This document shows, one piece after another, positions 1 to 64,000 of a stretch of 64,000 nucleotides of DNA. The notes below the pieces were generated by a model. That model was not told the origin of the DNA. It worked only from the letters and a program-made list of their open reading frames with translations, and did no database searches. How positions within the stretch are numbered: the stretch's first letter is position 1; each line of letters starts with the position of its first letter. The position numbers and the translations under genes are program-made. The DNA is taken from assembly GCF_044647545.1 (NCBI RefSeq), contig NZ_CP172818.1; one strand, 5' to 3'. Source of the DNA: Escherichia coli (GTDB lineage: Bacteria > Pseudomonadota > Gammaproteobacteria > Enterobacterales > Enterobacteriaceae).

Positions 1-541
1 CTTGCGCATAATAAGCGCGTGATGCTTCGGTAAATTGCCCCAGACACAGTTCTTCAAAAATAATCTGATTAATTTTTGCCCGTTCATCCGCTTCAGGAAT
101 AAGACAGTTGATGGAAAATTGTTCCGTCAGCCGCCCGCGATAAAAATCCTGTTCCATGGTGTAACGTGTACCCAGCAGCGCCACACGAGTCATTCCTGCC
201 CCGGTAATTGCACGTCCAGTGGCATCCGCTATGTGTAAGAAAGGCAGAGAGCAACGAGACTCAATGGCATCCGCCACTTTGTGCATCGTATTGGTGCATA
301 ACACAATACCTTCTGCGCCCGCCCGCTGTAAGCCAAGCGCCGCCTCAGCCAGAATATCCCCGGTTTTGTCCCACTCACCGCGACGCTGGCACTCTTCTAT
401 TTCATGAAAATCGACGCTATGTAGCAGCACTTGCGCAGAGTGAAGCCCACCAAGCCGCTGTTTAATGCCTTCATTTATCAGACGATAGTAAGGAATAGTG
501 GATTCCCAGCTCATTCCTCCCAGCAAACCAATTGTTTTCAT
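1..541 (-). CDS. ygeA: Asp/Glu/hydantoin racemase family protein, 3' end lies beyond window start (partial)
   Basis: Reverse-strand translation from ATG at 541 gives [32 protein letters not shown]..., recognisable as the YgeA racemase family; no stop before window edge, so absent from the ORF track. Confidence 0.8.
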
Positions 542-626
542 TCCTCTCTCCTGATGTGTGTTACCGCAACAAGGCTGAATAAGGAACGAGACAAACGCCT
601 CAACGGCCAGGTGCCTAATCTCTATT

Positions 627-663
627 AACGAAAAAAGGGCCGGATGTACAGCACATCCGGCCC
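627..663 (-). terminator. Rho-independent terminator downstream of araE
   Basis: Inverted repeat gggccggatgt/acatccggccc (637-663) followed on the minus strand by a T-run (revcomp of aaaaaag at 631-636). Confidence 0.6.
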
Positions 664-669
664 GTGAAA

Positions 670-2088
670 TCAGACGCCGATATTTCTCAACTTTTCGCCT
701 GCCATCAGTTTGCGCTCGATATGTTCCAGCGTGACATTTTTGGTTTCCGGAATGAGCCAGAAAGTAATGCCCACAAACGCAATGTTCAACGCAGTGTAGA
801 GCCAGAACGTACCGGCAGCGCCAATGCTATCAAGCAGTGTCAGGAAGGTCGCGCCGATAATCATATTCGACACCCAGTTTGTCGTCGTCGAACAGGTGAT
901 GCCAAAATCGCGGCATTTCAGCGGCTGAATCTCAGAGCACAGGATCCACACCACTGGCGCGGCGCTCATCGCATAACCGGCAATACACATCATCGTCATG
1001 CCAACAGAGAGCCAGGACAAGCCACTGGAAGCCGTACCGTTATCAAACTGCATCAGGCAATAGCCCAGCACCAGAGTGCCTAACGCCATCACGCTGAAAC
1101 CAATTTTCAGAGCCGGCTTACGCCCTGCTTTATCTACCGTAAAGACCGCAATGAAGGTAGCGAACATAAAGGTCAGCCCCACGACCAGAGTCGCAATCAT
1201 CTGTTGTTCTGTGGTCGTAAAGCCCGCCATTTTGAAGATACGTGGCGCGTAGTACATGATGATGTTCATACCGGTAAACTGCTGCATCGCCTGCAACAAC
1301 ATACCGAGAAACACAGCACGACGGACGTTACGGTTGATCTTAAACAGTGCCCAACCGCCCTGTTTTAACTTCAGGCTTTCACGAATTTCGTTGAGTTCTT
1401 CTCGCGCTTTTTCCGACGTATCGCGCAGCATACGCAACACTTCTTCCGCCTCAATATGACGCCCCTTTTCCGCCAGCCAGCGCGGGCTATTTGGCAGGAA
1501 GACAACCAGAATAATCAGCAGGACTGCTGGTAAAGCAAGAACCCCCAACATTGCGCGCCAGTTACCGCTATAACTGAACGCTGTATCGGATAAAAACGCC
1601 AGCACGATGCCGAGTGTGACCATCAACTGGTACATACTGATCATCTTACCGCGAACGTTTTCACTTGCCATTTCAGAAAGATACAGAGGAGCGGTGTAAG
1701 ACGCGATCCCGACAGCAATGCCCAGCACCACACGAGCGGCGATTAACATCTCTACGCTGGTCGCAAAAGCGGACCCTATAGAACCGAGTACAAACAGGAT
1801 GGCCCCCGCCATCAGGCTGTATTTACGCCCCAGGCGGAACGACAGCCAACCATTAAACAGCGCACCAATTGCTGCGCCGAGCATCATGCTACTAACCACC
1901 CATTCCTGCAAACGGCTGGTCAGCACAAAGTGATCGGTAATGAACGGCAAGGCTCCGGCGATTACGCCGATATCAAGACCAAATAACAATCCTGCGACCG
2001 CAGCAGCTACCGAAACAAACATATTCATACGCCGCGTATCCCGCAAAGAACGTGGCGTTAAAGCAGATTCCGTATTGATAGTAACCAT
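670..2088 (-). CDS. araE: Arabinose:H+ symporter (MFS sugar porter), 472 aa
   Basis: ORF 670..2193; the recognised AraE N-terminus [30 protein letters not shown] begins at the internal ATG at 2088; upstream in-frame extension judged non-coding. Confidence 0.92.
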
Positions 2089-2402
2089 TTTTTCCTGCCA
2101 GCAGAGAGTAAGACATAGTGAAAAAATACGTGAACAATTCACACAGGTGTCAGGTCGGAAATAGCATAAATATGGATTAAATTGCTGCGACATGTCGTTA
2201 TGTGATGGATATTACAATTTTCAAATTAAGTTGAATAATTGAGATTATTATTAACCAACTAATTTTAAAGCAGATAAAATTCATAAAGTTCATTAATTGA
2301 TAATTGATATGGATTATTTCATAACCATGATATGGATTATGATGATCTACAGGTATAAAAAACCCTGCCATGCGGCAGGGTCATAAAAGTAAGAAGAATG
2401 GA

Positions 2403-3164
2403 TTAACGAGCCAGCCAACCGCCATCCACGGCAATGGTATAACCATTCACATAATCTGAAGCACTGGAGGCAAGAAACACTACCGGCCCCATCAGGTCAC
2501 TCGGCAGTCCCCAACGGCCAGCTGGAATGCGGTCGAGAATTTCCGCGCTACGTTGTTCATCTGCCCGTAGTTGTTGAGTATTGTTGGTTGCCATGTAACC
2601 CGGAGCTATCGCATTAACATTAATGTTGTGTTTAGCCCATTCATTCGCCATCAATCGTGTCACGCCCATCACGCCGCTTTTTGATGCGGTATAAGAAGGC
2701 ACACGGATCCCGCCCTGGAAGGAGAGCATTGACGCGATATTGATAATCTTGCCGCCATTGCCTTGCGCGATAAAGTGTTTCGCCGCTGCCTGAGACATGA
2801 AGAATACGCTCTTGATATTCAGGTTCATGACATCGTCCCAGTCTTTTTCGCTGAACTCGAGAGCATCTTCGCGCCGAATCAATCCGGCGTTATTCACCAG
2901 GATATCAATATGACCAAACTCAGCTACCGCGCGATCCAGCAGTGCTGGAATGCCATCAATCTTTCTCAGATCGGCGGTCAGGCTTAAAAAACGACGCCCC
3001 AGCGCCGTGACCTGCTTGATGGTTTCAGTCGGTTCAACGATGTTAATGCCAACAATGTCACAGCCCGCTTGCGCCAGCCCCAACGCCATCCCCTGGCCCA
3101 GTCCAGTATCACAACCAGTGACGACCGCAACTTTACCTTCGAGAGAAAATGCACTTAAAATCAT
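2403..3164 (-). CDS. kduD: 2-dehydro-3-deoxy-D-gluconate 5-dehydrogenase (SDR family)
   Basis: 253 aa ORF with N-terminal GxxxGxG Rossmann motif (VVTGCDTGLGQG) and the YxxxK SDR catalytic motif; matches KduD. Confidence 0.92.
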   Translation of the reverse strand: MILSAFSLEGKVAVVTGCDTGLGQGMALGLAQAGCDIVGINIVEPTETIKQVTALGRRFLSLTADLRKIDGIPALLDRAVAEFGHIDILVNNAGLIRREDALEFSEKDWDDVMNLNIKSVFFMSQAAAKHFIAQGNGGKIINIASMLSFQGGIRVPSYTASKSGVMGVTRLMANEWAKHNINVNAIAPGYMATNNTQQLRADEQRSAEILDRIPAGRWGLPSDLMGPVVFLASSASDYVNGYTIAVDGGWLAR

Positions 3165-3193
3165 AACAATACCTTATTCGTTTATGCCCACAA

Positions 3194-4030
3194 CTAGCGC
3201 AAATCTTTAACGGCCACATGGTCCATATCATCAAAGACCTGGTTTTCACCGACCATGCCCCAGATAAAGGTATAAGCTTTGGTTCCGACACCGGAATGGA
3301 TCGACCAGCTCGGGGAGATCACCGCCTGCTCGTTATGCATCACAATATGACGCGTTTCTTGCGGCTGCCCCATCATGTGGAAAACGCAGGCGTCATCATC
3401 CATATTGAAATAGAAATAAACTTCCATCCGGCGCTCGTGGGTGTGACACGGCATGGTGTTCCACAAGTTACCCGGAGCCAGCTCCGTCATCCCCATACTC
3501 AATTGGCAGGTTTCCAGTACATCCGGGACAAAATATTTGTTAATCGTGCGACGGTTACTGGTGAGGTTATCGCCTAACGTGACTGGAGATACTTCGTCCG
3601 GTGTGACTTTTTTGGTGGGATACGTCGTATGCGCAGGTGCGCAATTGTAATAAAACTTCGCCGGAGTAGCGGTATCAATACTGGCAAAGACAACTTCTTT
3701 TGCGCCTTTACCAACATACAGGGCTTCGCGGTGACCGATTTCATAGCATTGACCATCGACGGTAATCGTACCGGCACCGCCAATATTGATAACACCTAAC
3801 TCGCGACGTTCCAGGAAATAGCTTACGCCGAGTTGTTTACCAACTTCCCCGCCAACGGAAACCGTTTTAGTTACCGGCATAATGCCGCCAACAATAATAC
3901 GGTCAATGTGGCTGTAAACCATGGTGTACTCATCGGCGACAAATACCTTTTCAACTAAAAATTCATTGCGCAGCCCCTGGGTATCCAGCGTTTTTGCATG
4001 CGCACTGTGGATGCTCTGTCTTACGTCCAC
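3194..4030 (-). CDS. kduI: 5-dehydro-4-deoxy-D-glucuronate isomerase
   Basis: 278 aa ORF immediately upstream of kduD on the same strand; sequence recognised as KduI (cupin fold). Confidence 0.9.
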
Positions 4031-4316
4031 ATCAACCTCCGATAATCAGTGAAGCGTGAAAATAGAAAACGATAGTGAAACACTGTTTCGTTTTCTCTAT
4101 AAGGGGATGATATGCCCACGGGATAGGGTTTTCAATTAAAAATAAAACAATGTTTCATTTTTAAGTTAAGGACTGAAAAAAGTGCAGTGTCGATCACGAA
4201 TATGTCATGAGAATGGAAAAATCAGGGAGCCCTGAAAATGTATGTCGACTCGCCAGCCACCATTATTCAACAGATTGATGACGGCTGATATTTATCGGTA
4301 AGGAGGAAATGCAGAG

Positions 4317-5501
4317 CTATTCGTCACGTTCAATGGTCAATGCCACGCCCTGGCCCCCGCCGATACAAAGCGTAGCCAGTCCTTTGCGGGCATTACGTTT
4401 CACCATTTCATGAACCAGAGAAACGAGGATTCGGCAACCGGAAGCGCCTATTGGGTGACCGAGTGCGATCGCGCCACCATTGACATTGACCCGACGCTCA
4501 TCCCATTCAAGCATCTTGCCAACCGAAAGCGCCTGTGCAGCAAACGCTTCATTAGCCTCGATAAGATCGACATCAGCCAACTGCCAGCCAACACGCTCCA
4601 GGCAACGGCGGGTCGCATACACCGGCGCAATTCCCATCAATGCCGGATCTACACCAACGCTGGCAAATGCGCGGATGCGGGCCAGCACGGGTAAATTCAA
4701 CGCTCGTGCTTTGGCTTCGCTCATCATCATTACTGCAGCTGCGCCATCGTTTATGGATGATGCATTACCCGCTGTCACAGAGCCGAGACTATCAAATGAA
4801 GGATTTAAACGGGCTAAGCCTTCTGCACTGGCGTCAGTGCGTGGCTGTTCATCGGTATCTACAACCAACGTCTGACCGTTACTTTGGGTCATTACCGGGA
4901 CGATCTCATCTTTAAATCGTCCGGCGTCAATCGCCGCTCGCGCTTTTTGTTGCGAGCTAAGTGCGTAAGCATCCTGCAACTGACGGCTGATGCCATATTC
5001 GCGAGCCAGATTTTCGGCGGTGACACCAATATGATAATCATTGAAGGCATCCCACAACCCATCATGCACAAGACTGTCAACCAACTGGCTATTGCCAAGC
5101 TGTGCACCGGTGCGGCTATCAGTCAGAACATGTGGTGCGCGGCTCATGTTTTCCTGGCCACCGGCGATGACAATATCAGCCTCGCCACACTGTATCGCCT
5201 GAGTAGCCAGATGCAGTGCTTTAAGCCCGGAACCGCAAACGTCATTAATCGTGATTGCAGAAACGCTATTAGGAAGACCACCTTTAATAGCCGATTGCCT
5301 TGCCGGATTCTGCCCTGCCCCTGCAGTCAACACCTGACCAAGAATTACTTCATCCACCGCATATGCAGGAACGCCGGTACGTTCTATTAACGCTTTCACG
5401 ACCAGACTACCAAGTTCCACAGCGGAATGACCCGCTAACGCACCACGAAAGCAGCCGATAGGTGTCCGTAACGCCCCGACAATCACAACGTCTTTCATCA
5501 C
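4317..5501 (-). CDS. yqeF: Acetyl-CoA C-acetyltransferase (thiolase II family)
   Basis: 394 aa ORF with thiolase signatures (N-terminal VVIVGALRTPIG, C-terminal GLATLCIGGGQGVA); true start may be the second Met. Confidence 0.9.
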   Translation of the reverse strand: MMKDVVIVGALRTPIGCFRGALAGHSAVELGSLVVKALIERTGVPAYAVDEVILGQVLTAGAGQNPARQSAIKGGLPNSVSAITINDVCGSGLKALHLATQAIQCGEADIVIAGGQENMSRAPHVLTDSRTGAQLGNSQLVDSLVHDGLWDAFNDYHIGVTAENLAREYGISRQLQDAYALSSQQKARAAIDAGRFKDEIVPVMTQSNGQTLVVDTDEQPRTDASAEGLARLNPSFDSLGSVTAGNASSINDGAAAVMMMSEAKARALNLPVLARIRAFASVGVDPALMGIAPVYATRRCLERVGWQLADVDLIEANEAFAAQALSVGKMLEWDERRVNVNGGAIALGHPIGASGCRILVSLVHEMVKRNARKGLATLCIGGGQGVALTIERDE

Positions 5502-5752
5502 AACCTCGCACCAATTAACAGTGCAATAGTAAATGATTGTTAATCACAGTTATCTTAATTGTTTAAAAAAAGTGATTTTTATCACAAAGGAAATACGCCT
5601 GACCAGCGGTCAGAGACATAACTGGCACGTAAGGTTTGCAACCACTAACCCACCAATAGAGAGGTAGAAAGGGCGTTAATCTCCCATACTTAACCTGGTT
5701 TATGGTAAATTGCCCTCCATTTTGTTTAATTTGTAGATGATACGTTCAGATA

Positions 5753-6982
5753 ATGTCTAATATTTGGTCAAAAGAAGAAACTCTGTGGAGTTTCGCGCTC
5801 TACGGCACAGCCGTTGGTGCAGGCACGCTCTTCCTTCCTATTCAGTTAGGTTCGGCAGGGGCTGTGGTCCTGTTTATTACTGCTCTGGTCGCCTGGCCTT
5901 TAACATATTGGCCACATAAAGCCTTATGCCAGTTCATCCTCTCATCAAAAACATCAGCAGGTGAAGGGATAACGGGCGCAGTAACACACTACTATGGCAA
6001 GAAGATTGGTAATCTGATTACCACGCTGTACTTCATCGCCTTTTTTGTCGTCGTGTTGATATATGCAGTGGCAATTACCAACTCACTTACAGAACAGCTG
6101 GCAAAGCATATGGTTATTGATCTTCGCATCCGTATGCTAGTGAGTCTGGGTGTTGTATTAATCCTGAATCTCATTTTTCTGATGGGACGCCATGCCACTA
6201 TTCGGGTAATGGGATTTTTGGTATTCCCATTGATTGCCTATTTCTTATTTCTTTCTATTTACCTGGTCGGTAGTTGGCAACCTGATCTATTAACAACCCA
6301 GGTAGAGTTCAATCAGAATACCCTTCACCAGATATGGATATCGATTCCCGTGATGGTTTTCGCCTTTAGCCATACGCCCATTATTTCTACGTTTGCCATA
6401 GACAGACGTGAAAAATATGGCGAACATGCTATGGATAAATGCAAAAAAATTATGAAAGTCGCTTATCTCATCATCTGCATAAGTGTACTGTTCTTTGTCT
6501 TTAGCTGCCTGCTTTCTATTCCACCTTCGTATATTGAAGCGGCTAAAGAAGAAGGGGTTACCATTTTATCGGCGCTTTCTATGCTGCCGAACGCCCCAGC
6601 ATGGTTGTCAATTTCCGGGATTATTGTCGCAGTAGTTGCGATGTCGAAATCATTCCTGGGTACGTACTTTGGCGTTATTGAAGGTGCCACGGAGGTCGTC
6701 AAAACAACACTACAGCAGGTTGGTGTAAAGAAAAGTCGTGCATTTAACCGCGCACTATCAATTATGTTGGTATCGCTCATTACCTTCATTGTTTGTTGCA
6801 TTAACCCGAACGCGATTTCGATGATTTACGCGATCAGCGGCCCGCTCATTGCCATGATACTTTTCATCATGCCTACGCTGTCAACATATCTCATCCCGGC
6901 GCTTAAACCCTGGCGTTCCATCGGAAATCTGATTACGCTGATCGTGGGTATCCTGTGCGTATCGGTAATGTTCTTTAGCTAA
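5753..6982 (+). CDS. yqeG: Putative hydroxy/aromatic amino acid permease (HAAAP family, SdaC/TdcC-like)
   Basis: 409 aa highly hydrophobic multi-TM ORF; matches YqeG. Confidence 0.88.
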   Translation: MSNIWSKEETLWSFALYGTAVGAGTLFLPIQLGSAGAVVLFITALVAWPLTYWPHKALCQFILSSKTSAGEGITGAVTHYYGKKIGNLITTLYFIAFFVVVLIYAVAITNSLTEQLAKHMVIDLRIRMLVSLGVVLILNLIFLMGRHATIRVMGFLVFPLIAYFLFLSIYLVGSWQPDLLTTQVEFNQNTLHQIWISIPVMVFAFSHTPIISTFAIDRREKYGEHAMDKCKKIMKVAYLIICISVLFFVFSCLLSIPPSYIEAAKEEGVTILSALSMLPNAPAWLSISGIIVAVVAMSKSFLGTYFGVIEGATEVVKTTLQQVGVKKSRAFNRALSIMLVSLITFIVCCINPNAISMIYAISGPLIAMILFIMPTLSTYLIPALKPWRSIGNLITLIVGILCVSVMFFS

Positions 6983-6992
6983 TATCCGTTGT

Positions 6993-7036
6993 GAATGGTT
7001 CAAAATTGCAAAAATTTTGAACCATTCCAGTTTTCA
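6993..7036 (+). terminator. Rho-independent terminator after yqeG
   Basis: Near-perfect inverted repeat gaatggttcaaaatt / aattttgaaccattc separated by gcaaa, followed by cagttttcat T-run. Confidence 0.7.
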
Positions 7037-7441
7037 TAATGTTCATTTGTTATTATTCCGCTCTATCACTTCTCTCGTCATATCCTAGTATTATCAGTTA
7101 GTTAAACAAACAAAGAGATCTGAACATCTTAAATAAGACTATTTAAGATGCATAACTTAGATTCGCAAGATATCTTCTGGTCATTCAAAAACAATTTGCG
7201 ATATAGATATTCTTATACCATGAGATAGTTATCTGGACCGCTCTCAACCATGCAAGATTAAATCAGTGAAACATAATCATATTTGATAACGAGAAATGCA
7301 TTTTTAAATGCCTTACTCAGAATTATAGCAAATACAGATTAATCGCAATTTTTCCCGGCAAAATTACAAAATCATGGTGTATTGACATCATCAATAACCA
7401 ATGAAATTATGCAATTATATACGGATAGGGAGGTTCTTAAC

Positions 7442-8074
7442 ATGGGGCTTTGTAGTCGTTATAAAAGTCTTACATGCAATAGTTGCTCAATGCATTGCCA
7501 AATAATGCCAGAAGAGTCACCGCGTTTGCAGTATTGCGCAAACTCGTGTTTTTGTATGTGGCCCGAAGAAAGTTCATATTTTAATCGTGGTGTGGTGGAA
7601 GGTATCTTAACAAAAAACCACAATGCGAGATTAAGCGGATATATTTTTGTCGATTTTTCAGTAAGCTTTTTACGTCTATTCCTTGAAAAAGACTGGATTG
7701 ACTATCTTGCAAGTACTGACATGGGGATTGTTTTAGTCAGCGACCGAAATATGCAATCGTTAGCTAACTACTGGCGAAAACACAACTCTGCAATATCTGC
7801 TGTCATATATAATGATGATGGTCTTGATGTTGCCAATGAAAAGATCAGACAACTATTTATTGGTCGTTATTTATCATTTACCAGAGGGAACACATTAACT
7901 CAGATGGAATTCACCATAATGGGATATATGGTTTCTGGTTATAATCCATATCAGATTGCTGAAGTTCTGGATATGGATATCCGTAGCATCTACGCGTACA
8001 AGCAACGAATCGAAAAGAGAATGGGTGGTAAAATCAACGAGTTATTTATTCGTTCACATTCGGTCCAACATTGA
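7442..8074 (+). CDS. yqeH: LuxR-family HTH transcriptional regulator (ETT2 island)
   Basis: ORF 7382..8074 begins with TTG; the better start is ATG at 7442, preceded by a GGGAGG Shine-Dalgarno. C-terminal LuxR-type HTH (TQMEFTIMGYMVSGYNPYQIAEVLDMDIRSIYAYKQRIEKRMG). AT-rich codon usage. Confidence 0.8.
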   Translation: MGLCSRYKSLTCNSCSMHCQIMPEESPRLQYCANSCFCMWPEESSYFNRGVVEGILTKNHNARLSGYIFVDFSVSFLRLFLEKDWIDYLASTDMGIVLVSDRNMQSLANYWRKHNSAISAVIYNDDGLDVANEKIRQLFIGRYLSFTRGNTLTQMEFTIMGYMVSGYNPYQIAEVLDMDIRSIYAYKQRIEKRMGGKINELFIRSHSVQH

Positions 8075-8407
8075 TACTCAACAATCTGCCAGAATCATAC
8101 TCTGCTTATACGGGCATCTATTGAAATGCCCGTATTTTACAAATAAGCAGTAACCCCAAGAGTAAATAACATGGTATTTAAAACCATCATACGAAAAATT
8201 CAGAAGCATTACGAAATATGAATTTACAAACAATAGTGGCATAAATGTTAATCATGTTAATTTACGTAAAGTTTTACGTTGCGACATTAAAGCGTCATTT
8301 CAATCATTATGATAAATATAAAATTAATATATATTTATGTCGTAAATACCAATATACTTAGCAAACTATGTGATTTCCATTTCGATTGATTTAGTGTCTA
8401 TTGACGT

Positions 8408-9217
8408 ATGTACTGGATTATTAACGATAATATCGAGTTCTGGCCTGAGCACCGAAAATTAATATCGGTACATAACGCCGATCTTAACGTCGTTCTGACA
8501 ACGCCAGCCAGTCGTTGTTTATCACTTCTACTTGAAGCTTTTCCTGATGTGGTTGCACAACAAGATTTTTTCACCAGAGTCTGGGAAGAAGAAGGTATGC
8601 GTGTGCCAACTAACACGTTATATCAGAACATATCCATTATCAGACGCGGATTTCGCGCTGTTGGTGATACCACCCACTCGCTTATTGCAACCGTGCCGAG
8701 AAGAGGATTCAAGATTCATAATGACATTAACATACAAAATCATGCAATAAACTCTTCAACAGACGCACATACACACAATGCCCCACCTGCCGTAAAAGGT
8801 AATGCGGGGTACAAAGAGAGCATTGGTGGCGCAAACAATTTCAATAACAAAATCCTCAAACATATAAAAAGTTATCTAATTATGTTGAGCATATTTGCTA
8901 TAGGCGTATATTCTGCACATTGGCTATGGAATAATAATCAACCGAAGCCATTCTTCAAGGATTACAAGACTGTTGCGGAAATTAATGGCTGCCATTTTAA
9001 TGTGACAGAAGATACAATTGATGGGTTGAAAGAGTTCGATAAATATAAGACACGGATACTGGATTCGGGGATTAACTGTAAAAAATATCCGTGGTTATAC
9101 TTCCCTCTTGCAAAATCCTCACCAGGGATGATTGTTATGGCATGCAATAAAAACTATAACCAACATGAAGTGGCAGGCTGTTTAACCCTGTCTTACCGTG
9201 AGGCTAATCGTGATTGA
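8408..9217 (+). CDS. yqeI: ToxR/MarT-like membrane-anchored winged-helix (OmpR/PhoB-type) transcriptional regulator
   Basis: 269 aa ORF; N-terminal region resembles a trans_reg_C DNA-binding domain (YQNISIIRRGF...IATVPRRGFKI), followed by one predicted TM helix (IMLSIFAIGVYSAHWLW) and a C-terminal domain. Confidence 0.8.
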   Translation: MYWIINDNIEFWPEHRKLISVHNADLNVVLTTPASRCLSLLLEAFPDVVAQQDFFTRVWEEEGMRVPTNTLYQNISIIRRGFRAVGDTTHSLIATVPRRGFKIHNDINIQNHAINSSTDAHTHNAPPAVKGNAGYKESIGGANNFNNKILKHIKSYLIMLSIFAIGVYSAHWLWNNNQPKPFFKDYKTVAEINGCHFNVTEDTIDGLKEFDKYKTRILDSGINCKKYPWLYFPLAKSSPGMIVMACNKNYNQHEVAGCLTLSYREANRD

Positions 9218-9632
9218 TTATAAAAAAAACTTATTATTTATTTTAGTTTTTATCAGTGGGTTTATTCTCTTCATTGTTTACTCTTATACTGCAGAAAAAA
9301 TGATATATAATGAAACATGCACTGCAAATTGGGTAATTTTTAATGACAAGGGGCGAGCAAATCTTACCATCGACTTTATGTATAACCAAAAAAATAAAAC
9401 AGGAACTGTTGCGTTGAGCGGAACCTGGCAACAAGGTAACAGAGAAAGTAAGTCAATACGGCGAAATATTGAATACACATGGATTGAAAACTATGACACA
9501 GCCCATTTAACATCAAAGAAAGTTAATAAATTTGAGATCATGGATCAAGTCGATGATGATAGACTTGCAGAACTTATTCCTGATTTTTATGTCTTTCCAG
9601 AAAAAAGTGTAAGCTATAATATACTAAAGTAA
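9198..9632 (+). CDS. yqeJ: Small membrane-anchored protein overlapping the 3' end of yqeI (possible ToxS/FidL-like partner)
   Basis: 144 aa ORF from GTG at 9198, overlapping yqeI by 20 nt; N-terminal TM helix (LLFILVFISGFILFIVYSY). Start codon uncertain (alternative ATG downstream). Confidence 0.6.
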   Translation: MRLIVIDYKKNLLFILVFISGFILFIVYSYTAEKMIYNETCTANWVIFNDKGRANLTIDFMYNQKNKTGTVALSGTWQQGNRESKSIRRNIEYTWIENYDTAHLTSKKVNKFEIMDQVDDDRLAELIPDFYVFPEKSVSYNILK

Positions 9633-9840
9633 GGTAAGCATGCTTTTATTTTGAGTATTGGTAACAGAGCAATAATGCATTGTACAAGGTAAACTTAAAT
9701 AGATAACAAAAAGATGGAACCTCGCTAATCATAAAACAATAAAATTAAATATGCTTGTAGTATATGCCAGTATAAAGCATCAAAGTTTTGATCAACATCT
9801 TTCATTTTAGATATCACCTTGCAATGTAAAATATCATGTA

Positions 9841-10266
9841 TCAACAACATCTGGTGCAAATCCATGAGTCGAACTCAACATTCATCTTAGCTCTATTATT
9901 ATTCCTTCGTACAGTCGATGTAAACAATACAGAAAGAGGATTATTAAGAACCAGTTTACTTAGAGAATCAATAGAGGAAAGGACTAACGTTTCTTTAAAA
10001 GAATTGATTTCATCATCTGTTAAACTAAACTCATCATTGACAGATCGTGAGATATAACTGTTTTTAACTTTACTCTTTACGTTGACTTTACTGACAGAAT
10101 TAACATTCACATATCTTGAATTTAGTACCCATGATGTTGTTTGCGTGAGAACCTTCTCAGCATTAAGGAATTTTTTTAACGGAATCCTTGGTTTCTTTTT
10201 CGAGTCCGAATTTACAATATCATGCATATAGACCATTTCATGAATCTGCGAAAACTCAATGTCCAT
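9841..10266 (-). CDS. yqeK: ETT2 island protein of unknown function
   Basis: ORF 9841..10278 begins with GTG; ATG at 10266 (MDIEFSQ...) with a GAGGT SD gives 141 aa; very AT-rich, Asn/Ser/Lys-rich. Confidence 0.65.
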
Positions 10267-10513
10267 TATATACCTCACATTTTTACCGTGACTCGATGTT
10301 ACTGTTCAATAATCACCTTCCATCAATACTAAATTTAATACCCCTAATGTGCCGATAACAAATATAGTCATTCTACGTAACGTCTCCATAAGGTGATAAC
10401 CTTGATCAAATGAATTTCGAAAATAATAAAGGAAATCTTTTAGATTTTTCACAAATAAAGTTATTTATTTACCAATATCATTTCGATTCACACTATTATC
10501 TTTTTTTAAAAAT

Positions 10514-10601
10514 AAAAAAAAAAATAATTATTAAATAAAAAAAAAAAAATAATAAAAAAAAAAAAAAAAAAAAGAAATTTTAAAAAAAAAAAAAAAAAAA
10601 A
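10514..10601. repeat. Cluster of long poly(A) homopolymer tracts (about 12, 13, 20 and 20 nt)
   Basis: Directly read: A-runs at about 10514-10525, 10537-10549, 10554-10573 and 10582-10601 in the yqeK-ygeF intergenic region. Confidence 0.95.
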
Positions 10602-10669
10602 GGTGATATTTGACATTATCAGAAGCTGCGAATTCGGATTTTGCTCTAATCAAATGAGAGAAATGTAAA

Positions 10670-11161
10670 ATGAAGCCACGAAATATTAATAATAGCCTAC
10701 CACTGCAACCATTAGTTCCTGATCAGGAGAACAAAAATAAGAAAAATGAAGAGAAATACGTGAATCCAGTTAAAATTACGATGAGGTCTGGTTTAAATTA
10801 TATTGAACAAGAATCTCTTGAAGGAAAATATCTAACACATGATTTGTCAATAAAGATAGCGGATATTTCTGAAGAAATAATTCAGCAAGCAATATTATCG
10901 GCTATGAGCATATATAAATTTCCGATAACAGATGATTTAATGAGTATGGCTACAAATGAACTCATAAAACTGGCCAAAATAGAGAATAATTTAGACCTGA
11001 ATAAATTCTCTACTATATGTACCGACGTTCTATCCCCCCTCGTCACCAGACATAATAAAGAAAAAAAACCAGACGACTTACTACCCTTCGCAAAAATCCC
11101 TTTTTTAATTTTCATCGAAAAAATGGAAATTGATAATATGAATCCAGGCCATGCACATTAA
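10670..11161 (+). CDS. ygeF: ETT2 island protein of unknown function
   Basis: 163 aa ORF starting just downstream of the poly(A) cluster; AT-rich; corresponds by position to ygeF. Confidence 0.6.
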   Translation: MKPRNINNSLPLQPLVPDQENKNKKNEEKYVNPVKITMRSGLNYIEQESLEGKYLTHDLSIKIADISEEIIQQAILSAMSIYKFPITDDLMSMATNELIKLAKIENNLDLNKFSTICTDVLSPLVTRHNKEKKPDDLLPFAKIPFLIFIEKMEIDNMNPGHAH

Positions 11162-20553: not shown

Positions 20554-22812
20554 ATGCGCGTAGATGCCATTGCTAAGGTCACCGGGCGGGCACGATATAC
20601 TGACGATTATGTTATGGCGGGCATGTGTTACGCGAAATATGTACGTAGCCCTATCGCACATGGTTATGCCGTAAGTATTAATGATGAACAAGCCAGAAGT
20701 TTACCGGGCGTACTGGCGATTTTTACCTGGGAAGATGTGCCTGATATCCCATTCGCTACAGCTGGGCATGCCTGGACACTTGACGAAAACAAGCGCGATA
20801 CCGCCGATCGCGCACTGCTAACTCGCCATGTTCGTCACCATGGTGACGCCGTTGCCATCGTCGTGGCCCGTGATGAACTCACGGCAGAAAAAGCGGCGCA
20901 ATTGGTCAGCATTGAGTGGCAAGAATTACCCGTTATCACCACCCCAGAAGCGGCGCTGGCTGATGACGCTGAACCAATCCATAACGGCGGCAATTTACTA
21001 AAACAAAGCACGATGTCGACGGGCAATGTCCAACAAACAATCGATGCCGCCGACTACCAGGTACAGGGGCACTATCAGACGCCGGTCATTCAACATTGTC
21101 ACATGGAAAGCGTGACATCGCTGGCATGGATGGAGGATGACTCGCGAATTACCATCGTTTCCAGCACCCAGATCCCACACATTGTTCGCCGTGTGGTTGG
21201 TCAGGCGCTGAATATTCCCTGGTCATGCGTACGAGTCATCAAACCGTTTGTCGGTGGCGGTTTTGGTAATAAACAGGATGTACTGGAAGAGCCAATGGCG
21301 GCATTCCTGACCAGCAAGCTTGGCGGCATTCCGGTGAAAGTTTCCCTTAGCCGTGAAGAGTGTTTCCTCGCAACCCGTACCCGCCACGCTTTTACTATTG
21401 ACGGGCAAATGGGCGTGAACCGCGACGGAACATTGAAAGGTTATAGTCTGGATGTTCTGTCTAACACCGGCGCTTACGCATCTCACGGGCACTCCATCGC
21501 TTCTGCGGGGGGGAATAAAGTCGCTTACCTTTATCCTCGTTGTGCCTACGCTTACAGTTCAAAGACCTGCTATACCAACCTCCCCTCGGCTGGTGCGATG
21601 CGTGGTTATGGCGCGCCACAAGTCGTATTTGCCGTTGAGTCTATGCTTGATGACGCCGCGACAGCGTTAGGTATTGATCCTGTTGAAATTCGTTTACGCA
21701 ACGCCGCCCGCGAAGGAGATGCTAATCCGCTCACGGGCAAACGTATTTACAGCGCAGGGTTGCCGGAGTGTCTTGAAAAAGGCCGGAAAATCTTTGAATG
21801 GGAAAAACGCCGTGCAGAGTGCCAGAACCAGAAAGGCAATTTACGCCGCGGCGTTGGCGTCGCCTGTTTTAGCTACACCTCGAACACCTGGCCTGTCGGC
21901 GTAGAAATAGCAGGCGCGCGCCTTCTGATGAATCAGGATGGAACCATCAACGTGCAAAGCGGCGCGACGGAAATCGGTCAGGGTGCCGACACCGTCTTCT
22001 CGCAAATGGTGGCAGAAACCGTGGGGGTTCCGGTCAGCGACGTTCGCGTTATTTCAACACAAGATACCGATGTTACGCCGTTCGATCCCGGCGCATTTGC
22101 CTCACGCCAGAGCTATGTTGCCGCGCCTGCGCTGCGCAGTGCGGCACTGTTATTAAAAGAGAAAATCATCGCTCACGCCGCAGTCATGCTACATCAGTCA
22201 GCGATGAATCTGACCCTGATAAAAGGCCATATCGTGCTGATTGAACGACCGGAAGAACCGTTAATGTCGTTAAAAGATTTGGCGATGGACGCTTTCTACC
22301 ACCCTGAACGCGGCGGGCAGCTCTCTGCTGAAAGCTCCATCAAAACCACCACTAACCCACCGGCGTTTGGCTGTACCTTTGTTGATCTGACGGTCGATAT
22401 TGCGCTGTGTAAAGTCACCATCAACCGCATCCTCAACGTTCATGATTCGGGGCATATTCTAAATCCGCTGCTGGCAGAAGGTCAGGTACACGGCGGAATG
22501 GGAATGGGCATTGGCTGGGCGCTATTTGAAGAGATGATCATCGATGCGAAAAGCGGCGTGGTCCGTAACCCCAATCTGCTGGATTACAAAATGCCGACCA
22601 TGCCGGATCTGCCACAACTGGAAAGCGCGTTCGTCGAAATCAATGAGCCGCAATCCGCATACGGACATAAGTCACTGGGTGAGCCACCAATAATTCCTGT
22701 TGCCGCTGCTATTCGTAACGCGGTGAAGATGGCTACCGGTGTTGCAATCAATACACTGCCGCTGACGCCAAAACGGTTATATGAAGAGTTCCATCTGGCA
22801 GGATTGATTTGA
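20554..22812 (+). CDS. xdhA: Xanthine dehydrogenase molybdenum-binding subunit
   Basis: ORF 20515..22812; the start MRVDAIAKVTGRARYTDDY at 20554 is recalled as the XdhA N-terminus; aldehyde oxidase/xanthine dehydrogenase MoCo-binding family. Confidence 0.9.
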   Translation: MRVDAIAKVTGRARYTDDYVMAGMCYAKYVRSPIAHGYAVSINDEQARSLPGVLAIFTWEDVPDIPFATAGHAWTLDENKRDTADRALLTRHVRHHGDAVAIVVARDELTAEKAAQLVSIEWQELPVITTPEAALADDAEPIHNGGNLLKQSTMSTGNVQQTIDAADYQVQGHYQTPVIQHCHMESVTSLAWMEDDSRITIVSSTQIPHIVRRVVGQALNIPWSCVRVIKPFVGGGFGNKQDVLEEPMAAFLTSKLGGIPVKVSLSREECFLATRTRHAFTIDGQMGVNRDGTLKGYSLDVLSNTGAYASHGHSIASAGGNKVAYLYPRCAYAYSSKTCYTNLPSAGAMRGYGAPQVVFAVESMLDDAATALGIDPVEIRLRNAAREGDANPLTGKRIYSAGLPECLEKGRKIFEWEKRRAECQNQKGNLRRGVGVACFSYTSNTWPVGVEIAGARLLMNQDGTINVQSGATEIGQGADTVFSQMVAETVGVPVSDVRVISTQDTDVTPFDPGAFASRQSYVAAPALRSAALLLKEKIIAHAAVMLHQSAMNLTLIKGHIVLIERPEEPLMSLKDLAMDAFYHPERGGQLSAESSIKTTTNPPAFGCTFVDLTVDIALCKVTINRILNVHDSGHILNPLLAEGQVHGGMGMGIGWALFEEMIIDAKSGVVRNPNLLDYKMPTMPDLPQLESAFVEINEPQSAYGHKSLGEPPIIPVAAAIRNAVKMATGVAINTLPLTPKRLYEEFHLAGLI

Positions 22813-22822
22813 GGATAACATC

Positions 22823-23701
22823 ATGTTTGATTTTACTTCTTACCATCGCGCAGCAACCCTTGCCGATGCCATCAACCTGCTGGCTGACAACCCGCAGGCC
22901 AAACTGCTCGCCGGTGGCACTGACGTACTGATTCAGCTCCACCATCACAATGACCGTTATCGCCATATTGTTGATATTCATAATCTGGCGGAGCTGCGGG
23001 GAATTACGCTGGCGGAAGATGGCTCACTACGTATCGGCTCTGCAACGACATTTACCCAGCTCATTGAAGATCCTGTAACTCAACGTCATCTCCCGGCGTT
23101 ATGTGCTGCGGCCTCATCCATTGCCGGACCGCAGATCCGTAACGTCGCTACCTACGGTGGAAATATTTGCAACGGTGCTACCAGCGCAGATTCTGCCACG
23201 CCAACGCTAATTTATGACGCGAAACTGGAGATTCACTCCCCGCGCGGTGTTCGTTTCGTCCCGATTAATGGCTTTCACACTGAGCCGGGCAAAGTGTCTC
23301 TTGAGCATGACGAAATCCTTGTCGCCTTTCATTTTCCGCCCCAGCCGAAAGAACACGCGGGCAGCGCGCATTTTAAATATGCCATGCGCGACGCAATGGA
23401 TATTTCAACGATTGGCTGTGCCGCACATTGCCGACTGGATAACGGCAATTTCAGCGAATTACGCCTGGCATTTGGTGTTGCCGCGCCAACGCCGATTCGC
23501 TGCCAACATGCCGAACAGACTGCACAAAATGCGCCATTAAACCTGCAAACGCTGGAAGCTATCAGCGAATCTGTCCTGCAAGATGTCGCCCCGCGTTCTT
23601 CATGGCGGGCCAGTAAAGAGTTTCGTCTGCATCTCATCCAGACGATGACCAAAAAAGTGATTAGCGAAGCCGTCGCCGCGGCGGGGGGAAAATTGCAATG
23701 A
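22823..23701 (+). CDS. xdhB: Xanthine dehydrogenase FAD-binding subunit
   Basis: 292 aa, CO dehydrogenase flavoprotein-like; 10 nt after xdhA. Confidence 0.9.
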
Positions 23702-24177
23702 ATCACAGCGAAACAATTACCATCGAATGCACCATTAACGGGATGCCTTTTCAGCTTCACGCCGCACCAGGCACGCCGCTCTCGGAATTACTCCGCGAAC
23801 AAGGACTGCTAAGTGTCAAACAAGGGTGCTGCGTGGGTGAATGTGGTGCCTGTACGGTGCTGGTCGACGGCACAGCAATAGACAGTTGCTTATACCTTGC
23901 CGCCTGGGCTGAAGGAAAAGAGATCCGCACGCTGGAAGGTGAAGCGAAAGGCGGAAAACTTTCTCATGTTCAGCAGGCTTATGCGAAATCCGGCGCAGTG
24001 CAGTGCGGGTTTTGTACGCCAGGCCTGATTATGGCTACCACGGCAATGCTGGCGAAACCACGCGAGAAGCCATTAACCATTACGGAAATTCGTCGCGGAC
24101 TGGCGGGAAATCTTTGTCGCTGCACGGGGTATCAGATGATTGTAAATACAGTTCTGGATTGCGAGAAAACGAAGTAA
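23698..24177 (+). CDS. xdhC: Xanthine dehydrogenase iron-sulfur ([2Fe-2S]) subunit
   Basis: 159 aa; 2Fe-2S cysteine motifs ([24 protein letters not shown]); 4-nt overlap with xdhB. Confidence 0.9.
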
Positions 24178-24183
24178 AAGGAT

Positions 24184-24207
24184 ATCCGGCCTGAATTCAG
24201 GCCGGAT
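24184..24207. terminator. Palindromic hairpin between convergent xdhC and ygeV (likely bidirectional terminator)
   Basis: Perfect palindrome atccggcctgaa ttcaggccggat; flanked by an A/T-rich stretch on the ygeV side. Confidence 0.55.
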
Positions 24208-24216
24208 TCACTGAGG

Positions 24217-25995
24217 TTATGTGTTTAACAACTCATATTTCTTAATCTTGCGATAGAGCGTAGCAATGCCGATGCCCAGTTCATCAGCAACTTCCTTCTT
24301 GCTGTTATGACGTGAAAGCGCCTCGCGGATCATTTGCTTTTCCATCTCCTCCAGCGCCGTGCCGCCCGCATCATCGAGTGACAGGTGCGCCTCACTGACC
24401 TCTGTTACATCACTTTGCTCCGTTGTGCCATTATTCAGCAGATTTGGTGGCAATAGCGTGCTGTCGATAACTTCACCTGAAGGAACCACGTTAACCAGAT
24501 ATTCCATCAAATTGCTTAACTCGCGCAGGTTTCCGGGCCAACGATGCTTACGCAATATTTCGACGACATCCGGAGCAATGCCAGGATAAACCGATCCCAG
24601 ACGACGGGTATGCAGATGTAAAAAGTAATGCACCAGTAATTCAATATCTTCCTGACGTTCACGCAGCGGTGGAAGAGTTATCGGGATAACATTAAGTCGG
24701 TAGAAGAGATCTTCGCGGAATTTACCTTCGGCAATGAACTGGGCCAAATTCTGATTAGTTGCAGAAATGATGCGGATGTCGACTTGTATTGGGCTACTGG
24801 CACCAATCGGCAGAATTTCACGCGCCTCAATAGCGCGCAGTAATTTAGCCTGCAACATTAATGGCATATCACCAATTTCATCGAGAAACAGCGTGCCCGT
24901 ATTCGCCGCCTGAATCAACCCTGTTTTACCGTTGGCAGAAGCGCCAGTAAATGCGCCTTTAACATAACCGAACAGTTCGCTCTCCAGAAGCTGTTCCGGA
25001 ATCGCGGCACAGTTGATAGCAATAAAGGGTTTATTCCGTCTTCCGCTCAACTTATGGATTGCACGGGCGACGACTTCTTTACCTGTGCCGCTTTCACCAA
25101 CCACCATAACGCTGGATGGGCTGGGTGCAATACGGCTAATGAGTCGTTTTAATTGCCGCATAACACGGCACTCGCCAACCAATTGTTCAATATGCGGTTC
25201 ATCAGGTGCATTTGCTACAGAAAAACTGGTATGCGATTGGTGAAACGCCATTAAAAATAGTTGTCGGCCCTGGATGTTATGCAACTGACCAATGATTAAT
25301 TCACTTTTATCATCCCACGAAACAATATGTTGCATATGACCATGGGTAAAATTACTCTCAAATGTTAATGGTCTGAAACGAACAGGTTTTCCAATAATAT
25401 TATTTTGTACAACACCGAGTGTTTTTAAAGCTGTCTGATTAACAAATTGAACACGATTATCAGCATCAACCACTAACACGCCCTGATCCATATTATCGAT
25501 CATGGTCGCGAATATTTTACTGATGTTATCTCCTGGTCCCTGATCCTCCAGAAGTTTAGAAACAAAAATGGTGGATATATGGCGAACGTAATCAGAAAAT
25601 TCGCGTAAATTATCACTAATATGCTCTTGTTGCTCGTGGGTAACGGCAATCAAACTTATCACTCCAACACAACGATCCTGTAAAATGACAGGCGTACCCA
25701 GAAATGCTTTTTCGCGGCAATTTTCTTTACTATCGCAACCTTCACAAAGGGGATCGAAGCGAGACTGTGTCACAACTTTTTCAGTTTTCGTTTCCAGGAC
25801 GTGGCGGAGCAGGCGTGAGTTGCCGCTCAACTGGCGACCAAGAAACTTCCCATACGCGCCCGTTCCGGCGACGCGACACAAGTTTTCATCAACGATCTCA
25901 ACCTCAAGCTGCAAAACGCTGGCAAGCATTCTGGCAAAACGCTGAATTGTCGGTTGAATTTGCATCAATACTGACTGCGTAGTAGCAAGCTCCAT
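24217..25995 (-). CDS. ygeV: Sigma-54-dependent transcriptional activator (sensory N-terminus + AAA+ + Fis-type HTH)
   Basis: 592 aa; Walker A (GESGTGKE), GAFTGA motif (YVKGAFTGASANGKTG) and C-terminal HTH, typical of bacterial enhancer-binding proteins. Confidence 0.9.
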   Translation of the reverse strand: MELATTQSVLMQIQPTIQRFARMLASVLQLEVEIVDENLCRVAGTGAYGKFLGRQLSGNSRLLRHVLETKTEKVVTQSRFDPLCEGCDSKENCREKAFLGTPVILQDRCVGVISLIAVTHEQQEHISDNLREFSDYVRHISTIFVSKLLEDQGPGDNISKIFATMIDNMDQGVLVVDADNRVQFVNQTALKTLGVVQNNIIGKPVRFRPLTFESNFTHGHMQHIVSWDDKSELIIGQLHNIQGRQLFLMAFHQSHTSFSVANAPDEPHIEQLVGECRVMRQLKRLISRIAPSPSSVMVVGESGTGKEVVARAIHKLSGRRNKPFIAINCAAIPEQLLESELFGYVKGAFTGASANGKTGLIQAANTGTLFLDEIGDMPLMLQAKLLRAIEAREILPIGASSPIQVDIRIISATNQNLAQFIAEGKFREDLFYRLNVIPITLPPLRERQEDIELLVHYFLHLHTRRLGSVYPGIAPDVVEILRKHRWPGNLRELSNLMEYLVNVVPSGEVIDSTLLPPNLLNNGTTEQSDVTEVSEAHLSLDDAGGTALEEMEKQMIREALSRHNSKKEVADELGIGIATLYRKIKKYELLNT

Positions 25996-26364
25996 AGCTT
26001 TACCTTCCAGACTTACTTAAAAGTCGATCATTGAAGACGTTGATGGTTCATAGATCATGATGATATTAACTCAGGCGAAATTGGCTTTGATAAAAACATA
26101 AGATTTTTATCACTTTCTAATGAAATTATGGAAGAGATATCACATTTCTATATCAATATGAGAATTACGGCGGTGAGTTTATCAAACTGAAGAGAGATCG
26201 CCTGTCCCTTTATCTTATTTCTGATACTTAGCAGCAAATAAATAACGCGATAAAAAAAGCCAAACGTTTTCGTATTTTACAAACAACCGGAAGCTGGCAT
26301 CAATTTGTGATCAACCCCACACATTATCCGTCAAATTAGTCTTTTGCAGCCCCGTGGATAATTC

Positions 26365-26380
26365 TGGCACACTTATTGTT
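26365..26380 (+). promoter_or_regulatory. Candidate sigma-54 (-24/-12) promoter upstream of ygeW
   Basis: TGGCAC-acttA-TTGTT resembles TGGCAC-N5-TTGCA with one mismatch at the -12 GC; about 90 nt upstream of ygeW and divergent from ygeV. Confidence 0.25.
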
Positions 26381-26470
26381 AGTCCCAGGTATAGCTGTGA
26401 AAACACCAATCACTTTGGCAAGTCACAGTGAAATAAACCACTTTGCCTGTCATTCCACTACCGGGACTTT

Positions 26471-27661
26471 ATGATGAAAACTGTTAATGAGCTGATTAAG
26501 GATATCAATTCGCTGACCTCTCACCTTCACGAGAAAGATTTTTTGTTAACGTGGGAACAGACGCCAGATGAACTGAAACAAGTACTGGACGTTGCCGCAG
26601 CATTAAAAGCACTGCGTGCTGAAAACATCTCAACCAAAGTCTTTAATAGTGGATTAGGTATTTCCGTATTCCGCGACAACTCCACCCGTACCCGCTTCTC
26701 TTATGCTTCCGCGCTTAACCTGCTCGGCCTTGCACAGCAAGATCTCGACGAAGGCAAATCACAAATCGCTCACGGCGAAACCGTGCGTGAAACCGCCAAT
26801 ATGATCTCCTTCTGCGCCGACGCTATTGGTATTCGCGACGATATGTATCTGGGCGCAGGCAACGCCTATATGCGTGAAGTTGGCGCTGCACTTGATGACG
26901 GTTACAAGCAGGGTGTGCTGCCGCAACGTCCGGCTTTAGTGAACCTGCAATGCGATATTGACCACCCGACTCAGTCAATGGCTGACCTGGCATGGTTACG
27001 TGAACACTTTGGTTCACTGGAAAACCTGAAAGGTAAAAAAATCGCCATGACCTGGGCCTACTCCCCAAGCTATGGCAAACCGCTCTCTGTACCACAAGGC
27101 ATCATCGGTCTGATGACTCGCTTCGGTATGGATGTCACCCTGGCCCATCCGGAAGGCTACGACCTGATCCCGGATGTCGTTGAAGTCGCTAAAAACAATG
27201 CTAAAGCCTCCGGCGGTAGCTTCCGTCAGGTCACCAGCATGGAAGAAGCCTTCAAAGACGCAGACATCGTTTATCCGAAGTCATGGGCACCTTACAAAGT
27301 GATGGAAGAGCGTACTGAATTGCTGCGTGCGAACGATCACGAAGGCTTAAAAGCACTGGAAAAACAGTGTCTGGCACAGAACGCGCAACACAAAGACTGG
27401 CATTGTACTGAAGAGATGATGGAACTGACCCGTGATGGCGAAGCCCTGTACATGCACTGCCTGCCAGCTGATATCAGCGGTGTATCCTGCAAAGAAGGTG
27501 AAGTGACTGAAGGCGTATTCGAAAAATACCGTATCGCTACCTACAAAGAAGCCAGCTGGAAGCCTTATATCATCGCCGCGATGATCCTGTCCCGTAAATA
27601 CGCCAAACCAGGTGCACTGCTCGAGCAACTGCTGAAAGAAGCGCAAGAACGCGTGAAATAA
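26471..27661 (+). CDS. ygeW: Carbamoyltransferase of the ATCase/OTCase superfamily, substrate unknown
   Basis: 396 aa; transcarbamylase carbamoyl-phosphate-binding motif STRTR and HCLP motif present; matches YgeW. Confidence 0.88.
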   Translation: MMKTVNELIKDINSLTSHLHEKDFLLTWEQTPDELKQVLDVAAALKALRAENISTKVFNSGLGISVFRDNSTRTRFSYASALNLLGLAQQDLDEGKSQIAHGETVRETANMISFCADAIGIRDDMYLGAGNAYMREVGAALDDGYKQGVLPQRPALVNLQCDIDHPTQSMADLAWLREHFGSLENLKGKKIAMTWAYSPSYGKPLSVPQGIIGLMTRFGMDVTLAHPEGYDLIPDVVEVAKNNAKASGGSFRQVTSMEEAFKDADIVYPKSWAPYKVMEERTELLRANDHEGLKALEKQCLAQNAQHKDWHCTEEMMELTRDGEALYMHCLPADISGVSCKEGEVTEGVFEKYRIATYKEASWKPYIIAAMILSRKYAKPGALLEQLLKEAQERVK

Positions 27662-27718
27662 CCCCTCGGGCCGATCAGCTGGTCGGCCCTCTATTTCCAG
27701 AGGCCAAAAGGATAGGAT

Positions 27719-28915
27719 ATGTCCGTTTTCTCATTGAAGATTGATATCGCCGATAACAAATTTTTCAACGGCGAAACATCACCGCTCTTTTCGCAAAGCC
27801 AGGCCAAACTGGCGCGCCAGTTCCACCAGAAAATTGCTGGTTATCGCCCAACACCGCTTTGTGCGCTGGACGATCTCGCAAACCTTTTTGGTGTGAAGAA
27901 AATTCTCGTCAAAGACGAATCAAAACGATTCGGTCTGAACGCCTTCAAAATGCTCGGCGGTGCGTACGCCATCGCTCAATTATTGTGTGAAAAATATCAT
28001 CTTGATATCGAAACGCTGTCATTTGAGCATCTGAAAAATGCCATCGGCGAAAAAATGACCTTCGCGACCACCACCGACGGCAACCACGGGCGCGGTGTGG
28101 CATGGGCAGCACAGCAACTCGGACAGAATGCGGTGATTTACATGCCGAAAGGTTCTGCTCAGGAACGCGTTGACGCCATTCTGAACCTCGGTGCCGAGTG
28201 CATCGTCACGGATATGAACTATGACGATACCGTTCGCCTGACCATGCAACACGCGCAGCAGCACGGCTGGGAAGTGGTACAGGATACAGCATGGGAAGGT
28301 TACACCAAAATCCCAACCTGGATCATGCAAGGCTACGCAACCCTGGCAGATGAAGCCGTCGAGCAAATGCGTGAAATGGGCGTAACCCCGACGCACGTTC
28401 TGCTGCAAGCCGGTGTCGGTGCAATGGCCGGTGGTGTGCTGGGTTATCTGGTCGACGTCTATAGCCCGCAAAATCTGCACAGCATTATTGTTGAACCTGA
28501 CAAAGCTGACTGTATTTATCGCTCCGGCGTCAAAGGCGACATCGTCAACGTTGGCGGTGATATGGCCACCATCATGGCGGGCCTGGCCTGTGGCGAACCT
28601 AACCCGCTGGGCTGGGAAATCCTACGTAACTGCGCCACCCAATTCATCTCCTGCCAGGACAGCGTTGCCGCATTAGGTATGCGCGTGCTGGGTAATCCGT
28701 ACGGCAACGACCCGCGCATCATCTCCGGTGAATCCGGCGCTGTCGGTTTGGGCGTTCTCGCGGCGGTTCATTATCACCCGCAACGTCAAAGCCTGATGGA
28801 AAAACTGGCGCTGAACAAAGATGCCGTAGTGCTGGTTATCAGCACTGAAGGCGACACAGACGTGAAGCACTACCGCGAAGTTGTCTGGGAAGGCAAACAC
28901 GCTGTAGCACCTTAA
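27719..28915 (+). CDS. ygeX: Diaminopropionate ammonia-lyase (PLP-dependent, fold type II)
   Basis: 398 aa; recognised as YgeX/DpaL. Confidence 0.88.
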   Translation: MSVFSLKIDIADNKFFNGETSPLFSQSQAKLARQFHQKIAGYRPTPLCALDDLANLFGVKKILVKDESKRFGLNAFKMLGGAYAIAQLLCEKYHLDIETLSFEHLKNAIGEKMTFATTTDGNHGRGVAWAAQQLGQNAVIYMPKGSAQERVDAILNLGAECIVTDMNYDDTVRLTMQHAQQHGWEVVQDTAWEGYTKIPTWIMQGYATLADEAVEQMREMGVTPTHVLLQAGVGAMAGGVLGYLVDVYSPQNLHSIIVEPDKADCIYRSGVKGDIVNVGGDMATIMAGLACGEPNPLGWEILRNCATQFISCQDSVAALGMRVLGNPYGNDPRIISGESGAVGLGVLAAVHYHPQRQSLMEKLALNKDAVVLVISTEGDTDVKHYREVVWEGKHAVAP

Positions 28916-28972
28916 TCACCCTATTGGAACTGCTCCCTGCAAAACGGGGAGTAAAAAATCTGGAGAAAAATA

Positions 28973-30184
28973 ATGGCTAAGAATATTCCATTCAAACTGA
29001 TTCTTGAAAAAGCAAAAGATTACCAGGCGGACATGACTCGCTTCCTGCGCGACATGGTTGCTATTCCCAGTGAAAGCTGCGACGAAAAACGCGTAGTACA
29101 TCGTATTAAAGAAGAGATGGAAAAAGTCGGCTTCGATAAAGTTGAAATCGACCCGATGGGCAACGTTCTCGGTTATATCGGCCACGGCCCGCGTCTGGTG
29201 GCAATGGACGCTCATATCGATACCGTCGGTATTGGCAACATCAAAAACTGGGACTTCGATCCGTACGAAGGCATGGAAACTGATGAGCTGATCGGTGGTC
29301 GCGGTACTTCCGACCAGGAAGGCGGCATGGCATCTATGGTTTATGCCGGTAAAATCATTAAAGACCTCGGTCTGGAAGATGAATATACCCTGCTGGTTAC
29401 CGGTACTGTGCAGGAAGAAGACTGCGACGGCCTGTGCTGGCAGTACATTATTGAACAATCCGGCATTCGCCCGGAATTTGTGGTCAGTACCGAACCAACC
29501 GACTGCCAGGTATACCGTGGTCAGCGCGGTCGTATGGAAATTCGTATTGATGTTCAGGGTGTTAGCTGCCACGGTTCTGCACCAGAACGCGGTGACAACG
29601 CCATTTTCAAAATGGGTCCGATTCTTGGCGAATTACAAGAACTCTCCCAACGTCTGGGTTATGACGAATTCCTCGGCAAAGGCACCCTCACCGTTTCTGA
29701 AATCTTCTTCACATCCCCAAGCCGTTGCGCTGTAGCAGATAGCTGCGCCGTCTCTATTGACCGCCGTCTGACCTGGGGCGAAACCTGGGAAGGCGCGCTG
29801 GACGAAATCCGCGCCCTGCCTGCAGTACAGAAAGCTAACGCGGTTGTTTCTATGTACAACTACGACCGTCCGTCCTGGACTGGCCTGGTTTACCCAACCG
29901 AATGCTACTTCCCGACCTGGAAAGTGGAAGAAGATCACTTCACCGTTAAAGCACTGGTGAATGCCTACGAAGGGCTGTTTGGCAAAGCGCCGGTTGTTGA
30001 TAAGTGGACCTTCTCAACTAACGGCGTATCTATCATGGGCCGTCACGGCATTCCGGTGATCGGCTTTGGCCCGGGTAAAGAACCTGAAGCGCATGCACCT
30101 AACGAAAAAACCTGGAAATCTCACCTGGTGACCTGTGCCGCGATGTACGCTGCAATCCCGTTAAGCTGGCTGGCAACCGAATAA
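28973..30184 (+). CDS. ygeY: M20 family peptidase/amidohydrolase (ArgE/DapE/ACY1-like)
   Basis: 403 aa; matches YgeY. Confidence 0.88.
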
Positions 30185-30236
30185 TTACTCTTCACTTATT
30201 CCCCTCCGGTTCGCCGGAGGGTTTTTGGAGTTTGCT

Positions 30237-31622
30237 ATGCGCGTATTGATCAAAAACGGCACTGTCGTTAACGCAGATGGACAAGCCAAACAGGATTTGC
30301 TGATTGAAAGCGGGATTGTTCGCCAGTTGGGCAACAATATTTCGCCGCAGCTCCCGTATGAAGAAATTGATGCCACTGGCTGTTACGTTTTCCCTGGCGG
30401 CGTGGATGTCCATACGCATTTCAATATTGATGTCGGCATCGCGCGCAGTTGTGATGATTTTTTTACCGGTACCCGCGCAGCTGCGTGTGGCGGTACAACA
30501 ACCATTATTGACCATATGGGATTTGGCCCGAATGGCTGCCGGTTACGCCATCAACTGGAGGTTTATCGTGGTTATGCCGCCCATAAGGCGGTCATCGACT
30601 ACAGCTTTCACGGTGTGATCCAGCACATTAATCACGCCATCCTCGACGAAATCCCGATGATGGTCGAGGAAGGGCTGAGCAGTTTTAAACTCTATTTAAC
30701 CTATCAATACAAACTCAACGATGATGAAGTGTTGCAGGCATTACGCCGCTTGCATGAATCCGGCGCGCTGACCACCGTGCACCCGGAAAATGACGCAGCT
30801 ATCGCCAGCAAGCGGGCGGAGTTTATCGCCGCAGGGTTAACCGCGCCGCGTTATCATGCCTTGAGTCGACCTCTGGAATGCGAAGCGGAAGCCATCGCCC
30901 GCATGATTAACCTGGCACAAATTGCCGGTAACGCCCCGCTCTATATCGTGCACCTGTCTAACGGCTTAGGTCTGGATTATCTGCGTCTTGCCCGTGCGAA
31001 TCACCAGCCAGTCTGGGTTGAAACCTGCCCACAATATCTCCTGTTGGACGAACGCAGTTACGATACAGAAGATGGCATGAAGTTCATTCTTAGCCCACCG
31101 CTGCGTAACGTACGCGAGCAGGACAAACTGTGGTGTGGCATCAGCGATGGTGCGATTGACGTGGTAGCGACCGATCACTGCACGTTCTCAATGGCTCAAC
31201 GCCTGCAAATTTCTAAAGGCGATTTCAGTCGTTGCCCAAATGGCTTACCCGGTGTGGAAAACCGCATGCAACTGCTGTTCTCCAGTGGCGTGATGACGGG
31301 ACGTATCTCACCGGAGCGTTTTGTTGAATTAACCAGCGCGATGCCCGCCAGGCTGTTTGGCCTGTGGCCGCAAAAAGGATTATTAGCGCCCGGTTCCGAT
31401 GGCGACGTGGTGATTATCGACCCACGCCAGAGCCAACAAATTCAGCATCGCCATCTCCACGACAACGCTGACTATTCGCCATGGGAGGGTTTTACCTGTC
31501 AGGGCGCGATTGTCAGAACCTTATCCCGTGGTGAAACGATTTTCTGTGACGGCACCTTTACAGGCAAAGCCGGGCGAGGTCGTTTCCTGCGACGCAAACC
31601 GTTTGTCCCTCCCGTGCTCTAA
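30237..31622 (+). CDS. hyuA: D-phenylhydantoinase / dihydropyrimidinase-family cyclic amidohydrolase
   Basis: ORF 30225..31622; start MRVLIKNGTVVNADG at 30237; metal-binding HTH motif (GGVDVHTHF). Confidence 0.88.
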   Translation: MRVLIKNGTVVNADGQAKQDLLIESGIVRQLGNNISPQLPYEEIDATGCYVFPGGVDVHTHFNIDVGIARSCDDFFTGTRAAACGGTTTIIDHMGFGPNGCRLRHQLEVYRGYAAHKAVIDYSFHGVIQHINHAILDEIPMMVEEGLSSFKLYLTYQYKLNDDEVLQALRRLHESGALTTVHPENDAAIASKRAEFIAAGLTAPRYHALSRPLECEAEAIARMINLAQIAGNAPLYIVHLSNGLGLDYLRLARANHQPVWVETCPQYLLLDERSYDTEDGMKFILSPPLRNVREQDKLWCGISDGAIDVVATDHCTFSMAQRLQISKGDFSRCPNGLPGVENRMQLLFSSGVMTGRISPERFVELTSAMPARLFGLWPQKGLLAPGSDGDVVIIDPRQSQQIQHRHLHDNADYSPWEGFTCQGAIVRTLSRGETIFCDGTFTGKAGRGRFLRRKPFVPPVL

Positions 31623-31669
31623 CCACTGCCAGGGATCTATACACAATCAAGAATGATGAGTGAGGAAAA

Positions 31670-32602
31670 ATGAGTAAGAAAATTGTTCTCGCCCTGGGCG
31701 GGAATGCGCTGGGCGATGACCTGGCCGGGCAAATGAAAGCGGTAAAAATTACTTCTCAGGCAATTGTTGATTTAATTGCCCAGGGACATGAAGTTATCGT
31801 CACTCATGGTAACGGGCCGCAGGTGGGCATGATTAACCAGGCCTTTGAAGCTGCCGCAAAAACTGAAGCGCACTCGCCAATGCTGCCGATGTCTGTCTGT
31901 GTTGCATTAAGCCAGGGTTATATTGGTTACGATCTACAAAACGCTTTAAGAGAAGAACTGCTTTCTCGGGGCATTAATAAACCTGTAGCAACGCTGGTTA
32001 CTCAGGTCGAAGTCGACGCTAACGATCCGGCATTCCTCAACCCGACCAAGCCGATCGGTTCGTTCTTTACCGAGCAAGAAGCAGAGCAACTGACAAAACA
32101 GGGTTACACTCTGAAAGAAGATGCTGGTCGCGGCTATCGTCGTGTTGTTGCTTCACCAAAACCGGTTGATATTATTGAAAAAGAGACGGTAAAAGCGCTG
32201 GTAGAAGCAGGCCAGGTAGTGATCACCGTTGGCGGTGGTGGCATTCCCGTTATTCGTGAAGGTAACCATCTGCGCGGTGCCAGTGCGGTTATCGATAAAG
32301 ACTGGGCCAGCGCCCGTTTAGCAGAAATGATTGATGCCGATATGCTGATCATTCTGACTGCGGTAGAAAAAGTGGCCATTAACTTCGGTAAAGAGAATGA
32401 ACAGTGGCTCGATCGCCTGTCATTAAGTGATGCTGAACGCTTTATCGAAGAAGGTCATTTTGCGAAAGGTTCTATGCTGCCTAAAGTGGAAGCTGCCGCC
32501 TCGTTTGCTCGCTCTCGCGCAGGTCGTGAAGCACTGATTACCGTATTGAGCAAAGCGAAAGAAGGGATTGAAGGCAAAACCGGAACGGTGATTTGTCAGT
32601 AA
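31670..32602 (+). CDS. yqeA: Carbamate kinase-like protein
   Basis: 310 aa; amino acid kinase fold, N-terminal VLALGGNAL motif typical of carbamate kinases. Confidence 0.88.
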   Translation: MSKKIVLALGGNALGDDLAGQMKAVKITSQAIVDLIAQGHEVIVTHGNGPQVGMINQAFEAAAKTEAHSPMLPMSVCVALSQGYIGYDLQNALREELLSRGINKPVATLVTQVEVDANDPAFLNPTKPIGSFFTEQEAEQLTKQGYTLKEDAGRGYRRVVASPKPVDIIEKETVKALVEAGQVVITVGGGGIPVIREGNHLRGASAVIDKDWASARLAEMIDADMLIILTAVEKVAINFGKENEQWLDRLSLSDAERFIEEGHFAKGSMLPKVEAAASFARSRAGREALITVLSKAKEGIEGKTGTVICQ

Positions 32603-32606
32603 TTTA

Positions 32607-32640
32607 GGCCGGATGGGTAATACCATCCGGCCATTTTCAT
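32607..32640 (+). terminator. Rho-independent terminator after yqeA (between convergent yqeA and yqeB)
   Basis: ggccggatgg-gtaata-ccatccggcc hairpin followed by attttcattt. Confidence 0.65.
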
Positions 32641-34266
32641 TTAAGCCACTTCCAGCACTTCTTTTGTCGCTTTAACGCCCTGATGCATCAACATCATTAA
32701 CGCCTCAAGTACGCCGCCGCCAATCGCCCGGGCTTTATCAGAAACGCTGGTGAAATCAGCCGTTTCACCACGAGGATCGATATCACCAATTTTAAAACCA
32801 CCGACCACTGCCAGTCCGTCGTTCAACAAGCCACGCACCATCCCCGTCAACGGTGCTTTAATTTCATGCTCACCAATCCAGGCAATCACATCGCCCTCTT
32901 TCACCAGATCGCCTAATTTCACGTTGGATCGCATAATGCCTGCAGCAGGAGCACGGATCACCCGTCGGGTGGTATGCCCCATAATATTGCCGGGAACACC
33001 GGTATTCTCCTGCGCACAACCAGAGTAAATCACCTGACCGAGCCAGTGCCCGCGATTTGTTTCAATTACCGCATGACAATCCTTCCCTGCAGTAAAGCCC
33101 GGCCCAAGCGCGATTGTTACTGGTGCCATATCTGCCCGCGTTCCCAAATTCTGTTTCGCCAGAATAGCGTCCACCACGCAAAGCGGTTTCAGTTCATCAA
33201 GCAATGAACAGGTGGGATCTACCATCACAGGGATGAATCCGCGTTCGGTAAGTTTCATCGCTTCCGCAGAGCTGGTTGCCAGGCGGGCGGTGACGCCTTC
33301 GACCGTCATTTCGCCATCGAACACGGCCTGGGCAAACGCCACGGTACAACGAATCACTGTCGGTTTTTCCACTTCCAACATGATCACTTTAAAACCCGCA
33401 TGATACAGACGTAGCGCTACACCACTGGCGATATCCCCCGCACCGCGAATCACCACCAGCTGGTGTCCGGAAGGATGAGAAGGCTTCATCATCAGCCCAC
33501 CCGGCGCGTTATTTTTCACCTGTAATATTTCTGCCAGCACGCTGATGGCGATCTCCTGCGGCGTTTCCGCACCTATGTTGTAACCAACGGGCGCATGTAA
33601 ACGGGCAATATGTTCTTCAGCCACGCCTTTCTCACGCAATTGACGCAGGAAAAGCTGAACCTTGCGACGACTTGCCAGCAACCCCAGCCATGCAATGGGC
33701 TGTTCAATGAGTTTGTCGAGGGCTTCACGATCCTGATTATTCGTGGCAATCAGGACAAAATTATCAGGGCGAATATCCAGTGCTTCCACTGCCGCACCAA
33801 ACGACTCAGCATAGAGAAGCGTGGTTGATGGTGGGAATAGTTCAGGATTGAGGCTTTCGCGATAAATATCAGCAACGGCAATATCAAATCCTAATAGCGC
33901 CGCACTCTGGGCTATCGCCCGGTTGACATGCCCCGCGCCAATCAACACCAGACGTGGACGCATACCATGGACGCTGATAAATACTGACATTGCACCTCCA
34001 CAATCTGACCCGACAGCATCCGCACCGTTACGAGCCATACGTCCATGGAATAATCGCGGCTTACGTTCCTGCAATGCCTGAAGCGACTCTTCAATCACCT
34101 TCCGCTCAACCATTCCGCCACCAATTGTACCGACGATAGAGCCATCGGCGCGCACTAACATTTGTGCAGAATGGCGGGGAGTCGAGCCTCGGCTATCAAC
34201 AATTTGCGCCATCGCAAACGGACAATTTTGCTCTTCGAGTTTTGCAGCCTCTGTGAAAATATTCAT
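32641..34266 (-). CDS. yqeB: Selenium-dependent molybdenum hydroxylase accessory protein (XdhC/CoxI-like)
   Basis: 541 aa; matches YqeB, a reported marker of the labile-selenium molybdenum hydroxylase trait. Confidence 0.88.
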   Translation of the reverse strand: MNIFTEAAKLEEQNCPFAMAQIVDSRGSTPRHSAQMLVRADGSIVGTIGGGMVERKVIEESLQALQERKPRLFHGRMARNGADAVGSDCGGAMSVFISVHGMRPRLVLIGAGHVNRAIAQSAALLGFDIAVADIYRESLNPELFPPSTTLLYAESFGAAVEALDIRPDNFVLIATNNQDREALDKLIEQPIAWLGLLASRRKVQLFLRQLREKGVAEEHIARLHAPVGYNIGAETPQEIAISVLAEILQVKNNAPGGLMMKPSHPSGHQLVVIRGAGDIASGVALRLYHAGFKVIMLEVEKPTVIRCTVAFAQAVFDGEMTVEGVTARLATSSAEAMKLTERGFIPVMVDPTCSLLDELKPLCVVDAILAKQNLGTRADMAPVTIALGPGFTAGKDCHAVIETNRGHWLGQVIYSGCAQENTGVPGNIMGHTTRRVIRAPAAGIMRSNVKLGDLVKEGDVIAWIGEHEIKAPLTGMVRGLLNDGLAVVGGFKIGDIDPRGETADFTSVSDKARAIGGGVLEALMMLMHQGVKATKEVLEVA

Positions 34267-34313
34267 ACCAACCTCAATGGATATCCTTTCAGTAACCCGG
34301 AATACCCGGGCCG

Positions 34314-35084
34314 CTAATTCACAAATCTGCGCGCGATTGCAGGATGTTCTTGTATATCGCCCAGCCAGATTGCCTCTACGTTGTGTTGTTGCAGCGGTTG
34401 AAGGAGCTCGCTTTGCGCAATCGCATTCTCACATTGAGAAAAACGGTTAATGAACCAGACTCGCCGACAACCTTGCGGTACGTTTTTAAACGCCCCCTGA
34501 GGGTGGCGAACCAGCGCAACGAGATCGCTCAGTTGCAAGGGTGCATCAGGTGTTAACCCAGTAATATCAGCAAACTGCGACCAGCGATGGACATTTTCTG
34601 TGCTCACTTTCGCACCCAAAATATGTCCTCCCATCACAGCAATCACGCAGCAACTGCTTTTAGGTATGCAAGGTTCGTGCTCATCAGGCGCTTTTAACGG
34701 CATTCCACGCGAGCCATCTGCTTCAATGAGAATTACGTCACACTCTGGTCGTTGTACCAGTGCATCAATCGCTTCTGGCGTAAATCCCTGCACTTTTCCC
34801 TGATTCGCTTTCCAGCTGTGAAAACAAAATGAAATGGGGGATATAAAAGACGCATGAGGAAGCATGGCGGGATCACGACAGAAAACCACGGGCCAGTGAG
34901 ATGTTGGCATAAACATATGTGTCGTCGTAGTGATTAATACACGCCTGCCGCTCGCCTGGAACAGTTCTGCCAGCCAAAAAAGCAAGCTGGTTTTCCCCCC
35001 AGCACCAACAACAGAAATCACAGTGGGACGTTTCTGCGCGCCTAAATCAATGAATAATGCCGATGGGTCAATTATACTTTTCAC
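34314..35084 (-). CDS. yqeC: Selenium-dependent hydroxylase accessory protein, predicted P-loop NTPase
   Basis: 256 aa; Walker A-like VVGAGGKTS near N-terminus; matches YqeC. Confidence 0.85.
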   Translation of the reverse strand: MKSIIDPSALFIDLGAQKRPTVISVVGAGGKTSLLFWLAELFQASGRRVLITTTTHMFMPTSHWPVVFCRDPAMLPHASFISPISFCFHSWKANQGKVQGFTPEAIDALVQRPECDVILIEADGSRGMPLKAPDEHEPCIPKSSCCVIAVMGGHILGAKVSTENVHRWSQFADITGLTPDAPLQLSDLVALVRHPQGAFKNVPQGCRRVWFINRFSQCENAIAQSELLQPLQQHNVEAIWLGDIQEHPAIARRFVN

Positions 35085-35187
35085 GCGTCTTTATGGACCT
35101 CTCTGGGATAAATTATCCCCAACTTAATCCATCAGGAAGTAACGCAATTATCAGGCGTTATTAGCCCCTATAAATAATGGAACCACT

Positions 35188-35766
35188 ATGTCAGCCATCG
35201 ACTGTATAATTACCGCTGCCGGATTATCATCAAGAATGGGGCAATGGAAAATGATGTTACCCTGGCAACAGGGAACAATTCTTGATGCAAGTATCAAAAA
35301 TGCGTTGCAGTTTTGTAGCCGAATTATTTTAGTCACCGGCTATCGTGGTAATGAACTGCACGAACGTTATGCGAACCAGAGTAATATCACTATTATCCAC
35401 AACCCAGATTATGCGCAGGGTTTACTGACATCAGTAAAGGCCGCAGTACCCGCGGTGCAAACAGAACATTGTTTTCTCACCCACGGTGACATGCCAACCC
35501 TCACCATCGATATTTTTAGAAAAATCTGGCCGTTACGTAATGATGGCGCAATACTGCCACTCCATAATGGCATCCCCGGCCATCCGATTTTAGTGTCAAA
35601 ACCATGCCTGATGCAGGCAATCCAGCGACCCAATGTCACCAATATGCGTCAGGCACTCCTTATGGGAGAACATTATTCCGTCGAAATAGAAAATGCAGAA
35701 ATAATTTTAGATATTGATACTCCTGACGACTTTATTACAGCGAAGAAAAGGTATACTGAAATTTAG
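35188..35766 (+). CDS. mocA: Molybdenum cofactor cytidylyltransferase
   Basis: 192 aa (ygfJ); MobA-like nucleotidyltransferase fold (AIDCIITAAGLSSRMG). Confidence 0.88.
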   Translation: MSAIDCIITAAGLSSRMGQWKMMLPWQQGTILDASIKNALQFCSRIILVTGYRGNELHERYANQSNITIIHNPDYAQGLLTSVKAAVPAVQTEHCFLTHGDMPTLTIDIFRKIWPLRNDGAILPLHNGIPGHPILVSKPCLMQAIQRPNVTNMRQALLMGEHYSVEIENAEIILDIDTPDDFITAKKRYTEI

Positions 35767-36087
35767 AAAACGTAGTTAAACGATTGCGTTCAAATATTTA
35801 ACCCCTCCTGTACTCTTTATCATAATGATAAGGAATCACTGATTTTGAGAAAAGAGAAAAAGTGATAAATGGGCTGGCAATAATAATTTTCAGGAGTGAT
35901 TTTAATTCTCATTTGGCACCTGTGAGTTCATTCACAAAAAGCCATTAAGTTTCGAGCCGCCTCACATTTTTTTATATTTCCCGCCAAACCTGGCAAGAGT
36001 GGTGCGATTGTTGCTCTATCCCCCTAAACCACCGGATTTCTCAACACCGGTCACTCAATGATATCTGTATAAGCTAAGGAGAGGGTT

Positions 36088-39000
36088 ATGGGGGATATTA
36101 TGCGTCCCATTCCGTTTGAGGAACTTTTGACGCGCATATTTGATGAATACCAACAACAACGCTCAATCTTTGGTATTCCCGAGCAACAGTTTTACTCACC
36201 CGTAAAAGGTAAAACTGTTAGCGTCTTCGGTGAAACCTGTGCCACTCCCGTCGGCCCTGCCGCTGGTCCGCACACGCAGCTCGCGCAAAATATTGTCACT
36301 TCCTGGCTGACTGGCGGACGCTTCATCGAACTAAAAACCGTCCAAATTCTTGACCGCCTGGAGCTGGAAAAGCCCTGTATCGATGCCGAAGACGAGTGCT
36401 TTAACACCGAATGGTCTACCGAATTTACCCTGCTTAAAGCCTGGGATGAATACCTCAAAGCCTGGTTTGCCCTGCACCTTCTCGAAGCGATGTTCCAGCC
36501 TTCTGATTCCGGTAAATCGTTCATCTTTAATATGAGCGTCGGTTACAACCTCGAAGGTATTAAGCAACCGCCGATGCAACAGTTCATCGACAATATGATG
36601 GACGCATCTGACCATCCGAAATTCGCTCAATATCGCGATGCACTTAATAAGCTACTCCAGGATGAGGCATTTTTAGCCCGCCACGGATTGCAGGAAAAAC
36701 GCGAAAGCTTGCAAGCCTTACCCGCTCGCATCCCCACCAGCATGGTACAAGGTGTTACCCTCTCCACCATGCACGGCTGTCCTCCGCATGAAATCGAAGC
36801 CATTTGTCGCTACATGCTGGAAGAAAAAGGACTCAACACCTTTGTGAAACTTAACCCGACCTTACTGGGGTATGCGCGTGTTCGTGAGATCCTCGATGTC
36901 TGCGGTTTCGGTTACATAGGCTTAAAAGAAGAGTCATTTGATCACGACCTCAAGCTGACGCAAGCGCTGGAAATGCTGGAACGCCTGATGGTACTGGCAA
37001 AAGAAAAATCACTCGGCTTTGGCGTAAAACTGACTAACACTCTCGGCACCATCAACAATAAAGGCGCACTGCCTGGTGAAGAGATGTATATGTCAGGCCG
37101 TGCGCTGTTCCCGCTCTCCATCAATGTTGCAGCAGTTCTCTCTCGCGCCTTTGACGGCAAACTGCCCATTTCTTATTCCGGTGGTGCCAGTCAGCTGACT
37201 ATCCGCGATATTTTTGATACTGGTATTCGCCCTATTACTATGGCAACCGACCTGCTGAAACCTGGCGGCTATCTGCGCTTAAGTGCCTGCATGCGCGAGC
37301 TGGAAGGCTCCGACGCCTGGGGGCTTGACCATGTTGACGTCGAACGACTGAACAAACTGGCAGCAGACGCGTTAACCATGGAATACACTCAGAAACACTG
37401 GAAGCCAGAAGAGCGTATTGAAGTGGCAGAAGACCTGCCGCTGACCGACTGCTACGTTGCACCGTGCGTTACTGCTTGCGCCATTAAACAGGATATTCCG
37501 GAATACATCCGTCTGCTTGGCGAACACCGCTATGCCGACGCACTGGAACTCATCTACCAACGCAACGCCCTGCCCGCCATTACCGGTCATATTTGCGATC
37601 ACCAGTGCCAATACAACTGTACCCGCCTGGATTACGACAGTGCGCTGAATATCCGCGAACTGAAAAAAGTCGCGCTGGAAAAAGGTTGGAATGAATATAA
37701 GCAACGCTGGCACAAACCAGCCGGTTCTGGTTCACGCCATCCGGTTGCCGTGATTGGTGCAGGTCCGGCGGGTCTGGCAGCAGGTTACTTCCTTGCCAGA
37801 GCGGGCCATCCGGTTACGCTGTTTGAACGCGAAGCCAATGCGGGCGGCGTGGTGAAAAATATCATTCCTCAGTTCCGTATTCCTGCAGAGTTAATTCAGC
37901 ACGATATCGATTTTGTTGCCGCTCACGGCGTGAAATTTGAGTATGGCTGCTCACCCGATCTGACCGTTGAACAGTTAAAAAATCAGGGCTTCCACTATGT
38001 TCTGATTGCCACCGGCACTGATAAAAATAGCGGTGTGAAACTGGCGGGCGACAACCAAAATGTCTGGAAATCACTCCCCTTCCTGCGTGAATACAACAAG
38101 GGCACAGCGCTCAAGCTGGGCAAACATGTGGTCGTTGTCGGGGCGGGTAACACCGCAATGGACTGCGCTCGTGCGGCGTTACGCGTTCCAGGCGTAGAAA
38201 AAGCAACGGTCGTTTACCGTCGTTCACTGCAAGAGATGCCAGCATGGCGCGAAGAGTATGAAGAAGCGTTGCACGACGGCGTGGAGTTCCGTTTTCTGAA
38301 TAATCCGGAACGTTTCGATGCTGATGGCACCTTAACCTTGCGCGTTATGTCGCTTGGCGAACCTGATGAGAAAGGTCGTCGCCGTCCGGTTGAAACCAAC
38401 GAAACAGTAACGCTGCATGTAGACAGCCTGATCACCGCCATTGGTGAACAGCAGGATACTGAAGCCCTGAATGCAATGGGCGTGCCGCTGGACAAAAACG
38501 GCTGGCCAGACGTCGACCATAATGGCGAAACGCGTCTGACTGACGTCTTTATGATCGGCGACGTACAGCGCGGACCATCCTCCATTGTCGCTGCTGTCGG
38601 AACCGCGCGTCGGGCGACCGATGCAATCCTGAGTAGGGAAAATATCCGTTCCCACCAGAACGATAAATACTGGAACAACGTCAATCCGGCGGAAATCTAT
38701 CAACGTAAAGGCGATATCTCTATCACTCTGGTGAACAGTGACGATCGTGACGCGTTTGTCGCCCAGGAAGCCGCACGCTGCCTTGAATGTAACTACGTTT
38801 GCAGCAAGTGTGTGGATGTCTGCCCGAACCGCGCCAACGTCTCCATTGCGGTTCCTGGCTTCCAGAACCGTTTCCAGACGCTGCATCTCGATGCCTACTG
38901 CAACGAATGCGGCAACTGCGCCCAATTCTGCCCGTGGAACGGTAAACCGTACAAAGACAAAATCACCGTCTTCAGCCTGTCGCAAGACTTTGATAACAGC

Positions 39001-39186
39001 AGCAACCCAGGCTTCCTTGTGGAAGATTGCCGGGTACGAGTACGTCTGAATAACCAAAGCTGGGTGTTAAACATCGACAGCGAAGGTCAGTTCAACAACG
39101 TACCACCGGAGCTGAACGATATGTGCCGCATTATTAGCCATGTCCACCAGCATCATCATTATCTGCTGGACCGCGTGGAGGTGTAA
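36088..39186 (+). CDS. ygfK: Large Fe-S flavoprotein oxidoreductase (putative selenate reductase subunit)
   Basis: 1032 aa; FAD/NAD(P) Rossmann motif ([14 protein letters not shown]), C-terminal 4Fe-4S ferredoxin-type cysteine clusters. Confidence 0.88.
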   Translation: MGDIMRPIPFEELLTRIFDEYQQQRSIFGIPEQQFYSPVKGKTVSVFGETCATPVGPAAGPHTQLAQNIVTSWLTGGRFIELKTVQILDRLELEKPCIDAEDECFNTEWSTEFTLLKAWDEYLKAWFALHLLEAMFQPSDSGKSFIFNMSVGYNLEGIKQPPMQQFIDNMMDASDHPKFAQYRDALNKLLQDEAFLARHGLQEKRESLQALPARIPTSMVQGVTLSTMHGCPPHEIEAICRYMLEEKGLNTFVKLNPTLLGYARVREILDVCGFGYIGLKEESFDHDLKLTQALEMLERLMVLAKEKSLGFGVKLTNTLGTINNKGALPGEEMYMSGRALFPLSINVAAVLSRAFDGKLPISYSGGASQLTIRDIFDTGIRPITMATDLLKPGGYLRLSACMRELEGSDAWGLDHVDVERLNKLAADALTMEYTQKHWKPEERIEVAEDLPLTDCYVAPCVTACAIKQDIPEYIRLLGEHRYADALELIYQRNALPAITGHICDHQCQYNCTRLDYDSALNIRELKKVALEKGWNEYKQRWHKPAGSGSRHPVAVIGAGPAGLAAGYFLARAGHPVTLFEREANAGGVVKNIIPQFRIPAELIQHDIDFVAAHGVKFEYGCSPDLTVEQLKNQGFHYVLIATGTDKNSGVKLAGDNQNVWKSLPFLREYNKGTALKLGKHVVVVGAGNTAMDCARAALRVPGVEKATVVYRRSLQEMPAWREEYEEALHDGVEFRFLNNPERFDADGTLTLRVMSLGEPDEKGRRRPVETNETVTLHVDSLITAIGEQQDTEALNAMGVPLDKNGWPDVDHNGETRLTDVFMIGDVQRGPSSIVAAVGTARRATDAILSRENIRSHQNDKYWNNVNPAEIYQRKGDISITLVNSDDRDAFVAQEAARCLECNYVCSKCVDVCPNRANVSIAVPGFQNRFQTLHLDAYCNECGNCAQFCPWNGKPYKDKITVFSLSQDFDNSSNPGFLVEDCRVRVRLNNQSWVLNIDSEGQFNNVPPELNDMCRIISHVHQHHHYLLDRVEV

Positions 39187-39188
39187 TC

Positions 39189-40517
39189 ATGTTGATTCTG
39201 AAGAATGTCACCGCAGTGCAGTTACACCCGGCGAAAGTGCAGGAAGGCGTTGATATCGCCATCGAAAATGATGTGATTGTCGCTATCGGCGATGCCCTGA
39301 CGCAACGCTACCCCGATGCCAGCTACAAAGAGATGCATGGTCGGATTGTGATGCCGGGAATTGTCTGCTCGCATAACCATTTTTACTCGGGACTTTCCCG
39401 CGGAATTATGGCAAATATCGCCCCCTGCCCGGATTTCATCTCAACGCTGAAAAATCTCTGGTGGCGGCTCGATCGCGCCCTTGATGAAGAGTCGCTCTAT
39501 TACAGCGGACTGATTTGTTCCCTGGAAGCGATTAAGAGCGGATGTACATCGGTTATCGATCACCATGCCTCTCCAGCCTATATCGGCGGGTCACTCTCCA
39601 CATTGCGCGACGCATTTTTAAAAGTTGGCCTGCGCGCGATGACCTGTTTTGAAACTACTGACCGTAACAGCGGCATCAAAGAGTTGCAGGAAGGTGTAGA
39701 AGAAAACATCCGCTTCGCCCGTCAGATTGATGAGGCGAAGAAAGCAGCAACCGAGCCGTATCTGGTGGAAGCACATATCGGCGCTCACGCGCCGTTTACC
39801 GTGCCGGATGCCGGTCTGGAGATGCTGCGTGAAGCCGTGAAAACCACAGGTCGTGGTTTGCATATTCACGCTGCGGAAGACCTTTACGACGTTTCCTACA
39901 GTCACCACTGGTACGGCAAAGACCTACTGGCACGACTGACGCAATTCGATCTCATCGACAGCAAAACGCTGGTCGCTCATGGGCTGTACTTGTCGAAAGA
40001 TGACATCACCCTACTCAATCAGCGCGATGCGTTCCTGGTGCATAACGCCCGTTCAAACATGAACAACCATGTCGGCTACAACCATCACCTTAGCGACATC
40101 CGCAATCTGGCGTTGGGAACGGACGGCATTGGTTCGGACATGTTTGAAGAGATGAAATTTGCCTTCTTTAAACATCGCGATGCGGGTGGCCCGCTGTGGC
40201 CTGACAGTTTTGCCAAAGCACTGGCTAACGGCAACGAACTGATGAGCCGCAACTTTGGCGCGAAATTTGGGCTTCTGGAAGCCGGTTACAAAGCCGATTT
40301 AACCATTTGCGATTACAACTCGCCGACGCCGCTGCTGGCAGACAATATCGCCGGGCATATCGCTTTCGGTATGGGCTCAGGCAGCGTTCACAGCGTGATG
40401 GTCAATGGTGTGATGGTCTATGAAGACCGTCAGTTTAACTTCGATTGCGATTCCATTTATGCGCAAGCCAGAAAAGCCGCTGCCAGTATGTGGCGTCGGA
40501 TGGATGCGCTGGCATAA
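39189..40517 (+). CDS. ssnA: Amidohydrolase-superfamily protein (chlorohydrolase/aminohydrolase-like)
   Basis: 442 aa; HxH metal motif (CSHNHF); begins 3 nt after ygfK stop. Confidence 0.88.
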   Translation: MLILKNVTAVQLHPAKVQEGVDIAIENDVIVAIGDALTQRYPDASYKEMHGRIVMPGIVCSHNHFYSGLSRGIMANIAPCPDFISTLKNLWWRLDRALDEESLYYSGLICSLEAIKSGCTSVIDHHASPAYIGGSLSTLRDAFLKVGLRAMTCFETTDRNSGIKELQEGVEENIRFARQIDEAKKAATEPYLVEAHIGAHAPFTVPDAGLEMLREAVKTTGRGLHIHAAEDLYDVSYSHHWYGKDLLARLTQFDLIDSKTLVAHGLYLSKDDITLLNQRDAFLVHNARSNMNNHVGYNHHLSDIRNLALGTDGIGSDMFEEMKFAFFKHRDAGGPLWPDSFAKALANGNELMSRNFGAKFGLLEAGYKADLTICDYNSPTPLLADNIAGHIAFGMGSGSVHSVMVNGVMVYEDRQFNFDCDSIYAQARKAAASMWRRMDALA

Positions 40518-40567
40518 ATAACAGCTCCCCTCTTCTTTCAGAGAAGAGGGGAAATTAAGGAAAGACG

Positions 40568-41347
40568 ATGATTGAACAATTTTTCAGACCCGACTCTGTC
40601 GAACAAGCGCTGGAACTGAAGCGCCGCTACCAGGATGAAGCCGTCTGGTTCGCCGGGGGCAGTAAACTCAACGCCACACCAACCCGTACCGATAAAAAGA
40701 TTGCCATATCCTTACAGGATCTGGAACTGGACTGGGTTGACTGGGATAACGGTGCATTGCGGATTGGCGCGATGTCTCGCTTGCAAACACTGCGTGATGC
40801 ACGGTTTATTCCTGCAGCACTGCGTGAGGCTCTCGGCTTTGTCTACTCTCGCCATATTCGTAATCAGTCGACCATTGGTGGTGAAATCGCCGCCCGGCAG
40901 GAAGAGTCGGTGCTGCTTCCCGTCCTGCTGGCACTGGATGCTGAACTGGTTTTTGGCAACGGCGAAACGCTGTCAATCGAGGACTACCTGACCTGCCCAT
41001 GCGATCGCCTGCTAACCGAAATTATCATTAAAGATCCGTATCGCACCTGTGCGACCCGCAAAATTAGCCGTTCTCAGGCTGGGTTAACGGTAGTAACGGC
41101 AGCCGTTGCGTTAACCGATCACGACGGTATGCGAATTGCGTTGGATGGCGTGGCCAGTAAAGCACTGCGTCTGCACGATGTCGAAAAACAAAACCTGGAA
41201 GGCGATGCCCTTGAACAGGCTGTCGCCAACGCCATTTTCCCGCAGGAAGATTTGCGGGGCAGCGTGGCCTATAAACGCTATATCACGGGAGTTCTGGTAG
41301 CCGACCTGTATGCCGACTGCCAACAGGCTGGGGAGGAAGCCGTATGA
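40568..41347 (+). CDS. ygfM: FAD-binding subunit of a molybdopterin-dependent dehydrogenase
   Basis: 259 aa; CO dehydrogenase flavoprotein-like; 4-nt overlap with xdhD. Confidence 0.85.
   Translation: MIEQFFRPDSVEQALELKRRYQDEAVWFAGGSKLNATPTRTDKKIAISLQDLELDWVDWDNGALRIGAMSRLQTLRDARFIPAALREALGFVYSRHIRNQSTIGGEIAARQEESVLLPVLLALDAELVFGNGETLSIEDYLTCPCDRLLTEIIIKDPYRTCATRKISRSQAGLTVVTAAVALTDHDGMRIALDGVASKALRLHDVEKQNLEGDALEQAVANAIFPQEDLRGSVAYKRYITGVLVADLYADCQQAGEEAV

Positions 41348-64000: not shown

Follow-up and report, generated by a model that had tools for sequence, protein, structure and literature searches.

The ETT2 island of Escherichia coli adjoins glyU in the yqeG-glyU interval, with no tRNA-derived repeat found at its distal boundary

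ETT2 among described genomic islands

Classical tRNA islands, such as the High-Pathogenicity Island at an asn tRNA and the PAIs of E. coli 536, carry a P4-type integrase and flanking direct repeats. In integrase-mediated islands of this kind, the 3′ part of the tRNA gene holds one of the junctions, a tyrosine integrase sits beside the tRNA, and a direct repeat of the tRNA 3′ end is found at the distal boundary. SPI-1 of Salmonella is located between fhlA and mutS, not beside a tRNA, and has neither an integrase nor flanking repeats. The E. coli island ETT2 encodes an SPI-1-like, distantly related secretion system (PMC4700944), and its G+C content is 36.9% against a chromosome average of 50.8% (PMC3977695). 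ETT2 has been described as "adjacent to" or "next to" glyU (PMC3977695, PMC11068852, PMC2808357), while another report words it as "integrated into" glyU (PMC4700944).

We analyzed a 64-kb stretch of E. coli DNA (hereafter the window), in which the G+C content goes down to 0.28–0.38 between approximately 7000 and 16500. The single tRNA gene that ARAGORN identified in the window is tRNA-Gly(CCC), glyU, whose 3′ end points to lower coordinates, i.e., towards the island. A megablast search of 5426 complete E. coli genomes returned strain FDAARGOS_497 with a 100% match to window positions 4000–9000, and the record of this strain annotates kduI, yqeF, yqeG, yqeH, and yqeI in the matching region. 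In the full locus of FDAARGOS_497 (L083), yqeG is followed by a complete ETT2 type III secretion cluster and then by ygeQ, tRNA-Gly, and actS. Identity to this intact locus is 99.5% for window positions 5700–16493 and 100% for 17825–20200. Between these two segments, 16.9 kb of the secretion core has been replaced by IS2 in the window, with breakpoints at window position 16493, corresponding to L083 10935, and window position 17825, corresponding to L083 27880 (Table 1).

Location, gene content, and base composition all agree with ETT2 as it is known from E. coli, and nothing essential differs here. The island lies between yqeG and glyU, contains yqeH, ygeH, pbl, and ygeK to ygeQ as homologues of the intact ETT2, within the known range of genes from yqeH through ygeQ, and has a G+C content of 0.36 (0.34 without IS2) compared with about 0.50–0.53 in the flanking genes. 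On these comparisons, we assign the island in the window to an IS2-truncated, K-12-like form of the decayed ETT2 type III secretion island. This truncated form is the arrangement of K-12, where IS2-associated loss of the secretion core is the pattern of attrition.

Like the High-Pathogenicity Island and the PAIs of E. coli 536, ETT2 brings low-G+C, virulence-type cargo to the 3′ side of a tRNA gene, but unlike them it bears no sign of mobility. With SPI-1 it shares the character of an old, fixed island devoid of a mobility module and att repeats. It differs from SPI-1, which is intact in Salmonella, in being mostly degraded and in its position beside glyU. We consider it probable that ETT2 is an old, integrase-less, SPI-1-like island in the yqeG-glyU interval, situated beside the tRNA, and that no att repeat exists or is to be expected. 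Such an explanation is ordinary and largely known. ETT2 itself has already been described in detail, and the result makes that description somewhat more precise. The base-level junctions and the absence of repeats were not found stated in the literature examined.

Table 1. Positions of genes, junctions, and sequence elements at the ETT2 locus, in window coordinates
Feature	Position	Strand	Basis or remark
yqeF, acetyl-CoA acetyltransferase, core flank gene outside the island	4317..5501	-	ORF; annotation of the 100% identical record
yqeG, amino acid permease, core gene on the distal side of the island	5753..6982	+	ORF; annotation
Terminator-like hairpin, 15-bp stem, just past the yqeG stop	6993..7027	+	conserved in all aligned Escherichia sequences
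Perfect palindrome ATCTTAAATA-AGAC-TATTTAAGAT (10-4-10, 24 bp)	7126..7149		7 bp outside the island junction, on the flank side
Distal (left) island junction	7156..7157		homology to island-free genomes ends at 7153-7156, uncertainty of a few bases
ETT2 island remnant, 11.9 kb, yqeH to truncated ygeQ	7157..19052		missing as a block from 1179/5426 E. coli genomes
Left endpoint of the second, independent deletion in L003	7204 (7203/7204)		L003 keeps 7157-7203
Promoter-like site upstream of yqeH: TTGACA, 17 nt, AATTAT, with TG	7382..7410	+	consensus match only
yqeH, LuxR-type regulator, first island gene	7442..8074	+	annotation from the identical record; ATG at 7442
IS2	16494..17824	-	annotation; breakpoints relative to FDAARGOS_497
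Truncated ygeQ, glycoside hydrolase family 15, last island gene	17825..18961	-	annotation
tRNA-proximal (right) island junction	19052..19053		homology to island-free genomes resumes at 19053
Spacer, 142 bp, between island and glyU	19053..19194		kept in island-free E. coli
glyU, tRNA-Gly(CCC)	19195..19268	-	ARAGORN
actS (ygeR), core gene on the far side of glyU	19347..20099	-	annotation

Island junctions and the search for a glyU copy

About 30% of the genomes matching in the megablast search lose homology to the window near positions 7153–7157. In one of the island-free genomes, AVS0366 (L001), yqeG is followed by 316 bp and then by tRNA-Gly and actS. The alignment with this genome runs up to window position 7156 (L001 9157) and continues from window position 19053 at the very next base (L001 9158), with no filler. 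A 1-kb probe across the empty site was contiguous in 1179 of the 5426 complete E. coli genomes, ATCC 25922 and Nissle 1917 among them, and the distance between yqeG and glyU is 316 bp in these 1179 genomes. In the island-bearing strains listed, which include O157, O111, and K-12 derivatives, the probe is interrupted at the empty-site junction. The ETT2-free genomes recognizable by strain belong to phylogroup B2. The empty-site alignment thus delimits the island to window positions 7157–19052. The reference for these junctions is the island-free state in E. coli; should that state result from deletion, the junctions represent deletion endpoints and might not be the points of insertion.

The initial annotation had placed the distal boundary in the yqeG-yqeH intergenic region, and the comparison with island-free genomes bears this out at the resolution of single bases: the interval 6983–7442 corresponds to this intergenic region and, by the alignment, contains the distal edge of ETT2 between 7156 and 7157. 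The initial annotation had also considered that the true boundary could lie outside yqeF and yqeG, near 4100–4300, an idea with which the somewhat low G+C content of yqeG (0.44) would agree. However, both genes are retained in the island-free E. coli genomes, which rules out a boundary beyond them. We also scanned one genome per species for YqeG, obtaining 80 loci with 73–99% amino-acid identity from genera including Escherichia, Citrobacter, Salmonella, Enterobacter, Klebsiella, and Kluyvera, with E. fergusonii not among them. YqeF adjoins yqeG in 75 of the 80 loci of other species and KduI is nearby in 57, and the order kduI-yqeF-yqeG is kept across many genera of Enterobacteriaceae, which argues against a boundary near 4100–4300. 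We regard a boundary there as scarcely credible.

At the other end, the present junction lies 142 bp downstream of the 3′ end of glyU and outside the tRNA gene, unlike the junctions of integrase-mediated tRNA islands. The premise of an integration at the glyU 3′ end is therefore not supported by this junction, and the 142-bp spacer is kept in island-free E. coli, which lack all other parts of the island. Since the spacer separates the island from glyU, a tRNA-derived repeat is not expected. On the basis of these junctions, ETT2 adjoins glyU and is not in it; "next to" would be the appropriate wording, and an att repeat is not worth seeking. The spacer is partly kept in Escherichia sp. MOD1-EC7003 and missing in Escherichia sp. 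E1V33, in E. albertii, and in other genera. It is AT-rich like the island (GC 0.34), and we found no terminator in it and no fold better than those of shuffled sequences (z = 0.56).

The glyU copy was searched for by Smith-Waterman alignment, using the 74-nt glyU gene and its 3′ 45 nt as queries in both orientations. The five targets were window positions 6983–7442, 4100–4300, 4000–8500, and 1–19150, and the full-length ETT2 of FDAARGOS_497 (L083 1401–29200), and the significance of the alignment scores was judged against shuffled queries. No copy of glyU above chance was found in any of the five targets. The best local matches extended over merely 6–14 nt, and all scores fell within the null distribution of the shuffled queries. 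In the interval 6983–7442, the score was 14 compared with a null of 14.6 ± 1.9, with 74% of the shuffles reaching at least the observed score; in 4100–4300, the best score of 12 against a null of 13.8 likewise gave no tRNA copy. In a power test with implanted copies, 15 nt were recovered with up to 2 substitutions, 20 nt with up to 4, and 25 nt with up to 6, which sets the detection limit at about 80% identity, and a copy that has decayed further would escape. The failure to find a tRNA-derived repeat by eye at the distal boundary is thereby confirmed by local alignment on both strands, and an imperfect copy of 15–25 nt near 7000–7400 or 4100–4300, which would have contradicted it, is not present at about 80% identity or more. 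ETT2 in the window differs in this respect from the integrase-mediated islands described above, as it has no distal tRNA repeat at or above that level of identity.

The other hallmarks of site-specific integration are likewise missing in ETT2, in contrast to integrase-mediated tRNA islands. Between the 200-bp zones around the two junctions (±100 bp), we found no significant direct or inverted repeat, the best score being 20 against a null of 18.4–18.6 ± 2.6–2.7 and being equaled or exceeded by 28–30% of the shuffles, and wider zones gave none either. The intact ETT2 of FDAARGOS_497 has 34 annotated CDS between yqeG and glyU, none of which is an integrase or recombinase, and the mobility genes annotated in the island of the window are those of IS2 only. 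The microhomology at the island-free junction amounts to a weak TACA/TGCA similarity, which is uninformative. The best-matching pair of the two junction zones, the palindrome region at 7123–7144 and positions 19010–19032, was considered as a flanking repeat and rejected, as the match is not significant and, with offsets of 12 bp and 20 bp from the junctions, suits neither att sites nor a repeat-mediated deletion.

The yqeG-glyU interval in relatives and the age of the island

The gene order yqeG, glyU on the minus strand, and actS is kept in Huaxiibacter, Lelliottia, Leclercia, Silvania, Enterobacter, and Pseudenterobacter, where the yqeG-glyU interval holds 0.9–8.8 kb of cargo unrelated to ETT2. 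In five of these loci, the larger ORFs nearest glyU were scanned; their products include a flagellin, an ABC ATPase, LacY, a FadL-type porin, and LysR-type and other regulators, as well as a flavodoxin-like protein, a LysE exporter, and an enoyl reductase, and none of them is an integrase. Of 13 comparison loci, 11 share a fully identical (100%) glyU gene, across at least six genera. Similarity to E. coli in the other genera sets in at the tRNA 3′ end or no more than about 20 bases away. Judging from these loci, the yqeG-glyU interval behaves as a plastic zone across the family, with no sign of integrase-driven insertion. The content of the interval might have been swapped without site-specific integration, through illegitimate recombination or through homologous recombination that uses the conserved flanks as anchors. 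One flank of such a replacement hotspot would be a tRNA gene that is identical across at least six genera.

Within the genus Escherichia, the locus takes several forms. In Escherichia sp. MOD1-EC7003 (L003), whose flanks are about 92–93% identical to those of E. coli, only 286 bp separate yqeG from glyU. The junction (L003 11400–11520) joins approximately window position 7203 to 19125, so that 47 bp of the island left end are kept and 72 bp of the 142-bp spacer are absent. Because the left end of the island is retained, this empty-looking site is a secondary deletion. Escherichia sp. E1V33 (L004:11231–16111) carries a short, divergent ETT2 remnant with yqeH-yqeI-yqeJ and ygeH, which are 70–78% identical to their E. 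coli counterparts, while the identity of the glyU-actS flank is about 92%; no spacer stands between the remnant and the tRNA 3′ end. The type strain of E. albertii (L082) keeps homologues of window positions 7116–7215 and 18687–19035, and thereby of both island ends, and intact ETT2 at glyU has been reported in other E. albertii strains (Ooka et al. 2015, PMC4700944).

From these comparisons, we infer that ETT2 was already present before E. coli, E. albertii, and other Escherichia lineages separated. The ETT2 remnants in E. albertii and other Escherichia, together with the differing endpoints of the empty sites, favor by parsimony an old island that has been lost repeatedly. We lean towards an island older than these species, with the ETT2-free site of E. 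coli as one more, clean deletion, a reading of the ancestral state by parsimony across these three Escherichia comparisons. ETT2 would accordingly have been acquired before the species separated, and its absence from about one fifth of E. coli would be due to secondary deletion more likely than to an ancestral empty site.

The opposite history would take the island-free site as ancestral, with ETT2 inserted between the bases now at 7156 and 19053 by illegitimate recombination once the island-free lineage had branched off, and spread later to other Escherichia by homologous recombination in the flanks. The island-free junction is indeed clean, having neither an island remnant nor filler, and the right end of ETT2 homology between E. 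coli and E. albertii (around window position 19035) falls near the same point. An ancestrally ETT2-free phylogroup B2 is also a published view, that of Ren et al. 2004 as cited in PMC7058095. Against this history, E. albertii (PMC4700944), two non-coli Escherichia, and a divergent species representative named E. coli all have ETT2 or its remnants at the same left junction, and MOD1-EC7003 demonstrates that an island-free site can arise by deletion. The lower identity of the E1V33 remnant relative to its flanks also fits long vertical divergence better than recent spread. We consider an ancestral empty site unlikely. The present results bear on the disagreement between an ancestrally ETT2-free B2 and an acquisition before the split of E. 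coli and E. albertii but do not settle it; they add junction coordinates at single-base resolution and lend some support to an ancient acquisition followed by repeated deletion.

Two observations speak against our preferred reading of an integrase-less island beside the tRNA. The homology of E. coli to E1V33 and to six other genera stops exactly where the tRNA 3′ end lies, as an original tRNA integration would leave it, and the 142-bp spacer, which is specific to Escherichia, shares the AT-richness of the island. ETT2 could have been integrated first by an integrase at the glyU 3′ end, with the integrase lost afterwards, the distal repeat decayed, and the spacer left as the last piece of the island. 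ETT2 might also be old enough for a repeat of 15–20 nt to have dropped below our detection limit. Such a history, however, is at odds with the island-free E. coli, which keep precisely the spacer, with the lack of a tRNA copy and of an annotated integrase reported above, and with the relatives: none of the 13 syntenic loci of other taxa, searched with the whole glyU gene, contains a repeat of it, and there is no sign of glyU serving as an att site in them. Since the island-free site is perhaps a deletion, whose endpoints might not be the insertion points, a decayed att site retains some probability, although a low one, and the reading of ETT2 as an island that adjoins glyU is preferred.

Several further variants of the locus were observed. 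E. coli 74-2 (L084) and FDAARGOS_944 (L085) carry further independent, IS1-associated island deletions, and the deletion in FDAARGOS_944 also takes yqeG and most of yqeF. The glyU position of E. albertii NBRC 107761 (L082:2297–2370) is occupied by a tRNA-Gly(CCC) that differs from E. coli glyU at 19 of 74 bases, with paired changes in the stems, and the DNA on its two sides (262 bp and about 70 bp) is unrelated to E. coli, so that the whole tRNA gene looks as if it had been replaced by a foreign copy. Citrobacter sedlakii and C. amalonaticus (L006 and L008; 11230–21220) have a yqeH homologue with 73–77% amino-acid identity located 1.8 kb beyond yqeG and accompanied by a NicO-type transporter and fimbrial genes. 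In C. amalonaticus the fimbrial genes make up a full chaperone-usher set, and C. sedlakii has homologues of yqeI and yqeJ in addition. No secretion-system genes were found within 10 kb in these two species, and the regulators yqeH-J may be a module separate from the secretion system proper.

Elements in the yqeG-yqeH intergenic region

We aligned the intergenic region from E. coli, two non-coli Escherichia, and E. albertii. The two best-conserved blocks in all aligned Escherichia sequences are the terminator-like hairpin behind yqeG and the region of the palindrome close to the distal junction (Table 1). The palindrome occurs once in the window, and 100 shuffles yielded 0 matches when up to 3 mismatches were allowed. 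It is retained in island-free genomes and was not found in the other genera compared. It is possibly a binding site for a protein. The palindrome may resemble the NsrR-type half-site AAGATGCAT, and no claim is made on this resemblance. A search of 6800–7600 for Rfam families gave merely a chance-level match (E = 0.78).

Taken together, the ETT2-free state as a clean deletion, the yqeG-glyU interval as a flank-anchored, integrase-independent hotspot, and the palindrome as a possible protein-binding site linked to the island edge form a joint reading that is conceivable, at odds somewhat short of even, and that we put forward tentatively. Elsewhere in the window, the G+C content dips further to 0.41–0.44 at around 25000–27000 and 35000–36000, within a stretch of 0.50–0.54.

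Follow-up and report, generated by a model that had tools for sequence, protein, structure and literature searches.

The yqeI-yqeJ cassette at the edge of the Escherichia coli ETT2 island and a rare premature stop in yqeJ

Membrane-bound regulators and their partners

The orthologues of YqeI and YqeJ in Salmonella enterica are the products of the SPI-3 pair marT-fidL, each 42% identical to its E. coli counterpart. MarT activates the adjacent autotransporter gene misL. The likeness between the two pairs extends to a partner protein of 160 amino acids, a partner start codon that overlaps the end of the regulator gene (the −8 start), the presence of the Pfam family YqeJ_C on both partners, and a position in an AT-rich, horizontally acquired island beside a regulator of EcpR_N/LuxR type. 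The two differ in genomic setting and presumably in their targets: marT-fidL adjoins misL, whereas no autotransporter gene adjoins yqeI-yqeJ at its site on the ETT2 edge. They differ also in that yqeJ is truncated in the DNA analysed here.

The Vibrio ToxR/ToxS system (structures 8alo, 8u2f, 6uue/6utc and 8b4b) has the same architecture in both of its proteins, and its partner gene, like yqeJ, lies directly downstream of the regulator gene. ToxRS provides bile-responsive control of porins and of the cholera virulence cascade. The periplasmic parts of ToxR and ToxS nevertheless have no detectable sequence similarity to those of YqeI and YqeJ, and four invariant cysteines are a feature of YqeI that marks a difference from ToxR. 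The model of YqeI has no helix after its last strand, whereas the ToxR and VtrA domains carry an extra C-terminal helix (PMC9214523). According to Kinch et al. (PMC9214523), a pair of the Cys37/Cys158 type forms the barrel-closing disulfide of the FidL/YqeJ group, a difference from ToxS, and toxR and toxS do not overlap, unlike yqeI and yqeJ.

The same design, a membrane-bound winged helix with a lipocalin-like partner, is found in VtrA/VtrC, the bile-salt receptor of the Vibrio parahaemolyticus type III secretion system T3SS2 (5kev, 5kew). VtrC aligned to the YqeJ model with a target-normalised TM-score of 0.63-0.68, and both VtrA/VtrC and YqeI/YqeJ are linked to an island for type III secretion. 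A paralogous cassette, GrvA/FidL, is present in enterohaemorrhagic E. coli O157:H7 and shares both the architecture and the disulfide-containing barrel of FidL/YqeJ type (PMC9214523); it differs in its locus and in its output, the bicarbonate-responsive activation of LEE (PMC10269533). CadC resembles YqeI in being a membrane-tethered regulator with an OmpR-type winged helix. Its periplasmic sensor is much larger, however, it works with the permease LysP and not with a lipocalin partner, and we know of no partner gene that overlaps cadC. The N-terminal part of the CadC periplasmic region is distantly related to VtrA-like domains, although the comparison made by Kinch et al. is of CadC residues 194-316 only with domains of about 85 residues, and CadC has an insertion relative to VtrA (PMC9214523).

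The YqeI/YqeJ pair has itself been described. Kinch et al. (PNAS 2022, PMC9214523) assign it to the VtrA/VtrC-ToxR/ToxS 'co-component' systems, with YqeJ as a lipocalin, and report dimeric complexes between the periplasmic parts of the two proteins upon co-expression; it is counted among the co-component regulators elsewhere too (PMC10269533, PMC13042144). In avian pathogenic E. coli (APEC), deletion of yqeI reduced flagella, motility, adhesion and colonisation (PMC7552227, published in 2020). A preliminary description of the present locus had called the pair essentially uncharacterised, a statement that these reports contradict. Co-component regulators as a class couple host lipid and bile cues to virulence gene expression, and YqeI/YqeJ is their representative in most E. 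coli, K-12 included. Since the question of its ligand and direct targets is already in the literature, the pair adds no new kind of system, and the only local novelty is a rare premature stop in yqeJ.

The yqeI-yqeJ locus and its products

The window, by which we mean the whole 64,000-nucleotide stretch analysed, is E. coli chromosomal DNA, in which the genes yqeG-yqeH-yqeI-yqeJ-yqeK-ygeF-ygeG-ygeH stand in this order at the left end of ETT2. This identity follows from RefSeq annotation and from 100% matches to E. coli chromosomes. The GC content is locally 30-39%, the EcpR_N/LuxR-type regulator gene adjoins the pair, and beyond about 16.5 kb of the window the ETT2 secretion genes are deleted, with IS2 in their place. 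A search for promoter-like sites between positions 7900 and 10400 found 17, compared with 12.7 ± 3.4 expected from shuffled sequences, and thus no enrichment; no convincing terminator was found 3′ of yqeJ. YqeI, YqeJ, YqeK, YgeF and YgeG were all without a match in PHROGs, so that a phage origin is not indicated. The data as a whole are best explained by the cassette already known from the ETT2 edge, yqeI-yqeJ, a reading to which we give a probability of roughly 0.88.

The first gene, yqeI (8408..9217; this and all features below are on the + strand), carries that name in RefSeq genomes and encodes a membrane-tethered transcription regulator of 269 residues, of the ToxR/VtrA/MarT type. Its product matches E. 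coli clusters at 96-98% identity and the Salmonella marT product at 42% (E 1.3e-58), while orthologues in other genera reach 42-49% identity with E-values from 1e-58 to 1e-81. An OmpR/PhoB-type winged-helix domain occupies residues 28-102 (8489..8713; Pfam Trans_reg_C, E 4.1e-9), and the best sequence match in the PDB, found with phmmer, is the DNA-binding domain of V. cholerae ToxR (8b4b, E 1.6e-7, residues 2-103). The sole hydropathy peak, at about residues 149-174, has a borderline Kyte-Doolittle maximum of 1.59 over 19 residues and contains the single predicted transmembrane helix, about residues 156-174 (YLIMLSIFAIGVYSAHWLW; 8873..8929). Directly before this helix stands the lysine- and histidine-rich segment KILKHIK, and such residues on the N-terminal side of the peak fit an N-in orientation.

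The remainder of YqeI, residues 175-269 (8930..9214), is a periplasmic domain of about 96 residues with a β2-α-β3 arrangement and four invariant cysteines (195, 224, 246 and 258). The ToxR periplasmic domain was its top match in both fold searches, and it has the small α/β fold of ToxR and VtrA. We conclude that YqeI is bitopic, with a cytoplasmic winged helix, one transmembrane helix and a small disulfide-containing α/β domain of ToxR-like fold. The preliminary description, which had proposed a winged helix, a single transmembrane segment and a C-terminal domain, is thus borne out by the Trans_reg_C match, by ToxR 8b4b and by the single, if borderline, hydropathy peak; the profile search that it suggested for YqeI found the expected family, and the one that it suggested for YqeJ, against FidL and ToxS families, gave no significant Pfam match.

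The second gene, yqeJ, is present as a truncated allele that encodes 140 residues from a GTG codon at 9210 (9210..9632), a start that is supported by PGAP calls in identical genomes and by the K-12 annotation. Its product was expected to be a small protein with an N-terminal membrane anchor, and residues 4-30 (9219..9299) do form a strongly hydrophobic helix, with a Kyte-Doolittle maximum of 2.54 and DYKK directly before it. The AF2 model of full-length K-12 YqeJ (pLDDT 93.4) places a transmembrane helix at the same residues, 4-30, followed by eight strands. When this model was compared with the whole PDB by Foldseek, the best match was ToxS (8u2f_A, E 1.7e-4), followed by ToxS 8alo_B (6e-4), and VtrC 5kew_B gave a TM-score of 0.68 with an E-value of 3.6e-2; the E-values that link these folds are thus only 1e-4, and the TM-scores 0.56-0.68. 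From the model we conclude that full-length YqeJ is bitopic and that its periplasmic part is predicted to be an eight-stranded lipocalin-like barrel with a ToxS/VtrC-like fold. Cys37, which is invariant, and Cys158, which is at least 90% conserved, lie on the first and last strands of this barrel (99 family members).

At the level of sequence the relationships of YqeJ are narrower. Clustered at 50% identity, the family falls into 128 groups, which share their length, the two cysteines and conserved Gly, Arg and Phe positions; a word-indexed search retrieved homologues from Escherichia only, and the other genera were reached by exhaustive profile search. Direct BLASTP aligned YqeJ with Salmonella FidL at 42% identity (E 6e-42), and YqeJ_C (PF27292), a more recent addition to Pfam, has precomputed matches to every close homologue and to the Salmonella partner. 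The Pfam-A scan of both the window and K-12 forms returned noise only (DUF2461 and DUF2149, E > 0.04): FidL_like (PF15941) matched neither form, and it reached E ≤ 0.001 on two of the 99 family members, with weak matches on distant ones. A ToxS family was likewise absent from the scan output for YqeJ, though the library may or may not contain one; PDB sequences searched with two YqeJ-family profiles (A1 and A2) yielded neither ToxS nor VtrC at E ≤ 10; and NCBIfam has no family for YqeJ and gave only sub-threshold winged-helix matches for YqeI. The proposed kinship of YqeJ with ToxS and VtrC is one of modelled fold only, and that with FidL one shown by BLASTP and YqeJ_C.

The truncated allele of yqeJ

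At 9630..9632 the K-12 codon CAA, for Gln141, is replaced by TAA. The T at position 9630 thus creates a stop codon, and the YqeJ product is 140 residues long, compared with 160 in K-12. What follows is an untranslated 3′ remnant of 19 codons (GKHAFILSIGNRAIMHCTR) with the ancestral stop (9633..9692), which in the full-length protein encodes β-strands 7 and 8 (residues 145-150 and 153-159 in the model) together with the conserved Cys158. The window form of YqeJ keeps Cys37 and loses Cys158, whereas the K-12 allele carries both, and a complete eight-stranded barrel is not encoded. A 71-nucleotide probe had exact matches to the T allele in 52 complete genomes and to the C (K-12) allele in 3425; among the identical matches listed are human clinical isolates as well as isolates from wild birds and the environment.

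Is a 140-residue YqeJ still a working partner? It may be imagined as an open or 'half' barrel of six strands, to which the β-sheet of YqeI supplies the missing part; its signalling might then be altered, for instance by no longer needing a ligand. Two observations of Kinch et al. speak for this (PMC9214523): the partner barrel is split and extended by the sheet of the regulator in VtrA/VtrC and in their model of the GrvA/FidL complex, and their Table 1 holds a natural 'half barrel' partner, STM0342, whose existence implies that shortened barrels may be tolerated. The persistence of the allele in 52 complete genomes, and a yqeI gene that is intact by comparison with K-12, point the same way. 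Against it stands the conservation of exactly the part that is missing. Conservation of the lost C-terminus reaches E. albertii within Escherichia, and Salmonella, Citrobacter and Kosakonia beyond it; nearly all relatives of 150-166 residues align to the last positions of the profile; and Cys158, the partner of the invariant Cys37, is rarely replaced among the 99 members. The allele is also rare (52 genomes versus 3425), and in the window IS2 has also taken the place of the ETT2 secretion genes past about 16.5 kb. We consider a functional short YqeJ unlikely.

A further reading, in which the Gln141 stop is a lineage-specific rewiring that leaves YqeI with a six-stranded open barrel, and hence constitutively active or open to proteolysis, we hold to be improbable. 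Were it true, YqeI-dependent motility and adhesion programmes would be altered in the carriers of the allele, about 1% of complete E. coli genomes. The combination of a nonsense mutation in yqeJ with the replacement of the ETT2 secretion genes by IS2 suggests instead that, in this lineage, the sensor half has most likely been crippled and the cassette is probably a decaying remnant. Strains with the 140-residue YqeJ, some 52 complete genomes, are then predicted to be natural partial loss-of-function variants, unfit to serve as 'wild type' for this system.

Pairing, proposed mechanism and the start of yqeJ

Do the two genes belong together, or could YqeI be a stand-alone, one-component regulator like CadC, with YqeJ an unrelated neighbouring membrane protein? 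In Salmonella, Citrobacter, Kosakonia and a distant metagenomic member, the gene directly upstream of the YqeJ_C gene encodes a Trans_reg_C protein, and both this adjacency and the coupled 8-nucleotide overlap are kept across four genera, which argues against mere neighbourhood, even though for one YqeJ_C member (L009) no adjacent regulator gene was found. The NCBIfam CadC model (NF007540) does match YqeI with an E-value of 3e-4, but at 19.8 bits the match falls below the cut-off of 400, and it extends over residues 48-128 alone, that is, the winged helix, whereas the 96-residue periplasmic domain matches ToxR best in both fold searches. The APEC phenotypes came from deleting yqeI alone (PMC7552227), as a self-sufficient regulator would allow; the reported complex of the two periplasmic domains (PMC9214523) weighs against one. 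We regard a solitary YqeI as very improbable, and the preliminary view of a ToxR/CadC/MarT-type regulator with a coupled partner of ToxS/FidL type is upheld by domain searches, folds, synteny and the literature alike. That yqeJ is a chance overlapping frame and no gene, as its GC content of 30-39%, at which long frames arise easily, and its lack of matches in the Pfam-A release used, NCBIfam and PHROGs might suggest, is refuted by its 128 clusters with conserved length and residues, its model confidence (pLDDT 93), its 42% identity to FidL and a preponderance of synonymous over non-synonymous codon differences from K-12 (10 versus 4), and neither yqeI nor yqeJ can be a chance frame since both have highly significant orthologues in other genera.

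For the intact pair, analogy with VtrA/VtrC and ToxR/ToxS suggests how a signal might be passed. The β-sheet of YqeI would dock onto the YqeJ barrel, which may take up a hydrophobic, host-derived ligand of the bile-salt or lipid kind. Ligand-bound YqeJ could then stabilise YqeI, promote its oligomerisation, or both, and the membrane-bound winged helix would in turn activate target promoters. Only for VtrC and ToxS has a bile salt been shown to bind the partner and so activate the regulator. The APEC genes for flagella, motility and adhesion are dependent on yqeI (PMC7552227).

Finally, the junction between the two genes bears on where yqeJ begins. The preliminary description had the genes overlapping by 20 nucleotides; the overlap is real, but its length is 8 nucleotides when counted from the conserved GTG at 9210 to the end of the yqeI stop codon (GTGATTGA). 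The longer figure corresponds to a GTG at 9198, the start of the longest open reading frame, which we reject as it has neither a Shine-Dalgarno sequence nor a counterpart in Citrobacter and Kosakonia. The codon at 9210, by comparison, is preceded at a distance of 6 nucleotides by a Shine-Dalgarno-like GAGG (9200..9203) within the end of yqeI, and GGAG, GAGG or GGGG motifs occur at equal spacing before the −8 start in Salmonella, Citrobacter and Kosakonia. This start is conserved in all four genera, E. coli included; Citrobacter and Kosakonia have no other in-frame start codon from the upstream in-frame stop up to the called start. With either start, 9210 or 9198, yqeI and yqeJ are translationally coupled; the practical gain is that the correct start of yqeJ can be placed at GTG 9210, with the −8 overlap.

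The YqeI-YqeJ pair

The yqeI-yqeJ pair is already known, and the sole new item here, at strain level, is a rare nonsense allele of yqeJ. The two open reading frames lie where the preliminary description placed them, at 8408-9217 (yqeI) and 9198-9632 (yqeJ, in its longest form), and its reading of them as a ToxR/ToxS-type pair is borne out by fold matches to ToxR and ToxS, by conservation of the pair across genera and by the work of Kinch, Cong, Jaishankar and Orth (PNAS 2022, PMC9214523). It also called the pair essentially uncharacterised, which no longer holds. Kinch et al., covering both K-12 and Sakai, list YqeI/YqeJ of E. coli with the relatives of VtrA/VtrC and ToxR/ToxS as "co-component signal transduction systems", regard them as orthologous to MarT/FidL, describe YqeJ as a lipocalin whose first and last strands are joined by a conserved disulfide, and obtained dimeric complexes by co-expressing the periplasmic domains of YqeI and YqeJ (PMC9214523). 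Later papers also count the pair among co-component regulators (PMC10269533, PMC13042144; one writes YqeIJ). When deleted for yqeI, the APEC strain AE81 has fewer flagella, is less motile and less adhesive, and survives serum and colonises organs less well (Xue et al. 2020, PMC7552227); in K-12 a yqeI deletion has at most a modest effect on mtlA expression (2026 study, PMC13421365).

The winged helix proposed for YqeI was found as a Trans_reg_C domain of the OmpR/PhoB type at residues 28-102 (Pfam, E 4.1e-9). Among all PDB sequences the top match is the DNA-binding domain of V. cholerae ToxR (8b4b, E 1.6e-7, residues 2-103), with PhoB-family regulators and CadC ranking below it. Against the NCBIfam CadC model YqeI scores 19.8 bits, compared with a cut-off of 400, implying a likeness to CadC at the domain level only. 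The only hydropathy peak, at residues 149-174 and preceded by basic residues, would correspond to the one transmembrane helix expected; it is borderline on the Kyte-Doolittle scale (1.59). The last 96 residues contain four cysteines that are invariant in 47 diverse homologues, and the C-terminal tail is modelled with a β2-α-β3 order (AF2, pLDDT 82). For this tail the first two Foldseek hits are ToxR (6utc, 8alo_A) and the fifth is VtrA, with E-values of 0.012-0.08 that are unconvincing if taken alone. The gene is intact in the window. Compared with K-12, its differing codons comprise 12 non-synonymous and 11 synonymous, against 4 and 10 in yqeJ, a ratio that is high in yqeI relative to yqeJ; nine of the 12 amino-acid substitutions in YqeI affect residues 113-171 (window 8744-8923), in the linker and transmembrane segment.

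YqeJ has the predicted N-terminal anchor, a strong one (Kyte-Doolittle 2.54) preceded by DYKK. The ToxS/FidL families suggested for it were not recovered: YqeJ has no match in the Pfam-A release scanned, in NCBIfam or in PHROGs, and precomputed protein-database annotations instead assign it and its relatives to a newer Pfam family, YqeJ_C (PF27292). An exhaustive profile search gathered 128 clusters at 50% identity, and nearly all full-length members have 150-166 residues and match the profile through to its end. In a 99-member alignment Cys37 is invariant, and conservation reaches 90% or more at Cys158, Gly65, Gly71, Arg85 and Phe126. The AF2 model of the 160-residue K-12 protein (pLDDT 93.4) has a transmembrane helix (4-30) and eight β-strands, strands 5 and 6 being joined by a long loop that contains a short helix. 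Across the whole PDB, Foldseek gives three matches to this model at E<=0.001, all of them ToxS (8u2f chains A and B, and 8alo_B, the ToxS chain of the ToxR-ToxS heterodimer), followed by VtrC (5kew_B, 5kev_B, 8dml_B; target-normalised TM-score 0.63-0.68) and then classical lipocalins. At the sequence level the relation to ToxS and VtrC was undetectable by Pfam scan or by profile searches of PDB sequences.

The architecture and predicted folds of the two proteins and the conserved coupling of their genes are established here or in the literature, as are the periplasmic-domain complex and, in APEC, the dependence of motility and adhesion on yqeI. By analogy with VtrA/VtrC and ToxR/ToxS, the YqeI sheet may dock on the YqeJ barrel, and a hydrophobic host cue could bind in the barrel beneath the strand 5-6 loop. 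Binding of such a cue would stabilise or oligomerise YqeI, whose membrane-tethered winged helix would in turn activate promoters.

Start of yqeJ and conservation of the pair

The translational coupling of yqeI and yqeJ stands; the 20-nt overlap given in the preliminary description does not. That overlap assumes a start at GTG 9198, the beginning of the longest reading frame, which has no Shine-Dalgarno sequence. Both PGAP and the K-12 annotation begin yqeJ at GTG 9210, where the overlap is 8 nt (GTGATTGA) and GAGG lies 6 nt upstream. A start in this position, preceded by GGAG, GGGG or GAGG, recurs in Citrobacter, Kosakonia and Salmonella, and in the first two it is the sole in-frame start codon from the upstream in-frame stop up to and including the called start. 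This conservation across genera of both start and Shine-Dalgarno sequence shows that GTG 9210 is the real start.

In Salmonella, the YqeI homologue (42% identity) is followed by a YqeJ_C gene, whose product is 42% identical to K-12 YqeJ (E 6e-42), and then by a pertactin/autotransporter gene on the opposite strand; Kinch et al. describe this arrangement, marT-fidL-misL (PMC9214523). A gene with an EcpR_N domain also adjoins marT-fidL-misL there (8409-8858 of that locus, L003). In Citrobacter and Kosakonia, too, where the surroundings of the loci are unrelated, a regulator precedes a YqeJ_C gene of 160 aa and the 8-nt overlap is kept. A distant metagenomic YqeJ_C member is overlapped by 11 nt by a 294-aa Trans_reg_C gene, identified by tblastn as a YqeI relative, and another has an overlapping upstream gene cut off at the contig end. 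The exception to the pairing rule is L009, the locus of one further family member, where a 160-aa YqeJ_C gene (2501-2983) is an orphan partner: no Trans_reg_C regulator adjoins it, and tblastn with YqeI was negative in 5.5 kb. Its neighbours are a CSS-motif EAL protein, a PerC-like gene and a GerE-type gene.

The truncated yqeJ allele

Position 9630 is T in the window and C in K-12, changing yqeJ codon 141 from CAA to TAA, so that the product has 140 residues rather than 160. By comparison with K-12, the stop and the lost 3' segment occupy 9630-9692, and 20 conserved residues including Cys158 are removed. Two 71-nt probes differing only at base 9630 were matched exactly against complete genomes: the T allele was found in 52 E. 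coli genomes and the K-12 allele in 3425 of the approximately 3600 that have the region. The lost segment, QGKHAFILSIGNRAIMHCxR, is kept in E. marmotae, E. albertii and other Escherichia species and conserved also in Salmonella, Citrobacter and Kosakonia, implying that the premature stop is derived. PGAP names the 160-aa form YqeJ and the 140-aa form 'hypothetical protein'.

In the AF2 model the lost residues form strands 7 (145-150) and 8 (153-159), the latter with Cys158. A barrel truncated in this way would probably be unable to close or to form its disulfide, and YqeI is thus likely to be left without a competent partner in the window.

Setting within the ETT2 island

Several complete genomes match the 1.8 kb around yqeI-yqeJ at 100% identity; in all, 3736 of 5426 complete E. 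coli genomes have a match, which is chromosomal in every case. RefSeq annotation gives the order at the left end of ETT2 as yqeG, yqeH, yqeI, yqeJ, yqeK, ygeF, ygeG, ygeH. At 30-39% GC, the 6-16 kb segment lies below its flanks (about 50%), which fits an acquired island. Collinearity with the ETT2-bearing genome MS6198 stops at 16493, inside an orgA/mxiK-like gene. From there to 19000 the window has two overlapping minus-strand reading frames, 301 and 136 aa long, at the place where K-12 derivatives annotate IS2 (16505-17778), and then ygeQ and actS, an order shared with those derivatives; the ETT2 secretion genes past that point are thus missing, with type III secretion structural genes absent from the window. 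Taken together, the yqeJ stop and the missing secretion genes suggest, from sequence, decay of the cassette in this lineage.

Upstream of the pair, yqeH (longest reading frame 7382-8074) encodes a regulator of the LuxR/GerE type whose N-terminal part resembles EcpR (73 bits with the NCBIfam EcpR model, under its cut-off), and an EcpR-type second regulator may travel with the regulator-partner cassette. The longest yqeH frame, from TTG 7382 (230 aa), exceeds the annotated 210-aa gene by 20 codons. Between yqeJ and yqeK lies a 26-codon gene (9725-9805, minus strand) annotated as yqeL or 'hypothetical protein'. Just upstream of ygeF, in the yqeK-ygeF intergenic region, 10508-10602 is a nearly pure A tract of about 95 nt, in which TAAT or GAAAT interrupts runs of 13-21 A; the K-12 alignment breaks over 10398-10600, and the tract length thus seems to vary between strains. 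The ygeF gene itself (10670-11161) is an intact 163-aa reading frame in the window and a CDS in the identical genomes, and is annotated as a pseudogene in K-12.

Follow-up and report, generated by a model that had tools for sequence, protein, structure and literature searches.

A conserved sigma-54 promoter element and candidate YgeV enhancer dyads upstream of the ygeW operon in Escherichia coli

Introduction

One of the closest described arrangements to ygeV/ygeW is prpR/prpBCDE of E. coli and Salmonella, in which the gene of an enhancer-binding protein (EBP) is likewise divergent from a catabolic operon transcribed from a sigma-54 promoter. The inducer of prp is a metabolite of the pathway and not the substrate itself, which offers a further likeness. 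The prp genes are described as subject to catabolite repression through CRP in the shared spacer (PMC5566544, citing Lee et al. 2005). The sensors and the DNA architecture differ. PrpR senses 2-methylcitrate by a PrpR_N domain and needs IHF, whereas YgeV has a predicted GAF-like and a PAS domain and the ygeV/ygeW spacer contains no match to the IHF consensus WATCAANNNNTTR. Also unlike prp, the putative CRP site of ygeW is located 59.5 bp from the promoter centre, and the proposed regulon has four promoters instead of one.

FhlA is a GAF-containing EBP without a receiver domain that responds to a small-metabolite signal and controls the hyc, hyp, fdhF and hydN genes of an anaerobic cluster. YgeV resembles it in the GAF-like domain, the lack of a receiver and the association with more than one sigma-54 promoter in a cluster for anaerobic metabolism. 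FhlA differs by a much longer N-terminus and by upstream activating sequences (UAS) reported to be of the TGT-N10-12-ACA type. YgeV reaches 259 bits with the FhlA equivalog model, far below the cut-off of 830 bits. DhaR, with a GAF followed by a PAS domain, is the best structural match to the N-terminal region of YgeV, and the NCBIfam DhaR model aligns to residues 97-589. DhaR of E. coli acts on a sigma-70 promoter, has no functional GAFTGA and senses through DhaK and DhaL. In contrast, the GAFTGA of YgeV is intact, and three invariant cysteines of YgeV are not seen in the DhaR alignment.

A regulator of the same pathway genes is predicted in another phylum. DioR of Clostridiales is a sigma-54 EBP predicted to control homologues of ygeW-ygfK-ssnA-ygeY, dpaL, yqeB/yqeC and xdhC (Nie et al. 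2019, PMC6615313). In a Firmicutes EBP fragment (P0049), 27-30% of the amino acids are identical to the YgeV N-terminus, among them C84, C87 and C93. At the promoter level, TTGT instead of TTGC at -12, as in ygeW, also occurs in the natural sigma-54 promoters of pspA (TTGGCACGCAAATTGTA) and pspG (TTGGCATGATTCTTGTA) in E. coli; hence the GT variant at -12 is compatible with function. They are unlike ygeW in that their activator PspF has no sensor domain and in their higher sigma-54 occupancy in ChIP-seq (FAT scores of 21 and 15).

The sigma-54 promoter of ygeW and the idea of its control by YgeV are already published. The promoter was predicted by 2011 and reportedly already in 2001. YgeV is absent from current lists of characterised E. 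coli EBPs. Here, the control region was analysed within a window of 64,000 nucleotides of an E. coli genome (contig NZ_CP172818.1); all positions refer to this window.

Results

The gene ygeV (also isrR; 24217..25995, minus strand) encodes a sigma-54 EBP of 592 amino acids, and the RefSeq annotation of this DNA names ygeV, ygeW and xdhC. Over the 2.8 kb compared, the window is 100% identical to E. coli FDAARGOS_497. The original prediction of an EBP with Walker A and GAFTGA motifs was confirmed by Pfam and by the motif positions. Sigma54_activat (PF00158) covers residues 272-439 (E 1e-70, 237 bits, cut-off 20.2), followed by an AAA lid and a C-terminal Fis-type helix-turn-helix (HTH_8, residues 548-587, 49.8 bits). 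The AAA+ sigma-54 interaction domain has a Walker A (GESGTGKE, residues 300-307), a GAFTGA loop (347-352) and a Walker B (DEIG, 372-375).

The N-terminal part contains a PAS domain (residues 162-205 above the Pfam threshold; domain extent about 160-250). The GAF match of residues 1 to about 150 is sub-threshold by sequence (19.6 versus 22.4 bits). An AF2 model (pLDDT 74) resembles GAF-PAS proteins such as DhaR(N) as well as other GAF domains; the best match in the PDB is the N-terminal GAF-PAS of DhaR (4lrx_C, Foldseek E 3.5e-9). The model points to a regulatory domain composed of a GAF-like and a PAS sensor, and it makes plausible the earlier suggestion that an unknown effector is sensed by this domain. 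Response_reg had no match in YgeV, neither in Pfam nor in NCBIfam. The label 'orphan RR' for IsrR/YgeV was rejected, as a receiver (REC) domain is missing and the N-terminus appears to be GAF-like plus PAS.

Orthologues were taken from genome loci; a protein search with the YgeV N-terminus yielded mostly fragments. Among about 75 orthologues, some with as little as 57% overall identity, nearly all have an invariant HTH, LGIGIATLYRKIKKY, apart from one I-to-V change. The GAF-like domain has an invariant CxxCx5C motif (C84, C87 and C93) and C109.

The divergent operon ygeW-ygeX(dpaL)-ygeY-hyuA-yqeA(arcC) (26471..32602, plus strand) was defined by open reading frames and annotation and has intergenic gaps of 40-57 nt. 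A GC-rich hairpin followed by a T run (32607..32632, plus strand) after yqeA likely ends the operon. The enzyme functions place it in the downstream half of the anaerobic, reductive uric acid pathway, as its last steps (PMC12507026 and its preprint).

Upstream of ygeW, a sigma-54 -24/-12 element (CTGGCACACTTATTGTT) is located at 26364..26380 on the plus strand. It was originally placed at 26365-26380. The pattern is present there, but the TGGCAC-N5-TTGT core spans 26365-26379, and position 26380 adds one T; the 17-mer starts at 26364. As predicted, there is one mismatch: T replaces C at -12 as the sole departure from TGGCAC-N5-TTGC. The GG at -24 and the spacing are correct. The predicted distance of about 90 nt also holds, with 90 nt from the end of the 17-mer to the ygeW ATG (26471); the RefSeq start is the second ATG at 26474.

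The suggested scan of the window for RpoN sites was performed with a matrix derived from 38 sigma-54 sites of the literature. The ygeW element is the best match in the 64 kb with 15.96 bits, and the median of the published sites is 16.6 bits. For 64 kb, counting both strands, about 0.57 equally good matches are expected. There is a single occurrence of the pattern TGGCACNNNNNTTGY in the window, and 42 of 100 shuffled sequences contained at least one match. With these expectations, the element is not significant by its sequence match alone. It is taken as real because of its orientation towards ygeW in a spacer of 475 bp, its conservation in 57 species and the published occupancy by sigma-54. 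A second TGGCA at 26294-26298 (CTGGCATCAATTTGTG) was rejected as a promoter due to wrong spacing and its absence in Citrobacter.

In vivo, sigma-54 ChIP-seq of K-12 defined the site OS30, which is exactly the 17-mer CTGGCACACTTATTGTT, with a predicted start 80 nt from ygeW (Bonocora 2015, Table 1). In vitro, a gSELEX peak of the RpoN holoenzyme is located in the ygeV/ygeW spacer (Shimada 2021). Occupancy in vivo was low: the FAT score is 3 for ygeW versus 11 for xdhA and 26 for ygfK, and the authors emphasise that transcription may never start from many of the sites bound by sigma-54 (Bonocora 2015). By the convention of that study, 19 bp downstream of the motif centre, transcription is predicted to start at 26391 on the plus strand, with a leader of 80 nt. 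A riboswitch or attenuator in this leader was discarded, since folding is no better than that of shuffled sequences (z = -0.63). Rfam found only a tRNA-Gly in the whole window. The searchable literature yielded neither a mapped ygeW start nor ygeW transcription in rpoN, ygeV or crp mutants.

The divergent ygeV/ygeW arrangement carries YTGGCAYNNTTATTGTT in 57 of 57 species, at 69-111 nt before ygeW (208 nt in one species); the orthologous sequences are phylogenetically related, so that such counts overstate the independent support. Columns of the sigma-54 element are at least 95% conserved, and the rest of the spacer is poorly conserved. TGGCA is invariant. At -12, a T is present here and in about 54 of the 57 species and an A in three; the consensus C was found in none. 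The T is no bar to membership among sigma-54 promoters, since the functional pspA and pspG promoters carry the same variant. Citrobacter and the most divergent E. coli genomes retain all elements intact, with divergence in the DNA between them. The distance from promoter to ATG varies between 78 and 120 nt, that from the ygeV ATG to the first dyad described below mostly between 129 and 281 nt. Four Aeromonas species have ygeW downstream of ygeV in the same orientation, and a dyad and a sigma-54 element still precede ygeW. The element is thus intergenic, oriented to its gene and conserved in orthologous regions, as is characteristic of a sigma-54 promoter.

Two dyads are located further upstream. 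Dyad 1 (TATCAATATGAGAA, 26151..26164) is centred at -234 and has invariant half-sites; it is a candidate YgeV enhancer (UAS). Dyad 2 (TATCAAACTGAAGA, 26180..26193), centred at -205 and 29 bp from dyad 1, is a weaker second candidate. The consensus is TATCA-N3-TGA(T/G)A, with half-sites invariant in 58 spacers (51 distinct orthologous sequences) and a free N3. In the region of dyad 2, the columns TTTATCA...TG are conserved, and about 22 spacers have a dyad with two mismatches 28-31 bp downstream of the main dyad. The dyads escaped a general repeat search of the spacer, which returned nothing but weak pairs. A 9-7-9 inverted repeat was observed at 26089-26113.

The dyad recurs at the sigma-54 promoters of the cluster. 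The xdhA element (CTGGCGTAAATCTTGCC, 20443..20459, plus strand; OS29) is preceded by two dyads (20311-20324 and 20332-20345) centred at -152 and -131. The ygfK element (GTGGTGCGATTGTTGCT, 35999..36015, plus strand; OS31) has a perfectly palindromic dyad (TTATCATAATGATAA, 35817..35831) centred at -202. Both elements were also recovered with the matrix. The ygfT element (TATGCCCATTTATTGCA, 51006..51022, minus strand; OS32) has an A in this strain where K-12 has a G. A dyad identical to dyad 1 of ygeW, TATCAATATGAGAA, is located in the ygfT/uacT spacer (51188..51201), at -199 from the predicted ygfT start. OS29, OS31 and OS32 are published sites (Bonocora 2015).

The 64 kb contain three exact copies of the 12-mer CTCATATTGATA, all of them upstream of sigma-54 sites (ygeW, xdhA and ygfT). 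With one mismatch allowed, there are 6 matches versus 0.27 expected. A dyad matrix trained only on ygeW spacers found the upstream regions of ygfT, ygfK and xdhA among its top matches, with 11 matches of at least 14 bits versus 0.7 expected. Similar sequences in the AT-rich ETT2 island score moderately. Distances between dyad and promoter cluster at 195, 205, 214-219 and 226-229 bp; the helical phasing is only suggestive, with R = 0.56-0.70 on 12 distinct distances. Dyad 1 at -234 is far upstream compared with the dyad positions of -130 to -200 at the sister promoters. Dyads about 80-250 bp upstream that are common to the promoters of one regulon are typical of the UAS of an EBP. On these sequence grounds, the TATCA-N3-TGA(T/G)A dyad is probably the YgeV enhancer. 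Co-variation of HTH and dyad was uninformative, as the HTH is invariant even in Aeromonas loci without a dyad within 4 kb.

Between dyads and promoter, a CRP-like site (TGTGA-TCAACC-CCACA, 26306..26321) is centred at 26313.5, -77.5 from the predicted start. It agrees with TGTGA-N6-TCACA at 9 of 10 positions, as expected for a CRP site. The half-sites are conserved and the N6 is variable. In 55 of 58 spacers, the site is located at -77.5 to -79.5, which is 58.5-60.5 bp from the centre of the sigma-54 motif. A 'native Crp-binding site' in the ygeV/ygeW spacer and glucose repression have been reported (PMC12507026). A PUR-box-like palindrome (AGCCAAACGTTTTCGT, 26258..26273) at -125.5 may be a PurR-type operator of one clade: 18 species have it, at -125.5 or -126.5, and the others lack it. 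ygeW was placed in a predicted extended PurR regulon (PMC4576408). A sigma-70 scan of the spacer gave two weak matches, in counts not above those of shuffled sequences. The one on the plus strand overlaps the start codon. The one on the minus strand (-35 at 26303-26298, -10 at 26279-26274), next to the CRP site, could serve as a promoter of ygeV and is poorly conserved.

Discussion

The original interpretation of a sigma-54 promoter of the ygeW operon under YgeV is supported. We consider it likely that 26364-26380 is the sigma-54 promoter of ygeW-ygeX-ygeY-hyuA-yqeA within a full model of YgeV and CRP action; the control by YgeV is inferred. In this model, sigma-54 polymerase would form a closed complex at ygeW that does not start unaided. 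An oligomer of the divergently encoded YgeV would bind the dyads at about -234 and -205, contact the promoter via DNA looping and open it with ATP. CRP-cAMP at -77.5, at a fixed distance from the promoter, would bend the DNA as IHF does at many sigma-54 promoters, and would thereby subject the operon to glucose repression. The signal of YgeV is probably urate or a pathway intermediate, which would be read by the GAF/PAS region. Since copies of the dyad are also found upstream of the sigma-54 promoters of xdhABC, ygfK-ssnA-ygfM-xdhD and ygfT, a single regulator would switch on the whole purine and urate cluster. The absence of C at -12 in all species suggests that T is kept by selection; T would weaken the promoter, so that output would depend strictly on both activators.

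Published observations connect YgeV with the cluster. A ygeV mutation reportedly lowers ygfT expression, and urate consumption reportedly needs ygeV. A published 'YgeV iModulon' covers the cluster. Activity of this iModulon is rare, and the trigger published for it (ethanol in baeR or cpxR knockouts) has no obvious connection with purines.

The dyad may instead be the operator of another factor, Fur-like or an unknown purine or anaerobic regulator, with YgeV binding elsewhere, for example at the 26089-26113 repeat. The literature searched contained no YgeV binding data, and further partly conserved repeats are located nearer to ygeV. The dyad is AT-rich, and its GATA/TATC cores loosely resemble the hexamers of the Fur box. 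We regard this explanation as unlikely. The dyad accompanies the sigma-54 element even where ygeV is re-oriented, lies between -130 and -235 at each of the four sigma-54 promoters and changes its distance to the promoter in steps of roughly one helical turn. Its invariant half-sites parallel the invariant HTH of YgeV.

The low occupancy and the non-consensus -12, together with the remark that many sites may be non-productive (Bonocora 2015), would also fit a poised or non-productive sigma-54 site, with a CRP-dependent sigma-70 promoter within the spacer driving ygeW. A well-conserved CRP site is present upstream, glucose repression is reported, and TATTGT (26373-26378) as a -10 would put CRP near -71.5, a class I position. 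This is improbable: TATTGT has no acceptable -35 16-18 bp upstream, from the CRP site to the leader, the sigma-70 scan is empty on the plus strand, and the invariance of TGGCA in 57 species would be needless for a sigma-70 promoter. A non-productive site is also at odds with the recurrence of the dyad and sigma-54 module at three other promoters and in the rearranged Aeromonas loci.

Very improbable is a genuine sigma-54 promoter fired by one of about a dozen other E. coli EBPs, such as NtrC (consensus TGCACC-N5-GGTGCA) in nitrogen limitation, with YgeV regulating something else, for example the virulence genes reported for IsrR: an NtrC gSELEX peak is located within xdhB/xdhC, but ygeV adjoins ygeW in more than 55 species, all four cluster promoters share one dyad unlike the NtrC consensus, and the iModulon and the mutant reports implicate YgeV. 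A study that ties YgeV/IsrR to LEE expression and indole does not mention ygeW (mBio 2022).

Control of the ygeW promoter by YgeV and CRP is retained as the preferred reading. Beyond the searchable literature, the analysis adds the conserved dyad, the CRP-like site at a fixed distance and the absence of any species with C at -12. A wider joint reading combines an undescribed YgeV enhancer, a urate regulon of four promoters, CRP in place of IHF, a selected T at -12 and redox sensing by cysteines; as a whole, it is possible and rather doubtful. TATCA-N3-TGATA would define a sigma-54 regulon of four promoters for anaerobic urate degradation, and CRP would replace IHF as an architectural co-activator in fixed phase at ygeW. 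The non-consensus T would make firing strictly dependent on YgeV and CRP. The CxxCx5C motif and C109 could bind a metal or an Fe-S cluster. If true, YgeV would integrate purine sensing with the sensing of redox state or oxygen.

The cluster encodes the reductive uric acid pathway by which gut bacteria clear urate. Strains against hyperuricaemia are being engineered from it by replacing the ygeV/ygeW spacer (PMC12507026). The analysis provides a base-level map of this control region, which comprises the pair of dyads, the PUR-like box of one clade, the CRP site and a -24/-12 element whose weak -12 is conserved. Together with the dyad shared with xdhA, ygfK and ygfT, this map makes the binding and sensing of YgeV directly testable.

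Genomic context

The window is a piece of the E. coli chromosome. It is 100% identical to E. coli FDAARGOS_497 over the 2.8 kb tested, and these 2.8 kb were found in 5283 of 5426 complete E. coli genomes. According to the matching RefSeq record, the gene order is xdhABC, ygeV (on the opposite strand), ygeW, dpaL (ygeX), ygeY, hyuA and arcC (yqeA), followed by yqeB, yqeC, mocA, ygfK, ssnA, ygfM, xdhD, xanQ, guaD, ghxQ, ygfS, ygfT and uacT. A hairpin at 32607-32632 is probably the operon end. The enzymes of the cluster have by now been placed in a reductive uric-acid pathway, with YgeW catalysing phosphorolysis of the 2-ureido group and YgeY and YgeX completing the conversion to pyruvate (PMC12507026). 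RefSeq annotates the urate transporter gene uacT (51397-52835) of the identical strain as a frameshifted pseudogene. Positions 1-17000, the left third of the window, are occupied by the ETT2 type III secretion island, which contains frameshifted or partial genes; a tRNA-Gly follows at 19195-19268.

The sigma-54 promoter of ygeW

A sigma-54 element, CTGGCACACTTATTGTT, occupies 26364-26380 (plus strand), its end lying 90 nt upstream of the first ygeW ATG (26471). The original prediction had named the pattern TGGCAC-N5-TTGT; it is present at 26365-26379, and T for C at position -12 is the sole deviation from TGGCAC-N5-TTGC. As a bare pattern, it does not significantly exceed chance: the window contains a single match, and at least one was also obtained in 42 of 100 shuffles. 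A matrix scan for RpoN sites, a check proposed with the prediction, used 38 published intergenic sites, with the four of this cluster excluded. The ygeW element was the best match on either strand of the 64 kb (15.96 bits; training median 16.6). About 0.57 such matches are expected per window, a value that by our own arithmetic drops to about 0.002 given position and orientation inside the 475-bp ygeV/ygeW spacer. The second-best match, CTGGCACGACTGACGCA (39927-39943, plus strand, 14.3 bits), lies inside ssnA and is absent from the published set of high-stringency ChIP-seq sites.

Binding of the sigma-54 holoenzyme to this 17-mer has been demonstrated by others. The exact sequence is the sigma-54 ChIP-seq site OS30, with a FAT score of 3 and a predicted start 80 nt before ygeW (Bonocora et al. 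2015). The same study located OS29 at xdhA, OS31 at ygfK, OS32 at ygfT and IS34 within yqeC. Genomic SELEX with RpoN holoenzyme yielded a peak in the spacer (Shimada et al.), and a sigma-54 promoter was predicted at b2870 (Francke et al. 2011). Sigma-54 promoters before xdhABC and ygeWXY were described by Reitzer and Schneider (2001), as cited by Lamoureux et al. (2023). The predicted promoter is therefore correct, but known.

The YgeV N-terminus was scanned against one genome per species, which returned 77 loci. Adjacent, divergent ygeV and ygeW genes occur in 57 species, ranging from Escherichia to Morganella, Edwardsiella and Hafnia. In all of them the homologous element YTGGCAYNNTTATTGTT is the best sigma-54 match of the spacer; it precedes ygeW by 69-111 nt (208 nt in one species). 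Conservation of TGGCA and TTATTGTTA reaches at least 95% in an alignment of 58 sequences; that of most of the spacer does not. The -12 base is T in about 54 species, A in three and the consensus C in none. The mismatch is therefore a maintained feature; pspA and pspG likewise keep a -12 variant. Conservation of the whole TTATTGTTA block (26376-26380 and orthologous spacers) exceeds what sigma-54 recognition alone seems to need.

A candidate enhancer

The spacer contains a dyad of the form TATCA-N3-TGA(T/G)A, a candidate enhancer. The copy TATCAATATGAGA at 26151-26163 is centred at -234 from the predicted ygeW start (26391), and a weaker copy, TATCAAACTGAAG, is at 26180-26192 (-205). Among 51 distinct orthologous sequences, positions T0, T2, C3, A4, T8, G9, A10 and A12 are invariant, A1 is present in 49, position 11 is either G or T and the three bases at the centre are variable. 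The dyad is a perfect palindrome, TATCAnnnTGATA, in many species. The dyad recurs within the cluster. The window has three exact copies of the 12-mer CTCATATTGATA, all of them upstream of sigma-54 sites (xdhA, ygeW and ygfT), and with one mismatch permitted there are six matches versus 0.27 expected. A dyad matrix trained on ygeW spacers only gave 11 matches of at least 14 bits in the window versus 0.7 expected; top matches include the ygfT/uacT spacer (24.6 bits) and the upstream regions of ygfK (22.2 bits) and xdhA (15.9 and 15.7 bits). Relative to the predicted starts, the dyads are located at -152 and -131 for xdhA, -202 for ygfK and -199 for ygfT. Four Aeromonas species encode ygeW downstream of ygeV in the same orientation, and ygeW is still preceded by TTGGCA(C/T)GCTTATTGAT and, at about -242, by a dyad that is perfect or nearly so. 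This assigns the module to the promoter of ygeW rather than to that of ygeV.

A dyad-like sequence inside yqeC, TCTCAATGTGAGAA (34426-34439, minus strand, 17.3 bits), is positioned some 160 nt before the start of yqeB and 223 nt downstream of the intragenic site IS34 (34667-34683, minus strand).

It is possible that a factor other than YgeV binds the dyad. Apart from one I-to-V change, the helix-turn-helix of YgeV, LGIGIATLYRKIKKY, is invariant in nearly all of the roughly 75 orthologues, also where overall identity is down to 57%. This is in keeping with the invariant dyad half-sites, although it does not separate the hypotheses. Activation of the ygeW promoter by another enhancer-binding protein is a weakened alternative, as the adjacency of ygeV to ygeW is conserved and the dyad is common to the cluster promoters.

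The regulator YgeV

The ORF of ygeV (24217-25995, minus strand) has 592 codons. Pfam detected a sigma-54 interaction domain (residues 272-439, 237 bits), an AAA lid, HTH_8 (548-587) and PAS (162-205). Together with GESGTGKE (300-307), GAFTGA (347-352) and DEIG (372-375), this bears out an enhancer-binding protein with Walker A and GAFTGA motifs, as originally proposed. Residues 1-150 had a sub-threshold GAF match only. An AlphaFold model (29 orthologues, pLDDT 74) resembles GAF-PAS proteins, best the N-terminal part of E. coli DhaR. YgeV was renamed IsrR and termed an orphan response regulator in a 2022 mBio paper. Pfam and NCBIfam detected no receiver domain, the N-terminus being GAF-like plus PAS, and the label is therefore at odds with the domain content. 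The motif C84-x2-C87-x5-C93 is invariant in 29 N-terminal sequences, including a Firmicutes enhancer-binding protein at 27% identity, and C109 is nearly invariant (codons of residues 84-93 and 109 at about 25669-25746, minus strand). Judged by sequence, the cysteines may bind a metal or an Fe-S cluster within the GAF-like domain, in a protein that regulates an anaerobic pathway. Across the species compared, YgeW is far more conserved relative to E. coli (87-100% identity) than YgeV (57-96%).

Architecture of the control region

A CRP-like site, TGTGA-TCAACC-CCACA, is located at 26306-26321 (centre -77.5). Its half-sites are conserved and the N6 is variable. Its distance to the sigma-54 motif centre is fixed, 58.5-60.5 bp in 55 of 58 spacers. 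Dyad-to-promoter distances group at 195, 205, 214-219 and 226-229 bp, in steps of roughly one helical turn. Other distances are looser: 78-120 nt from promoter to ATG and mostly 129-281 nt from the ygeV ATG to the dyad. The control elements are all intact in the most divergent E. coli genomes, Escherichia sp. E1V33 and Citrobacter amalonaticus, while the DNA between them diverges. An IHF consensus was not found in the spacer. 'The native Crp-binding site' of the spacer was replaced by the authors of the pathway work to escape glucose repression (PMC12507026). A non-productive sigma-54 site, with ygeW driven by a CRP-dependent sigma-70 promoter, is weakened by the invariant TGGCA and by the spacer, in which no conserved sigma-70 hexamers were found.

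PUR-box-like palindromes (AGCCAAACGTTTTCGT and relatives) are present in three regulatory spacers: ygeV/ygeW (26258-26273), upstream of ygfK (35774-35789) and ygfT/uacT (51348-51363). In 18 species, almost all with xdhC beside ygeV, the ygeW copy is located precisely at -125.5 or -126.5; it is absent in Klebsiella, Raoultella, Hafnia, Edwardsiella and Morganella. A computational study placed ygeW within a predicted extended PurR regulon (PMC4576408, 2015). A perfect 9-7-9 inverted repeat, TGATAAAAA-CATAAGA-TTTTTATCA (26089-26113), lies some 95-120 nt away from the start codon of ygeV, is partly conserved and may be part of the ygeV promoter or of autoregulation.

Proposed regulatory model

YgeV oligomers on the dyads would contact the closed complex via a DNA loop and open it with ATP. 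CRP-cAMP may help to bend the loop between dyads and promoter, which would explain the reported glucose repression. One enhancer type would couple xdhABC, ygeW-yqeA, ygfK-xdhD and ygfT, and the GAF/PAS region of YgeV may sense urate or an intermediate of the pathway. Among known systems, prpR/prpBCDE comes closest; it too is a sigma-54 system with a dependence on CRP (PMC5566544). Lamoureux et al. (2023) defined a YgeV iModulon and noted lower ygfT expression in a ygeV mutant; ygeV is reportedly required for urate consumption (Iwadate and Kato 2019, as quoted by Liu et al.). The literature search found no experiment showing a need of rpoN or ygeV for ygeW transcription, and no mapped start site. 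The original observation of a sigma-54 element beside an enhancer-binding protein gene is confirmed. Its interpretation, control of the ygeW operon by ygeV, is supported, the central regulatory link being one that we infer. Systems of this type are textbook material and this one has been published before; the analysis adds a base-level map of the control region and a testable candidate YgeV binding site.

Follow-up and report, generated by a model that had tools for sequence, protein, structure and literature searches.

The ygeW-ygeX-ygeY-hyuA-yqeA genes of an Escherichia coli chromosome as the probable lower half of reductive, anaerobic uric-acid degradation

In Escherichia coli K-12, ygeW-ygeX-ygeY-hyuA-yqeA (b2870-b2874) form a locus whose pathway is already known from two 2025 studies, and at that level the present analysis holds nothing new. 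The pathway was reconstituted with E. coli enzymes (Li et al., 2025, PMC12507026; Liu et al., 2025, 10.1101/2025.04.24.650524; Nat Microbiol 10:2291), with stepwise conversion of urate to pyruvate in about 50% yield within 1 h. The activities of HyuA, YgeW, YgeY and YgeX have been demonstrated with the E. coli proteins (PMC12507026), and ATP is formed in vitro from YgeW, YqeA and the di-ureido substrate (10.1101/2025.04.24.650524). Labelled acetate from urate is lost in ygeW, ygeX, ygeY and hyuA mutants of E. coli and C. sporogenes, and each pathway mutant piles up the expected intermediate (10.1101/2025.04.24.650524). All the enzymatic steps have been demonstrated in published experiments, as have the formation of ATP and the phenotypes of the mutants.

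Several other described systems use related chemistry. As in the arginine deiminase module, a ureido group is phosphorolysed to carbamoyl phosphate, which then yields ATP via an ArcC-type kinase; the first-pass annotation of this DNA had drawn an analogy to ATP-yielding citrulline fermentation, and Liu et al. likewise compare the pathway with that of arginine deiminase (10.1101/2025.04.24.650524). In contrast to the ornithine transcarbamylase (OTCase) of that module, YgeW is knotted and has a different second-substrate site (PMC4581275), and its substrate is a D-configured di-ureido acid rather than L-citrulline. The closest characterized relatives of YgeW and YgeY are, respectively, the Xanthomonas-type N-acetylornithine transcarbamylase (AOTCase) and ArgE. 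AOTCase has the same knotted fold, and K270 and Q160 of YgeW match its K252 and E144 (PMC4581275). The chemistry of this pair is analogous, with a side-chain ureido group on an N-alpha-acylated diamino acid followed by N-alpha-deacylation, whereas YgeW-YgeY is catabolic and handles a C3 backbone of D configuration with an N-alpha carbamoyl rather than acetyl group. The reductive pyrimidine (Pyd) pathway and the industrial "hydantoinase process" share reduction, cyclic-amide hydrolysis by the dihydropyrimidinase family and N-carbamoyl removal. Unlike Pyd or the D-hydantoinase and D-carbamoylase pair, the urate pathway removes two ureido groups: phosphorolysis of one gains ATP, and an M20 hydrolase rather than a nitrilase-type carbamoylase takes off the other. 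Lastly, AllFGH of anaerobic allantoin degradation, with the carbamate kinase AllK/YbcF, also performs ATP-yielding carbamoyl phosphorolysis in E. coli purine catabolism. The first-pass annotation had likened the present genes to oxamate fermentation as well; that analogy holds for the ATP-yielding logic and fails for identity, as the oxamate transcarbamylase is AllFGH, an enzyme family to which YgeW is unrelated, and according to the literature YgeW lacks that activity.

The window analyzed here is a stretch of 64,000 nucleotides of E. coli DNA (contig NZ_CP172818.1). The locus within it is that of K-12, in gene order and in neighbors. ORF calls bear out the five consecutive same-strand genes reported at the first reading: ygeW, ygeX/dpaL, ygeY, hyuA and yqeA lie on the + strand at 26471-32602 as non-overlapping ORFs, with gaps of 57 (ygeW-ygeX), 57 (ygeX-ygeY), 52 (ygeY-hyuA) and 47 nt (hyuA-yqeA). 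The surrounding 12-kb stretch matches E. coli chromosomes with 100% identity, and of 5426 complete genomes of the species 5290 carry it. YgeW, YgeX and YgeY are 100% identical to the K-12 MG1655 proteins, and the 13, 12 and 18 nucleotide differences in their respective genes change no amino acid; HyuA carries two amino-acid changes and YqeA one. The window strain also lacks a 182-bp REP-containing insert that lies between yqeA and yqeB in K-12. The five genes are real, intact and under purifying selection, and chance ORFs are excluded. In a profile search all five proteins exceeded the curated NCBIfam cut-offs of their own families; the gene names first given to them are correct. Synteny of the module extends across phyla: of 33 loci that encode a true YgeW and have 6 kb or more of flanking sequence, 24 also carry YqeA, 25 HyuA and 20 YgeX.

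YgeW (26471-27661, +) is a knotted carbamoyltransferase of 396 aa, its start being placed at 26471 in K-12 RefSeq and at 26474 by PGAP. It scores 825 bits against NF005538 (cut-off 453) and 675.5 bits against TIGR03316 (cut-off 500), and matches its own crystal structure, PDB 3Q98, with 896 bits. Since 3Q98 is described as knotted (PMC4581275), the identity of the window protein to K-12 YgeW predicts a trefoil-knotted C-terminal domain with a proline-rich loop. The carbamoyl-phosphate motifs SxRT, HPxQ and HxLP are present and invariant in 46 orthologues, as are the proposed second-substrate residues Q160, K270, D124, S200, K203, D334 and E344, a list taken from PMC4581275. The OTCase equivalog model gives 133 bits, below its cut-off of 281, so that YgeW is not assigned to the OTCases; the ornithine-binding DxxxSMG motif is absent from YgeW, with PKSW in its place. 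The K-12 enzyme phosphorolyses (R)-2,3-diureidopropionate to carbamoyl phosphate and a mono-ureido-diaminopropionate (PMC12507026; 10.1101/2025.04.24.650524). It is specific for the (R) enantiomer, and the reverse reaction with carbamoyl phosphate has been demonstrated (10.1101/2025.04.24.650524). The first-pass description of YgeW as an enzyme without an established substrate is therefore outdated: the substrate is (R)-2,3-diureidopropionate derived from uric acid, and the enzyme is active in the published assays.

The other four products fit the same pathway. YgeX (27719-28915, +; 398 aa) is a PLP-dependent 2,3-diaminopropionate ammonia-lyase that yields pyruvate and two NH3; it scores 651 bits against TIGR03528 (cut-off 532) and matches its own solved structure, PDB 4D9G, with 912 bits. 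YgeY (28973-30184, +; 403 aa) is an M20 metallo-amidohydrolase that converts the remaining ureido compound to 2,3-diaminopropionate, with 722 bits against TIGR03526 (cut-off 321.5). Across 70 orthologues 122 of its 403 positions are invariant, and His81, Asp114, Glu148/149, Glu174 and His374, which we take to be the M20 metal site, are invariant in 15 diverse homologues. HyuA (30237-31622, +; 461 aa from the annotated ATG at 30237, the ORF being open from 30225) is a D-stereospecific hydantoinase. It scores 675 bits against the D-hydantoinase/dihydropyrimidinase model TIGR02033 (cut-off 393), matches D-hydantoinase structures with E = 1e-110, and opens ureidomethyl-hydantoin and 5-ureido-dihydrouracil to (R)-2,3-diureidopropionate (PMC12507026). 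YqeA (31670-32602, +; 310 aa) is an arcC-type carbamate kinase, which converts carbamoyl phosphate and ADP to ATP, CO2 and NH3; its score against TIGR00746 is 386 bits (cut-off 358), and PDB 1B7B matches it with E = 3e-90. Hydantoin opening, two carbamoyl removals, PLP-dependent deamination and a carbamate kinase had all been recognized at first reading, and that chemistry is right.

Older annotations read these genes as an oxalurate/oxamate (allantoin) fermentation, as phenylhydantoin or D-amino-acid salvage, or as a "selenium metabolism" cluster, and the database names "D-phenylhydantoinase," "selenium metabolism-linked hydrolase" and "putative selenate reductase" persist. For the salvage reading, HyuA reportedly hydrolyses phenylhydantoin in vitro, a finding of Kim et al. 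in 2000. On the other hand, the natural hydantoin substrate of HyuA has been identified (PMC12507026), and selenium comes in through the Se-dependent molybdenum cofactor that the upstream hydroxylase carries, not through selenium metabolism by these five enzymes. We regard this group of readings as scarcely credible.

The genes for the preceding steps lie nearby. The upper half, ygfK-ssnA-ygfM-xdhD (36088-44214, +), feeds HyuA, and its profile scores are 1779 (TIGR03315), 737 (TIGR03314), 486 (TIGR03312) and 2119 bits (TIGR03313). XdhD-YgfM converts urate to 2,8-dioxopurine, YgfK carries out a reduction, and SsnA opens the pyrimidine ring (PMC12507026). Between the two halves, yqeB and yqeC (-) and mocA (+) at 32641-35766 encode proteins for maturation of the (selenium-dependent) molybdenum cofactor used by the upstream dehydrogenase, with scores in this region of 417 (TIGR03309) and 238 bits (TIGR03172). 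The set of eight pathway enzymes, XdhD-YgfM, YgfK, SsnA, HyuA, YgeW (with YqeA), YgeY and YgeX, is thus complete and intact in the window. The linked urate transporter gene is not intact: uacT (51395-52833, +), encoding the urate:H+ symporter, is disrupted by a 10-bp frameshift deletion that removes nucleotides 1089-1098 of the K-12 gene at the junction of window positions 52482 and 52483, and its reading frame splits; it is also annotated as "frameshifted" in a near-identical strain. The transporter is an accessory feature rather than a defining enzyme; with uacT disrupted, the flow of urate into the pathway may rely on other transporters.

The present analysis shows what the five genes are, that they are intact, that their products are identical or nearly identical to the K-12 proteins tested, that synteny reaches across phyla and that the promoter is conserved. 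Together with the published experiments, we put the probability at about 0.9 that ygeW-ygeX-ygeY-hyuA-yqeA of this chromosome serves the reductive route of anaerobic uric-acid degradation (the 2,8-dioxopurine or "yanthine" pathway) as its lower half. In this pathway, XdhD-YgfM reduces urate to 2,8-dioxopurine, and YgfK and SsnA carry it to ureidomethyl-hydantoin, the ring of which HyuA opens to (R)-2,3-diureidopropionate. YgeW, with phosphate, then releases one ureido carbonyl as carbamoyl phosphate, and transfer of its phosphate to ADP by YqeA yields one ATP for each urate. YgeY hydrolyses the remaining ureido group, and the resulting 2,3-diaminopropionate is converted by YgeX to pyruvate and two ammonia.

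The first-pass annotation had implied a different order, in which HyuA opens the ring, YgeY decarbamoylates, and a citrulline-like YgeW acts last on an undiscovered mono-ureido substrate. Gene content alone is equally compatible with this order, and a diaminopropionate (DAP)/beta-ureidoalanine transcarbamylase family exists in antibiotic biosynthesis (PMC4581275). It is contradicted by the mutants: the di-ureido compound builds up when ygeW is mutated and the mono-ureido compound when ygeY is (10.1101/2025.04.24.650524), so that YgeW acts before YgeY and the implied order is reversed. Moreover, YgeW acts directly on (R)-2,3-diureidopropionate, and the in vitro reconstitution ran with YgeW ahead of YgeY, which makes the implied sequence highly improbable.

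Which ureido group YgeW removes is a finer question, and here the published evidence conflicts; according to a 2025 commentary, the order of ureido cleavage is still open. From 15N tracing and family analogies, YgeW most probably removes the 3-ureido group, which would leave (R)-3-amino-2-ureidopropionate. In a ygeY mutant, [1,3-15N2]urate gives a mono-ureido compound that is M+1 only (10.1101/2025.04.24.650524). The second-substrate site of YgeW resembles those of N-acetylornithine and N-succinylornithine transcarbamylases, enzymes that transfer the carbamoyl group to the side-chain amine of diamino acids carrying an N-alpha acyl group (PMC4581275). Removal of the 3-ureido group is also favored because ArgE and DapE, the closest solved and characterized relatives of YgeY, are N-alpha-deacylases.

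Li et al. instead proposed that the group phosphorolysed by YgeW is the 2-ureido (N-alpha-carbamoyl) one, the product being D-albizziin, and that YgeY hydrolyses the 3-ureido group. HyuA and YgeW with phosphate gave a peak co-eluting with authentic albizziin, DL-albizziin was converted to pyruvate by YgeY and YgeX, and an over-expressing strain accumulated albizziin (PMC12507026). However, the albizziin peak produced by YgeW was small (PMC12507026), the tracing yielded M+1 species only, and synthetic (R)-3-amino-2-ureidopropionate was carbamoylated by YgeW back to the di-ureido compound (10.1101/2025.04.24.650524). The closest YgeW relatives, furthermore, act on side-chain rather than alpha-amines. 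YgeY takes both enantiomers and apparently both mono-ureido isomers (PMC12507026; 10.1101/2025.04.24.650524), so that its turnover of albizziin is no proof of an intermediate in vivo. We consider formation of D-albizziin by YgeW unlikely, and prefer removal of the 3-ureido group.

The predicted regulation likewise points to a single unit. Divergent from ygeW lies ygeV (24217-25995, -), which by annotation and domain match encodes a sigma-54-dependent activator (enhancer-binding protein); residues ~265-589, the sigma-54 interaction domain, match the NtrC, PrpR and PrdR models without reaching the equivalog cut-off of any of them. Urate use reportedly requires ygeV, a finding of Iwadate and Kato. 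A candidate YgeV upstream activating site, TATCAATATGAGA (26151-26163, +), fits the consensus TATCA-N3-TGATA, and a weaker copy lies at 26180-26192, also upstream of ygeW. This palindrome occurs at four places in the window (six matches on both strands), against 0.30 expected from shuffles, and lies also upstream of ygfK and uacT. All 13 taxa examined carry it ahead of ygeW, and all 10 examined for ygfK carry it ahead of that gene; it is the presumed binding site of YgeV. A CRP-like site, TGTGATCAACCCCACA (26306-26321, +), stays conserved when diverged intergenic regions are aligned; in the work of Li et al., "the native Crp-binding site" of the ygeV-ygeW interval was replaced, and glucose repression is reported (PMC12507026). 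Roughly 95 nt upstream of the ygeW ATG is a predicted sigma-54 -24/-12 element, TGGCACACTTATTGTT (26365-26380, +), which reads TGGCAC-N5-TTGT and has one mismatch to TGGCAC-N5-TTGCW. The form TGGCAY-nnTTA-TTGW is kept in Kluyvera, Enterobacter, Pluralibacter, Kosakonia, Edwardsiella, Morganella, Serratia, Aeromonas, Photobacterium and Endozoicomonas, within DNA that is otherwise unalignable between genera (more than 10 genera). With this element and the adjacent enhancer-binding-protein gene, the operon is of the predicted sigma-54/YgeV-dependent type. The ygfK operon has elements of its own, namely an upstream activating site at 35818, a CRP site at 35921-35936 and a sigma-54-like element at 36000.

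The alternative that the five genes are transcribed independently is at odds with two observations: ygeW, ygeX, ygeY and hyuA belong to the YgeV iModulon, and a single conserved sigma-54 promoter precedes the genes, which together argue that they are co-regulated. A single promoter inserted upstream of ygeW also over-expresses the uricolytic genes (PMC12507026). Transcription would start at the element at 26365-26380, activated by YgeV and modulated by CRP, and would end at a strong bidirectional terminator hairpin between the convergent yqeA and yqeB (32607-32632), which has a 10-bp stem with 8 G-C pairs and a T-run (-23.2 kcal/mol, z = -6.1). Two further hairpins lie between cistrons. A GC-rich hairpin directly after the ygeW stop (27668-27689, +; -20.5 kcal/mol, z = -2.9) has counterparts of different sequence at the same position in at least nine other taxa, and may act as a partial terminator or mRNA stabilizer. 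Between ygeY and hyuA, the hairpin CCCTCCGG-TTCG-CCGGAGGG followed by TTTTT (30202-30221, +; -18.1 kcal/mol) is terminator-like and overlaps the ribosome-binding region of hyuA; its structure is kept, with different stem sequences, in Kluyvera, Enterobacter, Pluralibacter, Kosakonia, Edwardsiella, Morganella and Aeromonas. These two hairpins could bring about unequal expression of the five genes, or partial read-through.

In other phyla, ygeY is paired with an unclassified carbamoyltransferase of ~330 aa ("mini-YgeW"), the gene for which sits directly downstream of ygeY and which current family models miss. Because YgeY apparently accepts both mono-ureido isomers, the ureido groups may be removable in either order. 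Taken jointly, either-order removal, a YgeV/CRP/sigma-54 promoter grammar shared between the operons together with expression-grading hairpins, and replacement of YgeW by mini-YgeW in many anaerobes make up a tentative proposal, to which we give somewhat less than even odds. If true, either-order removal would reconcile the two conflicting 2025 papers, and the ATP yield would depend on the route.

The additions of this analysis are small: the promoter elements, the hairpins between cistrons, the uacT deletion and mini-YgeW. Public annotations of ygeW-yqeA still read "putative" or "selenium metabolism-linked," which misleads readers, and the practical value of re-examination lies in the candidate YgeV, CRP and sigma-54 sites, alongside the regiochemistry of YgeW. 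The significance of the pathway itself is already established in the literature. Roughly one third of human urate ends up in the intestine, where gut bacteria dispose of it by this route; they thereby gain ATP as well as an advantage in fitness, and probiotics against hyperuricaemia and gout are being engineered to carry the pathway.

The five open reading frames at 26471-32602 lie on the + strand, and each scores above its curated NCBIfam cut-off: (i) ygeW, encoding a knotted carbamoyltransferase (26471-27661); (ii) ygeX/dpaL, a diaminopropionate ammonia-lyase (27719-28915); (iii) ygeY, an M20 hydrolase of the YgeY family (28973-30184); (iv) hyuA, a D-hydantoinase/dihydropyrimidinase (30237-31622); and (v) yqeA/arcC, a carbamate kinase (31670-32602). 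From ygeW to yqeA, the spacers between them measure 57, 57, 52, and 47 nt. The source is an E. coli chromosome. Several complete genomes match 24000-36000 at 100% identity, and of 5426 complete E. coli genomes, 5290 contain this stretch. Relative to K-12 MG1655, YgeW, YgeX, and YgeY together carry 43 nucleotide differences but not one amino-acid difference, while HyuA differs at two residues and YqeA at one; the crystal structures 3Q98 (YgeW) and 4D9G (YgeX) are matches to the proteins themselves. The reading frames, family cut-offs, and K-12 comparison bear out to the base the five-gene feature proposed by the first-pass annotation. The feature is real and its boundaries are right, but it is already known.

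In 2025, two groups rebuilt the urate pathway with purified enzymes, mostly from E. coli (Li et al., 2025, PMC12507026; Liu et al., 2025, bioRxiv 10.1101/2025.04.24.650524). According to these studies, XdhD-YgfM reduces urate to 2,8-dioxopurine, YgfK and SsnA carry the pathway on to ureidomethyl-hydantoin, and HyuA opens the ring of the latter to give (R)-2,3-diureidopropionate. YgeW then takes off one ureido group by phosphorolysis, YqeA uses the carbamoyl phosphate and ADP to make ATP, YgeY hydrolyzes the second ureido group to leave 2,3-diaminopropionate, and YgeX converts this to pyruvate and ammonia. Because the proteins of the window differ little or not at all from those assayed, the published results transfer to it directly. 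The chemical logic and the citrulline-fermentation analogy of the first-pass annotation are sound in light of this reconstitution. However, its description of the YgeW substrate as unknown is out of date, since that substrate was published in 2025, and its placement of YgeY before YgeW is reversed, as YgeW acts first. The suggested parallel with oxamate is excluded by the literature: the oxamate transcarbamylase is AllFGH, and YgeW lacks this activity. Readings of the operon as phenylhydantoin salvage or as selenium metabolism are likewise rejected.

The two groups differ on which ureido group YgeW removes, and a 2025 commentary called the order of cleavage unresolved. Liu et al. (bioRxiv 10.1101/2025.04.24.650524) identify the product as (R)-3-amino-2-ureidopropionate, i.e., the 3-ureido group is cleaved, whereas Li et al. 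(PMC12507026) identify it as albizziin, i.e., the 2-ureido group is cleaved. We put the odds of 3-ureido cleavage at roughly three in four, on the basis of 15N labeling, the small size of the albizziin peak, and the relatives of both YgeW and YgeY. A ygeY mutant supplied with [1,3-15N2]urate yields only an M+1 mono-ureido compound, and YgeW carbamoylates synthetic (R)-3-amino-2-ureidopropionate, not the (S) form (Liu et al., bioRxiv 10.1101/2025.04.24.650524); the albizziin peak obtained with YgeW by Li et al. (PMC12507026) is small. The nearest characterized relatives of YgeW are N-acetylornithine transcarbamylases, and YgeW K270 and Q160 are the counterparts of the AOTCase/SOTCase carboxylate anchors (PMC4581275). 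Neither these two residues nor D124, S200, K203, D334, and E344 vary among 46 YgeW orthologs. The substrate of AOTCase and SOTCase is a diamino acid that is acylated at N-alpha and accepts the carbamoyl group on its side-chain amine, a description that 3-amino-2-ureidopropionate fits. The Lys270 position presumably also aligns with Arg229 of ATCase, and for this reason the Lys270/Gln160 motifs by themselves give a lean toward 3-ureido cleavage and not a proof. The nearest characterized relatives of YgeY, ArgE and DapE, are N-alpha-deacylases. YgeY accepts both enantiomers (Liu et al., bioRxiv 10.1101/2025.04.24.650524) as well as albizziin (Li et al., PMC12507026), and if YgeY is promiscuous, the two studies would no longer conflict. 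A search of the best 80 YgeY loci, bearing on an argument of Li et al., recovered no cluster of the C. difficile type, where UacY takes the place of YgeW and YqeA; of two divergent YgeY representatives whose surroundings were inspected, one lay in a YgeW-type locus and the other on an uninformative fragment.

Across these 80 loci, which span many phyla, YgeY is very strongly conserved (64-95% identity, with 122 of 403 positions invariant). Of the 33 loci that encode a true YgeW and have 6 kb or more of flanking sequence, 25 include HyuA, 24 YqeA, 22 SsnA, 20 YgeX, and 19 YgfK. In 24 of the 80 loci, a carbamoyltransferase of about 330 amino acids, here called mini-YgeW, lies directly 3' of ygeY and is 33-37% identical to YgeW (L021, L022, L025, L028, L029, L033, L041, L042, L044-L046, L048-L053, L055, L060, L063, L065, L066, L069, and L073; e.g., L029:11238-12248, L044:11458-12507, and L063:11609-12613). 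These loci belong to Bacillota, Halanaerobiales, Acholeplasmatales/Izimaplasma, and Synergistales. Mini-YgeW scores under every NCBIfam carbamoyltransferase cut-off, yet apart from C330A and D124C its YgeW substrate site is whole: Q160, K270, S200, K203, D334, and E344 are kept, with HALP in place of HCLP. YgeY proteins from the true-YgeW and mini-YgeW loci are intermixed in the tree, no YgeY residue was found that separates the two sets, and L044 and L063 are full pathway clusters with mini-YgeW. Judged by sequence and gene context, mini-YgeW is probably an isofunctional subfamily missed by current models.

Upstream of ygeW lies a putative sigma-54 -24/-12 element, TGGCACACTTATTGTT (26365-26380), which is one of the few conserved blocks when the otherwise diverged sequences between ygeV and ygeW are aligned across 15 further taxa. 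It is kept in Kluyvera, Enterobacter, Pluralibacter, Kosakonia, Edwardsiella, Morganella, Serratia, Aeromonas, Photobacterium, and Endozoicomonas. A CRP-like site (26306-26321) lies about 45 nt upstream of this element, in agreement with Li et al. (PMC12507026), who describe a "native Crp-binding site" and repression by glucose. A palindrome, TATCAATATGAGA (26151), lies about 215 nt upstream of the same sigma-54 element. The consensus TATCA-N3-TGAKA, for which chance would give 0.30 matches, is found at four places in the window; three of the four are intergenic, upstream of ygeW, ygfK (35818), and uacT (51188). All three upstream regions share one layout, in which the palindrome is followed by a CRP-like TGTGA-N6-xCxCA site and a sigma-54-like -24/-12 element (26151-26380, 35818-36014, and 51188-51326, respectively). 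The palindrome precedes ygeW in all 13 taxa examined and ygfK in all 10, and the YgeV iModulon includes precisely the operons that carry this layout. We propose the palindrome as a candidate YgeV binding site. A perfect TATCA-N3-TGATA palindrome, TATCATCTTGATA, also lies within the ygeX coding sequence (27995-28007); it may have arisen by chance or may serve as a YgeV site inside the operon. A further sigma-54-like element, TGGCGTAAATCTTGC, is located upstream of xdhA (20444).

The operon is closed by a strong bidirectional terminator (32607-32632; -23.2 kcal/mol, z = -6.1). Consensus scans for sigma-70 promoters and terminators gave no enrichment over shuffles, and only hairpins that were individually strong and phylogenetically conserved were kept. 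Two GC-rich hairpins lie within the operon, one after the ygeW stop codon (27668-27689) and one after that of ygeY (30202-30221), the latter followed by TTTTT. Since the same two positions are occupied in other Enterobacterales and Aeromonas while the stem sequences differ, selection for structure is suggested, acting through either partial termination or mRNA stabilization. These hairpins are no argument for independent gene functions, but given their presence, co-transcription of all five genes is an inference, drawn from the short distances between the genes, the one conserved promoter, membership in the iModulon, and the effect of inserting a promoter reported by Li et al. (PMC12507026). 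The yqeA-yqeB spacer of the window (32603-32640) is 38 nt long with one hairpin, whereas K-12 (locus L083, 16395-16614) has about 182 extra bases that contain REP-like palindromes and are bounded by two copies of this hairpin; strain FDAARGOS_497 differs from the window here by a 2-bp indel.

Annotation and profile matches place the operon within a large purine-catabolism cluster. On its 5' side are xdhABC (20515-24177) and the divergent ygeV, encoding a sigma-54 activator (24217-25995). On its 3' side are the convergent yqeB and yqeC, then mocA (maturation of the selenium-dependent molybdenum cofactor), ygfK-ssnA-ygfM-xdhD (36088-44214), xanQ, guaD, and ghxQ, ygfS and ygfT, and uacT. The last, a urate:H+ symporter gene (51395-52833), has lost 10 bp between 52482 and 52483 relative to K-12 (K-12 nucleotides 1089-1098), and the same gene is annotated as "frameshifted" in the near-identical FDAARGOS_497. 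As the reading frame is split, the dedicated urate importer may be inactive in this lineage. The glyU tRNA-Gly gene (19198-19268, - strand) lies between the ETT2 side and actS-xdhA, and was the sole match in an Rfam scan of the whole window, which returned no riboswitch or leader. Within positions 1-17800, a block of low GC content (30-39% between about 6 and 16 kb) corresponds to the ETT2 type III secretion island region, as judged by ygeH and PrgH/EprH-family matches. The island is intact in FDAARGOS_497, and the block is not collinear with it (15614-16493 equals the first 880 bases of that strain's region, L001); the block is therefore a deleted or rearranged ETT2 remnant.

In both the FDAARGOS_497 and K-12 regions, the public annotation of 26471-32602 and 36088-44214 trails the literature. 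K-12 RefSeq retains "putative carbamoyltransferase," "putative peptidase," and "putative amino acid kinase," while PGAP/NCBIfam names include "selenium metabolism-linked hydrolase," "D-phenylhydantoinase," and "putative selenate reductase subunit YgfK." The interest that remains in this known operon is low and lies in the annotation lag, the regiochemistry of YgeW, and the details of its regulation and protein families.
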